Below are positions 1 through 64,000 of a stretch of DNA of 64,000 bases, piece after piece. How positions within the stretch are numbered: the first letter of the stretch is position 1; every line of letters begins with the position of its first letter. A program made the translations under genes and the position numbers. The notes below the pieces were generated by a model. It ran no database searches. It was given only the letters and a program-made list of their open reading frames with translations, and was not told the DNA's origin. Source of the DNA: Nemertoderma westbladi (Eukaryota > Animalia > Xenacoelomorpha); the NCBI GenBank assembly GCA_032718475.1, contig JAUCBJ010000699.1, positions 66,496-130,495 of the forward strand, read 5' to 3'.

Positions 1-480
1 TAATACAATTAATTAATTTAAAATAAAGTACAAATGAATAAATAAAGTAAAATAAAATGCAAATAATTAATTAAAATTAAATAAAATAAATAAAATATAA
101 ATAAAAATAAATATAAATAAATAGGTATTAATGAATAAAAGAGCCGCGGTGTCACTTATGACACCCTCTTGAGCCGGCTTTGTGACAGTTGGACATCACT
201 GATGACCCATTGTGTGTCAGGGCGCTAATCAGTCTGATTAATTAGGATAATCAATTAAACCATAATTAGGAGTCGTAAGACACCTATTAGGGTTTAATTG
301 TACTAATTAATTGATGACACCTGTAAATTAGGGTCTAATTAGCCTAATTGGGAGGTGTCACCCAGACAGTCTGGCGCCAATGACACCCAATGACACCCAT
401 AGGGTGATAATTAGGTGTCATATGACACACAATGGGTGTCAGTTCGGTCCAAGTGTCACAGAGCCGCCCAAGACCCTACT

Positions 481-746
481 ACTGTGGTACACCTGCTATG
501 TGCTGCAGGTGTCCAACCTTGTACTAACTATGGTACACCTATGTGCTGCAGGTGTCCAACCTTGTACTAACTATGGTAAACCTATGTGCTGCAGGTGTCC
601 AACCTTGTACTAACTATGGTACACCTATGTGCTGCAGGTGTCCAACCTTGTACTAACTGTGGTACACCTATGTGCTGCAGGTGTCCAACCTTGTACTAAC
701 TATGTTACACCTATGTGCTGCAGGTGTCCTACCTTGTACTAACTGT
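481..746. repeat. 43-bp minisatellite, ~6 copies
   Basis: Unit GGTACACCTATGTGCTGCAGGTGTCCAACCTTGTACTAACTAT recurs at 43-bp spacing (e.g. 532, 575). Confidence 0.95.
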
Positions 747-1480
747 AGAATTTTGAACATATTGCAACTTTTTGATAAGCTTCTGGGGCAAACCATAATA
801 TAAGCTTTGCTGCTAATAAAAGCGTGATTGAGAGTCTCATGTTTTCGTCTCGGAAAGAAACGTCTCATTTTGGCTAAGTTTCTAAGATGATAGAAGGATT
901 CACGAACAACCAAGCAGATGTGTTTCTCAAGAGTAAGGTCTGCATCCATAATAACACCGCTGTTCCTTGCAGAATCGCTGCAATCTACATATTCGCCGCC
1001 AATATATCGGCTGGTTGACACAGCTGAGTACTAAAACGCGATTGCATAACAGTATTTCAGTTAGGGTTCAATTTGAGTAGATGACTTTCTATCCAACGTT
1101 TAACATATCTTAAACATTCTTCAGTTAGTTTAACGTTGGAGTCAATATCGCTCGGCTTAAACGCAATATAAATTTGGGTATCATCTGCATATATATGATA
1201 GGAAAGTCCATACTTATGTATAACGGAGGATAGTGAACGGGTATAAATACTGAAAAGAAGCGGACCCAATACTGATCCCTGTGGTACACCGAATCTCAAC
1301 AACTTTTTTGCTGAAAATGAATCTCCAATTGGCTAAATAGGACTGGAACCATTTCAAAGCAGCTCCACGGACACCAATATCGTTTTCAAGGACCTTTAGC
1401 AGAATAGAGTGCTCGACCGTGTCAAAAGTGGCGCTTAAATCCAACATCCCAATGCAGCGTGCATTGGGAATGCTATGCCG
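747..1480 (-). pseudogene. Decayed L2/CR1-group LINE reverse transcriptase fragment
   Basis: Frameshifted ORF pieces carry LDLSATFDTVEH, GAALKWFQSYL, GVPQGSVLGPLLFSIYT, YADDTQIY, LKLN and ARNSGVIMD. Confidence 0.85.
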
Positions 1481-1536
1481 GCTTATAAACAAAGTTGCAT
1501 CCTCACAACTCCCTACCATCCTTTCGCATAAGCATG

Positions 1537-2030
1537 CCATCCTTTGAGCTTTATGCTCATCCGATCAGCGATTTGCTGAGAACTTTCTAAGTCAGCTGTC
1601 AGAATTTTGGTCTTTTTGGTGTTAACAAAAATACCAACACTAGAAGCAGCCTGTTCTAATAAGCTGAAGAGCCGTTCCCTCTAGTGATTCTGAGAGTACT
1701 CCTAAGTTATCAGCAAAGTTATCAGTTTGGTACAGCACTTGGCAGGATTTCCTTGACTTCTGGAGCCAGGTGGACTATCGCCAATGGGAATATCTGGGAG
1801 TATAGATTCAGAGACACTTTTACTTCTATAAAGTTATCAGGCAATACCCTGTCATTATTGAGAAGCTTTTCAAAGTGGGCCTTCCAACCATTGAGGCGAT
1901 CGGCTGGTGATTCAGCCTTAACCTTGGTGGTTGGTTGGCTTTTCCGCCCAGTAAGCAAGTTGATCGATTTCCATGCCTGGGATGATTGCCTGCTGTCGTC
2001 TGCATCATTGATGGCATCAACAATGCCCCC
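1537..2030 (-). mobile_element. Internally deleted, inverted copy of the RTE-like LINE family seen at 2590-4077
   Basis: 1537-1745 is reverse-complement similar to ~3215-3430 (e.g. gctcatccgatcag vs ctgatcggatgagc); ORF piece ADRLNGWKAHFEKLLN resembles the region upstream of RT. Confidence 0.7.
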
Positions 2031-2139
2031 TTGTTGTGGTAGGCCCTAGGCCGCGGCCTATATGCCTAAATCCGCCATAGAGCCTAAAAATTAAAAAAAA
2101 AAATAGATTTAAATAGATACATTAAATACATAAACAATT

Positions 2140-2520
2140 TTCATTACTAATTAATTATAATATTAAAATAATTATTATAATTAATTATAATATTAAAATA
2201 ATTATTATAATTAATTAATAAAATAAATAATTATTATAATTAATTAATAAAATAAATAATTATTATAATTAATTAATAAAATAAATAATTATTATAATTA
2301 ATTAATAAAATAAATAAATATTATAATTAATTAATAAAATAAATAAATATTATAATTAATTAATAAAATAAATAATTATTATAATTAATTAATAAAATAA
2401 ATAATTATTATAATTAATTAATAAAATAAATAATTAACAATTAAACCTATTTTAAATAAATATTTTAATAATTAATAATTAAATAAATGGTTAATAAAAT
2501 ATTAAATAAATTATAATATA
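2140..2520. repeat. AT-only low-complexity tandem repeat, ~28-29 bp unit
   Basis: Repeated TTAATTAATAAAATAAATAATTATTATAA. Confidence 0.9.
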
Positions 2521-2589
2521 CTAATAAAGTATTATAGTATTAAAATAATAGTAAACCAATTGACAGTATGATATCTAATTTAAAGCTCA

Positions 2590-4077
2590 TCTATCCCATC
2601 ATAGTAGACATGTACCGTACAACAAGAGTCCCACAAGAAATGAAAACAAATAAGTTGGTGCCAGTTCCCAAGAAGGGCAACCTAACACTCTATGGTTCTT
2701 TTCGGGGAATCTCATTGATCTCGATTGCTCCAAAGCTATACAAGCTATTCCTTTAAATCGCATCAGGGATCCCATTGAGAGACTGCTCCGTGGAAATCAG
2801 AATGGGTTCCGTAAAGGTCGTGGGACCATGGAGCCCATTTTGGCACTTAGAAGGATAATTGAAGAGTTATCAAAAAAGAAAGACAGGCATCTGGCTGTTA
2901 TCTTTGTTGACTTCTTCAAGGCCTTTGATTCAGTCTCTCGCTCACGTATGTTCATCATACTTTCATTATATGGGATTCCTGATGAAATTATTGCAGCAAT
3001 CAGATCAGTATACGATGGTTCGACAACATTTGTGTCTACTGTTGACGGTGACACAGAACAATTTGAAGTGTTATGGGGCGTCCTCCAAGGAGACACACTT
3101 GCACCATTCTTGTTCATAATTGTTGTTGACTATGTTCTACGCATGTCCTTAGATCATTATAATGATGATGGGGTGATGATAACTCCACCTACTGGCTCCA
3201 GAAGTCGAGGAAATCCTGCCAAGTACCTAACTGATCTAGACTTTGCTGATGACTTAGGAGTACGCTCTCAGAATCACTAGAGGGAGCCCAATGGCTCCTC
3301 TGCTCATTAGAACATGCTGCTTCTAGTGTTGGTCTTTTTATTAAATCCAGAAAGACCAAAATTTTGACAGTTAACTTTGAAAATCCACAGCAAGTCTCTG
3401 ATCGGATGAGCATAAGCTCAAAAGATGGTAGGCTTGAGCATGTGGATGACTTCTGTTACCTGGGATCATGGATACGGAAGTCAGGTGAGGACCTTCGAAT
3501 ACGTAAGGGAAAGGCATGGGCAGCCTTGAATAGGCTTTCCAGGATTTGGAAGTCACCGAGAATTAATCGGAAACTTAAGGTGCGGTTATTTAGAGCAGCA
3601 GTAGTTCCAGTACTCCTCTATGGGAGTGCATGCTGGGCTCTAACTGCTGAGGACACCAAATCTCTGGACGGCACATTCACAAGAATGCTACGCCGGGTTC
3701 ATTGTGTCAAGTTCAATGCACACATCTCCAACCAGACACTATATAACATTGGAGGTGTCTCATTGGTTCCCCCAAGCTTGACACTAGAACAAAATCGCCT
3801 CCGCTTTGCAGGACATTGCTTTCGCCGTGAGGACCAGCCAGTGCATAATCTTGTACTTTGGCAGCCTCTTGGAGTGAATAAGCATGGTGAACAGCCCATG
3901 ACTTTCTTGAGACGCATCTTAAAGGACACTGGCCTTGAAGATGCGAATGATCTAGCAAATCTCATGGGTGATAGGGAGTTGTGGCGGTGCAATTTTGTCG
4001 ATAAGCCGGCACAGCATTCTTAAAAATGCAGCTGCAATGCAGCATGCCGATCCTAGTAGTAGTAGTAGTAGTAGTAT
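2590..4077 (+). mobile_element. 5'-truncated RTE-clade LINE; frameshifted RT; (TAG)n 3' tail
   Basis: LVPVPKKGN, QNGFRKGR, FVDFFKAFDSVSR, GVLQGDTLAPFLF, DLDFADD, FCYLGS and LLYGSACW motifs across ORFs 2568-2756, 2828-3280 and 3364-4023; TAG microsatellite tail at ~4054-4077. Confidence 0.9.
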
Positions 4078-7000
4078 GATATCTGATAAGTCCAGTAGTA
4101 TACCGCGTACCGAATCCTAGTAACGAAATACCTTACTTGTACTTACAGTCAAAAAGGTGCCTGAGAATAGAACAATCAACAATACTTATACAAACTATCT
4201 TAAGGCGCGCGCGTGTGTGTGTGTTACGATAAAACAAATTTGGTGTACCGCCGTTGTACTAGGTTTTGGTGATTTTAACAAAATAACAATACCGGGCGCT
4301 AGCTACTTGAATAAGCTAGTCGAGCGCTGTAGGCGCAATACTTACAAACTGACGTCAAAAGGGCTCTCTCATCCTATATTCACAACCCGGTCGGGCAATT
4401 ACGATGTTAGTAACTATGCACGTGATTGGCACTGATACCAGATTCTGATTGTGAGATAAGGAAATAGGTGTTAATTTACCACCGTACGAATAGCTGATCT
4501 GGTATGTAATCTGATTCTAGAATTTTGTTACTGCGGCGGTCTGCAATAAATACCTATCAGTACGTGGCATGGGCGCGGTAGAGTGTTAGTAAACCTCCCT
4601 TTAGCCAAAATGCGTGCTGGTAGCAGAAAGCTGCCCCCTTGCCTGAGCAAATACTTTGGACTCAGACAGATCAGTCAAACTGCAAGGCCTACAGTGCTAA
4701 CCGGTACTGTACCACTAGTACGGCAAATCACCAAATTATAGAGCGCGCTGTTTGCACCTAGCGTACTTGCGCGTACTAACAAACAGCTTCGGCTCGCACC
4801 TGTAGGAGGTACAGGCTGACCGAGGGGTTTCTGTCTGAATCTGAGGTATTTGTTCCTACATTTTACGGCGTCCCAGGACGGCGTCACACTTTCCCCTGAT
4901 CTAAGGTCTTATGGTGGGCAAAGTCGTCGAACAAAGTCTTACCTCCTCTAACATGGGCGTTCTCAGGCATCGGGTCATGCTTTCCAAATGCGAGTTCCCT
5001 TATGCGTCGTGGCCATCCCTTCCCCTTGCATTGCTGTGGCCTAAAGGTTTAGGCAGCCATTCTCCGAAGCGTTTGGCTGTTCGAGATAGATACGCTAAAA
5101 CTACATGTTCAGAGTTTGCAGTATATTTTAACGTAAATAACAAATGATTTATCGAAACTAAACTAAATAACTTTTACAAATCAGATATAGTGACAAGTTA
5201 GTATAAGACTAACAGTGCAAGTAATAAGTGCAAGTACAAGACAAGCTATAACTGATTGTTCGCGCTTTTAGACCTTTAGCAGTTTAACCTGCCAATTTTA
5301 GTTGTCCTCTTATTTATAAATCGACTTTAGCCTATATCGATTATTTAATGTACTGAAGTTACATCAGCCGAAGCCAGCGCCTGTGCGCGATCATTCACCC
5401 AGAGTTAAGGGAGACTGGATTTGGGTGCTTTGAAAGTTATTGCAATGTAGACCTACTGTATTATTCGATTGATCGTCACTATATAATCTCTGACAATATA
5501 TTTAATTTCGGGGAAATATTAACAGTTCCTTTAGGACGTGGTGCTTTAAGTATAAAAACAGAGTTATGACTTATACTAATCACAACGAGATGGCCACAGA
5601 GTTTCGTAAATAGCGCATTCTTTAGGAGATGCTTTATTATCTGTCACACTACTTCACACGACTTCACACTACTTCACACTACTTCGCACTGATCTGCCGA
5701 CCGTCACTGAATTTGATCATATATAAGGAGGATCGCAACTGACACATGTAGGGATTATGAAATAGCATTTAATTCACACAAAAACCACTATAATGTAAGT
5801 CGCTATTGCTACCGGTAACCTGTTCCTCTTACCTTCAGTAATCAAGAAGATTGGGGGTTTTATGATTATTTATCGGTATTCTCCAAATATATCAGCAATA
5901 TACATATATATAACATCAATTAATAACAGACCATAAACAGAAGTAAAATAACGCGGTGAACAGTCAGTATGTGTTACGTAATGCATTGAGTTCGAGTAAT
6001 GCACCGAGTAATGTTACGAGGCAGCCAGGCAGTTCTTCAGTCAGCAATGTTCCATGAGTTTCAGGAAATAGTGCTCCAGTATAATAGATTTACGTTCTTA
6101 TAATCAAAGCCATCTAATGTTTAGGCCAAAGTCTGAAACTTCCAAAACAGAAATATAGAAGATTCCAAGCCGGTTCTGAGGATCAGAAAGGTAAACAAAG
6201 ACCGTAATGCATTGTGTGGTTTTCCATAGGCCTCTGTCCAACATAAAGTGAAAATCGCTCTGATTGGCTGAATAGGCAGAACAAAGAGGTTCCACGTCTA
6301 CAGGAAATCAGCTGACAGATTTCGTCATCTGAGCTCCAATGTTTTAGAGTATTATGCGCATTGCGGCAAAAATGACTTGTTATGTCCGCAAAAGCACCTA
6401 CACTGCGCATTGCGGGAAAAATGACTTGTTATGTTCGCAAAAGCTTTTACACTGCTCCCAGAAAATGGGATTTAAGTCTATAAAATATAAAAATCACAGT
6501 TTCTAAAATATAAAAATACTCTAAACGATTAGTCCTTCTTATGTGATCGGCGTTTACGAAGTTTTTTGAGGCTAGCAAGAGTCCTTTTCTCTTTGGGGCG
6601 AGCCACTTTACTAGGAGGGCTATAACTCCTGGGTGAGGGGTGCAATACGATTGCATCGGAAGGTTTAGGGTTACGGTCGGTGTATCCGCCGGTCGAGGTT
6701 CCCGGTTGATCGACGATATCAACCTCAGTGGAACGAGGTCGTGATATATGTAGTAGAACACCCTATCACACGTTGAGATAGGGTATTCTACCATATAATA
6801 GTAGGGTATATTGTACAACAAAAGGCTACAGGGTATTTTTCACGAAATTCAGACATTTAACGGGTAGGGATACGGTAAAACGGACAACACCACGAGAAAG
6901 AGCACCCCCGATTTGCCCAGAATCGATCAAAACCTCAAAATTTGAGATAAGGGTGTTCTAACTTTAGGACGGCAGAATAACTGAGCAGTAATAAAAATTT

Positions 7001-7899
7001 TTCCTATTTCGGTATAGTTATATCAGCGTAGAAACGCTTCAGCGCGCTCAAATGTTAACGAAATTTTGAAATTTTTTTTCTACGGATACCTTTTTTAATT
7101 AATCAAAAACACGTATTTTTTATTTTTCTTAATTCGTTATAGTTCACTAATTACGGGTATTTGAACAGACGCAGCAACGACATTTCGCGGCGTTTCGCGA
7201 TTCCCGACGTCGTAACTTTTGACCAGTTTCGAAATTCGAAAATCCGACAGACACGGGGTGTTCGATTTCGAAGAGCTTTCGAACGGTGTACTCGGCGTTC
7301 CGTTAGATCCTCGGGAAGTCTCTTCCAGTGTCAGTCTAGCTGAAGATTTTAATTTCGATTATGACTTCCGACATTTATGTCTTCCGGCACACACACACAC
7401 ACACACCCCGACTTTTGAAAAACGGCCATAGTAATTATATCATCAGTTCGCTGATGGCTCGCCAACACTTCGTGACTCGTCCCACAGATAGTATGATAGT
7501 AGGCGCATTAAAAGGCGAAACTGGAATCAAATTTCCCGCGTGAGCCAATCACCTATTAAATATGTACTCCATGAACCCGCAACCCGCTTGTCTTTTCTTC
7601 TACCTTCAACCCCCCCCCCCCCCCCCCCTCCCTGCTCCCTCCACATACACCCTTAGTTACAGCAATTATAAACAATGGTTAATAATCATTATTGGGTATT
7701 CTTTGAGGTAGAGGATTATAAATGCTGCTACTGCAGCTGTGAATTTTTAAATTGAATATTGATTTTAATGGAGTACTGGTATACATTATTGAATAAACCT
7801 CAGATAATCCACCACGCCTATAAAAATTACACAACTTACTTTACGTTAACATCCTTTCGTATAAACTAAAATTCGTAAACTAATTTATAAACTAAAAAT

Positions 7900-9126
7900 A
7901 TGCACAACCTAAGCATCTGTAAAAATAATAAAACTTTATTTACTGTGTTTACTTTCGTGAGTGTGATACTTCTACTGTACCTGGTACAGAGGGGTGGTAT
8001 AGTTCGAAATGGACTCCCTGTTTACAGAGAATTAGCGGTGATAAACGTGACGCAGAGATTGATAGAACAAATGGACGACAGAATATCTAACTCTGTTCAA
8101 CCAAATGGAACGAATGCGACTATTTCGCACGGAAAATGCCAGAAGAGAATGAATATTTTTTACCTTAAAACCCACAAAACCGGGTCCCGTACCACAGTTA
8201 CCATGTTTATTAATCACGCTATCGCTAACAATCTCACACCCGCGTTGTCTGACAAAGAATCCTTCGTAAAACGGGGAGATAGGCAATGGAGTTACTGGTG
8301 GGGCCAACATTTAAACAAGTTCACACGACATCCTAATGTTTCATTTGTCCACGGGCGGTTTAACATTGATGTTAAAAGGCTGATGCCACGAGATACCATC
8401 TATATTGTCGGCATCAGAGATCCTTCGAGACTTATCAAATCGTACATCACTTATTATCGTCCTTACTCTTACTTCCGAGACGAAAATCATGTTGTACTCA
8501 AAAATTCGAATGATATTTATGAATCCTTCATAAATAACCCAAATGGTACGACGTTTAATAGACGTTCTTTTATAAATCCTTTGCTATACGAATTTGGCTA
8601 CGATATAGATTCACCCAATGAGAGTGATTATGATGGTATTATAAAAGAGATTGATGAGGAATTTGATTTGGTGATTTTATTGGAATATTTTGACGAATCG
8701 ATGATTTTGTTGAAAAATTTAATGTGTTGGGAATTTGAAGACGTCGTTTATAGGAGTAAAGGTGTGCAAAACGAAAAACTCTATATTTTTGATGCAGATA
8801 AACTCAGAAATATAAATATTGGGGATTGGAAACTTTACAAACACTTCAATAAAACACTTTGGGATAAAATAGAAATGTTTGGTTTTGAGAGAATGGAGAG
8901 AGATTTAAAAGTATTTAGAGAAATGAAACGGCGAATAAATTCCGACTGTTTAGATAAAAACTCAATTAAAATTAAAACGAATAAAGTAAAGTGTTTTATA
9001 CTTTCGTGTGGTGACGAGAATATAACTGTCGGAATGTTAATTGATCTTACAAATAAGCGCAAAGATTCTAGTAAGGCTGTAGTTTTGTACCGCGAGGCAG
9101 CTATAAAAGATACCTTTATATGTTAA
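7900..9126 (+). CDS. GAL3ST-like: Galactose-3-O-sulfotransferase family protein (Golgi type II membrane), single exon
   Basis: 408-aa ORF; N-terminal TM helix; 5'-PAPS motif FYLKTHKTGSRT; 3'-PB motif IRDP; FDLVILLEYFDESMILLKNLMCW; DWKLYKHFN. Confidence 0.9.
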   Translation: MHNLSICKNNKTLFTVFTFVSVILLLYLVQRGGIVRNGLPVYRELAVINVTQRLIEQMDDRISNSVQPNGTNATISHGKCQKRMNIFYLKTHKTGSRTTVTMFINHAIANNLTPALSDKESFVKRGDRQWSYWWGQHLNKFTRHPNVSFVHGRFNIDVKRLMPRDTIYIVGIRDPSRLIKSYITYYRPYSYFRDENHVVLKNSNDIYESFINNPNGTTFNRRSFINPLLYEFGYDIDSPNESDYDGIIKEIDEEFDLVILLEYFDESMILLKNLMCWEFEDVVYRSKGVQNEKLYIFDADKLRNINIGDWKLYKHFNKTLWDKIEMFGFERMERDLKVFREMKRRINSDCLDKNSIKIKTNKVKCFILSCGDENITVGMLIDLTNKRKDSSKAVVLYREAAIKDTFIC

Positions 9127-9149
9127 AACTGAAACAATTTATTATCGTT

Positions 9150-9348
9150 AGTTATGGGTGAATGAATGGTTTCTTATTATTATTACTTTTGTTGGGCACA
9201 CCTTTGCAAAGCCGGGAATGACGTCAATGAGGGATCGAGATGGTGACCTCCGGGTTGGAAGTCTGACACTCTAACCATTCAGCTAGCGGCTCAGGTAAAC
9301 GGTAGACCTGATAATACTGGTACCTTGTATGTCCGCAATTTACCTCAT
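9150..9348 (-). mobile_element. tRNA-derived SINE-like repeat, left arm of an inverted pair
   Basis: Reverse complement of TAGCTGAATGG (A box) ... TCGATCCC (degenerate B box); homologous to 9564-9740 and 36552-36728. Confidence 0.65.
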
Positions 9349-9563
9349 AATGTATAATAAATATACCGGTCGCATTTCTCTATGGGTATGACAGTCCTGT
9401 CTCAATTAGTTGTTAGCGTGTTTAATTAATTAATCATTGTGGCCGTGATGGTTCATGGTTAATATACAATACCCTTACATTGTAGCGAGTACTGTAGAGT
9501 GTAGGCTAGGGTTGAGCACAGTAGCGGCATCAGATGATGGTATTGACAGATGGGAGGCCATGA

Positions 9564-9742
9564 TGAGGTAAATTGCGGACATACAAGGTATCAGATGGTA
9601 TTTCCAGGTCTACCTTGATCCTGATCCACTAGCTGAATGGTTAAAGCATCAGTTTTCCAACTCAGAGGTCACCAGTTCGAACCCTCCCACCTGGACGTCT
9701 TTGCCAACTTTGCAAAGTTGTGCCCAACCAAAGTTATAATGA
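9564..9742 (+). mobile_element. tRNA-derived SINE-like repeat, right arm of an inverted pair
   Basis: GAGGTAAATTGCGGAC leader; TAGCTGAATGGTTAAAGC A box; CCAGTTCGAACC B box; A/T-rich tail. Confidence 0.65.
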
Positions 9743-9819
9743 AATAATAATTAGAATTCATGAGGTTGGAATAGGTGGTATGTTTACATTACGTTATGTA
9801 ATATAGATTCAGATTCTTT

Positions 9820-11495
9820 TTACATCATCAACTGCAAAGACGCTGCTCACGGGGGATACGCGACCAACGTCCAAGCTCGATTTGAAGTCTATGGGAGCGG
9901 AGTCTATAACGAGTAACGCAGTTACTCTCAAACAATCTGGAATATAACCGGCACTAGAAGAGTAAATATTACATATGACAAGGTCAGGATTGACTTATAA
10001 GTATGTAGCAAATTTCGATTTTGTTATTACGAATCTCGATTTTAATATTATTGCAACTAGTTTTAATACTGCACTCAGATTTAAGAATGGAATCTAGGTA
10101 TTTAATACACGGTGTTTTACTAGTCCTACACATATTTAAAACGAAGAATAAGGGGTCATCCTTGTTCCAAATACGAGTCTGCCGTTTAAATGATCTAATA
10201 ATAGCATCATTAATTAACGAATTTACATCAGGCAGACCTAATTCGGCAAAACATAAAAGATTAGGTGTCGTGATTCTGACATTGAGCAAAATCTTAACCA
10301 ATCTAATATACAAGTCATTTATTGGTTTTCTACTGCACGGAGAGAGCCATGTGTTACAAGAATACAGTATTGAATGTACCGACATACTGACTAACAGGGG
10401 GTTGTTATGTATATATTAACTTTAAAGTAAACACTAGTAAACATTAATTATTTTTGTCCTAGTCCTACCTCTTTCACAGCGACAAAAATGTCATATATTT
10501 TCTTATAGAATATAGGCTTAGTTTTTGTGCAGTTTATTACCGGTATCATTTAGTTTATGGCGGGTAGGTTTTAGGGTTGGGTTTGCGATACATACCTGTA
10601 TGTGGAGCATGGTATATTATATATTTTGTTTGTGTTTGTTGTTTGTGTCCTTTGAAGGCCCTAGGGGCTGAGAAGTATTTTGGGCTTAATGTCCTGATTC
10701 TATATTTTTTTTGTAGTTTAAGGGGTGTAAGACTCTAGTGTTTACTTTAAAGTTAATATAAGAATACAGTATAATATATACAGTAATATTGCACTATGGA
10801 ACACTATTAACTTTAAGAAAAATGGCATGTTACAATTAGTGGCGCAGAAGATGTCGAATTTACGCACGTAACATCGCATATAACATACTTTTGCATGCAT
10901 CTTAATAGCTGTAGCAATTTTACCGTCCTCAGTAATAATCGCACCGAGATATACGTATAATTTTGCATTCTTAACTACTGTATCTTCGGGGCAATTTATC
11001 TCTTTCACTACCATTTATAACCATAAATTTTGTTTTACTAACATGAATAACCATGTTATGAGAAGTACAAAATTGTAACAAGATTTCTAATTTATTTTGA
11101 CATTGTTCACGTGATGATGCGAAAATCGCAGTATCGTCCATAAACATAATGGCGTGAAGTGAGCTAAGGTAATCATTACTATAACATAGTTCGTTAAAAA
11201 TTGTTATCAATGCATCAATATATAACGTAAAGATAAATAAACTAGAGGGCGCACCTTGCCTTACTCCGGCCTCCATACGAATGTCGATGCAATTTAATTT
11301 CAAAAATGTTTGACTATAAACAGCTTTAATTGCGTTAATCATATTTTTACCGCACCCAAGTGCTAATAGTTTGGTAATCAATTTAAATCTTGACACTCGG
11401 TCGAAGGCCTTAGAAAAATCGACGAAAATTATATACAATTTATGTTTATTAGTAATTGCATAGTCGATTAACATGCGTAATACACCTACATATTG
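9820..11495 (-). pseudogene. Decayed non-LTR retrotransposon ORF2 (RTE-X/Proto2-like) with an internal insertion
   Basis: FVDFSKAFDRVSR, GVRQGAPSS, MFMDDTAI, YVYLGA, LYSCNTWL, LCFAELG; C-terminal RYRLRSHRLQIELGRWSRIPREQRLC read manually at ~9835-9920. Confidence 0.8.
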
Positions 11496-11820
11496 CTCCT
11501 ACATAGGAGTCCATGCTGGGCTCTAATTGCGGATGATACCAAATTTCTGGATTGTACTTCTATTATATGAAAGTGTCTCATTAGTTCCCAAAGCTGGTCA
11601 CTTAAAGGGAGCCGCCTCCGCTTTGCAGGACATTTCTTTCACCGTGAGGACCAGCCAATGCATAATCTTGTGATTTAGGGGCCTCATGAACTAGAATAAG
11701 CATGGTGGAGAAACCTTGACTTTCTTGAGACCCCTCTTAAAAGACACTGGCCTTGAAGATGTTGATAATCTGGCGAAACTCATGCGGGATAGGGAGCTGT
11801 GGAGTTGCAATTTTGTCCAC
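11496..11820 (+). mobile_element. 3' fragment of the RTE-like LINE family (third copy)
   Basis: Aligns by eye with ~3615-4000 (catgctgggctctaa, cgcctccgctttgcaggacatt, gacactggccttgaagatg). Confidence 0.85.
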
Positions 11821-12419
11821 ATTGATTATAAATTAATTACTTTGAGATTTGGAACTAAGAAATTTGGGATATGGAACTAATTAATTTGGAATTTGAACTA
11901 CCGGTAACTAATTTGGGATAGAACTACCGGTAATTAAGTTGGGATTTCATTTTGGAATTATGAATATGGAATTAAATAACTGTGGATTTGGAACTTGGGG
12001 TGTCGAATTAATTAAGGATATTATTATTTTTTGCCTCAAATAATATCGATTACATCACTTTACTGAACACGTTCGTGGGGCGTCGCGCAGCGTCTTGTTT
12101 CGAACTTGCGCAAGTCCGAATTGATCTGGAATCAAAAGTTCGAGAGGTATTTGCCCGAAACTTTCAAAAATATTTCATTACAGACGGACAGCCAGACAGA
12201 CGGACATGAAATTTTGCCAAATTTACTAATTATAATTGTGATCTAAGGTTTGCCCTGACTGCGTGGCTCGCCCCACAGTATCAAACCACACAGGTCGTAT
12301 TATATTATTAATATAATTATTAATTAATATTAAATAAAAAATTATTAATATATTATATAAAAATATTATATAAAAATAATTAATATTATCAATTAGTCGA
12401 CAAACCCTAAAATCAACGA

Positions 12420-13839
12420 GGTTGTGTGCGTCTTCCATTAACGGTGCCCATAGCCTACACCAGGTTGTGTGCGTCTTCCATTAACGGTGCCCAAAGCCTA
12501 CACCAGGTTGTGTGCGTCTTCCATTAACGGTGCCCATAGCCTACACCAGGTTGTGTGCGTCTCCCATTAACGGTGCCCATAGCCTACACCAGGTTGTGTG
12601 CGTCTTCCATTAACTGTGCCCGTAGCCTACACCAGGTTGTGTGCGTCTTCCATTAACGGTGCCCGTAGCCTACACCAGGTTGTGTGCGTCTTCCATTAAC
12701 GGTGCCCGTAGCCTACACCAGGTTGTGTGCGTCTTCCATTAACGGTGCCCGTAGCCTACACCAGGTTGTGTGCGTCTTCCATTAACGGTGCCCATAGCCT
12801 ACACCAGGTTGTGTGCGTCTTCCATTAACGGTGCCCGTAGCCTACACCAGGTTGTGTGCGTCTTCCATTAACGGTGCCCGTAGCCTACACCAGGTTGTGT
12901 GCGTCTTCCATTAACGGTGCCCATAGCCTACACCAGGTTGTGTGCGTCTTCCATTAACGGTGCCCGTAGCCTACACCAGGTTGTGTGCGTCTTCCATTAA
13001 CGGTGCCCGTAGCCTACACCAGGTTGTGTGCGTCTTCCATTAACGGTGCCCGTAGCCTACACCAGGTTGTGTGCGTCTTCCATTAACGGTGCCCGTAGCC
13101 TACACCAGGTTGTGTGCGTCTTCCATTAACGGTGCCCGTAGCCTACACCAGGTTGTGTGCGTCTTCCATTAACGGTGCCCGTAGCCTACACCAGGTTGTG
13201 TGCGTCTTCCATTAACGGTGCCCGTAGCCTACACCAGGTTGTGTGCGTCTTCCATTAACGGTGCCCGTAGCCTACACCAGGTTGTGTGCGTCTTCCATTA
13301 ACGGTGCCCGTAGCCTACACCAGGTTGTGTGCGTCTTCCATTAACGGTGCCCGTAGCCTACACCAGGTTGTGTGCGTCTTCCATTAACGGTGCCCGTAGC
13401 CTACACCAGGTTGTGTGCGTCTTCCATTAACGGTGCCCGTAGCCTACACCAGGTTGTGTGCGTCTTCCATTAACGGTGCCCGTAGCCTACACCAGGTTGT
13501 GTGCGTCTTCCATTAACGGTGCCCGTAGCCTACACCAGGTTGTGTGCGTCTTCCATTAACGGTGCCCGTAGCCTACACCAGGTTGTGTGCGTCTTCCATT
13601 AACGGTGCCCGTAGCCTACACCAGGTTGTGTGCGTCTTCCATTAACGGTGCCCGTAGCCTACACCAGGTTGTGTGCGTCTTCCATTAACGGTGCCCGTAG
13701 CCTACACCAGGTTGTGTGCGTCTTCCATTAACGGTGCCCGTAGCCTACACCAGGTTGTGTGCGTCTTCCATTAACGGTGCCCGTAGCCTACACCAGGTTG
13801 TGTGCGTCTTCCATTAACGGTGCCCGTAGCCTACACCAG
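12420..13839. repeat. Highly homogeneous 43-bp minisatellite, ~33 copies
   Basis: Unit CACCAGGTTGTGTGCGTCTTCCATTAACGGTGCCCGTAGCCTA; no spacers. Confidence 0.97.
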
Positions 13840-14765
13840 ATTCCGTGTAGCACAGCAAGAAGGCTGTAGGTCAGTTTTCATGAATCTTCTTTAAATATAC
13901 CTACAATCTGTTCTGATTTAGTATAAAAGTACAGGACGAGGGTCAGTTATCACATACAGATTAAAATTGAGCAAGTCTATCCCAAAATCGGTATTTAAGA
14001 AACTTAAATAAATAAATAAGGAATTTAACCAAACTGCCAATAAGAATAAATCAAAGAAGAGAGGAACCCCCCTTGCTTCAACCGCACTCTTAATCTGCAC
14101 CACCCCAACCCAAAGGAGCACAGAGGATTAATGAAAGGCAGAGGTATTAAGGGGTGTACCCCCCCCCCCTTAACAGGAAATTAGTGGTTAAAAGTAATAT
14201 ATTTTTAGAGGCAATCATTTTGCGAGATAAATAATATACCGATAATAACCGATAATAAGCAAGCTGGTTTATTAGTCACTTTACACTAGTAGTGCCTGCC
14301 TTGCCTATGTCCTATAGATGTAATTACCGTTGCCAAGTGGTGATGAGATAGATGATTGGACTGGTTCCAACTAATAGGCCATAGCTAGTATGCCAAGGAA
14401 TGAGGGAGGTATAGAGTGACGAGGGCATTTTGAAGACTTAATTACGTTTAGATCAATTAAAACACATTTTCTTAAAGCAAATCACTTCAACTAATTAAAA
14501 ACTATAATGGAATAGGGTATGGGGATTACAGCTGTATAATTTTTAAGCCTAATTATTTATATCTTATACTATAAAATAATTAATTTTCATTAAAAGAAAG
14601 GCTTGAAAATGCCGTTTTTACCCTAACCAACATAATTAATTTTAATTTAATTAATTAACTGCTATTATCTTAGCTTCTCGAAGGCCACACGCAAATTCAA
14701 CTTTGGATAGATTTAATCGATATTTGGCTGAGTTATTAACGTTTAAAACTGAACACGACAGAACA

Positions 14766-17002
14766 ACAGACACACCGATTGAGTTAGTGGTACCTGTATG
14801 CTAAACTCGCTTACTTCCGTCGCTCGCTCCCACAGACACACCGATTGAGTTAGTGGTACCTGTATGCTAAGCTCGCTTACTTCCGTCGCTCGCCCCACAA
14901 CAGACACACCGATTGAGTTAGTGGTACCTGTATGCTAAGCTCGCTTACTTCCGTCGCTCGCTCCACACTGACACACCGATTGAGTTAGTGGTACCTGTAT
15001 GCTAAACTCGCTTACTTCCGTCGCTCGCTCCACAACAGACACACCGATTGAGTTAGTGGTACCTGTATGCTAAACTCGCTTACTTCCGTCGCTCGCTCCA
15101 CAACAGACACACCGATTGAGTTAGTGGTACCTGTATGCTAAACTCGCTTACTTCCATCGCTCGCCCCACAACAGACACACCGATTGAGTTAGTGGTACCT
15201 GTATGCTAAACTCGCTTACTTCCGTCGCTCGCTCCACAACAGACACACCGATTGAGTTAGTGGTACCTGTATGCTAAACTCGCTTACTTCCATCGCTCGC
15301 CCCACAACAGACACACCGATTGAGTTAGTGGTACCTGTATGCTAAACTCGCTTACTTCCGTCGCTCGCTCCACAACAGACACACCGATTGAGTTAGTGGT
15401 ACCTGTATGCTAAGCTCGCTTACTTTCGTCGCTCGCCCAACAACAGACACACCAATTGAGTTAGTGGTACCTGTATGCTAAACTCGCTTACTTCCGTCGC
15501 TCGCTCCACAACAGACACACCGATTGAGTTAGTGGTACCTGTATGCTAAACTCGCTTACTTCCGTCGCTCGCTCCACAACAGACACACCGATTGAGTTAG
15601 TGGTACCTGTATGCTAAACTCGCTTACTTCCGTCGCTCGCTCCACAACAGACACACCGATTGAGTTAGTGGTACCTGTATGCTAAACTCGCTTACTTCCA
15701 TCGCTCGCCCCACAACAGACACACCGATTGAGTTAGTGGTACCTGTATGCTAAACTCGCTTACTTCCGTCGCTCGCTCCACAACAGACACACCGATTGAG
15801 TTAGTGGTACCTGTATGCTAAGCTCGCTTACTTCCGTCGCTCGCCCCACAACAGACACACCGATTGAGTTAGTGGTACCTGTATGCTAAACTCGCTTACT
15901 TCCGTCGCTCGCTCCACAACAGACACACCGATTGAGTTAGTGGTACCTGTATGCTAAACTCGCTTACTTCCATCGCTCGCCCCACAACAGACACACCGAT
16001 TGAGTTAGTGGTACCTGTATGCTAAACTCGCTTACTTCCGTCGCTCGCTCCACAACAGACACACCGATTGAGTTAGTGGTACCTGTATGCTAAGCTCGCT
16101 TACTTTCGTCGCTCGCCCAACAACAGACACACCAATTGAGTTAGTGGTACCTGTATGCTAAACTCGCTTACTTCCGTCGCTCGCTCCACAACAGACACAC
16201 CGATTGAGTTAGTGGTACCTGTATGCTAAACTCGCTTACTTCCGTCGCTCGCTCCGCAACAGACACACCGATTGAGTTAGTGGTACCTGTATGCTAAACT
16301 CGCTTACTTCCGTCGCTCGCTCCACTGACACACCGATTGAGTTAGTGGTATCTGTATGCTAAGCTCGCTTACTTTCGTCGCTCGCCCAACAACAGACACA
16401 CCAATTGAGTTAGTGGTACCTGTATGCTAAACTCGCTTACTTTCGTCGCTCGCTCCACAACAGACACACCGATTGAGTTAGTGGTACCTGTATGCTAAGC
16501 TCGCTTACTTCCGTCGCTCGCCCACAACAGACACACCGATTGAGTTAGTGGTACCTGTATGCTAAACTCGCTTACTTTCGTCGCTCGCTCCACAACAGAC
16601 ACACCGATTGAGTTAGTGGTACCTGTATGCTAAGCTCGCTTACTTTCGTCGCTCGCCCAACAACAGACACACCGATTGAGTTAGTGGTACCTGTATGCTA
16701 AACTCGCTTACTTTCGTCCCTCGCCCAACAACAGACACACCGATTGAGTTAGTGGTACCTGTATGCTAAACTCGCTTACTTTCGTCGCTCGCTCCACAAC
16801 AGACACACCGATTGAGTTAGTGGTACCTGTATGCTAAACTCGCTTACTTCCGTCGCTCGCCCCACAACAGACACACCGATTGAGTTAGTGGTACCTGTAT
16901 GCTAAACTCGCTTACTTTCGTCGCTCGCCCCACAACAGACACACCGATTGAGTTAGTGGTACCTGTATGCTAAGCTCGCTTACTTCCGTCGCTCGCCCCG
17001 CA
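14766..17002. repeat. 68-bp minisatellite, ~33 copies, possibly an amplified Helentron/DINE-like 3' end
   Basis: Unit ACAGACACACCGATTGAGTTAGTGGTACCTGTATGCTAAACTCGCTTACTTCCGTCGCTCGCTCCACA; period checked at 15511/15579. Confidence 0.95.
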
Positions 17003-17035
17003 ATGAATCGTATCTGTAGCGGTAGATTTATTTAA

Positions 17036-17626
17036 GGTGGTTCGACACGTAAAATTTTTTCCTAATTATTTTCTGGAAACATTCCCATTAGATTCAAAAT
17101 TCGTGGTAAAATCCAAGAAATATGTAATATTTGAAAATTATAATTATAATATTCGAAATTCTGTATAAGGGTCTAACATTTCATGGCCAATGGATTTACA
17201 GATCTCGAGAAAAAGGATGAAAAGGATGAAATTACCTCCGCGATAATCGCGAAAGGAGTAAACGGAGCTGAAAGTCAAATCTCTTCTATAAAAGGTTCCT
17301 TATTAGTGCTTTTAAGTTTTGGAAGATTATGAATAAGTTGATGTGAGTTGGATTTTCGGAATCTACATAAAATTCTGCTCCAGTGGGGGAAGTCTGGGAA
17401 AAAAATTTCAAAATAAATACATTTCAGAAATTGAGCCAAATTTTGAAAATTGGCGCACCGCTTTGAAAAATTTCACCGAAAAATGCTTATAACCTTTGCT
17501 TGACATTCAAGTCATGGGAGTTTGGGTTTTGGAATGTACATAGAATTTTGAATCTAATAGGATGGAATCCAGAAAATATTTAACATGTTTTTTTGTGTTG
17601 TATTTATGTTTAACATTTTTTTCACC
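17036..17626. mobile_element. Putative non-autonomous TTAA-flanked DNA transposon (Kolobok/piggyBac-like MITE)
   Basis: TTAA|GGTG...CACC|TTAA ends; subterminal inverted repeat 17073-17102 vs 17543-17572. Confidence 0.45.
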
Positions 17627-17975
17627 TTAATAATACCTTCAACGTGAATATTGCTTCAAATTTCCTATAAAATGTCGGGAGACATACTAAATGGCGTTTG
17701 GGGTACATTTTTTTTTAGATAACATGATTGCGATATTCGTTTATGCTACAATATTCGTTGCTCTCTGAAACTTAAAAGTATTTGTACTGCGATCTTGTAA
17801 AGTATTAGATTACACATGATGAAGTATCATAATAATTAATAACTTCGTAAAACCTAAAATGATAATTATTATTGGAAGAAACTAAATAATTGATAATAAA
17901 TGACAGATAAAAAACACCAGTCACTTTGTATATTTAAGCAATTTTTAGAACTACAGTGAGGGTTGTGGATTACTT

Positions 17976-18671
17976 CTACATTCTTGGTAGCACTGGTATA
18001 TCAGACAGATTGTGTTCTACTAAAACCCGCCGTCTTAGCCTTTCCATTCCGTTGTCGTACGCAGTTTGTCTTTCCACAGTGAACCGAAACTTGTCCAAAC
18101 TTTTAACGTAAACATCGTAAACTAAAACTCTTATTTTCTGCGCTTTGTGCAGATCCCGAATTCTATTTAACTTTTTTCGTTTAATAAACTTTGTGCGTTT
18201 TAGTTTTCGTTTCTTCTGACGCATAACTGTTATTTTTCGTCCGGGATACATTTTGATTCCACGGAAATGATTGAGCAGAATTTGTTTGGGGGTTTCTGAT
18301 GAAGTAGAACCCAAACACGGCAACAACACGGAGTTGTTTATCCGGCAACGGAGACTAAGACTGGATGATAAACCGCCACTCATATAAATACTCGTACCGG
18401 TAAAATAAGAGGAATAAGAAGATATCAGAGGTTTCGTAAACTTCTGTAAATCTATTACATTTTCCTTTGGTAGGCCTATGCCATTTAGGAATACTCGAGT
18501 CCTGAGGTTTGTGAGTCTGAAAGAGTTTGAACAAGTCGACAATGTCGGCGAAGGATCTATTGTTAACCGCGGAGATTTCTGGACTCGCGGAAATATAAGT
18601 GAGTTACCTGTAGTTGGCCGTTTCTGAAAACATTCGCCAAGGAACAACCGAATACTTGGAAAGATTGGCAT
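17976..18671 (-). CDS. 231-aa basic protein, possibly mitochondrial mS38/AURKAIP1-like
   Basis: ATG-initiated uninterrupted ORF in AT-rich flanks; Ser/Arg-rich, acid-poor N-terminus; K/R-rich block RKITVMRQKKRKLKRTKFIKRKKLNR reminiscent of the mS38 C-terminal motif. Confidence 0.4.
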   Translation of the reverse strand: MPIFPSIRLFLGECFQKRPTTGNSLIFPRVQKSPRLTIDPSPTLSTCSNSFRLTNLRTRVFLNGIGLPKENVIDLQKFTKPLISSYSSYFTGTSIYMSGGLSSSLSLRCRINNSVLLPCLGSTSSETPKQILLNHFRGIKMYPGRKITVMRQKKRKLKRTKFIKRKKLNRIRDLHKAQKIRVLVYDVYVKSLDKFRFTVERQTAYDNGMERLRRRVLVEHNLSDIPVLPRM

Positions 18672-19129
18672 GTTGCGTTACAGACATACAGCAGTACAGA
18701 GCGACGTCGAATTGGAAGGCATGTGCTGAACTCGAACAGTTAGCCAGGTTGCAGGGTTGGATGGTTGGAGTTGGAGGGAGAGGAGGGTTAAGTGACGCAA
18801 TTGGGTTAATAGATTTAGGTAGGCCTACCGTAGTTATACCGGTACTGTCTGACTGTTTATTTAACTCTTAACTGTTATAGGTTGATGGCAGAACAGCAGA
18901 ATACAGGAATAAAGCAGTAAAGTAAACTGCTGTTATGTTTAAGGTATCTTTGGCCGTGTACAGTTGTATCGTATGGTAGATCTACCTACTGGTACCGGCA
19001 CCGGAACCTATTAATGTCAGAATGTTACTCAAACAGTTATTATACAGTTATATAGACAGATGGTATGGGGGGGGGGGGGGGGGGGTGAGGGGGGTAAACT
19101 CTACGCTGCTACGCCTAATCCTAATACTG

Positions 19130-19351
19130 GGTTATCGTTCATATGCGTACCGATGGTGTTACAGTGGTGGTGTTTTCTAACCAAAACAATAAACTAATCT
19201 CCATTACTTAATTAACGGAAAAGGAGCAGGTTACAGTGGTGGGCTTTTCTAACCAAAACAATAAACATTATCTCAATAACAGGGCATTTCATACTTATAG
19301 TCTTATTTTTGCAATACGAAAATACCATCGGTACGGATATGAACTATAACT
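19130..19351. mobile_element. ~220-bp MITE with 27-bp TIRs and 8-bp TSD (Merlin- or hAT-like)
   Basis: TIR GTTATCGTTCATATGCGTACCGATGGT / ACCATCGGTACGGATATGAACTATAAC (25/27); TAATACTG at 19122-19129 and 19352-19359. Confidence 0.75.
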
Positions 19352-19576
19352 TAATACTGTAATACCTGAATCTGAATAGGCCTACTCGCCTACCTGCCTT
19401 GCCTACTGTTGTACTGTATGCATGCAGATATGTGAATACACACCACACGACACACACCTACCTACCACGCTACCAGGACCAGCACCAGCCAGCCAGCACC
19501 AGGTTAGGTTACCACCCTACGCCTACACACACATGCGAGACGCGACACGCCTATTGCTTACATCCTGCATCCAGAC

Positions 19577-21495
19577 CAGGGCTTGCAAAGGGGTCCTACT
19601 AAATACTACAAAAAGCACAAAACAAGCACAAAAAAGCACAAAAAAGTCAAGAAAAGCACAAAAAAGTCAAGAAAAGCACAAAAAAGCACAAAAAAAGCAC
19701 AAAAAAGCACAAAAAAAGTAAAAAAAAGCACAAAAAAGTAAAAAAAAAGCACAAAAAAACATTCTCACATCAAGAGACATGGGGGGGGGGGGGGGGGGGG
19801 CGAAAATATAAGAGATATTGTTACAGACACCCCCCACATACGAAGGTAACCCATACGCCTATGATTGATTAATTTGCAATGTTCTGACCTACAGTATGTA
19901 AATAACCATAATAAATATAATAAGAAAATAAACATAATAAAACACATACAGTATAGAGATTAATAGCTTAATAAAACTACAGTAAATTACGATCGTGGGA
20001 AAGAACACCCAGGATGTAAGGCACTCATGGGGGTCGTTAATTAAGGTAAAATAAAATAGAATATTGACATATAAGATAAGTACGCATGAACTCCTAAACA
20101 ACATTGCAAACAATCTGGCAGTTATAGAAATTTCAAAGTATACAGTAGTGTTACAACAGCAGTGGTTAAACCCAGGCAGGAACTGTGTTTCCAACAGACG
20201 CAGATATCGTAACCAAGGCAGTTCCGACCTAAGCAAGATTCTTGCAAGTATGACTATGACTAATAATCATCATACTTAGTTTTTTAGTTTAGTTTAATAC
20301 ACTCTTTAATAATTCACATAAACATTCATTTAAAAAAAAACTTGTCCTCAGACGTTATCGATCACCCACTCGAGAGGTTCGGGCAGACCGTGATGTGATA
20401 ATTGTACAGTATGTCGATTTATCGGTGAATAAATTAAAGTAATTAACCAGAACGCTGATAAGTTGACATAATGTGACAATAACAAAGTCTATTACAGTAT
20501 TATAAGTTCTATCCTGATATTTGAATTGAACCATCTTTACATTCTGACATTAGCCTGATATTGCACTTGGGTGTTCGTGGTAGGGCTGTACCTATGTAAG
20601 TGCTCGTGCTGGTGCTCACTCACTGGCAGCTATATGACATGAAAGCATACTGGACATGTGATTATCGTTCCGGTAGCCTAGACACTACTGCACTACATGA
20701 TATTGCATCTATCATCTGTTCTATTACAAGCTCAATAAACGATCAGTTTGCTTTTTTGTGCTTTTTTTTTTACTTTTTTGTGCTTTTTTTTACCTTTTTT
20801 GTGCTTTTTTGTGCTTTTTTTGTGCTTTTTTGTGCTTTTCTTGACTTTTTTGTGCTTTTTTGTGCTTGTTTTGTGCTTTTTGTAGTATTTAGTAGGACCC
20901 CTTGCAAAGTAGGTTTTTGTACACCTAGGTTTTTATCGATTTTTGTCAAAAACCTAAAATTTGAAAAAAGCCTAAAACTAGGTTTTTAGGTTCACAAAAA
21001 AGAGCCAAATTGCTTGTTTTTTGAAAATTTCTGATGGCAAAAATATGAACCCCACAGACTAAAGTCTTTTGAGTTTCTGTCTTTTAACTAAGCCGACAAT
21101 AAAACCTCACTGCTGGCAGCTGGACTGACTAATATTACCCTATCCCTTTTTAAAACAAAAATCAAATAGATTACGGTATTCAGATATTTTAATATATTGT
21201 AGGCTTACAGGTATCTACTGATCTACCAGTGCTGTATAAAATATAATCTTGAACAATTGCGGCCCCATATAATTTATCTAACCATAACGAATGAACTGAT
21301 GAACCAATTCAGCTCAGGCAGTCAGGTCAGGTCAATGAGTCAATCTAATCAATCAATACAGCAATATACAAATACAACCTGACAGAAATACTACAAAAAC
21401 CTAGCAATAACATTCAAAAACCTTCAAAAAACCTGCAAAAACCTAACAAAAACCTAATTTTTGTTTTAAAAAACCTAAGGTTATTGCCAGCCCTG
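19577..21495. mobile_element. Non-autonomous hAT-like element (outer element of a nest)
   Basis: TIR CAGGGCT(T/G)GCAA; 8-bp TSD ATCCAGAC at 19569-19576 and 21496-21503; AAAACCTA subterminal repeats. Confidence 0.85.
19591..20900. mobile_element. Foldback/MULE-like non-autonomous element nested in the hAT left terminus
   Basis: ~150-170-bp TIRs starting GGGTCCTACTAAATACTACA and built of AAAAAGCAC repeats; 9-bp TSD CTTGCAAAG at 19582-19590 and 20901-20909. Confidence 0.85.
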
Positions 21496-22037
21496 ATCCA
21501 GACACCTAGACCTACTGCTGTACTGGCAACTTGTAGTTGTCTGGCTCTGTAGGCTGGTGGGTAAAGGAGCAGCTAACAGAGGTGTGTTGAAAGGAACCAA
21601 AACAATAAACGAGAGTTACGAGTTAGGAAAATGTAGGAAACCGAATTTAATTGAGAATCGAATCAACAACTTGATGATCAACAGTCAGATGTCAGGATGT
21701 ATAGGTCTACGTCTGTACGTCTACCTACCCCGCTACCGGCAGACTGCTACCCTACCTCGGTGTGTAGGCGTATGTAACAGATCGATGGACAAGCCACCAA
21801 GCACACTACAGCAATACTCAGTAACTAGAATTATCAGTAGGCACGTAAGCTATGTAGGTAAGCAGGTAAGTTATGCGGTAAGCAATAAAAAGTAGACCTA
21901 CCGCTACCGAGTACTGGTACATGCATTCTAACATTAGTTATAAAACACAATACATGCAATACGGTACCTTTTTTTACAATTACTTAAGTTTAAGTAGAGT
22001 TTATGAGTTGTCCCATGAAAGGTTGTCCTTGGTAATT

Positions 22038-22582
22038 TGTGACGGGATCCAGGAAGGATCCCGGTTTATCCGGTTTGTCAATTCACGCGAACCCGCCGTG
22101 TGTGAAAGATAAAAGAGTTTACGTTGTTCGTTGTATATAATATTCGGGATATGTATAGTATAGATATAGATAATGGATAAGATAAATATTGTTGTACGCG
22201 GAAGGCGGGAAACGGTAATTTAAATCCCGGTACTTCCCTAGCTAAACTATTGCTACTGTAACACCAATAACACTGAGATAACTGAATGAGATGATTACTG
22301 CCAACTGGTTATATTGCACGGGTTGGCCTTGTTACTGTACCTAACCGATGCCTTTTCCCCCCTCTGATTGGCTAATGTCCCTATTGGCGCCCTTTGGAGT
22401 GTTTCCGTTCACTCCAGCTATTCTCTCTCGGTTAGGGGTTTGGCCCCTGACCCTCATTGTGTGTTTCTCCTTCCCACTTTGTTGGGGTGACACGAGTTGT
22501 TAGTTACCCAATCTCGTGGCCCCCAATATTGCTTAACGGTTGACTTTATGGGTTTGTGTTAGCGGAATTGAATAAGCTAACA
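22038..22582 (-). repeat. 3' LTR (545 bp)
   Basis: Direct repeat of 35490-36033; by eye ~5 substitutions plus one 1-bp indel. Confidence 0.97.
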
Positions 22583-22592
22583 CTCCCCCCCA
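22583..22592 (-). other. Polypurine tract (plus-strand primer)
   Basis: Sense strand reads a G run plus AG directly abutting the TGTTAGC start of the 3' LTR. Confidence 0.85.
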
Positions 22593-23284
22593 TGCTATCT
22601 TCCCGGTGAGAAGATAGCATCCACCTCAAGTGCGCTACAATTCCGCTGGATCCCGATCTATTATCGGGTGTGGGGTGGAACTATTTTCTTTCGGAGCCGG
22701 CTTTCCAGGCCGCTCCCTATGGGTATGATATCGCTACCCGTTTCGCCTGGCGTCCCATGTCGGGCCGATCGTGCGCTCCTCACATGACTTTTGTTTCCCC
22801 AACACTTCGCCACTTTAACTCTACTCTGTTCTCACCCTGACTCTCCTCTACTTCTCCTCACTACCGCTCTAACTCTCGGACTTCCCTGTCCCTCACTCAG
22901 CCTCTTATTCCTCCCACACACTTGAATTGCATTCGCACTCTCTCTGCACTCTGCACTATCACCTCTTACTCGACCTCCCTTTGACTACCCCATCCCTTCT
23001 TACGAATCTCACTCCCCCTTTGTGCCGTCGCACTCAAGAAATGTGAAGTCGTCTGGTGTCTCGTCCATAGTACCATAGTCAGTTAGCCCCCCAGTCCCAG
23101 TAGCTAATTGAGAAAGGTTGAATGACTATAGTACTTACTTCGAACGTATATTTCATTGCTAAACTACTGATTACTACGTACATACATATAATTGCACTTA
23201 TTTAATTATTTGCATCAGTTTGAATTTGTACTTAATAGTTCGTACGTCCCACGTGGCGCCTTCCAGGCGTACCACATTGAAGTC

Positions 23285-25894
23285 TCAGTTCATCCCCCCT
23301 GACTTTGGGAACCACCTCAAGTCTTTCCCTTTGCCGTCCTCCTCCCTGGGTCGTTTCCTGGTCACTACCGCTCCTCTGGGATCCGCTTTCTGTCTTCGGA
23401 CCCTCGCCGCCACCTCCTTACTGATCCCGGTCGTTGGCTCCCTGGGTGCTGGTGTTATCAGCTCCCGATATCGCTTCGCGGGTGGCCCCTCCAAATGGCC
23501 CTGTTGTCTCCCCCTGGTGGCGTCCCATATGATCATCTTCATTGCCCGCGGCACGTGCTCCGCCAGGAAATCCCTAAACTCCCCTCGGTTCTGTGGCGTC
23601 CACCTGTCCAAATACCTTTGTGTATTCATCACCCCGGCATACGACGCCGCCGTTGCTACCTCTTGATAGGTAAACGGTAGCCTCCGCTTTATGATTTCCA
23701 TGTGAGCCTCCTGATTGATGAGGAAGAAACCCCACTTGAACTCCTGGGCCTTCATGCGCTGGCGCGTCATGGCCCCGACGTCGGCCCACTCCTCGAATCT
23801 TCTGAACTTCTCTTCGTCGTCCATCCAGTCGCACTGGCGTCCGTAGTGTCCCCGAAAGTTGCACTTTGGACATCGGTTATGCAACCGTGGACACGCCCCC
23901 ATCCTGTGGCTCGACTCGCGGCAGTAGAGACAAAAGGTTCCCTTTTGGAACCGGTACAAACAGCTCCTTTCCTGGTGGGTCTGTCTCCCACAGTAGTCGC
24001 AACCGAGTACCAATGTCTCCCGCCTCACGTCGTCTTTCGTCCCAAGCGATCTCCGCGGTCTGTGGAGTCGCTGGTAGGCGAACTTCTGTACGTTAGTGTC
24101 CCTGTCTACGTCGATCTCTCCGCCCCTCTCGGGCATCGTCTCCCCGAATACTACCCGTGGTGCCGTCCCCGGTTGCTCGCCCAACCTGATAGTGCTCCCC
24201 GCGAAATCCATCGCCGGCTCCTCGTGCACCCAGGCCCGCTTGCCGGGTCTATCCCAAAAGGCCCTCGCCCCACTGGCCGTCACCACCCTCCCGCCAACCC
24301 AGTCCGTGTCCGAGTGGCCAATCCTCTCGATGGGCGGCACCTCTCCGAACTCGTCGTCATGTTCCTCCTCCTCTGGCAGTGGCTCCAACCCCGGTATCCC
24401 GATGGATCCACTATGTCCCTTCCCGCCTTGGCTCTCGCCCGTAGCTCTCCATCCCTCTAGCTCCCTTAACTTCCTTGGCGGTTGGTCGCCTTCGGCGCCC
24501 GCTGGTGTGGGCATCGCTTGCAACCCCGACGTCGACTGTTTCGGCGATCCCACCGTCCATCCCAGTTCTCGCCCTAGAGACTCCCCCGAACTCCCTGACG
24601 AAGTCCAACGAAGTTCGTCTAAGCCTGCCTGTTCCTCGAAGCCGTAACTCTGCGTCCTGGCCTCCTCCTCCCTCTCCTCTGCTTCTATCCTCTCCCGTCT
24701 AGCGACTTCTTCCAGTCGCTTTGCCTTTCGTCTATCCGTCTCTAGCTGCTCCCATCTCTGATACGGCGTATCTGTCTCCCCGTCTATCAGATGTCGGCTG
24801 TTGTAGTACACCGACTCGCCCTTCAGCCCCGGGTGGTCTACCAGACCGTCGAAGGCCGTTTTAAAGGCTCTCCTGTAGCTTAGGGGTGATCCCGATAACA
24901 GAAATGCCGCTGGTTCCCTCTCGATAACCGCGGTCAAGAATAAGTTAAGCAAACTTATCATCATCCAATCTTCCTGCAGGATATATCGCTTCTGATATAC
25001 CTTTATCGCTCCTCTGCGGAATTGATATACCTCTTGCCTCCCCGGTCTCGCTCCCCACTTTAGCGAGTTCGCTAGTTCTGCTCCGTATTCCTCCCTGAAC
25101 TTCCCCCAGTCCATCGGTTTGTGGCATACGAGCCCCAATAGCTGGCCCATTGCAACCGCCCCGCATTGGCCTGTGTTCCCGACTACCCCCAACCCATCTG
25201 GTGCCGTCATAGCCATCAAGACCTTCTGCATATCCAGAAGGTTGGTGGCGTCCAGACCGATGATTCTCTCCGCGTCCTCGCGAATCGCCGATCCCACCTT
25301 CGTCGTCGACTTCTCTCTTACCAAGACTTGCACCGCTTTCGGCAACCGGTTTAATTTCGGCCCCTCCTTCTTCCCATACGTTCCTAGATCGAATAAGAAA
25401 ATGTCCCCATTTGGCGCGGCCAAATGTAGGAGTATGGTCCTGGCCGACCCCGCTGATCCTCGTCTCGAACCCTCCTCGTCTTCCACGGTTCCCTCGTCGT
25501 CTAGGATCATATATCCTCCCCTGTTGACGGACTCTATGAATCTCTTCCAATCCTTCTTCGGCGACTCCCTCGGGTACTTCGGAATCCTGAACTTCGCCTC
25601 GTCCCCTTTCACCACGTAGTGGAAGTGTTGGAAGATCGCGTTGTCCAGCGATGGCGTCCCGTAGGTCCCGACCAGCCGCTGTTCGTGCATCTCCCGGAAG
25701 TGGTCCTGCAGCGCTCGTGCCGCGTGACCCTTTTCCAACCTCTCGTAGTATCCTCTCGTCTTCTCTTCCGGATGCCTCTTGGTGAAATCCACCAGTATCT
25801 CCTTTCCTCCTGACTCCGCCTTTCTCTTTCTGATCAGTTTTCCCACCATTTCGAACTCCTCCGATCGCTCACCTATAAGGTGGTGCCTTACCAA
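23285..25894 (-). CDS. Retroelement accessory protein: DEDDy-type 3'-5' exonuclease-like domain plus three CCHC zinc knuckles
   Basis: Intact 869-codon ORF (TTG start in the track; first ATG at 25849); ILDDEG (ExoI), LLHLAAPNGDIFLFDL, KVGSAIREDAERI (ExoII), YQKRYILQED (ExoIII-like); three CX2CX4HX4C motifs at aa 632-688. Confidence 0.8.
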   Translation of the reverse strand: MVRHHLIGERSEEFEMVGKLIRKRKAESGGKEILVDFTKRHPEEKTRGYYERLEKGHAARALQDHFREMHEQRLVGTYGTPSLDNAIFQHFHYVVKGDEAKFRIPKYPRESPKKDWKRFIESVNRGGYMILDDEGTVEDEEGSRRGSAGSARTILLHLAAPNGDIFLFDLGTYGKKEGPKLNRLPKAVQVLVREKSTTKVGSAIREDAERIIGLDATNLLDMQKVLMAMTAPDGLGVVGNTGQCGAVAMGQLLGLVCHKPMDWGKFREEYGAELANSLKWGARPGRQEVYQFRRGAIKVYQKRYILQEDWMMISLLNLFLTAVIEREPAAFLLSGSPLSYRRAFKTAFDGLVDHPGLKGESVYYNSRHLIDGETDTPYQRWEQLETDRRKAKRLEEVARRERIEAEEREEEARTQSYGFEEQAGLDELRWTSSGSSGESLGRELGWTVGSPKQSTSGLQAMPTPAGAEGDQPPRKLRELEGWRATGESQGGKGHSGSIGIPGLEPLPEEEEHDDEFGEVPPIERIGHSDTDWVGGRVVTASGARAFWDRPGKRAWVHEEPAMDFAGSTIRLGEQPGTAPRVVFGETMPERGGEIDVDRDTNVQKFAYQRLHRPRRSLGTKDDVRRETLVLGCDYCGRQTHQERSCLYRFQKGTFCLYCRESSHRMGACPRLHNRCPKCNFRGHYGRQCDWMDDEEKFRRFEEWADVGAMTRQRMKAQEFKWGFFLINQEAHMEIIKRRLPFTYQEVATAASYAGVMNTQRYLDRWTPQNRGEFRDFLAEHVPRAMKMIIWDATRGRQQGHLEGPPAKRYRELITPAPREPTTGISKEVAARVRRQKADPRGAVVTRKRPREEDGKGKDLRWFPKSGGMN

Positions 25895-26327
25895 GGCGCA
25901 ATATAAGTGAGTGATGCAGTTAGGATGGTCTGTACGGTCTGATAATGGCCTATTTTCTATCTAACTACGCCCTTTTAGCCTAATTTCTATTACTTAATTT
26001 TGTAGCTAACAAATGTACCTTATTTGCAATTTCTGTCCGTTGCTTTAATTATGTTCCAGAATAATTTTCCTCCTGTTACCATAATTTGTAATTTTCTTAG
26101 CCCTATTTATTCTATTTTATTTCTAACCTATTTCTACTATTTACTGCTTATGGATTATTCTATTTCATAATCCACATTCTGACCTACGCTATGGGCCTGT
26201 GCAGTACAGCAGTATATGTCGCGTGGCCTACACGATCTATCCAACTGTACTCATATGCCCCCCTCTTGCTACTAACTACTAACTAATATCTATACTATGT
26301 ATACCCTTCTACCTCTCTCTCTTACTA

Positions 26328-26906
26328 ATCGGTACTACGTACCCTCTTACTACTCTCTAACTAACTAACGGTACTACGTACCCTCTAACTCTAACTCTAC
26401 TAACGGTACTGCATACCCTCTTACTACTCTCTAACTCCACTAACGGTACTACGTACCCTCTTACTACTCTTCCAACTCTACTAACGGTACTACGTACCCT
26501 CTTACTACTCTCTAACTCCACTAATGGTACTACGTACCCTCTTACTACTCTTCCAACTCTACTAACTGTACTATGTACCCTCTTACTACTCTTCCAACTC
26601 TACTAATGGTACTACGTACCCTCTTACTACTCTTCCAACTCTACTAACGGTACTACGTACCCTCTTACTACTCTTCCAACTCTACTAACGGTACTACGTA
26701 CCCTCTTACTACTCTTCCAACTCTACTAACGGTACTACGTACCCTCTTACTACTCTTCCAACTCTACTAACGGTACTACGTACCCTCTTACTAACCTCTA
26801 ACTCTACTAACGGTACTACGTACCTTCTAACTGACTAACTAACTAACTAACTAACTCTAGGTACTACGTACCTTCTAACCGACTAACTCTAGGTACCACG
26901 TACCTT
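26328..26906 (-). repeat. Internal ~41-bp tandem array, ~15 copies of a GGTAC-N3-GTACC hairpin
   Basis: Plus-strand unit CTACTAACGGTACTACGTACCCTCTTACTACTCTTCCAACT between the pol stop and ORF3. Confidence 0.92.
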
Positions 26907-27043
26907 CTAACTAACTCCTAACTAACTAACTCTAATTTTTATTTATTTTATTTTTTATTTTTATGTGTAGGAAGGGCGTCTCGCCCTCAATCCCACCCCC
27001 CTCAGTCCAAACTTGGACGACTAAACTACACTCTAACTCCACC

Positions 27044-30000
27044 CTAAGGTGCCCCTTCTAATAGACAGCATTTCCCTACAGCTCTCCTGTAGGTTTTTCT
27101 GTCTTTCGCACCGATCTTTCCACCTATCCGCACTTCTACCGATCGGACATCGGAGTAAGTGCCTACGACTCTCGCCAACCGCCACTGGTTGTTGATGATA
27201 GTATCATCCGTAACGATTACGAGATCTCCCTCTCTTAACTCCCTATTTGACTTCCTCCACTTGCTTCTTCTGTGAAGCGTGGGTAGGTATTCCTCAACCC
27301 ACCTCCTCCAATACTCTGCGCTTATTGCTTTAGCGACCTTCCAACTCTGGCGGGAATGTATGTCATCTGGGTCTACACCCCGCATATCGATGGTCGCTGG
27401 CCTTTCCATTAGAAAATGGCTGGGTGTCAGCACATCTAATGACTCAGGGTCATCATTCTCCGGATATAGCGGTCTGCTATTAATGATCCCCTCGCACTTC
27501 GCAAGCACTGTCCTTAAGACGTCCTCAGTGACCATGTGGGTGTTCATTAGCTTCGTCATAAGACGCTTTGAACTGCCCACCAGTCTCTCGACGCATCCTA
27601 GTGTATGTGGTGCATACGGCGTCCTTCTCTCCCACTTTACTTGTCGTCGTCTCATGGCCGCCCTGACTTCCTCCCCTTCCAAGATGTCCAAGGCCTCTGC
27701 CATCTCGTTCTCTGCTCCCACAAAGTTGGTTCCGCTGTCGGAGTACATTACTGCGATCGTCCCACCTTTGCGGTCTCTGAATCTTTCTAATGCATTAATA
27801 AATGCTGATGCGGTTGCATCTTGGGCGAGTTCTATCCCTACCGCCCGCGTGTTGTTACATACGAAGATAATACCGTAGCGTTTCTCCGTGTGCCGCATCA
27901 CCTTGATCTTTATCGGCCCGAACATGTCCACACCGCAATGTGTAAATGGCGGGTCGTGCTGTCTTACTCTACTCGCTGGTAGTGGCGCCATCTCTTGTAT
28001 GGCTCGCTCCTTCTTCGCTCGTCGGCAGGTCTGGCATTGCCCCACTACCGCTTTTACCTTCTTCCTCAACTGCTTGACCCAAAAGGTCCTCCTTATCTCC
28101 GTGAGAGTTCGGTTGGTGCCCCCGTGCAATATCGACTTATGGGAGTCCCAGATAATCTGGTGGACTATTGGCGATCCTGTGGGAATGATGATGGGTTTCG
28201 GTGGTACGACTATGCTGTTGTTGTATCCCACCCTAGAATTCATTACTAGAATCCCGTCGTCATTAAGTTGTGGCGACAGCGTGATCAGCTCGCTGTCCCG
28301 TCGAAGGTGCTGTTGGTTACCGACGCGTTCCACCTCGTCGCCATAGTTCTTCCGTTGTTCATAGCGGATGACTGCCTTGGCCGCTCCTTCCAGATCTATG
28401 GTTGTCCTGATCTTCTTGTCTTTGCCAACTCCCGCGAGGAAATTCCCGAAGGCTCTCCAGTACGCCACTAATTTCTTGGTCTTATACCAACTAGAGCTGT
28501 AGCTGAGGAGTTTATCTGTCGGGTTATCGCACAGTTCTTCTGGTTTAGGTTGCACGTCCCTTATCTCCCTCACCATCTGGGAGTATATCTCTTCTCCCTC
28601 TGAATCTCCCTCTTCTCCTTCTGACACTACCTCTCCTGAGTCCGGGTCCACCTTTCTCATCGGCGGCCAGGCCTCCTTGTCGCTCAGAAACTGCGGCCCG
28701 TGTTGCCACAATCCTTCCTTTTTTAAGAAAGTGTGGCGTGCCACGCCCCTTGATAACAAGTCCGCTGGGTTCTCGTCCGTTGGGCAGTAGTGCCACCTTT
28801 CCAATTCTGTGGTCGCCCTTATCTCGTCCACCCTGTTCGCGACGAATATTGGGTATCTCGTCCTTTCGTTATGTAGCCAACCAAGCACTACCATGGAGTC
28901 CGTCCAGTAGTGTGTCTCCACTATGTTGGGAATAGTATCCACTAGGTAGGCTGTGGCTCTAACTCCTAGTCTCGCAGCTGTCAATTCTAATTTGGGAACT
29001 GATGCTGAATCTGGCGGCGTTGACTTTGCTTTGCTAAAGGCCAGTCTGGGCTTGTGAGCCCCCTCTCGTTGTACTAAATAGAGTGCCGCTCCGTACGCCT
29101 CCAACGACGCATCGGAGAACATGTGTAGGTCCAGATTCGTCATGTTCCCATCCGGGAAATACACTCGTGGCATGTTGTATGTTCCCATCTTCTCCAAGTC
29201 TCCTGTCCACTTACTCCACTGTTTCTTGATTTCCTCTGGTACCTCTACGTCCCACTCATCCTTCAATTTGTATACTCTCTTGAGTATCTGTTTCCCCGTG
29301 ACTAATAATGGGGATGCTAGACCTAGGGGATCGTATATCCTTGCTATATACGACACATAGCCCCTCTTCGTGTGGATGTCTGCGCCCTCCTGGCTCAGCT
29401 GATACTTCAGTTCGTCTGTCTCTCTGTTCCACACGATTCCCAATGCCTTCTGTTGAGATTCTGTTCTCTTGTTCGCCATGTCCTGCCCTTTGGCTGTTGT
29501 GGGATTATCCATGGTCGATTCTGGTCTCTTGTCCTCTATCGCCTTGATAAATTCTTCCGAACTGGATTGGAATTTGGTCAGGTTAAAGCCGGATCCTTTT
29601 AGGATGTCGCGAACCTCGCGCCCTGTGTCCAGTATCTCCTTAACCGTATTTCCAGACTCCATTCCGTCGTCTACGTAGAAGCCGCGTCGAATCATATCGA
29701 CGGCCCTAGTGCTGTATCTATCTTCCTTCCCCTTCACCGTATCTCTCACTGCCATAGTCGTCGTAAATGAAGACGACTTGGCTCCCATATTTTGTACTAC
29801 CATCTTATATGCCGGTATTATCGACGGTTCTTCCTCGCCGTTATACCATAAGAAGCGTTGACTGTCGCTATCTTCCTCCGTTACACGGACTTGGTTGAAC
29901 ATGCCTTCTATGTCACACGTGAAGGCGTGTTTCCCATTTCTAAATCTAAGTAGGACCTCTATCCCCGAGTTGTATATGTTTGGACCTTCTAGCAGGTAGT

Positions 30001-32437
30001 CGTTTAAGCATTTTCCGTTGGTCTTTGCCGATGCGTCAACTACCATCCGCAGTTTACCTTTCTTTGGGTCTAAAGCCACGTGGAGTGGCAGGTAATATGT
30101 CCTGTCCGTGTTTGGTTCGTCGACCGGTAACTCCACGGCCCATCCTTTCTCGACGTACTTCTTAATCGTTCTGTGGATGTACTCATTCTTCTCGGGGCTC
30201 CGTTTTAGTGTTTGTTTCAGCTTGCGGAGTCTCGTGAGTACCATCCCTCTATTATCGGGCAGTGGTAACTTCGGTAGTTTCCATACCATTCCTACGGTGT
30301 ACCGCCCCTCGTCGCACTTCATAGACTCCTCTACGCTCTGCTGAGCCTGTTTGTCTTCCACCGAGGTCCCGACCCCGGTCTCCTTTAATCCTTCAAAATC
30401 CTGTCTGAGCAGTCTTTTAAGTTGCTCCTCTGCTCTCTCATCACTCATTTCCTGCATAGTTCCCGCGAACATGCATCCTGATGTCTCCGACATCCTAAAT
30501 GGTATCTTGCTCTTGATTGGGCCACTTAGCGTCCACCCGAATGGTGTCAGTATTGCCACCGGGTCAGACTGCTTGTCTTCGCCGAAGACCGTTTGCATTC
30601 TTTCGTGGGCCGTTGGGCAGTCCATTCCTACTATGATGGATACCTTCCTAACGTCCACATCTGGGATTGAGAAGTCAATATCGTCCAGAAATTTATATTG
30701 TTCGACCTCGATGTTGGTTGGCCGTCTGGCATTGATGTTTATTGACTCTATCACTTGGATGGGGTCGATGCTAGCCCCATAGTCGCATCCTGGTGCTATT
30801 GCTGCGATGGTGCACCGTCCGGTTCTCATCTCCAGGACCTCATCTTTGCTGGAGATGGTTGTTACCGCCATTCTGCTTGGCCTCGTTCTCAATCCTATTT
30901 CTTCGGCCACCCAATCCTCGACTAATGTGAAGGCAGCTCCACTATCAACCAGCATTAGTGTTGTTACTGATCGATTGCCTTCTCCAATCACTCGTACGGG
31001 TACTACCCCAAGTAACACCGTTCCTCTCTTCTTCGCCCCTACTGTGCTCGTTGCCATCGTTTGGCCTTTCCTTTGACCGAACTTGACCGGCATCTCCTTG
31101 CATTCCCTAGCTCTATGTCCACTCATCACACATCGCGAGCAGATCTTGTTGCTCGCCGCATAATCTATCTGATCTTGCCTAGATAGCGCTTGCCAGTACC
31201 TGCAGTTCATGGTTTGATGAAGCGCATTTGTATGTAGCTGGCATTTGCTCTTTGGGTCGTAGCCCTCCTTATACAGTGCATCGCGTATCGCAGCTGCGTT
31301 TGTACCAAAGTCCCTACTATTCTTATTGTTTGGATTCGGCCTACTGGACGTACTGGGGTTATATTTATTCGTGTTGTTATTGTTCCCCTGTCCGTTCCAT
31401 GGTGTGGTCTTACTTTCGGCTACCTGTGGACTTGCAGTCCCCTGCGTCGCTGCATATGGCAGTGATTGCCTGAGCCTCGGTAATGCGTTTGATGTATTGT
31501 GCTCTGGTTTCGGTCTATGGTAATCCGTCTTCGGTCCCTTCCCCAGGCTATCTTCGCTATAGACTGGGTCGGTTATTAGTTCAGCTTCGTAGTTTAAGAA
31601 GCTTGACATTTCTTCTAAACCCGGTTCCGCACCCTTCCTATCTCGAGTGGAGAAAGCGATTTTCCTCCACTTGTTGCGCAACCACATCGGTAGTGCCTGC
31701 GCTATCGTGGTGATGTTGTTGGACGCATTGAGTTCGTATGGCGCGTCTAGTGTCTTTAACACGATCAGCGCCTTCTCAACCTTGTTCGCAAATGTCTTAA
31801 TGCTAACGGGATTATCCTGTAGGCCACCCGATGTTATGCCTCTCAGGGTCTGCCTGATGATCTTGGCTGGGTGTCCGTATTCCCTGTCCAGTGCCCGCCA
31901 TGCTGTCGTGAAGCCGCCCTCTCTGCCCTGATATTGCCTCACGATGTCATATGCTGGGCCTCCTGTGTATACTTGCAAATACTTTAGGCACTCCGTCTGC
32001 GTTAAGTTCTTTGTTAGTATTTCATTGCTATACATACGCCGAAACTGGAGATATTCTTCCGGCCTACTCCCATCGAATTTGAATGGTTCCACGGGTGGTA
32101 ATTCGATCCTTGTTTTTAATGCATCGATCAATGTGGCCATCCCCATCGCCTGCGCTTCCAATGGATTCGATGGATGTTGTATAGTTCCTCCTGTTGGGTG
32201 CCGTCCGCTCGTTCTATTTTCTGCCTTTCTATGGCTTGGGTATATCATTGGGGGTAGCGGCCCCCTCCATATTTCTGTGTCACACGACCTATTTTCATCC
32301 AATGGTCTCGTTGTCCTTGCTCCTATCGGGGTATATTGTTGATATTGCGATGGGGGAATGTCACCCTGTCCCCCCCCCCCCCCCCCACCGGTATTTATGG
32401 TATTGGGGTTGATGTTAATATATTGGGGCCCATGCAT
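27044..32437 (-). CDS. gag-pol: BEL/Pao Gag(core)-Pol polyprotein
   Basis: DUF1759-like LPPVEPFKFDG; Cys/His knuckle CSRCVMSGHRAREC; protease LVDSGA; RT CDIEGMFNQV...FYVDDG; RNase H FSDAS...WTDSMVVLGW; integrase HHCC and D(MFG)-D(SG)-E(RL); C-terminal WRRWVEEYLPTL. Confidence 0.97.
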   Translation of the reverse strand: MHGPQYININPNTINTGGGGGGGQGDIPPSQYQQYTPIGARTTRPLDENRSCDTEIWRGPLPPMIYPSHRKAENRTSGRHPTGGTIQHPSNPLEAQAMGMATLIDALKTRIELPPVEPFKFDGSRPEEYLQFRRMYSNEILTKNLTQTECLKYLQVYTGGPAYDIVRQYQGREGGFTTAWRALDREYGHPAKIIRQTLRGITSGGLQDNPVSIKTFANKVEKALIVLKTLDAPYELNASNNITTIAQALPMWLRNKWRKIAFSTRDRKGAEPGLEEMSSFLNYEAELITDPVYSEDSLGKGPKTDYHRPKPEHNTSNALPRLRQSLPYAATQGTASPQVAESKTTPWNGQGNNNNTNKYNPSTSSRPNPNNKNSRDFGTNAAAIRDALYKEGYDPKSKCQLHTNALHQTMNCRYWQALSRQDQIDYAASNKICSRCVMSGHRARECKEMPVKFGQRKGQTMATSTVGAKKRGTVLLGVVPVRVIGEGNRSVTTLMLVDSGAAFTLVEDWVAEEIGLRTRPSRMAVTTISSKDEVLEMRTGRCTIAAIAPGCDYGASIDPIQVIESININARRPTNIEVEQYKFLDDIDFSIPDVDVRKVSIIVGMDCPTAHERMQTVFGEDKQSDPVAILTPFGWTLSGPIKSKIPFRMSETSGCMFAGTMQEMSDERAEEQLKRLLRQDFEGLKETGVGTSVEDKQAQQSVEESMKCDEGRYTVGMVWKLPKLPLPDNRGMVLTRLRKLKQTLKRSPEKNEYIHRTIKKYVEKGWAVELPVDEPNTDRTYYLPLHVALDPKKGKLRMVVDASAKTNGKCLNDYLLEGPNIYNSGIEVLLRFRNGKHAFTCDIEGMFNQVRVTEEDSDSQRFLWYNGEEEPSIIPAYKMVVQNMGAKSSSFTTTMAVRDTVKGKEDRYSTRAVDMIRRGFYVDDGMESGNTVKEILDTGREVRDILKGSGFNLTKFQSSSEEFIKAIEDKRPESTMDNPTTAKGQDMANKRTESQQKALGIVWNRETDELKYQLSQEGADIHTKRGYVSYIARIYDPLGLASPLLVTGKQILKRVYKLKDEWDVEVPEEIKKQWSKWTGDLEKMGTYNMPRVYFPDGNMTNLDLHMFSDASLEAYGAALYLVQREGAHKPRLAFSKAKSTPPDSASVPKLELTAARLGVRATAYLVDTIPNIVETHYWTDSMVVLGWLHNERTRYPIFVANRVDEIRATTELERWHYCPTDENPADLLSRGVARHTFLKKEGLWQHGPQFLSDKEAWPPMRKVDPDSGEVVSEGEEGDSEGEEIYSQMVREIRDVQPKPEELCDNPTDKLLSYSSSWYKTKKLVAYWRAFGNFLAGVGKDKKIRTTIDLEGAAKAVIRYEQRKNYGDEVERVGNQQHLRRDSELITLSPQLNDDGILVMNSRVGYNNSIVVPPKPIIIPTGSPIVHQIIWDSHKSILHGGTNRTLTEIRRTFWVKQLRKKVKAVVGQCQTCRRAKKERAIQEMAPLPASRVRQHDPPFTHCGVDMFGPIKIKVMRHTEKRYGIIFVCNNTRAVGIELAQDATASAFINALERFRDRKGGTIAVMYSDSGTNFVGAENEMAEALDILEGEEVRAAMRRRQVKWERRTPYAPHTLGCVERLVGSSKRLMTKLMNTHMVTEDVLRTVLAKCEGIINSRPLYPENDDPESLDVLTPSHFLMERPATIDMRGVDPDDIHSRQSWKVAKAISAEYWRRWVEEYLPTLHRRSKWRKSNRELREGDLVIVTDDTIINNQWRLARVVGTYSDVRSVEVRIGGKIGAKDRKTYRRAVGKCCLLEGAP

Positions 32438-35421
32438 CTATCCGCAATAATTCCCCCCTCCCCTGGGTATATGTTATATCCTTTCGTGCTGTAGTCATAC
32501 TGCTGCACTGGTACCGGTATAGGCCTATCAGCTTCTGGCCTACCTGCCGGTATGTACTCCGCGACTTCCGGGTTTAATTCCGTCGTCCGCGCTATCCTAT
32601 CGCCTACATTATTCCTGTCAGCATGGCCTATGGTATATGCAGTAAGGCCTACAGTATGTCCTACAGTCTGTATGTATTGCTCGGGATCGAAGTTTATTCT
32701 TCTCGAATAATCCTCCCCGCGGTTACCGTACTCTCGATCCGTTGGTATATCCCATCGGAAAGTTTCTCTTCGACCCTCTCTACTACTCTCGTCTACGTGC
32801 CGGTACATCGCTATCCGTCCTCGCTCTCCTGTCGTTCGCGGCGATACTTCTTCTGCTGTCTTCTCTTCTCCTCCTCTCAGTGCAATATTCCCGCTCATGA
32901 GATCTCTCGTCGACCTCCCGGTTAAACTCCACTGTTCTTCTTCCCTCTTCTGATCGGGCTCGACGCTTCGTCCGCCCTCTCGCGACATCGACCTGCTTCT
33001 CTCTGCTCGATCGCACGCCGCTGGGGATACTCGCAATCCCCCTATTACTCTCCGTCGCCGGGTGTTGCGGTTTACCTGATTCGGCCCGCGCATTATCCAC
33101 TGACGGCTGTGGGACACTCTCTGCCCCCCCCCCCCCCCTTCGCCACTAATTTCTCGTTGTGGGGCTCCTGTAGCCCCCCCCCCCCACTCGCCACATATTA
33201 TACCGCTACCTCTAACTTCTCTTCTACACCCCTCTCCAGTCGACACTATATTTCTACTGCGGCTGGGTTCACTTACCCCTGCCTCTCTCTCCACTACTAC
33301 TTGGCCTATCGGGCCTACTCCGGGTTGGCTCAACCCCGCCACCTCCTGCCTACTAACTACGTGGCCTACCATGCCACCGTCGGGTCGACTCAACCCCGCC
33401 ACCTCCTGCCTGCTAACTACGTGGCCTACCAGGCCACCGTCTGTCGGCTCATGCACGTCCGACGCGTTCGCGTTAATAGCACCTATATTAGAAACGGAAT
33501 TATTTTGTTCGTTCGAAATAGAATCATTTGGATTATTTTGCGCGACTACGTTATTTGAATTATTTTGTAAATTCGGGCTTGGATTATTATTTAAATTATT
33601 TGAGTTATTATTATTTTCTAAATTTAAATTATCATTCGGATTATTTTGCACGTTTAAATCAAAATTATTATTTAGGCTATCTGTATTTAAATTCAAATTA
33701 CTACTACCAGGCAAAGTATTTCCTGCAATATAAGTTTGGTTAGGATTATCCGATACGGTACCATTAATATTAACGTCGTCTACAGTAGCATTATTATTAC
33801 CCCCCCCCCCCCCCCCCCCGCCCGTACGGTCACACCAGTTTCGTGTCTGTCGTGCGGTCCCTGTAAGTGGGGTATTAATAAATGTATCCACGGCCCCTGG
33901 CTCCTCGAGAATATTCGAGCCAGCCCCGCTCTCAGATGCCCCTATCCGCGCCAGTTCTAGTTCGCGTATGCGTCTAGCCTTGTACTCTATAAGCTCCTTT
34001 TGCTCTCTTTCCATTTTTTCTCGCAAACGCTTCTCTCTTGCCATTCTCTCCTGGTCCTCCCGTGCGTTCTGGTTGGCCAGTTCCGCCTCTCTCTTAGCTC
34101 GCTCCCTTCACCTCGCCTCACGCTCTCTACGCTCACTTTCCTCTCTCGCCTCACGTTCCTTGCGTTCCTTTTCCTCTCTCGCCTCACGTTCCTTGCGTTC
34201 CTTTTCCTCTCTCGCCTCACGTTCCTTGCGTTCTGCCTCACGCTCTTTGCGTTCTGCCTCACGCTCTTTGCGTTTACTTTTCTCTCTCGCCACACGCTCC
34301 TCTTGTTCCCTCCTTTCTATTTCCTCACACTCCTTAAGGCTTTCCACGGCCTTCTCGGCCCTCTCCCTGGTTTCTCTAATCAGTACTGCTTCCCTCTCTA
34401 GTTGTATTCTCCCCTCCTCTAACCGCCTATTTAACTCTCTCTGACCTTGTTCTATCAGGTTGAGATGGTACGTGGCATTTATCTCTCTCACCCGTCTTTC
34501 TTTCACGGAGGATGTAGCAGACTTATCGGTTACGACGGATTCCCTCCGCCTTCCCGACCTACTAACTCTCCCCCCCTTTCCAGAACTTCCCCCGACCGAC
34601 GAGATCGAATCCTCAGGCTCAACCTCGGATTCGCCCTCCTCAGGTCTCCTCCAACCCACAAATTTTACACCCTGGGCATCGACTAAGTATGGCCCTACGT
34701 ACACTGCACTAGGTTGCATACCCCTACACCGCCATAAATCACACAGTTCCTCTGCAACCCCTCTCGCTCTCTCCTTGGCCAGTTCTCTCTGCCCGAAACG
34801 CATTAGATAGCTAAAATGTCTATTCGACTCATCTAGTCCTCTCGTTAACTTCACCTCATCTATCTCCGTCCCCTTCTTGGCCTCCTTTAGTAGCTTCCGG
34901 GTCGCGTTGTAGGCCCGTCGAAGTTGATCAGAAACCCCGACGTCCTCGTTGCCGACCTCTCCTCCGTCTCTCCGGGTCCGACGTCGTACCGGCGGCCCCA
35001 CCGTCGCCGTTCCGGTGGGCCGTCCGTCGCCCTCGGCCTGTAGCTGGCCAGCGACATCGGTACCGACATCTCCCCCGTCTCTCCGGGTCCGGCGTTGTAC
35101 CGTCGGTCCCACCGTCGCCGTTTCGGTGGGCCGTTCGTCGCCCTCGGCCTGTGGCTGGCCGGCGACGTCGGCACGTCGACCCTCGTTCTGTGTCGACTCG
35201 TCTCCTTCTCCTTCCAACTCACCCTCTCGGTCTCTCAACTCGACTCCCCCTCCTCTCGACTCGACCTCTGGCTCCAGACGGCCCCCCTCGTCCTGAACTG
35301 CCGGATCACCCGTTACCGATGGGTCTGGCGACGTGGGCCTATACCGCCTGGTCGCGGCCTCACGGATCGTTAGTTCTTCGTCCGGGGTCCGCGTCGGTGT
35401 CATCTCTCCTGACTGACTCAT
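32395..35421 (-). CDS. gag: Long low-complexity/coiled-coil Gag N-terminal region interrupted by one in-frame TGA (34108-34110)
   Basis: ORFs 34108-35421 and 32395-34044 are in the same frame and joined by open codons after TGA; PEDSISSV motif followed by an E/R/K coiled coil, typical of BEL Gag N-termini. Confidence 0.7.
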
Positions 35422-35489
35422 CTCTCTTCAATAGATTGGTGGCTGGTAGTTACTGAGTTCAACTAGGGCGGCAGCTCTGATTCAATTAC

Positions 35490-36033
35490 TGTGACGGGAT
35501 CCAGGAAGGATCCCGATTTATCCGGTTTGTCAATTCACGCATCCCCGCCGTGTGTGAAAGATAAAAGAGTTTACGTTGTTCGTTGTATATAATATTCGGG
35601 ATATGTATAGTATAGATATAGATAATGGATAAGATAAATATTGTTGTACGCGGAAGGCGGGAAACGGTAATTGAAATCCCGGTACTTCCCTAGCTAAACT
35701 ATTGCTACTGTAACACCAATAACACTGAGATAACTGAATGAGATGATTACTGCCAACTGGTTATATTGCACGGGTTGGCCTTGTTACTGTACCTAACCGA
35801 TGCCTTTTCCCCCTCTGATTGGCTAATGTCCCTATTGGCGCCCTTTGGAGTGTTTCCGTTCACTCCAGCTATTCTCTCTCGGTTAGGGGTTTGGCCCCTG
35901 ACCCTCATTGTGTGTTTCTCCTTCCCACTTTGTTGGGGTGACACGAGTTGTTAGTTACCCAATCTCGTGGCCCCCAATATTGCTTAACGGTTGACTTTAT
36001 GGGTTTGTGTTAGCGGAATTGAATAAGCTAACA
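35490..36033 (-). repeat. 5' LTR (544 bp)
   Basis: Direct repeat of 22038-22582. Confidence 0.97.
35732..35838 (-). promoter_or_regulatory. Putative LTR Pol II promoter: CCAAT x2, TATAA and TCAGTT initiator
   Basis: Minus strand: CCAAT at 35838-35834 and 35822-35818; TATAA starting 35765; TCAGTT with A at 35735, exactly 30 nt downstream. Confidence 0.55.
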
Positions 36034-36431
36034 TAATTAATAACATTCATTGGAAATACATGCATGCATGCAGTTAGATTTGAATTTCCCGCCCACACAA
36101 AGTGTTTATCCATGAATGAATGATGAAAATCATTAAAATTGAAGCTTCAGTAGCCCTTGGCTAATATACCGGTATAAGAGATCGTCTACTGTAGGCGCAT
36201 ATATATATATAATTGGGGCTGCGGGTGCTGCTTTCGGTTGAAATTAACTTATGAACTTAATTTCGGGAATATTTTATTTCCTTTTCAAAACCAAAATATT
36301 AACCTAAATTTATCACAGTTGACTGTTAACATTTTACTCCTAGCTACAGTATGGGTCGTTTCTAATTCTCCAATATAAGAATCGATACTCGGCATTATAG
36401 CTATACCAAATTGGAGTAATTTATTATTGGT

Positions 36432-36728
36432 GTTATGCGTGAATGAGGTGTTTCATATATTATTATAACTTTTTGTTGGGCACAGCTTTTACAAAGTCGG
36501 CATTGACGTCCAGCTGGGATCGAACTGGTGACCTCCGGGTTAGGCTATGGGGAGGTAAATTGCGGACATACAAGGTATCAGGTAGTATTTCCAGGTTTAT
36601 CTGTTACCTGAGCCGCTAGCTGAATGGTTAGAGCGTCAGACTTCCAACCCGGAGGTCACCAGTTCGATCCCACCTGGACGTCAATGCCGACTTTGTAAAT
36701 GCTTTCCCCAACAAAAAGTTATAATAAA
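36432..36728. mobile_element. Second head-to-head pair of the tRNA-derived repeat (left arm truncated)
   Basis: Minus arm ~36432-36542; plus arm 36552-36728 with TAGCTGAATGGTTAGAGCGTCAGACTTCCAA...CCAGTTCGATCCC. Confidence 0.7.
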
Positions 36729-37456
36729 ATTGGAGTACACCAATTGGAAATCTGCATCCTCCGCTTTCCTCTGCATATCCTCTAAATTCAATTTAATTAG
36801 GATTAATCATTGAGGTAACCACAATTATGAATAAGAATGTTACATTACAAGTGTTATGGGGACTCCCCATAATTATTGCAAGTATGCTGACCATAATCGA
36901 CGCAATCAAAATAAAGCAATAAAATCGACTCAAATAGCAGCTGATTACTCCCAAAAATAACACTATCCTGTTCTATTGACTTTCGTTTATTTTTTTTTGG
37001 TTATTAAATATAAATTGGTTGGAATATTTTTAGGCAAAATACTTTCTGGGTCAGAGTGCTGATAATGTAGATAGTTTTGATAAAGTATATAGTGCACTAT
37101 CGGTTATATAGGATGTTTTTTTACTGGAAATGATGCACACACAAGTCATTCGCCCGTTTCGTATTAGTGCTGGAATGGTGAAAGCGCATTTAAGGCATAA
37201 TGGATTATTAAAACTTGTTATATATTTACACATACTGGCACATTCTGAAAAATAAAATTGATACATGCAAAGAAAAAAAGATTTTTTGTTTGATAAGGAT
37301 AGTCTTATAGTTTCACATTTATATTATAAATTTACTATGCATTTACATTTGTTTACAAGAAAGTCTATTATTATTGCCTTAATTAATGAATAATTCGCAT
37401 AATATTAATTAATTAATCTCATAAATATAGCGTAGAATATCTATTTTATCAGTTTA

Positions 37457-38668
37457 TTATAACTTTGCTTTAGTTTCTGGCTTCGCTAATAGCGGTGAAA
37501 ATTTAAAATTTGGATCAGTAACAGCTGGCCTCTGGTACCGAAACCCAGTAATATCCCATCGAGTCATCCCATCTAGCGACAAATCCGCGCAAATTTTACC
37601 CAAAACAGAGGCAAACTTGTAGGCATGACCAGCGCCGCAGCATACAATAACCTCTGGATGACCAATAGAGGCGAGGCTATCCACCACAAATTCGCGATCT
37701 CTTGTTACTGTGTAGAGACACGTCTTGGAATATAGAATATCTCCAAGAGACCCTGGTATTACCTCTGAAAGGAACTTAACGCACGCATCCAACCTCACCT
37801 GGTCCACATCAAATGTTCTCGTATCAGCAGTGGTTGGAGCTCGACAATAATCGATACCAACTTTAGTACCACTGTTCCCATGAATAGGAAGGCCGTAGAT
37901 ATCATACTTATCAGCATGATAGATGTAGCAAGGAAACCGTTCCTTCGTGAAGTCTTTGATATTCGGAGTTGCAAAGTAATGAACTTGTTCTTGAGATACG
38001 ACAACGGGAATGTTTGCTCCAAATTGATTTATTACCTGATTCACCCATGCCCCGGAAGTTACAATTACCTTCCTTGCAAAAAAATCACCCTTTGTTGTTG
38101 TAACACATGTATAATGGCCAAATGATTTGCAGTGGATAATCTTTGCTTCTTGCACTATATGAGCGCCATGTTTCCGCGACAACTGAATATGAACAGCATT
38201 GGCCAATGCTGCATCAACTAGCCCACCTTCAGGGTCAAAATGAGCCAAGTGTTCTCCAACTAACTTAAATTGAGGAAACTTCTCCATCATATCTTGAGTA
38301 TCCAGTTGATAACAAGTATTTCCTGTTTCTCGCATAGCCATCATGTAATCAGCTGCCACATGTTCTCTACCACTACCTTTCCTTGCTATGTCTACTGCCC
38401 CTGTTTTATATACCAACTGTAAGCCACTTTCTGCTTCAACATGCTCCCAACATTGGTAGGCCCCCGCAGCTAGACGGCAGTATTTACCATCATGGTATAG
38501 GTAACGAATGATTCTGGATTCATCCTGCGATCCTCCATTATGATGACCAAGTTTGAATTGTTCCAGGCCGATGACATTTTTACCAAGTCGCTGTGATAAC
38601 CAGTAGAGGGTGGAACTGCCAATACCTCCAAGGCCAATAACCAAACATTTGTAAATGGTTTCAGACAT
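37457..38668 (-). CDS. PIPOX-like: Monomeric sarcosine/pipecolate oxidase-family flavoprotein (MSOX/SolA/PIPOX family), peroxisomal, single exon
   Basis: VIGLGGIGS FAD motif; GGSQDESRIIR; CLYT covalent-flavin Cys motif; GAGHAYKFAS; C-terminal -AKL PTS1. Confidence 0.9.
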   Translation of the reverse strand: MSETIYKCLVIGLGGIGSSTLYWLSQRLGKNVIGLEQFKLGHHNGGSQDESRIIRYLYHDGKYCRLAAGAYQCWEHVEAESGLQLVYKTGAVDIARKGSGREHVAADYMMAMRETGNTCYQLDTQDMMEKFPQFKLVGEHLAHFDPEGGLVDAALANAVHIQLSRKHGAHIVQEAKIIHCKSFGHYTCVTTTKGDFFARKVIVTSGAWVNQVINQFGANIPVVVSQEQVHYFATPNIKDFTKERFPCYIYHADKYDIYGLPIHGNSGTKVGIDYCRAPTTADTRTFDVDQVRLDACVKFLSEVIPGSLGDILYSKTCLYTVTRDREFVVDSLASIGHPEVIVCCGAGHAYKFASVLGKICADLSLDGMTRWDITGFRYQRPAVTDPNFKFSPLLAKPETKAKL

Positions 38669-39024
38669 ATCTTATATATGTTGTTACTGAATATAAGAAG
38701 AAATATTTAACCTTATTGTATAGTAGATATATGTCTATAAATTATTGATATGGTCCACCTAAATGGTTTAAATATGTGAAGATCTATTTTATGTTAAATA
38801 CGCAAATACTTATAGAATAGTATTTGATAGTATTTGATAAATTAATGATACCATTACATACTGTAGATGGATAGAGTAAGATCAGCAATTCCACAGTATC
38901 CTGTGAGTTTTGTTCATTGTATTTGAAAGCAAAGCCCACACTATAACTGTATAGTTTTGTATTATTTTCATTTGTAATATTTAATAAACTGAAATTGTAG
39001 TTTCCATAACAGTAGGATCTAAAG

Positions 39025-39915
39025 AGAGACCATGGAGCCTAATCTGGTGCTTAGAAGTATAATCGAAGAGTGATCAACAACAGAAAGACAGATATCTGCC
39101 TATTATCCTTGTTGTCTTCTTTAAGGCCTTCGACTCAGTCTCTTGACCATGTATGTTCTGCATACTTGCAGTATATGGAATTCCTGAGGAAATATTTGCA
39201 GCTATCATATCACTGTATGATGGTTCCACCACTTCTGATGGTGATTCAGATCTATTCAAAGTCTTATGGGGAGTCTTCAGGGTGATACACTTGCACAATT
39301 CTTATTCAAATTATGGTTGATTATGTTCTGCACATGTCCTTAGACCATCTAAATAAATATTGGGTGATGGTAACACTACCCACTGGCACAAGAACTAGGG
39401 GAAAGCCAGCAAAGTACCTTACTGATCTAGACATTGCTGATGACTTAGGGTTACTGTCAGAGTCACTAGATAGAGCCCAAAGTCTCCTCTACTCATTGGA
39501 GCATGTTGCTTCTTGTATTTATCTTTTTGTAAACTCCCAAAGGACCAATATTTTGACAGTGAACCTTGACAGCCCTCAATACCTGATTGTAAGGGCATAA
39601 GATCCAGGGGTGGCTTGCTTGAGCATGTGGATGACTTCTGCCCCTTGAGGTCATGGATCTGGAAGTCAGGTGGAAACCTTCGGATATGTACGGGGAATGC
39701 ATGGGCAGCATTTAATAGTCTGTCCAGGATTTGGAGGTCCCATAGAATAAAACGGAACCTCAAGCTTCGGTTATTTAGGGTAGCAGTAGTCGCAGTCTTA
39801 TATGGAAGTCCATGCTAGACTTTAACTGCAGACAACACCAGATCTCTGGATGGCACTTTTATAAGAAGCTGGGTTCATTGTGTCAAGTACAATGAACACA
39901 TCTCCAACATTGGGA
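39025..39915 (+). pseudogene. Decayed RTE-like LINE fragment (fourth copy of the family)
   Basis: Colinear with ~2825-3755: ccatggagcc, VDYVL.MSLDH, PAKYLTDLD.ADDLG, LEHVDDFC, AW.A.N.LSRIW. Confidence 0.88.
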
Positions 39916-40619
39916 ATGAGTTCCACTTGGTAACATAATTGCCTGTTGTTATGGAGGATATTTATTTGTACTGAATACAGTACAGTAGGTTTAACTCATT
40001 TACACAAACTAGGCTGGGTAGTGCAACATGTGGAGTCTAATTGATATAATGATCATTATTGGTTCTGTTTAAAAAAGTGTTTCAAAAAAATTGATTTTTA
40101 TAAACTTTCCAAAACCCCATAATGTTATATACCTATGCAGGTCTAGTTTTACGGAACTGACGCTAAAAAATACCAAATTAGCAACCAAAGTATACAAATT
40201 TGTGTAATACTTTGGATAATTTTTTTCTGGTATACATTTTATAGAATACTTTGGATGACATTTATCTCAAAGTATACCAAAAATGAAAAAATTAAATCAG
40301 TGGTAATTCTCCTCAATGGATATCTATTTTTTATCAATATATAGGCCTGTATACCACACTCAGAAACAATAACTCATTTATTTATACTGGTACCCAGTAT
40401 ACAAAATACACGGCAATGGTAGTTATTAGTCTTAGGTCCTACCCCTGTAATTCATGGATGAATTATCTATGCAAATATTAGTCTATGCTAGTTTCTAGAA
40501 TTCGTGATTGGTTAGGTAAGGAAGCCATGAAACGTTTCATCATTATCATCGTAACAATCAAATAAAATTTCTCGCCCCATCACCTACTTTTCCTCTGTCT
40601 CTAACAATACCTGGTAGAT

Positions 40620-42100
40620 CTACTACTTAAGACTCAGTTTGCTTTCCCCTTTTAATACATGTCTTTCTATCAACCTTGATATATTTAGGAGGAAACAATG
40701 AACTGGATAGATTGTGTAACTCATATTAGTGATTGACCTAATATTAACTCAATGCTATGAACATCTCATAGTCCATCACTTAAATAGAAAAACACTATGC
40801 TTTCAAGCGATTTGGTTCTACCAGAAAGTTCAAAGAAGTCATAGGCACTGTTAATAACTTCACCTTTCAACTCCAGTTGATCCATTTCCTGTTTTATGAG
40901 GGAACCTAACTCATCCGGGGCGCCTTTTCCATGGCCTGTTTCGAAGAAATGATAGGTTATGCCCAAATTATCTGAGAGAGAAACCATATCATTCAAAGCA
41001 AAGCGACTCTTGTACTGATTGGCAGCACCATCAGACCACCTTATAAACTTATTAATAAAGTGACCCTCTTGACGCAGGTACTGAACTATTTTTTGAATGA
41101 CAAGTGGAACAAAATAATGATTGTGATGTTTGCTGTCCGATATAAATGCCATGTTAATAGATTGACCAGCTGTTAAGTAAATTCTCACGGGATGAATATT
41201 ATGATTTACAATTTGTTCCAATGTGCTTGTTGAATTTCATTGTCATGAGTGACAGTGAAATTCTCAGCAAAATCCATCCAAGCTAAAACTTGACCCTCCT
41301 GCAGAGACTGAGAAAGATAATGGCGAGCCTCATACTGGTGTGAACCTTGAAATAAATGCCGCGAAATAAATTTAAAATCAATGATTATTAACTTAACAAG
41401 GTTGTCGCATCAGTTTCAATTTAATTTAAAACCCACTTGTTGCTCTCTTTCTCTTTTACCCATGATTTATATTTTAATTTTGAGTTTGCTTTGTATGATA
41501 AGGATAAATAATTTGATCGCTACCGCAAACTGGATCAGGGTGGATTTTGTAGCAATCAAAGGGTTTGCAGGCACATCCACTTTCTGATTTCATACGAGAG
41601 TTAAAAGTGAACTCGATAGGCAAATTGCTAACTTTCAACTTCGACCCAGAGCAACCATTGCCTCGAGCTTGAATCGAAAGTTCGTGCAATATGTACACAA
41701 ACAAACACGACGATCTGATCCTTGGATATTTCTAACACAAGATGGTTTACATGACCAGAAGGAAGAGAAACCGAGTGGAAATGATGGGTATTTCGTCCTA
41801 AAAATGGTGAAAGCTTCTCTAGCATTGATTGCAAAAGCACAAATAACGCCTTTCTTGGATGGTAAAGCTCTCGAAATCTCATCATCTAGGTAGAAATTTT
41901 AAATAGTATCTTTCCATTTTAAAATATACGTCTTGAATTTTCTTTCATTAAAGCTACACCATATAAACATTATGTTGAAGCCAAGATTTTGACGAATTGT
42001 TTGCCAAGATTTTCCCTCCTTATGCATTTCTGCTATTAATTTCTTTTTAGACTTTCTATCTAGAACATTAAATACTGACATTTATTTTCCTTTTTATTAT
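40620..42100 (-). pseudogene. Decayed DNA transposase, probably Sola2-like
   Basis: Manual translation WMDFAENFTVTHDNEIQQAHW (~41215-41280) followed by WSDGAANQYKSRF and HFFETGHGKGAPD in ORF 40766-41221; multiple frameshifts. Confidence 0.7.
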
Positions 42101-42589
42101 TCTCTTTCCTGATTTCACTTTTTTAACTTTACTGGTACATTTTTTTAAATGCATTTTCTCTCAGTTTGGTGTTCTCTTTAGCAAGAATGGTGATTTACTC
42201 CTCAAGTTCTTTTATCGTCCTAGATTGTTGCCCTCAGACACAACATGAAGTTGTTTGTGATTCCGATACTGACTTGATGGTGCTGCTACCACCACTTGAG
42301 ATTGCATTTTTCTGGAGCCTTTTATGTCCATAACGTCTCTGTTTTAATCTCCGGTTTTCTCTGACCCTACAGTATCTGCCAATTCCTTATCAACCTGCAC
42401 ATTATTCGCTTTAATTTTTGTATATTTATCATGCTCATACTCTTTTTCTTAATTTTTTCTTTCTCATAATAATCTTTATTCTTTCTCCGGTATATAGTAC
42501 TGGTACTACCATTTGCGCTGTAACATGTACTTTTCGGTTTTAACGTTTTTCTACTAGAATGTTTTTACCTAACCTTATGAGGGCTGTGA

Positions 42590-42708
42590 GCTGTTAGCTG
42601 TAGGTGTAGGCCTACCACTGTTAGCTGTAGGCATATGCCTACTTACTGCTGTTAGCTATAGGCGTAGGCCTACCACTGTTAGCTGTACTGTAGGCATAGG
42701 CCTACCAT
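42590..42708. repeat. Short degenerate tandem repeat, ~4 copies
   Basis: CTGTTAGCTGTAGG(C/T)GTAGGCCTACCA units. Confidence 0.8.
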
Positions 42709-43392
42709 GACAACGGCTTCTTACTAGCTTTCTTTTTGTTTTCGAAGTTCCATGCATATTGGAAATTTTAGTTAATTTTTTAGTTTTAAGTTTGTTCTCC
42801 CATATTTCCCAAATGTATATGCAATAAGTCTACGCAATAAATATACTGCTCATTTATTATGCTAATTTAAGCTACTAAAAGAGTTGACCAGTATTGGACA
42901 ATGGGCCTACCCGTTGCTATACATAGGGTATAGGCCTACAAGTTTATTGTACTCCAGTCACCGACTTTTTGCTCATGTATGTGCCATGTTATGTTACTGC
43001 CTAACCAAGTAGTTTCAGCTCTAAACCAAACTCCGAACTCATCGCGAAGCTCGCAGTTTAGTCCGACAATCGGAATCATTCAACGTCTAAATACTACCAC
43101 TACTACTGTATACTACTGTACCAGTACAACACAGTGTATTTATTTTACTTCTGTAGGCTTACTGACTGGCTGAATTAGTATCAATTCTACAATTTATAAA
43201 TACCACCCATTTATGGAAATGGCAGATCAAATGATAAAAGTTGCTGATCAAATAGGCCAATATAGCTATAGCAGTTCAGCGGACTATTGATTTTCTGACT
43301 CATTCTTATAAATCTACACGTTTCCAGTCTTAAATCTTCCGCTTTTTAGTAGGTAGGCCTACATATCATCTGTGAATCGGGCTTACCGCTTA

Positions 43393-43851
43393 CCGGTGTA
43401 CAAGGCTGAAATAACTCCCTCTTGAAATGACTCCCCAGTCATCTCAGCCTAGGCTGAGAACACTCCTCAGTCGTCTCAGCCTAGGCTGAGAACACTCCTC
43501 TCCTCAGTTGTCTCATCCTAGGCTGAGAAAACTCCCCAGTTATCTCAGCGTAGGCTGAGAACACTCCCCTTAGGCTGAGATGACTCCCCTTAGGATGAGA
43601 TGACTCCTCTAATTGAGTAATAATTCATTTTTTTTCGTACCTGTGTTATTTTCGTATATTGCAAAAATAAAACTGTAACCTATGTTATTGAGTTATCGTT
43701 TATTGTTTTGGTTTAGAACATCCTGCCTCTGTAACCTGCTCCTTTCCGTTAATTAAGAAATCCAGGGCGAAAACTGGGGAGTGTTCACAGCCTAGGCTGA
43801 GAAGACTGGGGAGTCATATTTGGTGGGGAGTTATCTCAGCCTGTTACACCA
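43393..43851. mobile_element. MITE with ~27-bp TIRs and internal CTCAGCCTAGGCTGAG palindromic repeats
   Basis: CCGGTGTACAAGGCTGAAATAACTCCC vs GGGAGTTATCTCAGCCTGTTACACCAG; core shared with the 19130-19351 MITE. Confidence 0.7.
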
Positions 43852-44063
43852 GCACCTTTCTACTGTACCTGTACTGTATAAAGACATAACAGTAAACGAC
43901 AGTACGATATACGGTATACTGCAGGACAGCTACAGTATCAGCCAGGCAAATAAGTATTAAGTAGGCCTACTTGTTTAGTTTCATTATCAACCTCAACAAT
44001 GGCGACAACGATGGTCCAAAAAATATGGTGATTCTCTGTGTGTATACTTTGTATAATTTTATG

Positions 44064-47000
44064 GCACCATTACCTAAAACTATCTCTATTAGCGAAGCCT
44101 AATTCAAAGTCAAAGTATTCACCGCCATTACCTAAAACTTCCTCTATTAACGAAGCCTATTTCAAAGTCAAAGTATTCAACGCCATTACCTAAAACTTTA
44201 TCTATTAACGAAGCCTAATTCAAAGTCAAAGTATTCACCGCCATTACCTAAAACTTTATCTATTAACGAAGCCTAATTCAAAGTCAAAGTATTCACCGCC
44301 ATTACCTAAAACTTCCTCTATTAACGAAGCCTAATTCAAAGTCAAAGTATTCACCACCATTACCTAAAACTTTATCTATTAACGAAGCCTAATTCAAAGT
44401 CACAGTATTCACCACCATTACCTAAAACTTTATCTATTAACGAAGCCTAATTCAAAGTCACAGTATTCACCACCATTACCTAAAACTTTATCTATTAACG
44501 AAGCCTAATTCAAAGTCAAAGTATTCACCACCATTACCTAAAACTTTATCTATTAACGAAGCCTAATTCAAAGTCACAGTATTCACCACCATTACCTAAA
44601 ACTTTATCTATTAACGAAGCCTAATTCAAAGTCACTGTATTCACCACCATTACCTAAAACTTTATCTATTAACGAAGCCTAATTCAAAGTCAAAGTATTC
44701 ACCGCCATTAACTAAAACTTCATCTATTAACGAAGCCTAATTCAAAGTCAAAGTATTCACCGCCATTACCTAAAACTCTATCTATTAACGAAGCCTAATT
44801 CAAAGTCGAAGTTTTCACCACCATTACCCAAAACTTCCTTTATTAACGAAGCCTAATTCAAAGTCAAAGTATTCACCGCCATTACCTAAAACTTCCTCTA
44901 TTAACGAAGCCTAATTCAAAGTCAAAGTATTCACCACCATTACCTAAAACTTTATCTATTAACGAAGCCTAATTCAAAGTCAAAGTATTCACCGCCATTA
45001 CCTAAAACTTTATCTATTAACGAAGCCTAATTCAAAGTCAAAGTATTCACCGCCATTACCTAAAACTTTATCTATTAACGAAGCCTAATTCAAAGTCAAA
45101 GTATTCACCGCCATTACCTAAAACTTTATCTATTAACGAAGGACAAAGTATTCACCACCATTACCTAAAACTTTATCTATTAATGAAGCCTAATTCAAAG
45201 TCAAAGTATTCACCACCATTAACTAAAACTTTATCTATTAACGAAGCCTAATTCAAAGTAAAGTATTCACCGCCATTACCTAAAACTTCATCTATTTACG
45301 AAGCCTAATTCAAAGTCAAAGTATTCACCACCATTACCTAAAACTTTATCTATTAACGAAGCCTAATTCAAAGTCAAAGTATTCACCGCCATTACCTAAA
45401 ACTTCATCTATTAACGAAGCCTAATTCAAAGTCAAAGTATTCACCGCCATTACCTAAAACTTCATCTATTAACGAAGCCTAATTCAAAGTCAAAGTATTC
45501 ACCACCATTACCTAAAACTTTATCTATTAACGAAGCCTAATTCAAAGTCAAAGTATTCACCGCCATTACCTAAAACTTCATCTATTAACGAAGCCTAATT
45601 CAAAGTCAAAGTATTCACCACCATTACCTAAAACTTTATCTATTAACGAAGCCTAATTCAAAGTCAAAGTATTCACCACCATTACCTAAAACTTTATCTA
45701 TTAACGAAGCCTAATTCAAAGTCAAAGTATTCACCGCCATTACCTAAAACTTCATCTATTAACGAAGCCTAATTCAAAGTCAAAGTATTCACCGCCATTA
45801 CCTAAAACTTCATCTATTAACGAAGCCTAATTCAAAGTCAAAGTATTCACCGCCATTACCTAAAACTTCATCTATTAACGAAGCCTAATTCAAAGTCAAA
45901 GTATTCACCACCTTTACCTAAACTTTATCTATTACCGAAGCCTAATTCAAAGTCAAAGTATTCAACGCCATTACCTAAAACTTCCTCTATTAACGAAGCC
46001 TAATTCAAAGTCAAAGTATTCACCGCCATTACCTAAAACTTCATCTATTAACGAAGCCTAATTCAAAGTCAAAGTATTCACCGCCATTACCTAAAACTTC
46101 ATCTATTAACGAAGCCTAATTCAAAGTCAAAGTATTCACCACCATTACCTAAACTTTATCTATTACCGAAGCCTAATTCAAAGTCAAAGTATTCACCACC
46201 ATTACCTAAAACTTTATCTATTAACGAAGCCTAATTCAAAGTCAAAGTATTCAACGCCATTACCTAACACTTCCTCTATTAACGAAGCCTAATTCAAAAT
46301 CAAAGTATTCACCACCATTACCTAAAACTTTATCTATTAACGAAGCCTAATTCAAAGTCAAAGTATTCACCGCCATTACCTAAAACTTTATCTATTAACG
46401 AAGCCAAAGTATTCACATACCATTACCTAAAACTTTATCTATTAATGAAGCCTAATTCAAAGTCAAAGTATTCACCGCCATTACCTAAACTTTATCTATT
46501 ACCGAAGCCTAATTCAAAGTCAAAGTATTCAACGCCATTACCTAAAACTTCCTCTATTAACGAAGCCTAATTCAAAGTCAAAGTATTCACCGCCATTACC
46601 TAAAACTTCATCTATTAACGAAGCCTAATTCAAAGTCAAAGTATTCACCGCCATTACCTAAAACTTCATCTATTAACGAAGCCTAATTCAAAGTCAAAGT
46701 ATTCACCACCATTACCTAAACTTTATCTATTACCGAAGCCTAATTCAAAGTCAAAGTATTCACCACCATTACCTAAAACTTTATCTATTAACGAAGCCTA
46801 ATTCAAAGTCAAAGTATTCAACGCCATTACCTAACACTTCCTCTATTAACGAAGCCTAATTCAAAATCAAAGTATTCACCACCATTACCTAAAACTTCAT
46901 CTATTAACGAAGCCTAATTCAAAGTCAAAGTATTCACCACCATTACCTAAAACTTTATCTATTAACGAAGCCTAATTCAAAGTCAAAGTATTCACCGCCA

Positions 47001-50000
47001 TTACCTAAAACTTCATCTATTAACGAAGCCTAATTCAAAGTCAAAGTATTCACCGCCATTACCTAAAACTTCATCTATTAACGAAGCCTAATTCAAAGTC
47101 AAAGTATTCACCGCCATTACCTAAAACTTCATCTATTAACGAAGCCTAATTCAAAGTCAAAGTATTCACCGCCATTACCTAAAACTTCATCTATTAACGA
47201 AGCCTAATTCAAAGTCAAAGTATTCACCGCCATTACCTAAAACTTCATCTATTAACGAAGCCTAATTCAAAGTCAAAGTATTCACCACCATTACCTAAAC
47301 TTTATCTATTACCGAAGCCTAATTCAAAGTCAAAGTATTCACCACCATTACCTAAAACTTTATCTATTAACGAAGCCTAATTCAAAGTCAAAGTATTCAA
47401 CGCCATTACCTAACACTTCCTCTATTAACGAAGCCTAATTCAAAGTCAAAGTATTCACCGCCATTACCTAAAACTTCATCTATTAACGAAGCCTAATTCA
47501 AAGTCAAAGTATTCACCACCATTACCTAAACTTTATCTATTACCGAAGCCTAATTCAAAGTCAGAGTATTCACCACCATTACCTAAAACTTTATCTATTA
47601 ACGAAGCCTAATTCAAAGTCAAAGTATTCACCACCATTACCTAAAACTTTATCTATTAACGAAGCCTAATTCAAAGTCAAAGTATTCAACGCCATTACCT
47701 AACACTTTATCTATTAATGAAGCCTAATTCAAAGTCAAAGTATTCACCGCCATTACCTAAACTTTATCTATTACCGAAGCCTAATTCAAAGTCAAAGTAT
47801 TCAACGCCATTACCTAAAACTTCCTCTATTAACGAAGCCTAATTCAAAGTCAAAGTATTCACCGCCATTACCTAAAACTTCATCTATTAACGAAGCCTAA
47901 TTCAAAGTCAAAGTATTCACCGCCATTACCTAAAACTTCATCTATTAACGAAGCCTAATTCAAAGTCAAAGTATTCACCACCATTACCTAAACTTTATCT
48001 ATTACCGAAGCCTAATTCAAAGTCAAAGTATTCACCACCATTACCTAAAACTTTATCTATTAACGAAGCCTAATTCAAAGTCAAAGTATTCAATGCCATT
48101 ACCTAACACTTCCTCTATTAACGAAGCCTAATTCAAAATCAAAGTATTCACCACCATTACCTAAAACTTCATCTATTAACGAAGCCTAATTCAAAGTCAA
48201 AGTATTCACCGCCATTACCTAAAACTTCATCTATTAACGAAGCCTAATTCAAAGTCAAAGTATTCAACGCCATTACCTAAAACTTCCTCTATTAACGAAG
48301 CCTAATTCAAAGTCAAAGTATTCACCGCCATTACCTAAAACTTCATCTATTAACGAAGCCTAATTCAAAGTCAAAGTATTCACCGCCATTACCTAAAACT
48401 TCATCTATTAACGAAGCCTAATTCAAAGTCAAAGTATTCACCACCATTACCTAAACTTTATCTATTACCGAAGCCTAATTCAAAGTCAAAGTATTCACCG
48501 CCATTACCTAAAACTTCATCTATTAACGAAGCCTAATTCAAAGTCAAAGTATTCACCGCCATTACCTAAAACTTCATCTATTAACGAAGCCTAATTCAAA
48601 GTCAAAGTATTCACCACCATTACCTAAACTTTATCTATTACCGAAGCCTAATTCAAAGTCAAAGTATTCACCGCCATTACCTAAAACTTCATCTATTAAC
48701 GAAGCCTAATTCAAAGTCAAAGTATTCACCACCATTACCTAAACTTTATCTATTACCGAAGCCTAATTCAAAGTCAAAGTATTCACCGCCATTACCTAAA
48801 TCTTCATCTATTAACGAAGCCTAATTCAAAGTCAAAGTATTCACCGCCATTACCTAAAACTTCATCTATTAACGAAGCCTAATTCAAAGTCAAAGTATTC
48901 AACGCCATTACCTAAAACTTCCTCTATTAACGAAGCCTAATTCAAAGTCAAAGTATTCACCGCCATTACCTAAAACTTCATCTATTAACGAAGCCTAATT
49001 CAAAGTCAAAGTATTCACCGCCATTACCTAAAACTTCATCTATTAACGAAGCCTAATTCAAAGTCAAAGTATTCACCACCATTACCTAAACTTTATCTAT
49101 TACCGAAGCCTAATTCAAAGTCAAAGTATTCACCACCATTACCTAAAACTTTATCTATTAACGAAGCCTAATTCAAAGTCAAAGTATTCAACGCCATTAC
49201 CTAACACTTCCTCTATTAACGAAGCCTAATTCAAAATCAAAGTATTCACCACCATTACCTAAAACTTCATCTATTAACGAAGCCTAATTCAAAGTCAAAG
49301 TATTCACCACCATTACCTAAAACTTTATCTATTAACGAAGCCTAATTCAAAGTCAAAGTATTCACCGCCATTACCTAAAACTTCATCTATTAACGAAGCC
49401 TAATTCAAAGTCAAAGTATTCACCGCCATTACCTAAAACTTCATCTATTAACGAAGCCTAATTCAAAGTCAAAGTATTCACCGCCATTACCTAAAACTTC
49501 ATCTATTAACGAAGCCTAATTCAAAGTCAAAGTATTCACCGCCATTACCTAAAACTTCATCTATTAACGAAGCCTAATTCAAAGTCAAAGTATTCACCGC
49601 CATTACCTAAAACTTCATCTATTAACGAAGCCTAATTCAAAGTCAAAGTATTCACCACCATTACCTAAACTTTATCTATTACCGAAGCCTAATTCAAAGT
49701 CAAAGTATTCACCACCATTACCTAAAACTTTATCTATTAACGAAGCCTAATTCAAAGTCAAAGTATTCAACGCCATTACCTAACACTTCCTCTATTAACG
49801 AAGCCTAATTCAAAGTCAAAGTATTCACCGCCATTACCTAAAACTTCATCTATTAACGAAGCCTAATTCAAAGTCAAAGTATTCACCACCATTACCTAAA
49901 CTTTATCTATTACCGAAGCCTAATTCAAAGTCAAAGTATTCACCACCATTACCTAAAACTTTATCTATTAACGAAGCCTAATTCAAAGTCAAAGTATTCA

Positions 50001-53000
50001 CCACCATTACCTAAAACTTTATCTATTAACGAAGCCTAATTCAAAGTCAAAGTATTCAACGCCATTACCTAACACTTTATCTATTAATGAAGCCTAATTC
50101 AAAGTCAAAGTATTCACCGCCATTACCTAAACTTTATCTATTACCGAAGCCTAATTCAAAGTCAAAGTATTCAACGCCATTACCTAAAACTTCCTCTATT
50201 AACGAAGCCTAATTCAAAGTCAAAGTATTCACCGCCATTACCTAAAACTTCATCTATTAACGAAGCCTAATTCAAAGTCAAAGTATTCACCGCCATTACC
50301 TAAAACTTCATCTATTAACGAAGCCTAATTCAAAGTCAAAGTATTCACCACCATTACCTAAACTTTATCTATTACCGAAGCCTAATTCAAAGTCAAAGTA
50401 TTCACCACCATTACCTAAAACTTTATCTATTAACGAAGCCTAATTCAAAGTCAAAGTATTCAACGCCATTACCTAACACTTCCTCTATTAACGAAGCCTA
50501 ATTCAAAATCAAAGTATTCACCACCATTACCTAAAACTTCATCTATTAACGAAGCCTAATTCAAAGTCAAAGTATTCACCACCATTACCTAAAACTTTAT
50601 CTATTAACGAAGCCTAATTCAAAGTCAAAGTATTCACCGCCATTACCTAAAACTTCATCTATTAACGAAGCCTAATTCAAAGTCAAAGTATTCACCGCCA
50701 TTACCTAAAACTTCATCTATTAACGAAGCCTAATTCAAAGTCAAAGTATTCACCGCCATTACCTAAAACTTCATCTATTAACGAAGCCTAATTCAAAGTC
50801 AAAGTATTCACCGCCATTACCTAAAACTTCATCTATTAACGAAGCCTAATTAAAAGTCAAAGTATTCACCGCCATTACCTAAAACTTCATCTATTAACGA
50901 AGCCTAATTCAAAGTCAAAGTATTCACCACCATTACCTAAACTTTATCTATTACCGAAGCCTAATTCAAAGTCAAAGTATTCACCACCATTACCTAAACT
51001 TTATCTATTACCGAAGCTAATTCAAAGTCAAAGTATTCACCACCATTACCTAAAACTTTATCTATTAACGAAGCCTAATTCAAAGTTAAAGTATTCAACG
51101 CCATTACCTAACACTTCCTCTATTAACGAAGCCTAATTCAAAATCAAAGTATTCACCGCCATTACCTAAAACTTTATCTATTAACGAAGCCTAATTCAAA
51201 GTCAAAGTATTCACCGCCATTACCTAAAACTTTATCTATTAACGAAGCCAAAGTATTCACATACCATTACCTAAAACTTTATCTATTAATGAAGCCTAAT
51301 TCAAAGTCAAAGTATTCACCGCCATTACCTAAAACTTCCTATATTAACGAAGCCTAATTCAAAGTCAAAGTATTCACCACCATTACCTAAAACTTTATCT
51401 ATTAACGAAGCCAAAGTATTCACCGCCATTACCTAAAACTTTATCTATTAACGAAGCCAAAGTATTCACATACCATTACCTAAAACTTTATCTATTAATG
51501 AAGCCTAATTCAAAGTCAAAGTATTCACCGCCATTACCTAAAACTTCCTCTATTAACGAAGCCTAATTCAAAGTCAAAGTATTCACTGCCTTTACCTAAA
51601 ACTTTATCTATTAACAAAGCCTAATTCAAAGTCAAAGTATTCACCGCCATTACCTAAAACTTTATCTATTAACGAAGCCAAAGTATTCACATACCATTAC
51701 CTAAAACTTTATCTATTAATGAAGCCTAATTCAAAGTCAAAGTATTCACCACCATTACCTAAAACTTTATCTATTAACGAAGCCAAAGTATTCACCGCCA
51801 TTACCTAAAACTTTATCTATTAACGAAGCCAAAGTATTCACATACCATTACCTAAAACTTTATCTATTAATGAAGCCTAATTCAAAGTCAAAGTATTCAC
51901 CGCCATTACCTAACACTTCCTCTATTAACGAAGCCTAATTCAAAATCAAAGTATTCACCGCCATTACCTAAAACTTTATCTATTAACGAAGCCTAATTCA
52001 AAGTCAAAGTATTCACCGCCATTACCTAAAACTTTATCTATTAACGAAGCCAAAGTATTCACATACCATTACCTAAAACTTTATCTATTAATGAAGCCTA
52101 ATTCAAAGTCAAAGTATTCACCACCATTACCTAAAACTTTATCTATTAACGAAGCCAAAGTATTCACCGCCATTACCTAAAACTTTATCTATTAACGAAG
52201 CCAAAGTATTCACATACCATTACCTAAAACTTTATCTATTAATGAAGCCTAATTCAAAGTCAAAGTATTCACCACCATTACCTAAAACTTTATCTATTAA
52301 CGAAGCCAAAGTATTCACCGCCATTACCTAAAACTTTATCTATTAACGAAGCCAAAGTATTCACATACCATTACCTAAAACTTTATCTATTAATGAAGCC
52401 TAATTCAAAGTCAAAGTATTCACCACCATTACCTAAAACTTTATCTATTAACGAAGCCAAAGTATTCACCGCCATTACCTAAAACTTTATCTATTAACGA
52501 AGCCAAAGTATTCACATACCATTACCTAAAACTTTATCTATTAATGAAGCCTAATTCAAAGTCAAAGTATTCACCGCCATTACCTAAAACTTCCTCTATT
52601 AACGAAGCCTAATTCAAAGTCAAAGTATTCACCACCATTACCTAAAACTTCCTCTATTAACGAAGCCTAATTCAAAGTCAAAGTATTCAACGCCATTACC
52701 TAACACTTCCTCTATTAACGAAGCCTAATTCAAAATCAAAGTATTCACCACCATTACCTAAAACTTCATCTATTAACGAAGCCTAATTCAAAGTCAAAGT
52801 ATTCACCACCATTACCTAAAACTTTATCTATTAACGAAGCCTAATTCAAAGTCAAAGTATTCACCGCCATTACCTAAAACTTCATCTATTAACGAAGCCT
52901 AATTCAAAGTCAAAGTATTCACCGCCATTACCTAAAACTTCATCTATTAACGAAGCCTAATTCAAAGTCAAAGTATTCACCGCCATTACCTAAAACTTCA

Positions 53001-56000
53001 TCTATTAACGAAGCCTAATTCAAAGTCAAAGTATTCACCGCCATTACCTAAAACTTCATCTATTAACGAAGCCTAATTAAAAGTCAAAGTATTCACCGCC
53101 ATTACCTAAAACTTCATCTATTAACGAAGCCTAATTCAAAGTCAAAGTATTCACCACCATTACCTAAACTTTATCTATTACCGAAGCCTAATTCAAAGTC
53201 AAAGTATTCACCACCATTACCTAAACTTTATCTATTACCGAAGCCTAATTCAAAGTCAAAGTATTCACCACCATTACCTAAAACTTTATCTATTAACGAA
53301 GCCTAATTCAAAGTCAAAGTATTCAACGCCATTACCTAACACTTCCTCTATTAACGAAGCCTAATTCAAAATCAAAGTATTCACCGCCATTACCTAAAAC
53401 TTTATCTATTAACGAAGCCTAATTCAAAGTCAAAGTATTCACCGCCATTACCTAAAACTTTATCTATTAACGAAGCCAAAGTATTCACATACCATTACCT
53501 AAAACTTTATCTATTAATGAAGCCTAATTCAAAGTCAAAGTATTCACCGCCATTACCTAAAACTTCCTCTATTAACGAAGCCTAATTCAAAGTCAAAGTA
53601 TTCACCACCATTACCTAAAACTTTATCTATTAACGAAGCCAAAGTATTCACCGCCATTACCTAAAACTTTATCTATTAACGAAGCCAAAGTATTCACATA
53701 CCATTACCTAAAACTTTATCTATTAATGAAGCCTAATTCAAAGTCAAAGTATTCACCGCCATTACCTAAAACTTCCTCTATTAACGAAGCCTAATTCAAA
53801 GTCAAAGTATTCACTGCCTTTACCTAAAACTTTATCTATTAACAAAGCCTAATTCAAAGTCAAAGTATTCACCGCCATTACCTAAAACTTTATCTATTAA
53901 CGAAGCCAAAGTATTCACATACCATTACCTAAAACTTTATCTATTAATGAAGCCTAATTCAAAGTCAAAGTATTCACCACCATTACCTAAAACTTTATCT
54001 ATTAACGAAGCCAAAGTATTCACCGCCATTACCTAAAACTTTATCTATTAACGAAGCCAAAGTATTCACATACCATTACCTAAAACTTTATCTATTAATG
54101 AAGCCTAATTCAAAGTCAAAGTATTCACCGCCATTACCTAACACTTCCTCTATTAACGAAGCCTAATTCAAAATCAAAGTATTCACCGCCATTACCTAAA
54201 ACTTTATCTATTAACGAAGCCTAATTCAAAGTCAAAGTATTCACCGCCATTACCTAAAACTTTATCTATTAACGAAGCCAAAGTATTCACATACCATTAC
54301 CTAAAACTTTATCTATTAATGAAGCCTAATTCAAAGTCAAAGTATTCACCACCATTACCTAAAACTTTATCTATTAACGAAGCCAAAGTATTCACCGCCA
54401 TTACCTAAAACTTTATCTATTAACGAAGCCAAAGTATTCACATACCATTACCTAAAACTTTATCTATTAATGAAGCCTAATTCAAAGTCAAAGTATTCAC
54501 CGCCATTACCTAAAACTTCCTCTATTAACGAAGCCTAATTCAAAGTCAAAGTATTCACCACCATTACCTAAAACTTCCTCAATTAACGAAGCCTAATTCA
54601 AAGTCAAAGTATTCAACGCCATTACCTAACACTTCCTCTATTAACGAAGCCTAATTCAAAATCAAAGTATTCACCACCATTACCTAAAACTTCATCTATT
54701 AACGAAGCCTAATTCAAAGTCAAAGTATTCACCACCATTACCTAAAACTTTATCTATTAACGAAGCCTAATTCAAAGTCAAAGTATTCACCGCCATTACC
54801 TAAAACTTCATCTATTAACGAAGCCTAATTCAAAGTCAAAGTATTCACCGCCATTACCTAAAACTTCATCTATTAACGAAGCCTAATTCAAAGTCAAAGT
54901 ATTCACCGCCATTACCTAAAACTTCATCTATTAACGAAGCCTAATTCAAAGTCAAAGTATTCACCGCCATTACCTAAAACTTCATCTATTAACGAAGCCT
55001 AATTAAAAGTCAAAGTATTCACCGCCATTACCTAAAACTTCATCTATTAACGAAGCCTAATTCAAAGTCAAAGTATTCACCACCATTACCTAAACTTTAT
55101 CTATTACCGAAGCCTAATTCAAAGTCAAAGTATTCACCACCATTACCTAAACTTTATCTATTACCGAAGCCTAATTCAAAGTCAAAGTATTCACCACCAT
55201 TACCTAAAACTTTATCTATTAACGAAGCCTAATTCAAAGTCAAAGTATTCACCGCCATTACCTAAAACTTCATCTATTAACGAAGCCTAATTCAAAGTCA
55301 AAGTATTCACCGCCATTACCTAAAACTTCATCTATTAACGAAGCCTAATTAAAAGTCAAAGTATTCACCGCCATTACCTAAAACTTCATCTATTAACGAA
55401 GCCTAATTCAAAGTCAAAGTATTCACCACCATTACCTAAAACTTTATCTATTAATGAAGCCTAATTCAAAGTCAAAGTATTCACCACCATTACCTAAAAC
55501 TTTATCTATTAACGAAGCCAAAGTATTCACCGCCATTACCTAAAACTTTATCTATTAACGAAGCCAAAGTATTCACATACCATTACCTAAAACTTTATCT
55601 ATTAATGAAGCCTAATTCAAAGTCAAAGTATTCACCGCCATTACCTAACACTTCCTCTATTAACGAAGCCTAATTCAAAATCAAAGTATTCACCGCCATT
55701 ACCTAAAACTTTATCTATTAACGAAGCCTAATTCAAAGTCAAAGTATTCACCGCCATTACCTAAAACTTTATCTATTAACGAAGCCAAAGTATTCACATA
55801 CCATTACCTAAAACTTTATCTATTAATGAAGCCTAATTCAAAGTCAAAGTATTCACCACCATTACCTAAAACTTTATCTATTAACGAAGCCAAAGTATTC
55901 ACCGCCATTACCTAAAACTTTATCTATTAACGAAGCCAAAGTATTCACATACCATTACCTAAAACTTTATCTATTAATGAAGCCTAATTCAAAGTCAAAG

Positions 56001-59000
56001 TATTCACCGCCATTACCTAAAACTTCCTCTATTAACGAAGCCTAATTCAAAGTCAAAGTATTCACCACCATTACCTAAAACTTCCTCTATTAACGAAGCC
56101 TAATTCAAAGTCAAAGTATTCAACGCCATTACCTAACACTTCCTCTATTAACGAAGCCTAATTCAAAATCAAAGTATTCACCACCATTACCTAAAACTTC
56201 ATCTATTAACGAAGCCTAATTCAAAGTCAAAGTATTCACCACCATTACCTAAAACTTTATCTATTAACGAAGCCTAATTCAAAGTCAAAGTATTCACCGC
56301 CATTACCTAAAACTTCATCTATTAACGAAGCCTAATTCAAAGTCAAAGTATTCACCGCCATTACCTAAAACTTCATCTATTAACGAAGCCTAATTCAAAG
56401 TCAAAGTATTCACCGCCATTACCTAAAACTTCATCTATTAACGAAGCCTAATTCAAAGTCAAAGTATTCACCGCCATTACCTAAAACTTCATCTATTAAC
56501 GAAGCCTAATTAAAAGTCAAAGTATTCACCGCCATTACCTAAAACTTCATCTATTAACGAAGCCTAATTCAAAGTCAAAGTATTCACCACCATTACCTAA
56601 ACTTTATCTATTACCGAAGCCTAATTCAAAGTCAAAGTATTCACCACCATTACCTAAACTTTATCTATTACCGAAGCCTAATTCAAAGTCAAAGTATTCA
56701 CCACCATTACCTAAAACTTTATCTATTAACGAAGCCTAATTCAAAGTCAAAGTATTCAACGCCATTACCTAACACTTCCTCTATTAACGAAGCCTAATTC
56801 AAAATCAAAGTATTCACCGCCATTACCTAAAACTTTATCTATTAACGAAGCCTAATTCAAAGTCAAAGTATTCACCGCCATTACCTAAAACTTTATCTAT
56901 TAACGAAGCCAAAGTATTCACATACCATTACCTAAAACTTTATCTATTAATGAAGCCTAATTCAAAGTCAAAGTATTCACCGCCATTACCTAAAACTTCC
57001 TCTATTAACGAAGCCTAATTCAAAGTCAAAGTATTCACCACCATTACCTAAAACTTTATCTATTAACGAAGCCAAAGTATTCACCGCCATTACCTAAAAC
57101 TTTATCTATTAACGAAGCCAAAGTATTCACATACCATTACCTAAAACTTTATCTATTAATGAAGCCTAATTCAAAGTCAAAGTATTCACCGCCATTACCT
57201 AAAACTTCCTCTATTAACGAAGCCTAATTCAAAGTCAAAGTATTCACCGCCATTACCTAAACTTTATCTATTAACGAAGCCTAATTCAAAGTCAAAGTAT
57301 TCACCACCATTACCTAAAACTTTATCTATTAACGAAGCCAAAGTATTCACCGCCATTACCTAAAACTTTATCTATTAACGAAGCCAAAGTATTCACATAC
57401 CATTACCTAAAACTTTATCTATTAATGAAGCCTAATTCAAAGTCAAAGTATTCACCGCCATTACCTAAAACTTCCTCTATTAACGAAGCCTAATTCAAAG
57501 TCAAAGTATTCACCGCCTTTACCTAAAACTTTATCTATTAACAAAGCCTAATTCAAAGTCAAAGTATTCACCGCCATTACCTAAAACTTTATCTATTAAC
57601 GAAGCCAAAGTATTCACATACCATTACCTAAAACTTTATCTATTAATGAAGCCTAATTCAAAGTCAAAGTATTCACCACCATTACCTAAAACTTTATCTA
57701 TTAACGAAGCCAAAGTATTCACCGCCATTACCTAAAACTTTATCTATTAACGAAGCCAAAGTATTCACATACCATTACCTAAAACTTTATCTATTAATGA
57801 AGCCTAATTCAAAGTCAAAGTATTCACCGCCATTACCTAAAACTTCCTCTATTAACGAAGCCTAATTCAAAGTCAAAGTATTCACCGCCTTTACCTAAAA
57901 CTTTATCTATTAACAAAGCCTAATTCAAAGTCAAAGTATTCACCGCCATTACCTAAAACTTTATCTATTAACGAAGCCAAAGTATTCACATACCATTACC
58001 TAAAACTTTATCTATTAATGAAGCCTAATTCAAAGTCAAAGTATTCACCACCATTACCTAAAACTTTATCTATTAACGAAGCCAAAGTATTCACCGCCAT
58101 TACCTAAAACTTTATCTATTAACGAAGCCAAAGTATTCACATACCATTACCTAAAACTTTATCTATTAATGAAGCCTAATTCAAAGTCAAAGTATTCACC
58201 GCCATTACCTAAAACTTCCTCTATTAACGAAGCCTAATTCAAAGTCAAAGTATTCACCGCCTTTACCTAAAACTTTATCTATTAACAAAGCCTAATTCAA
58301 AGTCAAAGTATTCACCGCCATTACCTAAAACTTTATCTATTAACGAAGCCAAAGTATTCACATACCATTACCTAAAACTTTATCTATTAATGAAGCCTAA
58401 TTCAAAGTCAAAGTATTCACCACCATTACCTAAAACTTTATCTATTAACGAAGCCAAAGTATTCACCGCCATTACCTAAAACTTTATCTATTAACGAAGC
58501 CAAAGTATTCACATACCATTACCTAAAACTTTATCTATTAATGAAGCCTAATTCAAAGTCAAAGTATTCACCGCCATTACCTAACACTTCCTCTATTAAC
58601 GAAGCCTAATTCAAAATCAAAGTATTCACCGCCATTACCTAAAACTTTATCTATTAACGAAGCCTAATTCAAAGTCAAAGTATTCACCGCCATTACCTAA
58701 AACTTTATCTATTAACGAAGCCAAAGTATTCACATACCATTACCTAAAACTTTATCTATTAATGAAGCCTAATTCAAAGTCAAAGTATTCACCACCATTA
58801 CCTAAAACTTTATCTATTAACGAAGCCAAAGTATTCACCGCCATTACCTAAAACTTTATCTATTAACGAAGCCAAAGTATTCACATACCATTACCTAAAA
58901 CTTTATCTATTAATGAAGCCTAATTCAAAGTCAAAGTATTCACCGCCATTACCTAACACTTCCTCTATTAACGAAGCCTAATTCAAAATCAAAGTATTCA

Positions 59001-62000
59001 CCGCCATTACCTAAAACTTTATCTATTAACGAAGCCTAATTCAAAGTCAAAGTATTCACCGCCATTACCTAAAACTTTATCTATTAACGAAGCCAAAGTA
59101 TTCACATACCATTACCTAAAACTTTATCTATTAATGAAGCCTAATTCAAAGTCAAAGTATTCACCACCATTACCTAAAACTTTATCTATTAACGAAGCCA
59201 AAGTATTCACCGCCATTACCTAAAACTTTATCTATTAACGAAGCCAAAGTATTCACATACCATTACCTAAAACTTTATCTATTAATGAAGCCTAATTCAA
59301 AGTCAAAGTATTCACCGCCATTACCTAAAACTTCCTCTATTAACGAAGCCTAATTCAAAGTCAAAGTATTCACCACCATTACCTAAAACTTCCTCTATTA
59401 ACGAAGCCTAATTCAAAGTCAAAGTATTCACTGCCTTTACCTAAAACTTTATCTATTAACGAAGCCAAAGTATTCACATACCATTACCTAAAACTTTATC
59501 TATTAATGAAGCCTAATTCAAAGTCAAAGTATTCACCGCCATTACCTAACACTTCCTCTATTAACGAAGCCAAATTCAAAGTCAAAGTATTCACCGCCAT
59601 TACCTAAAACTTTATCTATTAACGAAGCCTAATTCAAAGTCAATGTATTCACCACCATTACCTAAAACTTTATCTATTAACGAAGCCTAATTCAAAGTCA
59701 AAGTATTCACTGCCATTACCTAAAACTTTATCTATTAACGAAGCCAAAGTATTCACATACCATTACCTAAAACTTTATCTATTAATGAAGCCTAATGCAA
59801 AGTCAAAGTATTCACCACCATTACCTAAAACTTTATCTATTAATGAAGCCTAATTCAAAGTCAAAGTATTCACCGCCATTACCTAAAACTTTATCTATTA
59901 ACGAAGCCAAAGTATTCACATACCATTACCTAAAACTTTATCTATTAATGAAGCCTAATTCAAAGTCAAAGTATTCACCACCATTACCTAAAACTTTATC
60001 TATTAACGAAGCCTAATTCAAAGTCAAAGTATTCACTGCCATTACCTAAAACTTTATCTATTAACGAAGCCAAAGTATTCACATACCATTACCTAAAACT
60101 TTATCTATTAATGAAGCCTAATGCAAAGTCAAAGTATTCACCACCATTACCTAAAACTTTATCTATTAATGAAGCCTAATTCAAAGTCAAAGTATTCACC
60201 ACCATTACCTAAAACTTTATCTATTAATGAAGCCTAATTCAAAGTCAAAGTATTCACTGCCATTACCTAAAACTTTATCTATTAACGAAGCCAAAGTATT
60301 CACATACCATTACCTAAAACTTTATCTATTAACGAAGCCAAAGTATTCACATACCATTACCTAAAACTTTATCTATTAATGAAGCCTAATTCAAAGTCAC
60401 TGTATTCACCGCCATTACCTAAAACTTTATCTATTAATGAAGCCTAATTCAAAGTCAAAGTATTCACTGCCATTACCTAAAACTTTATCTATTAACGAAG
60501 CCAAAGTATTCACATACCATTACCTAAAACTTTATCTATTAATGAAGCCTAATTCAAAGTCAAAGTATTCACCACCATTACCTAAAACTTTATCTATTAA
60601 CGAAGCCAAAGTATTCACCGCCATTACCTAAAACTTTATCTATTAACGAAGCCAAAGTATTCACATACCATTACCTAAAACTTTATCTATTAATGAAGCC
60701 TAATTCAAAGTCAAAGTATTCACCGCCATTACCTAAAACTTTATCTATTAACGAAGCCAAAGTATTCACCGCCATTACCTAAAACTTTATCTATTAATGA
60801 AGCCTAATTCAAAGTCAAAGTATTCACCGCCATTACCTAAAACTTCATCTATTAACGAAGCCTAATTCGAAGCCAAAGTATTCACATACCATTACCTAAA
60901 ACTTTATCTATTAATGAAGCCTAATTCAAAGTCAAAGTATTCACATACCATAACCTAAAACTTTATCTATTAATGAAGCCTAATTCAAAGTCAAAGTATT
61001 CACCACCATTACCTAAAACTTTATCTATTAATGAAGCCTAATTCAAAGTCAAAGTATTCACCGCCATTACCTAAAACTTTATCTATTAACGAAGCCAAAG
61101 TATTCACATACCATTACCTAAAACTTTATCTATTAATGAAGCCTAATTCAAAGTCAAAGTATTCACCACCATTACCTAAAACTTTATCTATTAATGAAGC
61201 CTAATTCAAAGTCAAAGTATTCACCGCCATTACCTAAAACTTTATCTATTAACGAAGCCAAAGTATTCACATACCATTACCTAAAACTTTATCTATTAAT
61301 GAAGCCTAATGCAAAGTCAAAGTATTCACCGCCATTACCTTAAACTTTATCTATTAACGAAGCCTAATTAAAAGTCAAAGTATTCACCGCCATTACCTAA
61401 AACTTTATCTATTAACGAAGCCAAAGTATTCACATACCATTACCTAAAACTTTATCTATTAATGAAGCCTAATTCAAAGTCAAAGTATTCACATACCATT
61501 ACCTAAAACTTTATCTATTAATGAAGCCTAATTCAAAGTCAAAGTATTCACCACCATTACCTAAAACTTTATCTATTAATGAAGCCTAATGCAAAGTCAA
61601 AGTATTCACCGCCATTACCTTAAACTTTATCTATTAACGAAGCCTAATTAAAAGTCAAAGTATTCACCGCCATTACCTAAAACTTTATCTATTAACGAAG
61701 CCAAAGTATTCACATACCATTACCTAAAACTTTATCTATTAATGAAGCCTAATTCAAAGTCAAAGTATTCACATACCATTACCTAAAACTTTATCTATTA
61801 ATGAAGCCTAATTCAAAGTCAAAGTATTCACCGCCATTACCTAAAACTTTATCTATTAACGAAGCCAAAGTATTCACATACCATTACCTAAAACTTTATC
61901 TATTAATGAAGCCTAATTCAAAGTCAAAGTATTCACATACCATTACCTAAAACTTTATCTATTAATGAAGCCTAATTCAAAGTCAAAGTATTCACCGCCA

Positions 62001-64000
62001 TTACCTAAAACTTTATCTATTAACGAAGCCAAAGTATTCACATACCATTACCTAAAACTTTATCTATTAATGAAGCCTAATTCAAAGTCAAAGTATTCAC
62101 CACCATTACCTAAAACTTTATCTATTAACGAAGCCTAATTCAAAGTCACAGTATTCACCACCATTACCTAAAACTTTATCTATTAACGAAGCCTAATTCA
62201 AAGTCACTGTATTCACCACCATTACCTAAAACTTTATCTATTAACGAAGCCTAATTCAAAGTCAAAGTATTCACCGCCATTACCTAAAACTTTATCTATT
62301 AACGAAGCCTAATTAAAAGTCAAAGTATTCACCGCCATTACCTAAAACTTTATCTATTAACGAAGCCAAAGTATTCACATACCATTACCTAAAACTTTAT
62401 CTATTAATGAAGCCTAATTCAAAGTCAAAGTATTCACATACCATTACCTAAAACTTTATCTATTAATGAAGCCTAATTCAAAGTCAAAGTATTCACATAC
62501 CATTACCTAAAACTTTATCTATTAATGAAGCCTAATTCAAAGTCAAAGTATTCACATACCATTACCTAAAACTTTATCTATTAATGAAGCCTAATTCAAA
62601 GTCAAAGTATTCACCACCATTACCTAAAACTTTATCTATTAACGAAGCCTAATGCAAAGTCAAAGTATTCACCGCCATTACCTTAAACTTTATCTATTAA
62701 CGAAGCCTAATTAAAAGTCAAAGTATTCACCGCCATTACCTAAAACTTTATCTATTAACGAAGCCAAAGTATTCACATACCATTACCTAAAACTTTATCT
62801 ATTAATGAAGCCTAATTCAAAGTCAAAGTATTCACATACCATTACCTAAAACTTTATCTATTAATGAAGCCTAATTCAAAGTCAAAGTATTCACCGCCAT
62901 TACCTAAAACTTTATCTATTAACGAAGCCAAAGTATTCACATACCATTACCTAAAACTTTATCTATTAATGAAGCCTAATTCAAAGTCAAAGTATTCACA
63001 TACCATTACCTAAAACTTTATCTATTAATGAAGCCTAATTCAAAGTCAAAGTATTCACCGCCATTACCTAAAACTTTATCTATTAACGAAGCCAAAGTAT
63101 TCACATACCATTACCTAAAACTTTATCTATTAATGAAGCCTAATTCAAAGTCAAAGTATTCACCACCATTACCTAAAACTTTATCTATTAACGAAGCCTA
63201 ATTCAAAGTCACAGTATTCACCACCATTACCTAAAACTTTATCTATTAACGAAGCCTAATTCAAAGTCACTGTATTCACCACCATTACCTAAAACTTTAT
63301 CTATTAACGAAGCCTAATTCAAAGTCAAAGTATTCACCGCCATTACCTAAAACTTTATCTATTAACGAAGCCAAAGTATTCACATACCATTACCTAAAAC
63401 TTTATCTATTAATGAAGCCTAATTCAAAGTCAAAGTATTCACCACCATTACCTAAAACTTTATCTATTAACGAAGCCTAATTCAAAGTCACAGTATTCAC
63501 CACCATTACCTAAAACTTTATCTATTAACGAAGCCTAATTCAAAGTCACTGTATTCACCACCATTACCTAAAACTTTATCTATTAACGAAGCCTAATTCA
63601 AAGTCAAAGTATTCACCGCCATTACCTAAAACTTTATCTATTAACGAAGCCAAAGTATTCACATACCATTACCTAAAACTTTATCTATTAATGAAGCCTA
63701 ATTCAAAGTCAAAGTATTCACATACCATTACCTAAAACTTTATCTATTAATGAAGCCTAATTCAAAGTCAAAGTATTCACCGCCATTACCTAAAACTTTA
63801 TCTATTAACGAAGCCAAAGTATTCACATACCATTACCTAAAACTTTATCTATTAATGAAGCCTAATTCAAAGTCAAAGTATTCACCACCATTACCTAAAA
63901 CTGTATCTATTAACGAAGCCTAATTCAAAGTCACAGTATTCACCACCATTACCTAAAACTTTATCTATTAACGAAGCCTAATTCAAAGTCACTGTATTCA
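44064..64000. repeat. Large AT-rich satellite, 58-bp monomer with shorter indel variants, continuing past the window end
   Basis: Unit AATTCAAAGTCAAAGTATTCACCGCCATTACCTAAAACTTTATCTATTAACGAAGCCT; period checked at 44401/44459; ~20 kb uninterrupted. Confidence 0.99.

Follow-up and report, generated by a model that had tools for sequence, protein, structure and literature searches.

A BEL/Pao retrotransposon lineage with a predicted DEDDy exonuclease-fold and zinc-knuckle protein in the env position

The BEL/Pao element and its ORFs

The stretch of DNA analysed here (the window) is 64,000 nucleotides of Nemertoderma westbladi contig JAUCBJ010000699.1. A complete BEL/Pao element of 13,996 bases lies on its minus strand at 22038-36033. 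The features of this element, starting at its 5' end, are:

36034..36038 and a second copy at 22033-22037, no strand: target-site duplication AATTA, 5 bp
35490..36033, minus strand: 5' LTR (TG...CA), 98.9% identical to the 3' LTR over 545 bases
34108..35421, minus strand: gag region, piece 1, closing at an in-frame stop (ORF reading)
32395..34107, minus strand: gag region, piece 2, in a frame that differs from that of the gag-pol ORF (ORF reading)
27044..32437, minus strand: BEL/Pao gag-pol with DUF1759, two knuckles, protease, RT (YVDD), RNase H (Peptidase_A17), integrase and DUF5641, ending in TAG-G
25895..27043, minus strand: non-coding spacer of 1149 bases, with 37 stops in the pol frame
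26323-26832, minus strand: 41-bp tandem array inside the spacer, within the pol-ORF3 gap
23285..25894, minus strand: ORF3, predicted exonuclease-fold and zinc-finger protein, first ATG at 25849
24917..25549, minus strand: predicted DEDDy exonuclease domain, aa 116-326 (profile, predicted model, superposition)
23555..24037, minus strand: zinc domain made up of three knuckles and a conserved helical extension, aa about 620-780 (family alignment; no clear fold match)
22583..22594, minus strand: polypurine tract preceding the 3' LTR (sequence)
22038..22582, minus strand: 3' LTR, pairing with the 5' LTR

Pfam matches place the pol of this element in BEL/Pao (Peptidase_A17, E-value: 3e-40; DUF1759; DUF5641; domain order PR-RT-RH-IN). 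The gag region is damaged by an in-frame stop near 34108 and by a frame change near 32400-32440. Three gag knuckles are typical of BEL/Pao; two were identified by pattern in the window copy and three in 7 of 11 long relatives. In public contigs of runs X1, X2 and X3 (two samples, one of them potentially the source of the window), position 22032 is joined to 36034 with five shared letters. This empty site indicates that the insertion is recent, and the window element is young. Public contigs of four runs cover both ORF3 and pol, in all 30 bins.

ORF3 encodes 869 amino acids followed by a stop, in the same sense as pol and between pol and the 3' LTR, as the first-pass annotation had it. Its frame is open from 25960 and the first ATG (25849) corresponds to residue 16. 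Because 37 in-frame stops separate it from pol, ORF3 of the window must start from its own ATG. The spacer contains a branch-point-like CCTAAC near 25924 and AG dinucleotides at 25887 and 25873, just upstream of the ATG, either of which may be a splice acceptor for ORF3. The ORF had also been described as occupying the env position of a BEL/Pao element while lacking an envelope-like membrane anchor. The Pao-type pol and the LTRs confirm the position, and the highest 19-residue hydropathy is 1.33, with no transmembrane-like stretch (a value above 1.9 was found in one of 48 family ORFs). An envelope glycoprotein was rejected, as ORF3 has no membrane anchor and its predicted fold is DEDDy.

Exonuclease domain

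On its own, the ORF3 protein of the window had no match in Pfam or in word-based protein searches, and its Atlas features point to WRN-like exonucleases (0.93-0.94). Among PDB proteins, the family profile matched EXD2 (E-value: 4.5e-13), then TbRND, Egalitarian and WRN; the Pfam family DNA_pol_A_exo1 was matched by only 2 of 38 family members. The domain was modelled with a pLDDT of 80, and a Foldseek search with this model gave 58 matches at E ≤ 0.001, with top rows that were all DEDD-type and with EXD1 and RICE1 among the matches. Superposition on Nibbler EXO aligned 200 residues (Z 13.6, rmsd 3.5), and superpositions on NrnC, apPol and WRN gave Z 13.3-13.5 (WRN 13.3). As WRN, apPol and Klenow all fall within 1-2 Z units of Nibbler, this ranking does not separate RNA from DNA substrates. 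The WRN/RNase D/Mut-7-type assignment of the first-pass annotation is thus backed by profile, Foldseek and superposition, and the N-terminal domain of ORF3 is predicted with confidence to have a DEDDy (DnaQ-like) fold.

The motif residues that had been quoted for this domain are present: D132 (25501), E134 (25495), D207 (25276), Y304 (24985), E308 (24973) and the adjoining D309, with D221 at 25234. The ExoI D-x-E and ExoII D align with the family columns, and D132, E134, D207, Y304 and E308 all fall in catalytic columns of the family alignment. The aspartate of the ExoIII Y-x3-D had been described as replaced by glutamate or shifted by one residue; E308 occupies the Y-x3-D position, so that the replacement stands and the shift does not. 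Five relatives with intact ExoI (P0005, P0006, P0010, P0016 and P0082) also have glutamate at this position. Among the matches listed, 18 of 29 ExoI-intact loci read D-E-D-D-Y-D, in comparison to Y-x3-E in the window. We are unsure of the catalytic activity of the window protein, both because E308 replaces the usual aspartate and because this ORF3 forms a long branch with no supported neighbour, 25% identical to the nearest locus.

Zinc domain

Following a linker of approximately 290 aa, ORF3 contains three CX2CX4HX4C knuckles extending from C632 (nt 24001) to C688 (nt 23833), as had been noted. The segment after them, described as a basic tail, is more than that and includes a conserved helical region (F-E-x-x-A-D-x-G ... 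W-G-F). The C-terminal unit, consisting of the knuckles and the helical part, was predicted confidently (pLDDT 84). Structure searches with the zinc domain gave no significant fold match (best Z 3.9), a result that does not show a new fold. TbRND was the top Foldseek row, at a non-significant E-value of 1.8, and Atlas matches were all under 0.9. The matches of the knuckles are RNA binders such as Lin28, TbRND and nucleocapsid. The conserved zinc/helical domain to which the knuckles belong is larger than the knuckles themselves and has no clear structural match.

The ORF3 family and its linkage to BEL pol

An unindexed protein search identified 88 relatives at E ≤ 0.001, in each of which the best match was in the knuckle region. 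Of these 88 proteins, 45 are at least 440 aa long, and an iterated profile within the set detected the exonuclease domain in 39 of them; a profile from the first 15 sequences alone found it in 38 of the same 45. The exonuclease-knuckle fusion reported from the window is therefore common to most long members of the family.

Metagenome contigs were searched with a DNA pattern of the knuckles, which recovered at least 120 loci. The zinc-domain profile was matched by 115 of the 120 listed; the other five were dropped. Among the 80 listed loci with flanks (L081-L120, without flanks, were excluded from the linkage counts), 76 encode the zinc domain, 57 the exonuclease domain and 47 both in one ORF. 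Linkage to BEL pol in other copies, a check suggested by the first-pass annotation, was evident: BEL pol lies upstream in the same sense in 29 of the 31 listed loci with at least 5 kb of upstream sequence, and upstream in 35 of the 42 with at least 3 kb. The remaining 7 of these 42 had no pol match, and those scanned had no Pfam match either. All 12 pol ORFs scanned match Peptidase_A17 and/or DUF5641. The 116 zinc domains among the matches listed form 98 clusters at 90% identity and 36 at 50%. When ORF3 and integrase trees were compared for 35 elements, they were strongly correlated (Mantel r 0.87, p 0.001) and had 18 of 32 splits in common; on the evidence of these trees, ORF3 and integrase share ancestry. 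Our reading of these sequences is that ORF3 is a conserved third gene of a putative BEL/Pao retrotransposon lineage.

Two accession prefixes cover 67 of the 80 flanked contig names. The family is widespread among the contigs found, and any claim about host breadth is narrower given this two-prefix sampling. A motif scan of viral contigs gave 0 matches.

Selection and loss of the catalytic motif

The intact state of ORF3 next to a damaged gag had been taken as compatible with selection. As the window copy is so young, an intact ORF is weak evidence on its own: the probability of neutral ORF survival in this copy is about 0.56 with substitutions alone, and falls to about 0.05 when indels are included at a rate taken from the one indel between the LTRs. 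Selection itself is supported by comparisons among family members, which had been proposed as a check. The 25 pairs listed had been filtered for similarity beforehand and are not independent of one another. In the 24 of them that could be measured, dN/dS of the exonuclease domain is 0.04-0.26, far below 1, in active and dead types alike; for the zinc domain, listed pairs gave 0.03-0.37. Between sibling copies of the window element (24850-25600), the best 40 of 134 differences include 27 at third positions and 26 that are synonymous, compared to 34% expected (p 7e-5). Several of these 40 differences stem from one divergent contig. No indel was found in sibling copies of ORF3 among the differences listed at 5%. 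As judged from these substitution patterns, ORF3 is under purifying selection.

Only some members of the family retain the catalytic motif. Among the matches listed, the ExoI D-x-E is kept in 29 of 51 loci in which ExoI could be aligned, and 3 loci read as a DEED variant. In the integrase tree, a fully supported clade of 15 contains 12 elements without D-x-E and 3 that are unreadable; in another clade of 13, all read D-E-D-D-Y-D. The clade without the motif (the dead clade) is also under purifying selection by dN/dS. Because this clade is conserved, catalysis cannot be the whole function of ORF3. Egalitarian is likewise a catalytically inactive exonuclease-fold protein. EXD1 has been described as an inactive RNA-binding derivative of the DEDDy fold (PMC5408684).

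Stop codon readthrough in relatives

In 10 of 40 listed loci with integrase upstream, the ORF3 frame opens directly after the pol stop. This stop is TGA in 10 of 10 and is followed by C in 9 of 10; 8 of these 10 single-stop elements belong to the clade that has lost catalysis. Five more TGA-C elements were added to give 15 UGA-type elements, 14 of them UGA-C. By catalytic motif, 2 of the 15 are of the active type and 13 of the dead type, the latter comprising 12 members of the dead clade in the tree and L021, which was too short to place. ORF3 is in the frame of pol in 12 of 15 UGA-type elements compared to 7 of 25 others (Fisher p 0.003, with the elements related and the counts not independent). 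The CGG context occurs in seven UGA-type elements (L002, L007, L029, L033, L037, L062 and L068) and CAAUUA in two. Ten linkers of 520-886 nt, from the pol stop to the exonuclease domain, are stop-free in the frame of pol. Conservation of the linker peptide is poor, and an ordinary start is available at a conserved Met-Phe approximately 70 aa before the exonuclease domain.

A stem-loop begins about 9 nt past the stop and has a fixed unpaired TCGG at +19/+20. Covariation was counted in six elements: both sides differ in 10 of the 14 pairs, a level reached in 0 of 500 shuffles, with the stem-loop derived from the same sequences as were counted (6 of 15 elements, picked for equal length). Slid controls dropped to 36-48% paired. 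The median folding z-score was -1.24 for UGA-C elements compared to -0.29, a modest difference (p 0.03; L039 was excluded from this test as its pol frame is broken). The type II readthrough motif is UGA-CGG or UGA-CUA with a stem-loop about 8 nt downstream (PMC3542737). We consider UGA-C with a covarying stem-loop in the dead-type relatives to be a likely type II readthrough signature. The window copy, in which pol ends in TAG-G, has no such signal.

It is possible, though we are doubtful, that the stem-loop is another cis element (for packaging, dimerisation, an internal promoter or splicing) and that ORF3 is always translated from its own ATG. The conserved Met-Phe start would suit this, the fixed TCGG suggests a protein-binding bulge, and the YTGAC at the pol stop resembles the branch-point consensus. 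In addition, ORF3 is not in the frame of pol in 3 of the 15 UGA-type elements, a second stop is present in one element, and no stop-free Pol-ORF3 fusion was found in a word-based protein search, a weak search for this purpose. However, UGA-C, the CGG and CAAUUA contexts, the stem position and the frame bias all fit known readthrough motifs, and a purely cis-acting signal does not sit well with ten long linkers that are stop-free in the frame of pol.

Comparison with known systems

The closest precedent is in bdelloid rotifers, in which Juno/Vesta LTR elements and Terminons carry a DEDDy ORF3 (Rodriguez, Kenefick and Arkhipova 2017, PMC5408684). Like ORF3 of the window, the ORF3 of Juno/Vesta is RNase D-like, follows pol in the place of env and has no transmembrane segment, with its activity only predicted; a DEED variant is found there as in the three loci listed here. 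The comparison is by description only: Juno and Vesta are presented as rotifer-specific lineages, with BEL/Pao not named in the text examined. In that text, none of the three-knuckle fusion, the dead clade or readthrough, all seen here, is described for the rotifer ORF3s.

TbRND (Trypanosoma brucei RNase D, PDB 7C42/7C45) is the only PDB protein that the family profile matched in both halves, and like ORF3 it has a DEDD exonuclease with a CCHC zinc-finger domain on its C-terminal side (PMC7797062). TbRND is a cellular enzyme of mitochondria in which the knuckles number four and the linker is 28 aa long, whereas ORF3 is element-encoded, with three knuckles, a helical extension and a linker of ten times that order. 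The two-domain plan is probably convergent. Nibbler/Mut-7, WRN-exo, EXD2, EXD1 and Egalitarian have the same fold as the exonuclease domain of ORF3, but are host proteins without such a knuckle domain and are 12-22% identical over the aligned parts.

A third ORF one stop away from pol, as in the UGA-type relatives, is known from SIRE1 (cited in PMC2829016). SIRE1 belongs to the copia elements of plants and its third ORF is env-like, in contrast to the BEL/Pao setting and exonuclease-fold ORF of these relatives; the likeness excludes the window copy. The UGA-type relatives also resemble type II viral readthrough in having a 3' stem-loop and, in seven elements, UGA-CGG (PMC3542737). Within the BEL/Pao superfamily, Roo and the mosquito chuvirus-glycoprotein elements have an extra ORF too, but theirs encode membrane fusogens (PMC13524379), while ORF3 of the window is predicted to be soluble.

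No paper describing an exonuclease ORF in BEL/Pao was found in the open-access papers searched, which agrees with the expectation that no BEL element with an exonuclease-knuckle fusion has been characterised. The word "exonuclease" is absent from the main text of PMC3118150, PMC13524379 and PMC12440569; the element files of PMC3118150 could contain ORF3. Within the literature searched, the BEL/Pao setting, the knuckle fusion, the dead clade and readthrough appear new, while a DEDDy ORF3 after pol was already known from rotifers.

Proposed function of ORF3

Our preferred reading, to which we assign a probability of roughly one half, is that ORF3 is a zinc-finger-guided protein that trims or binds the RNA of its own element or acts in the particle. 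The zinc domain would bind the element's own RNA. In TbRND, the zinc-finger domain increases both RNA binding and cleavage (PMC7797062); by analogy, the knuckles of ORF3 would grip single-stranded RNA and pass its 3' end to a two-metal site formed by D132, E134, D207 and E308. Catalytically intact copies, that of the window included, would trim RNA 3' ends, and the action would be in cis on the element transcript or in the particle, for 3'-end clean-up, protection or sorting. Because the dead clade is under selection and keeps both domains, like Egalitarian and EXD1, we infer that the common core function is RNA binding. In the window element, translation of ORF3 would begin at its own ATG, on an RNA that is either spliced or subgenomic; in the UGA-C clade, it may also be made as a low-level Gag-Pol extension and so carried into the particle.

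We put forward, more tentatively, a wider scenario: an old, undescribed BEL/Pao lineage may encode an RNA exonuclease guided by zinc fingers, with a role either in editing or shielding the RNA of the element or in disarming small RNAs of the host. In one branch, this protein may have become a dead RNA-binding module and a Gag-Pol readthrough extension via a conserved recoding stem-loop. Accessory enzymes of LTR retrotransposons, the rotifer DEDDy ORF3s among them, are rare and unexplained, and the ORF3 family bears on this question. Its members number in the dozens, are divergent and under selection, include natural forms of both the active and the dead type and probably use two routes of expression, such that the role of a 3'-5' exonuclease in a retroelement is directly testable. 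The family also provides a candidate readthrough signal in animals, as well as a zinc domain without a clear counterpart among known structures.

The mention of host small RNAs refers to counter-defence, which we regard as unlikely as the main role: ORF3 would degrade or sequester host piRNAs or siRNAs, as a rogue Nibbler/Mut-7 or a decoy, with the dead clade only binding them. Nibbler EXO is the top structural match, with EXD1 and RICE1 also matched, but Nibbler is tied with several DEDDy enzymes. TbRND shares the two-domain plan of ORF3, and its overexpression leads to depletion of small guide RNAs (PMC7797062); a silencing-related role has been raised for the rotifer DEDDy ORF3s (PMC5408684). 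A suppressor acting in trans would be a shared good and dispensable for individual copies, yet the ancestry of ORF3 follows that of integrase, and low-level readthrough suits particle loading better than sequestration.

An action on DNA ends is less probable still. ORF3, tethered to integrase, would proofread or trim the 3' ends of cDNA (pre-integration ends, or bases without a template at strand transfer) or clear cDNA by-products. WRN and polymerase proofreading domains match equally well, readthrough would fuse ORF3 directly behind integrase, and the DEDDy domain of Dada DNA transposases has been proposed to act on cut ends (PMC3706591). Nevertheless, readthrough is commonest precisely where catalysis is lost, in a clade that selection still maintains, and the knuckles match proteins that bind RNA. 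That ORF3 is a host gene captured recently, or a neutral passenger, is very improbable given the number of divergent zinc-domain clusters, co-descent with integrase and dN/dS far below 1; in its favour there is the general possibility of gene capture and nothing further.

The first-pass annotation had proposed an RNA-binding 3'-5' nuclease with several possible tasks. The predicted fold and the knuckle fusion agree with the nuclease part of this proposal, while primer trimming is unsupported. Priming from a truncated tRNA was rejected, as the primer sites of relatives are ordinary tRNA ends starting with TGG, which presumably match tRNA-Lys.

Pol stop context and ORF3 forms in related elements

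Directly 3' of the pol stop, a UGA-C context and a covarying stem-loop are present in L007 (1234-1290), one of the related loci on metagenome contigs, and also in L034, L037, L065, L066, L068 and nine further loci. The stem-loop has an unpaired TCGG bulge at a constant distance from the stop. It is a candidate readthrough signal or protein-binding site.

ORF3, the exonuclease-fold and zinc-finger frame between pol and the 3' LTR, reaches 1300-1600 codons in L005, L015, L043 and L051, with long N-terminal extensions; the extended frames had no Pfam match. Two loci carry, downstream of BEL pol, an ORF3 with the zinc domain and without a match to the exonuclease profile:

L047, 3341-6529
L059, 6880-9648

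The N-terminal domain of these two proteins may have diverged or been replaced.

Window element and its sibling copies

No primer site starting with TGG was found 3' of the 5' LTR in the window element (35466-35489), in contrast to its relatives, in which the site is mostly TGGCGCCCAAC. By pattern, Gag has two knuckles at aa 399-446 of the gag-pol frame (27044-32437, minus strand), the first with C-x2-H; three were counted in 7 of 11 long relatives.

The spacer between pol and ORF3 contains a 41-bp tandem array (26323-26832, 12.7 copies) that differs between sibling copies. In the tail of ORF3 (23269-24030), a stretch of 530-750 bases is absent from some sibling contigs; the joints are weakly supported.

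Remainder of the window

The other features are as follows; the 58-bp array has a strong GC skew.

2654-4023, 10971-11498 and 39028-39908, pieces of other reverse-transcriptase elements
7891-9126, plus strand, galactose-3-O-sulfotransferase, single-frame host gene
12416-13842 and 14763-17003, additional arrays
37457-38671, minus strand, FAD-dependent oxidoreductase (DAO family), single-frame host gene
43900-64000, 58-bp satellite array, ~20 kb

Follow-up and report, generated by a model that had tools for sequence, protein, structure and literature searches.

How is minus-strand DNA primed in a retrotransposon whose primer-binding site (PBS) position carries no tRNA-type site? The question is raised by a full-length BEL/Pao LTR retrotransposon (22038..36033, reverse strand, 13,996 bp) in the 64-kb stretch of DNA analysed here, referred to as the window. 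Belpaoviridae are described as having a PBS whose 18 nt pair with the 3′ end of tRNA-Arg or tRNA-Gly, genomes of 4.2–10 kb and LTRs of 0.2–1.2 kb, and their replication is poorly understood (ICTV, PMC8742986). Self-priming, where no tRNA site is present, is described in the available parts of the literature for Tf1/Tf2, Tj1, Tosmo1-3 and the Tf1/sushi group, all of them Ty3/gypsy chromoviruses (PMC7175516, PMC10085805, PMC4600332); in Tf1/sushi the PBS can pair with the opening 11 nt of the element's own mRNA, and helices flank the PBS. For Tcn1 chromoviruses and the TAR/Houba/Osr-1 Ty1/copia lineages of plants, the accessible text of PMC6317226 presents self-priming as a prediction from sequence alone, and self-priming in Tf1/sushi, Tcn1 and TAR-type copia elements is treated further in the available excerpts of PMC3601003, PMC11042837 and PMC6934838. 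The accessible parts of PMC554778, PMC3118150, PMC8220671 and PMC9094657 contain nothing on BEL priming. A search of the open literature (Repbase, GyDB and subscription journals being outside its scope) found no report of self-priming in BEL/Pao. A nematode BEL element reportedly encodes its own tRNA-like primer, which would be a different mechanism.

Structure of the element

The element is flanked by a 5-bp target-site duplication (AATTA, 36038-36034 and 22037-22033), and all the parts described below lie on the reverse strand. Its 5′ LTR (35490..36033, 544 bp) and 3′ LTR (22038..22582, 545 bp) both run TG...CA and differ by five substitutions and one indel, with one difference at the candidate primer site (22221); the element is young. 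A polypurine tract is found at 22583..22591. The 5′ LTR contains CCAAT boxes at 35838 and 35822, a TATA-like box (35761..35767) and Inr-like motifs (35730..35741) that predict a transcription start at 35739 or 35735, the second candidate being the better spaced. R-U5 (35740-35490) is without AATAAA or ATTAAA, and the sole variant hexamer found lies at 35522.

ORF1 (32395..35421) is low in complexity and charged, and an in-frame stop codon breaks it at 34110-34108. It probably encodes the N-terminal part of Gag; read from its first ATG at 35421 it gave no Pfam match, to a Gag domain or any other, and it has no match among the Pol hits. The next ORF (27044..32437, 1797 aa), which lies in a different frame and overlaps ORF1 by 43 nt, encodes the Gag core and Pol: Pfam matched DUF1759, an aspartyl protease, Peptidase_A17, Integrase_H2C2 and DUF5641 but not RVT_1, and a YVDD reverse transcriptase (RT) motif was seen in the translation. 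The combination of DUF1759, protease, Peptidase_A17, integrase and DUF5641 on 32437-27044 therefore identifies the element as BEL/Pao. Its Pol shares 30–38% identity with the best database matches and, in the Pol phylogeny, falls outside all well-supported groups, at the end of a long branch; the hosts of the database hits suggest a Sinbad/Suzu-like placement within BEL/Pao. ORF3 (23285..25846) has a putative DEDDy-type 3′-5′ exonuclease domain and three CCHC knuckles.

Like the Belpaoviridae, the element combines a DUF1759 Gag, Peptidase_A17 and DUF5641 in the order PR-RT-RH-IN with LTRs of 544/545 bp, a polypurine tract and a 5-bp target-site duplication. Unlike the family as described by the ICTV, it has no PBS for tRNA-Arg or tRNA-Gly, measures 13,996 bp and carries an exonuclease ORF3. 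Because the Pol phylogeny, and not the PBS, places the element, we read its PBS as an exception to the family description. ARAGORN detected no tRNA in the 64-kb window, and Rfam gave only two sub-threshold snoRNA-like matches in the element.

Elsewhere in the window we found a 58-bp satellite repeated over 270 times in an array (43900-64000), long host ORFs for a galactose-3-O-sulfotransferase (7891-9126, forward strand), an FAD-dependent oxidoreductase of the DAO family (37457-38671, reverse strand) and a protein weakly matching DUF6451 (3253-4023, forward strand), and inverted-repeat pairs of the small-DNA-transposon type (19588-20903, 36457-36730, 9187-9686 and 1468-4019).

The PBS position and its match within the LTR

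A preliminary description of this DNA had reported that the PBS position (35480..35489) lacks a TGG, and indeed none occurs from the LTR end to the first ATG (35421). It had also reported that the 9 nt following the 5′ LTR are complementary to an internal LTR segment (35675-35667). This match is perfect, the sequence it quoted is correct, and the 9-bp duplex stops exactly at the LTR boundary, as was claimed. The segment is the element's only Watson-Crick match of at least 9 nt anchored at PBS position 1, and it lies 60–68 nt after the predicted transcription start. The candidate self-primer site in R (35667..35678), whose predicted 3′ end is 35667, adds 2 bp across a 1-nt bulge to the 9 perfect pairs (−9.1 kcal/mol); it ends in AC, 177 nt before the LTR end. 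The 3′ LTR has the one-base mismatch noted earlier (A at 22221, C at 35673 in the 5′ LTR), and its copy of the site pairs with the PBS over 6 bp only, as did 301/1000 in the nulls.

Could such a 9-mer be a chance occurrence, as the preliminary description had allowed? An anchored 9-mer arose in 0.42–0.54% of 5000 dinucleotide shuffles, and in 1.2–1.4% of 5000 when offsets of 0–5 were permitted; considering all 9-mer positions in window 1-43000 gave about 0.6%, and two further nulls gave 5/1000 and 9/1000. The match exceeds chance (~0.4–1.4%), and the excess is modest, the figure of ~1% being the one before correction for the search.

The same signature in distant BEL relatives

Metagenome contigs were scanned with a Pol alignment and the best 80 of 505 loci were taken. 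A distant direct repeat was present in 33 of these 80 and fixed the LTR end in 12. Outside the 12-locus count were 47 of the 80 loci, which had no usable repeat, 14 loci scanned blind without a null, L073 and six more (L014, L017, L033, L034, L038 and L060). In all 12 relatives, TGG was absent from the first 7 nt after the LTR end, and in all 12 a perfect partner of 10–15 bp was present in the element's own LTR, with the match set 0–4 nt after the LTR end. The partner was contiguous in three relatives and formed across a GT-AG junction in nine.

In those nine (L009, L012, L016, L021, L025, L030, L036, L047 and L055) the PBS matches nothing but the junction that would form if a GT-AG intron of 67–186 nt were spliced out of the LTR. 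In the window's own LTRs no junction in either LTR reached 9 Watson-Crick pairs, or 11 with G·U, that could represent a splice-built primer. L047 and L055 are one family, and the LTRs of L016, L025 and L039 end in TA instead of CA.

Ten of the relatives were tested against nulls, in which at most 1/1000 internal controls and at most 3/1000 shuffled controls were as good. The PBS sequences differ from one relative to another and each matches only its own LTR; among cross-family pairs, 1/110 reached 10 bp. With offsets of 0–2, five of the ten relatives were positive; the range was widened to 0–4 post hoc, with all nulls recomputed over the extended range. Between L020 and L039, which share 77% Pol identity, one matched change affects both sides of the duplex. 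Several further features recur: (i) the partner ends in AC in 8/10 relatives, (ii) a poly(A) hexamer follows it in 9/10, (iii) in three of the four relatives with a TATA box it lies ~95–135 nt downstream of the TATA-derived start, and (iv) in L008 its end lies 175 nt before the LTR end, vs 177 nt in the window element. In 10/10 relatives the duplex lies no more than 2.2 kcal/mol above the minimum free energy (MFE) structure, with a low probability in L008, L012 and L025.

The blind scan of 14 loci, run without a null, placed a top site of at least 10 bp near the LTR in seven (L006, L010, L011, L015, L018, L028 and L050). The other seven had no such site, including L064, where the match lies far inside, and L073 showed no partner at its repeat end, which is not CA. 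In L010 (2523-2945) a single nucleotide separates a candidate LTR end from a TGG, and the same 10 nt find a match in the element's own LTR as well; L010 may represent a step between tRNA priming and self-priming. The exact U5 pattern of the window element had no match in the metagenome contigs, and a collection of viral contigs yielded no relative of the element.

How far do these loci speak for the window element? The ten null-tested relatives share 44–61% Pol identity with one another and the relatives share 30–38% with the window element. Given that identity and the long branch of its Pol, the relatives therefore support self-priming in this element by analogy only.

Predicted leader fold and variation across the family

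The leader region folds better than 100/100 shuffles (z −3.46). In the predicted structure an R segment (35688..35700) forms 13 bp with the leader (35456..35468), a clamp downstream of the PBS, and a U5 segment (35522..35549) pairs with R 35682-35656; a U5 terminal hairpin (35494..35514) adjoins the LTR end. The U5 segment holds a competing partner of the 9-mer: in the MFE structure the 9-mer is paired with U5 35535-35530, and from the predicted start it has a probability of ~0 of being paired with the PBS. The duplex of 9-mer and PBS is thus predicted not to form, because the U5 helix competes. Forcing it costs 4.7 kcal/mol over the MFE, compared with 0–2.2 kcal/mol in ten relatives, and keeps both flanking helices. 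The window duplex is also the weakest of 11 (−7.3 vs −7.7 to −17.1 kcal/mol in the relatives). From this copy alone, the case for self-priming is weak.

Sequencing contigs of the family covered the LTR region in four runs (1818, 757, 929 and 69 contigs) from one organism and three studies, one of which runs may be the source sample. The percentages given here are of depth, not copy counts, and the sites are unphased. At 35460 the majority letter (82–100% of depth) turns a G·U pair of the clamp into A-U. Inside the 9-mer, G makes up 33/39/5/100% of depth at 35671 across the four runs, and C makes up 57/60/55/37% at the U5 partner of this site, 35533, so that the two changes compensate; depth sums suggest that both changes occur together in one X5 contig. 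Variants at 35529, 35541 and 35663 likewise fit the R-U5 helix.

Covariation between PBS and primer site, proposed earlier as a check on self-priming, did not appear in the family contigs: PBS compensation was absent, and the compensatory change sits with U5. Judged by per-kind counts, any matching change at PBS 35485 stays below 4% in X2, X3 and X5 (one X1 row being unseen); with 35671 G and no change at 35485, the PBS pair therefore becomes G·U. Among the variants listed, 40 of 233 in one survey and, in a second, 40 of 64 substitutions alongside 12 of 67 indels, there was no PBS substitution. This pattern shows the competing U5 helix to be, as judged from the variants, also under selection, which would fit a switch between partners and would also fit the Tf1-like alternative considered below.

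Loss of one nucleotide at PBS position 12, just outside the duplex, makes up 9–13% of depth in three of the four runs and 0 in X5. It falls inside the stretch resembling an iMet-type site, which disfavours the decayed iMet-type PBS that had been suggested as an alternative. The 12-mer used in that comparison is presumably the plant-type iMet site. Loose contig ends at 35484 (eight contigs in X1 and three in X3, with low agreement) are a weak hint of a subfamily with a PBS that diverges from position 7 onward; read by eye, such a PBS might still pair with the candidate site around a bulge at 35673, an equally weak hint, and 35673 is the position where the two LTRs differ. Joints in the family contigs at 35450-35493 hint that some copies carry a PBS-like unit repeated in tandem in their leader.

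A putative exonuclease encoded by ORF3

The preliminary description had called the ORF3 product a 3′-5′ exonuclease, and this label holds: at the family level its profile, modelled fold and motif residues all point to the DEDDy type. A search of 1.84 billion representatives returned 83 matches, mostly through the knuckles. A profile built from 33 ORF3 sequences matched EXD2 (E 1e-12), and also T. brucei RNase D with CCHC, WRN, Egalitarian and mut-7. Foldseek with an ORF3 model (mean pLDDT 65; a single-sequence fold, at pLDDT 34, was unusable) retrieved RNase D, Egalitarian, Nibbler and Rrp6 with E-values of 5e-5 to 8e-4 and a DnaQ fold. Among the acidic residues, the DxE of ExoI and the D of ExoII are both kept; ExoIII has Y, then E, then D, and in several relatives it is the E that aligns. 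The ORF3 alignment offered no stretch conserved enough for a scan of the loci.

Is ORF3 part of the self-priming signature? In 11/11 signature-bearing relatives the distance from pol to the LTR end is 395–773 nt, vs 5006 nt here. Such spacers leave no room for ORF3, and the signature is therefore independent of it; an exonuclease-domain match was likewise found in none of the 80 metagenome loci. The earlier proposal that the ORF3 exonuclease makes the primer finds no support, given this absence of room and the 3′ LTR copy that trimming would expose, which pairs over 6 bp only. The exonuclease would be an accessory of this lineage, trimming the primer end at most.

A model for self-priming and its alternatives

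What, then, primes this element? We consider it reasonably likely that the element, having no tRNA-type primer site, primes minus-strand DNA with its own RNA, from the internal R segment 35675-35667 released by a cut. The complementarity, here and in the relatives, and the missing TGG are observed; the steps that follow are inferred. Transcription would start near 35739-35735, as predicted, and the R segment would then switch partner from U5 to the PBS, with the 13-bp leader helix and the R-U5 helix holding it in place there. A cut just 3′ of 35667, by the RNase H of RT if the analogy with Tf1 applies, would free a 5′ fragment of ~70 nt whose 3′-OH could be extended into U5. Self-priming is well supported for the group and, by analogy, moderately for this element: of the earlier claim that the element self-primes without a tRNA at this internal site, the site finds its backing in the perfect partners of 12/12 relatives, and the exonuclease step finds none.

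A rather unlikely alternative is the geometry of Tf1 proper: the transcript would pair with the PBS through its first 10 nt (35739-35730) as a pseudoknot, with the R segment gripping U5 and the leader on either side (a "pretzel"), and the 9-mer would be no more than a part of the R-U5 helix. The match, 10 nt including two G·U pairs, starts at the A of the Inr-like motif; it occurred in 63/5000 shuffles anywhere in the LTR and in 0/5000 near the predicted start, a location chosen post hoc. The Inr site presumably resembles the Tf1 primer, a likeness documented for the first five letters of the PBS. The compensation between 35671 and 35533 backs the R-U5 helix, family variation begins just upstream of 35738, and in L012 the partner starts at about the TATA-derived start. 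The MFE structure, moreover, leaves the PBS looped out between two helices, as in the three-duplex structure of Tf1 given in the accessible part of PMC10085805. Against this geometry, the pairing is worth −7.1 kcal/mol only, and −1.2 kcal/mol if the start is 35735; an insertion behind 35738, at 7–30% of depth, turns the terminal pair into a third G·U; and PBS 35485 shows no change toward Watson-Crick pairing with the Inr site. The relatives, moreover, have perfect Watson-Crick partners in 12/12 loci, mostly ending in AC.

It is also unlikely that the same site primes from an RNA 3′ end, either the 3′ R copy or a short LTR-only transcript, trimmed back to the duplex by the ORF3 exonuclease. The profile, fold search and acidic residues that suggest a DEDDy enzyme would suit such trimming, a host exonuclease could supply it instead, and in the relatives a partner followed by a poly(A) hexamer (9/10) would be present at the RNA 3′ end. 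The missing room for ORF3 in the relatives, the 80 loci without an exonuclease domain and the 6-bp pairing of this copy's 3′ LTR argue against it, as do the DEDDy ORF3s of bdelloid LTR and Penelope-like elements, for which an auxiliary role is suggested in the accessible part of PMC5408684.

Quite improbably, the match could be a by-product of three similar AT-rich motifs in the LTR (36024, 35739 and 35675), the 9-mer being kept for the R-U5 helix and the primer lying elsewhere. The chance of ~1% before search correction, the covariation with U5 and the near-zero predicted probability of the PBS duplex are in its favour; however, the match shows exact anchoring, an AC end and the distance seen in L008, and a group-wide signature predicts such a site.

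Very improbable, finally, is a host RNA primer (a tRNA half or fragment, or a decayed iMet-type site) with an incidental LTR match: the ICTV has belpaovirids primed by tRNA-Arg or tRNA-Gly (PMC8742986), half-tRNA priming is known in Ty1/copia from the available text of PMC6317226, and L010 has its TGG 1 nt after the candidate LTR end, against which stand the absence of TGG here and in 12/12 relatives, PBS sequences that are distinct and match their own LTR alone, and the common deletion within the iMet-like stretch.

Relation to known self-priming systems

Returning to priming from the internal R segment, the window element resembles Tf1/sushi in that its PBS is complementary to its own LTR without a tRNA site, and in that helices are predicted on both sides of the PBS; here the central duplex is absent from the MFE structure. 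It differs from Tf1/sushi in that its perfect partner lies past the predicted start rather than in the first 11 nt, in being BEL/Pao without a Pfam chromodomain match, and in that the partner needs a splice in 9/12 relatives. Tcn1 and TAR/Houba/Osr-1 belong to other superfamilies and to plant hosts, unlike the window element. If many BEL/Pao elements of marine animals self-prime, they would form a third LTR superfamily with self-priming and with a different geometry, namely an internal and often splice-built primer. The copying of such elements would depend on host RNA processing, and their being missed by annotation based on the PBS would be accounted for.

A broader scenario is doubtful, though conceivable: a branch of BEL/Pao would have exchanged its tRNA for an internal-R self-primer, mostly splice-built, and the present lineage would have added a U5/PBS RNA switch and finishing by its own exonuclease–zinc-knuckle protein. 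If so, that branch is large and the 14-kb lineage is its intronless member.

RNase D-like DEDDy exonucleases are also encoded by ORF3 of the bdelloid rotifer LTR retrotransposons Juno and Vesta, according to the accessible part of PMC5408684, which proposes no link between ORF3 and priming. Unlike in Juno and Vesta, ORF3 here is carried by a BEL/Pao element and joins its exonuclease to three CCHC knuckles, a fusion that recalls T. brucei RNase D. A family of proteins of 600–800 aa (P0125-P0207) likewise combines a DEDDy exonuclease with three CCHC knuckles, and several of its members lie on contigs of 7–11 kb, perhaps whole elements.
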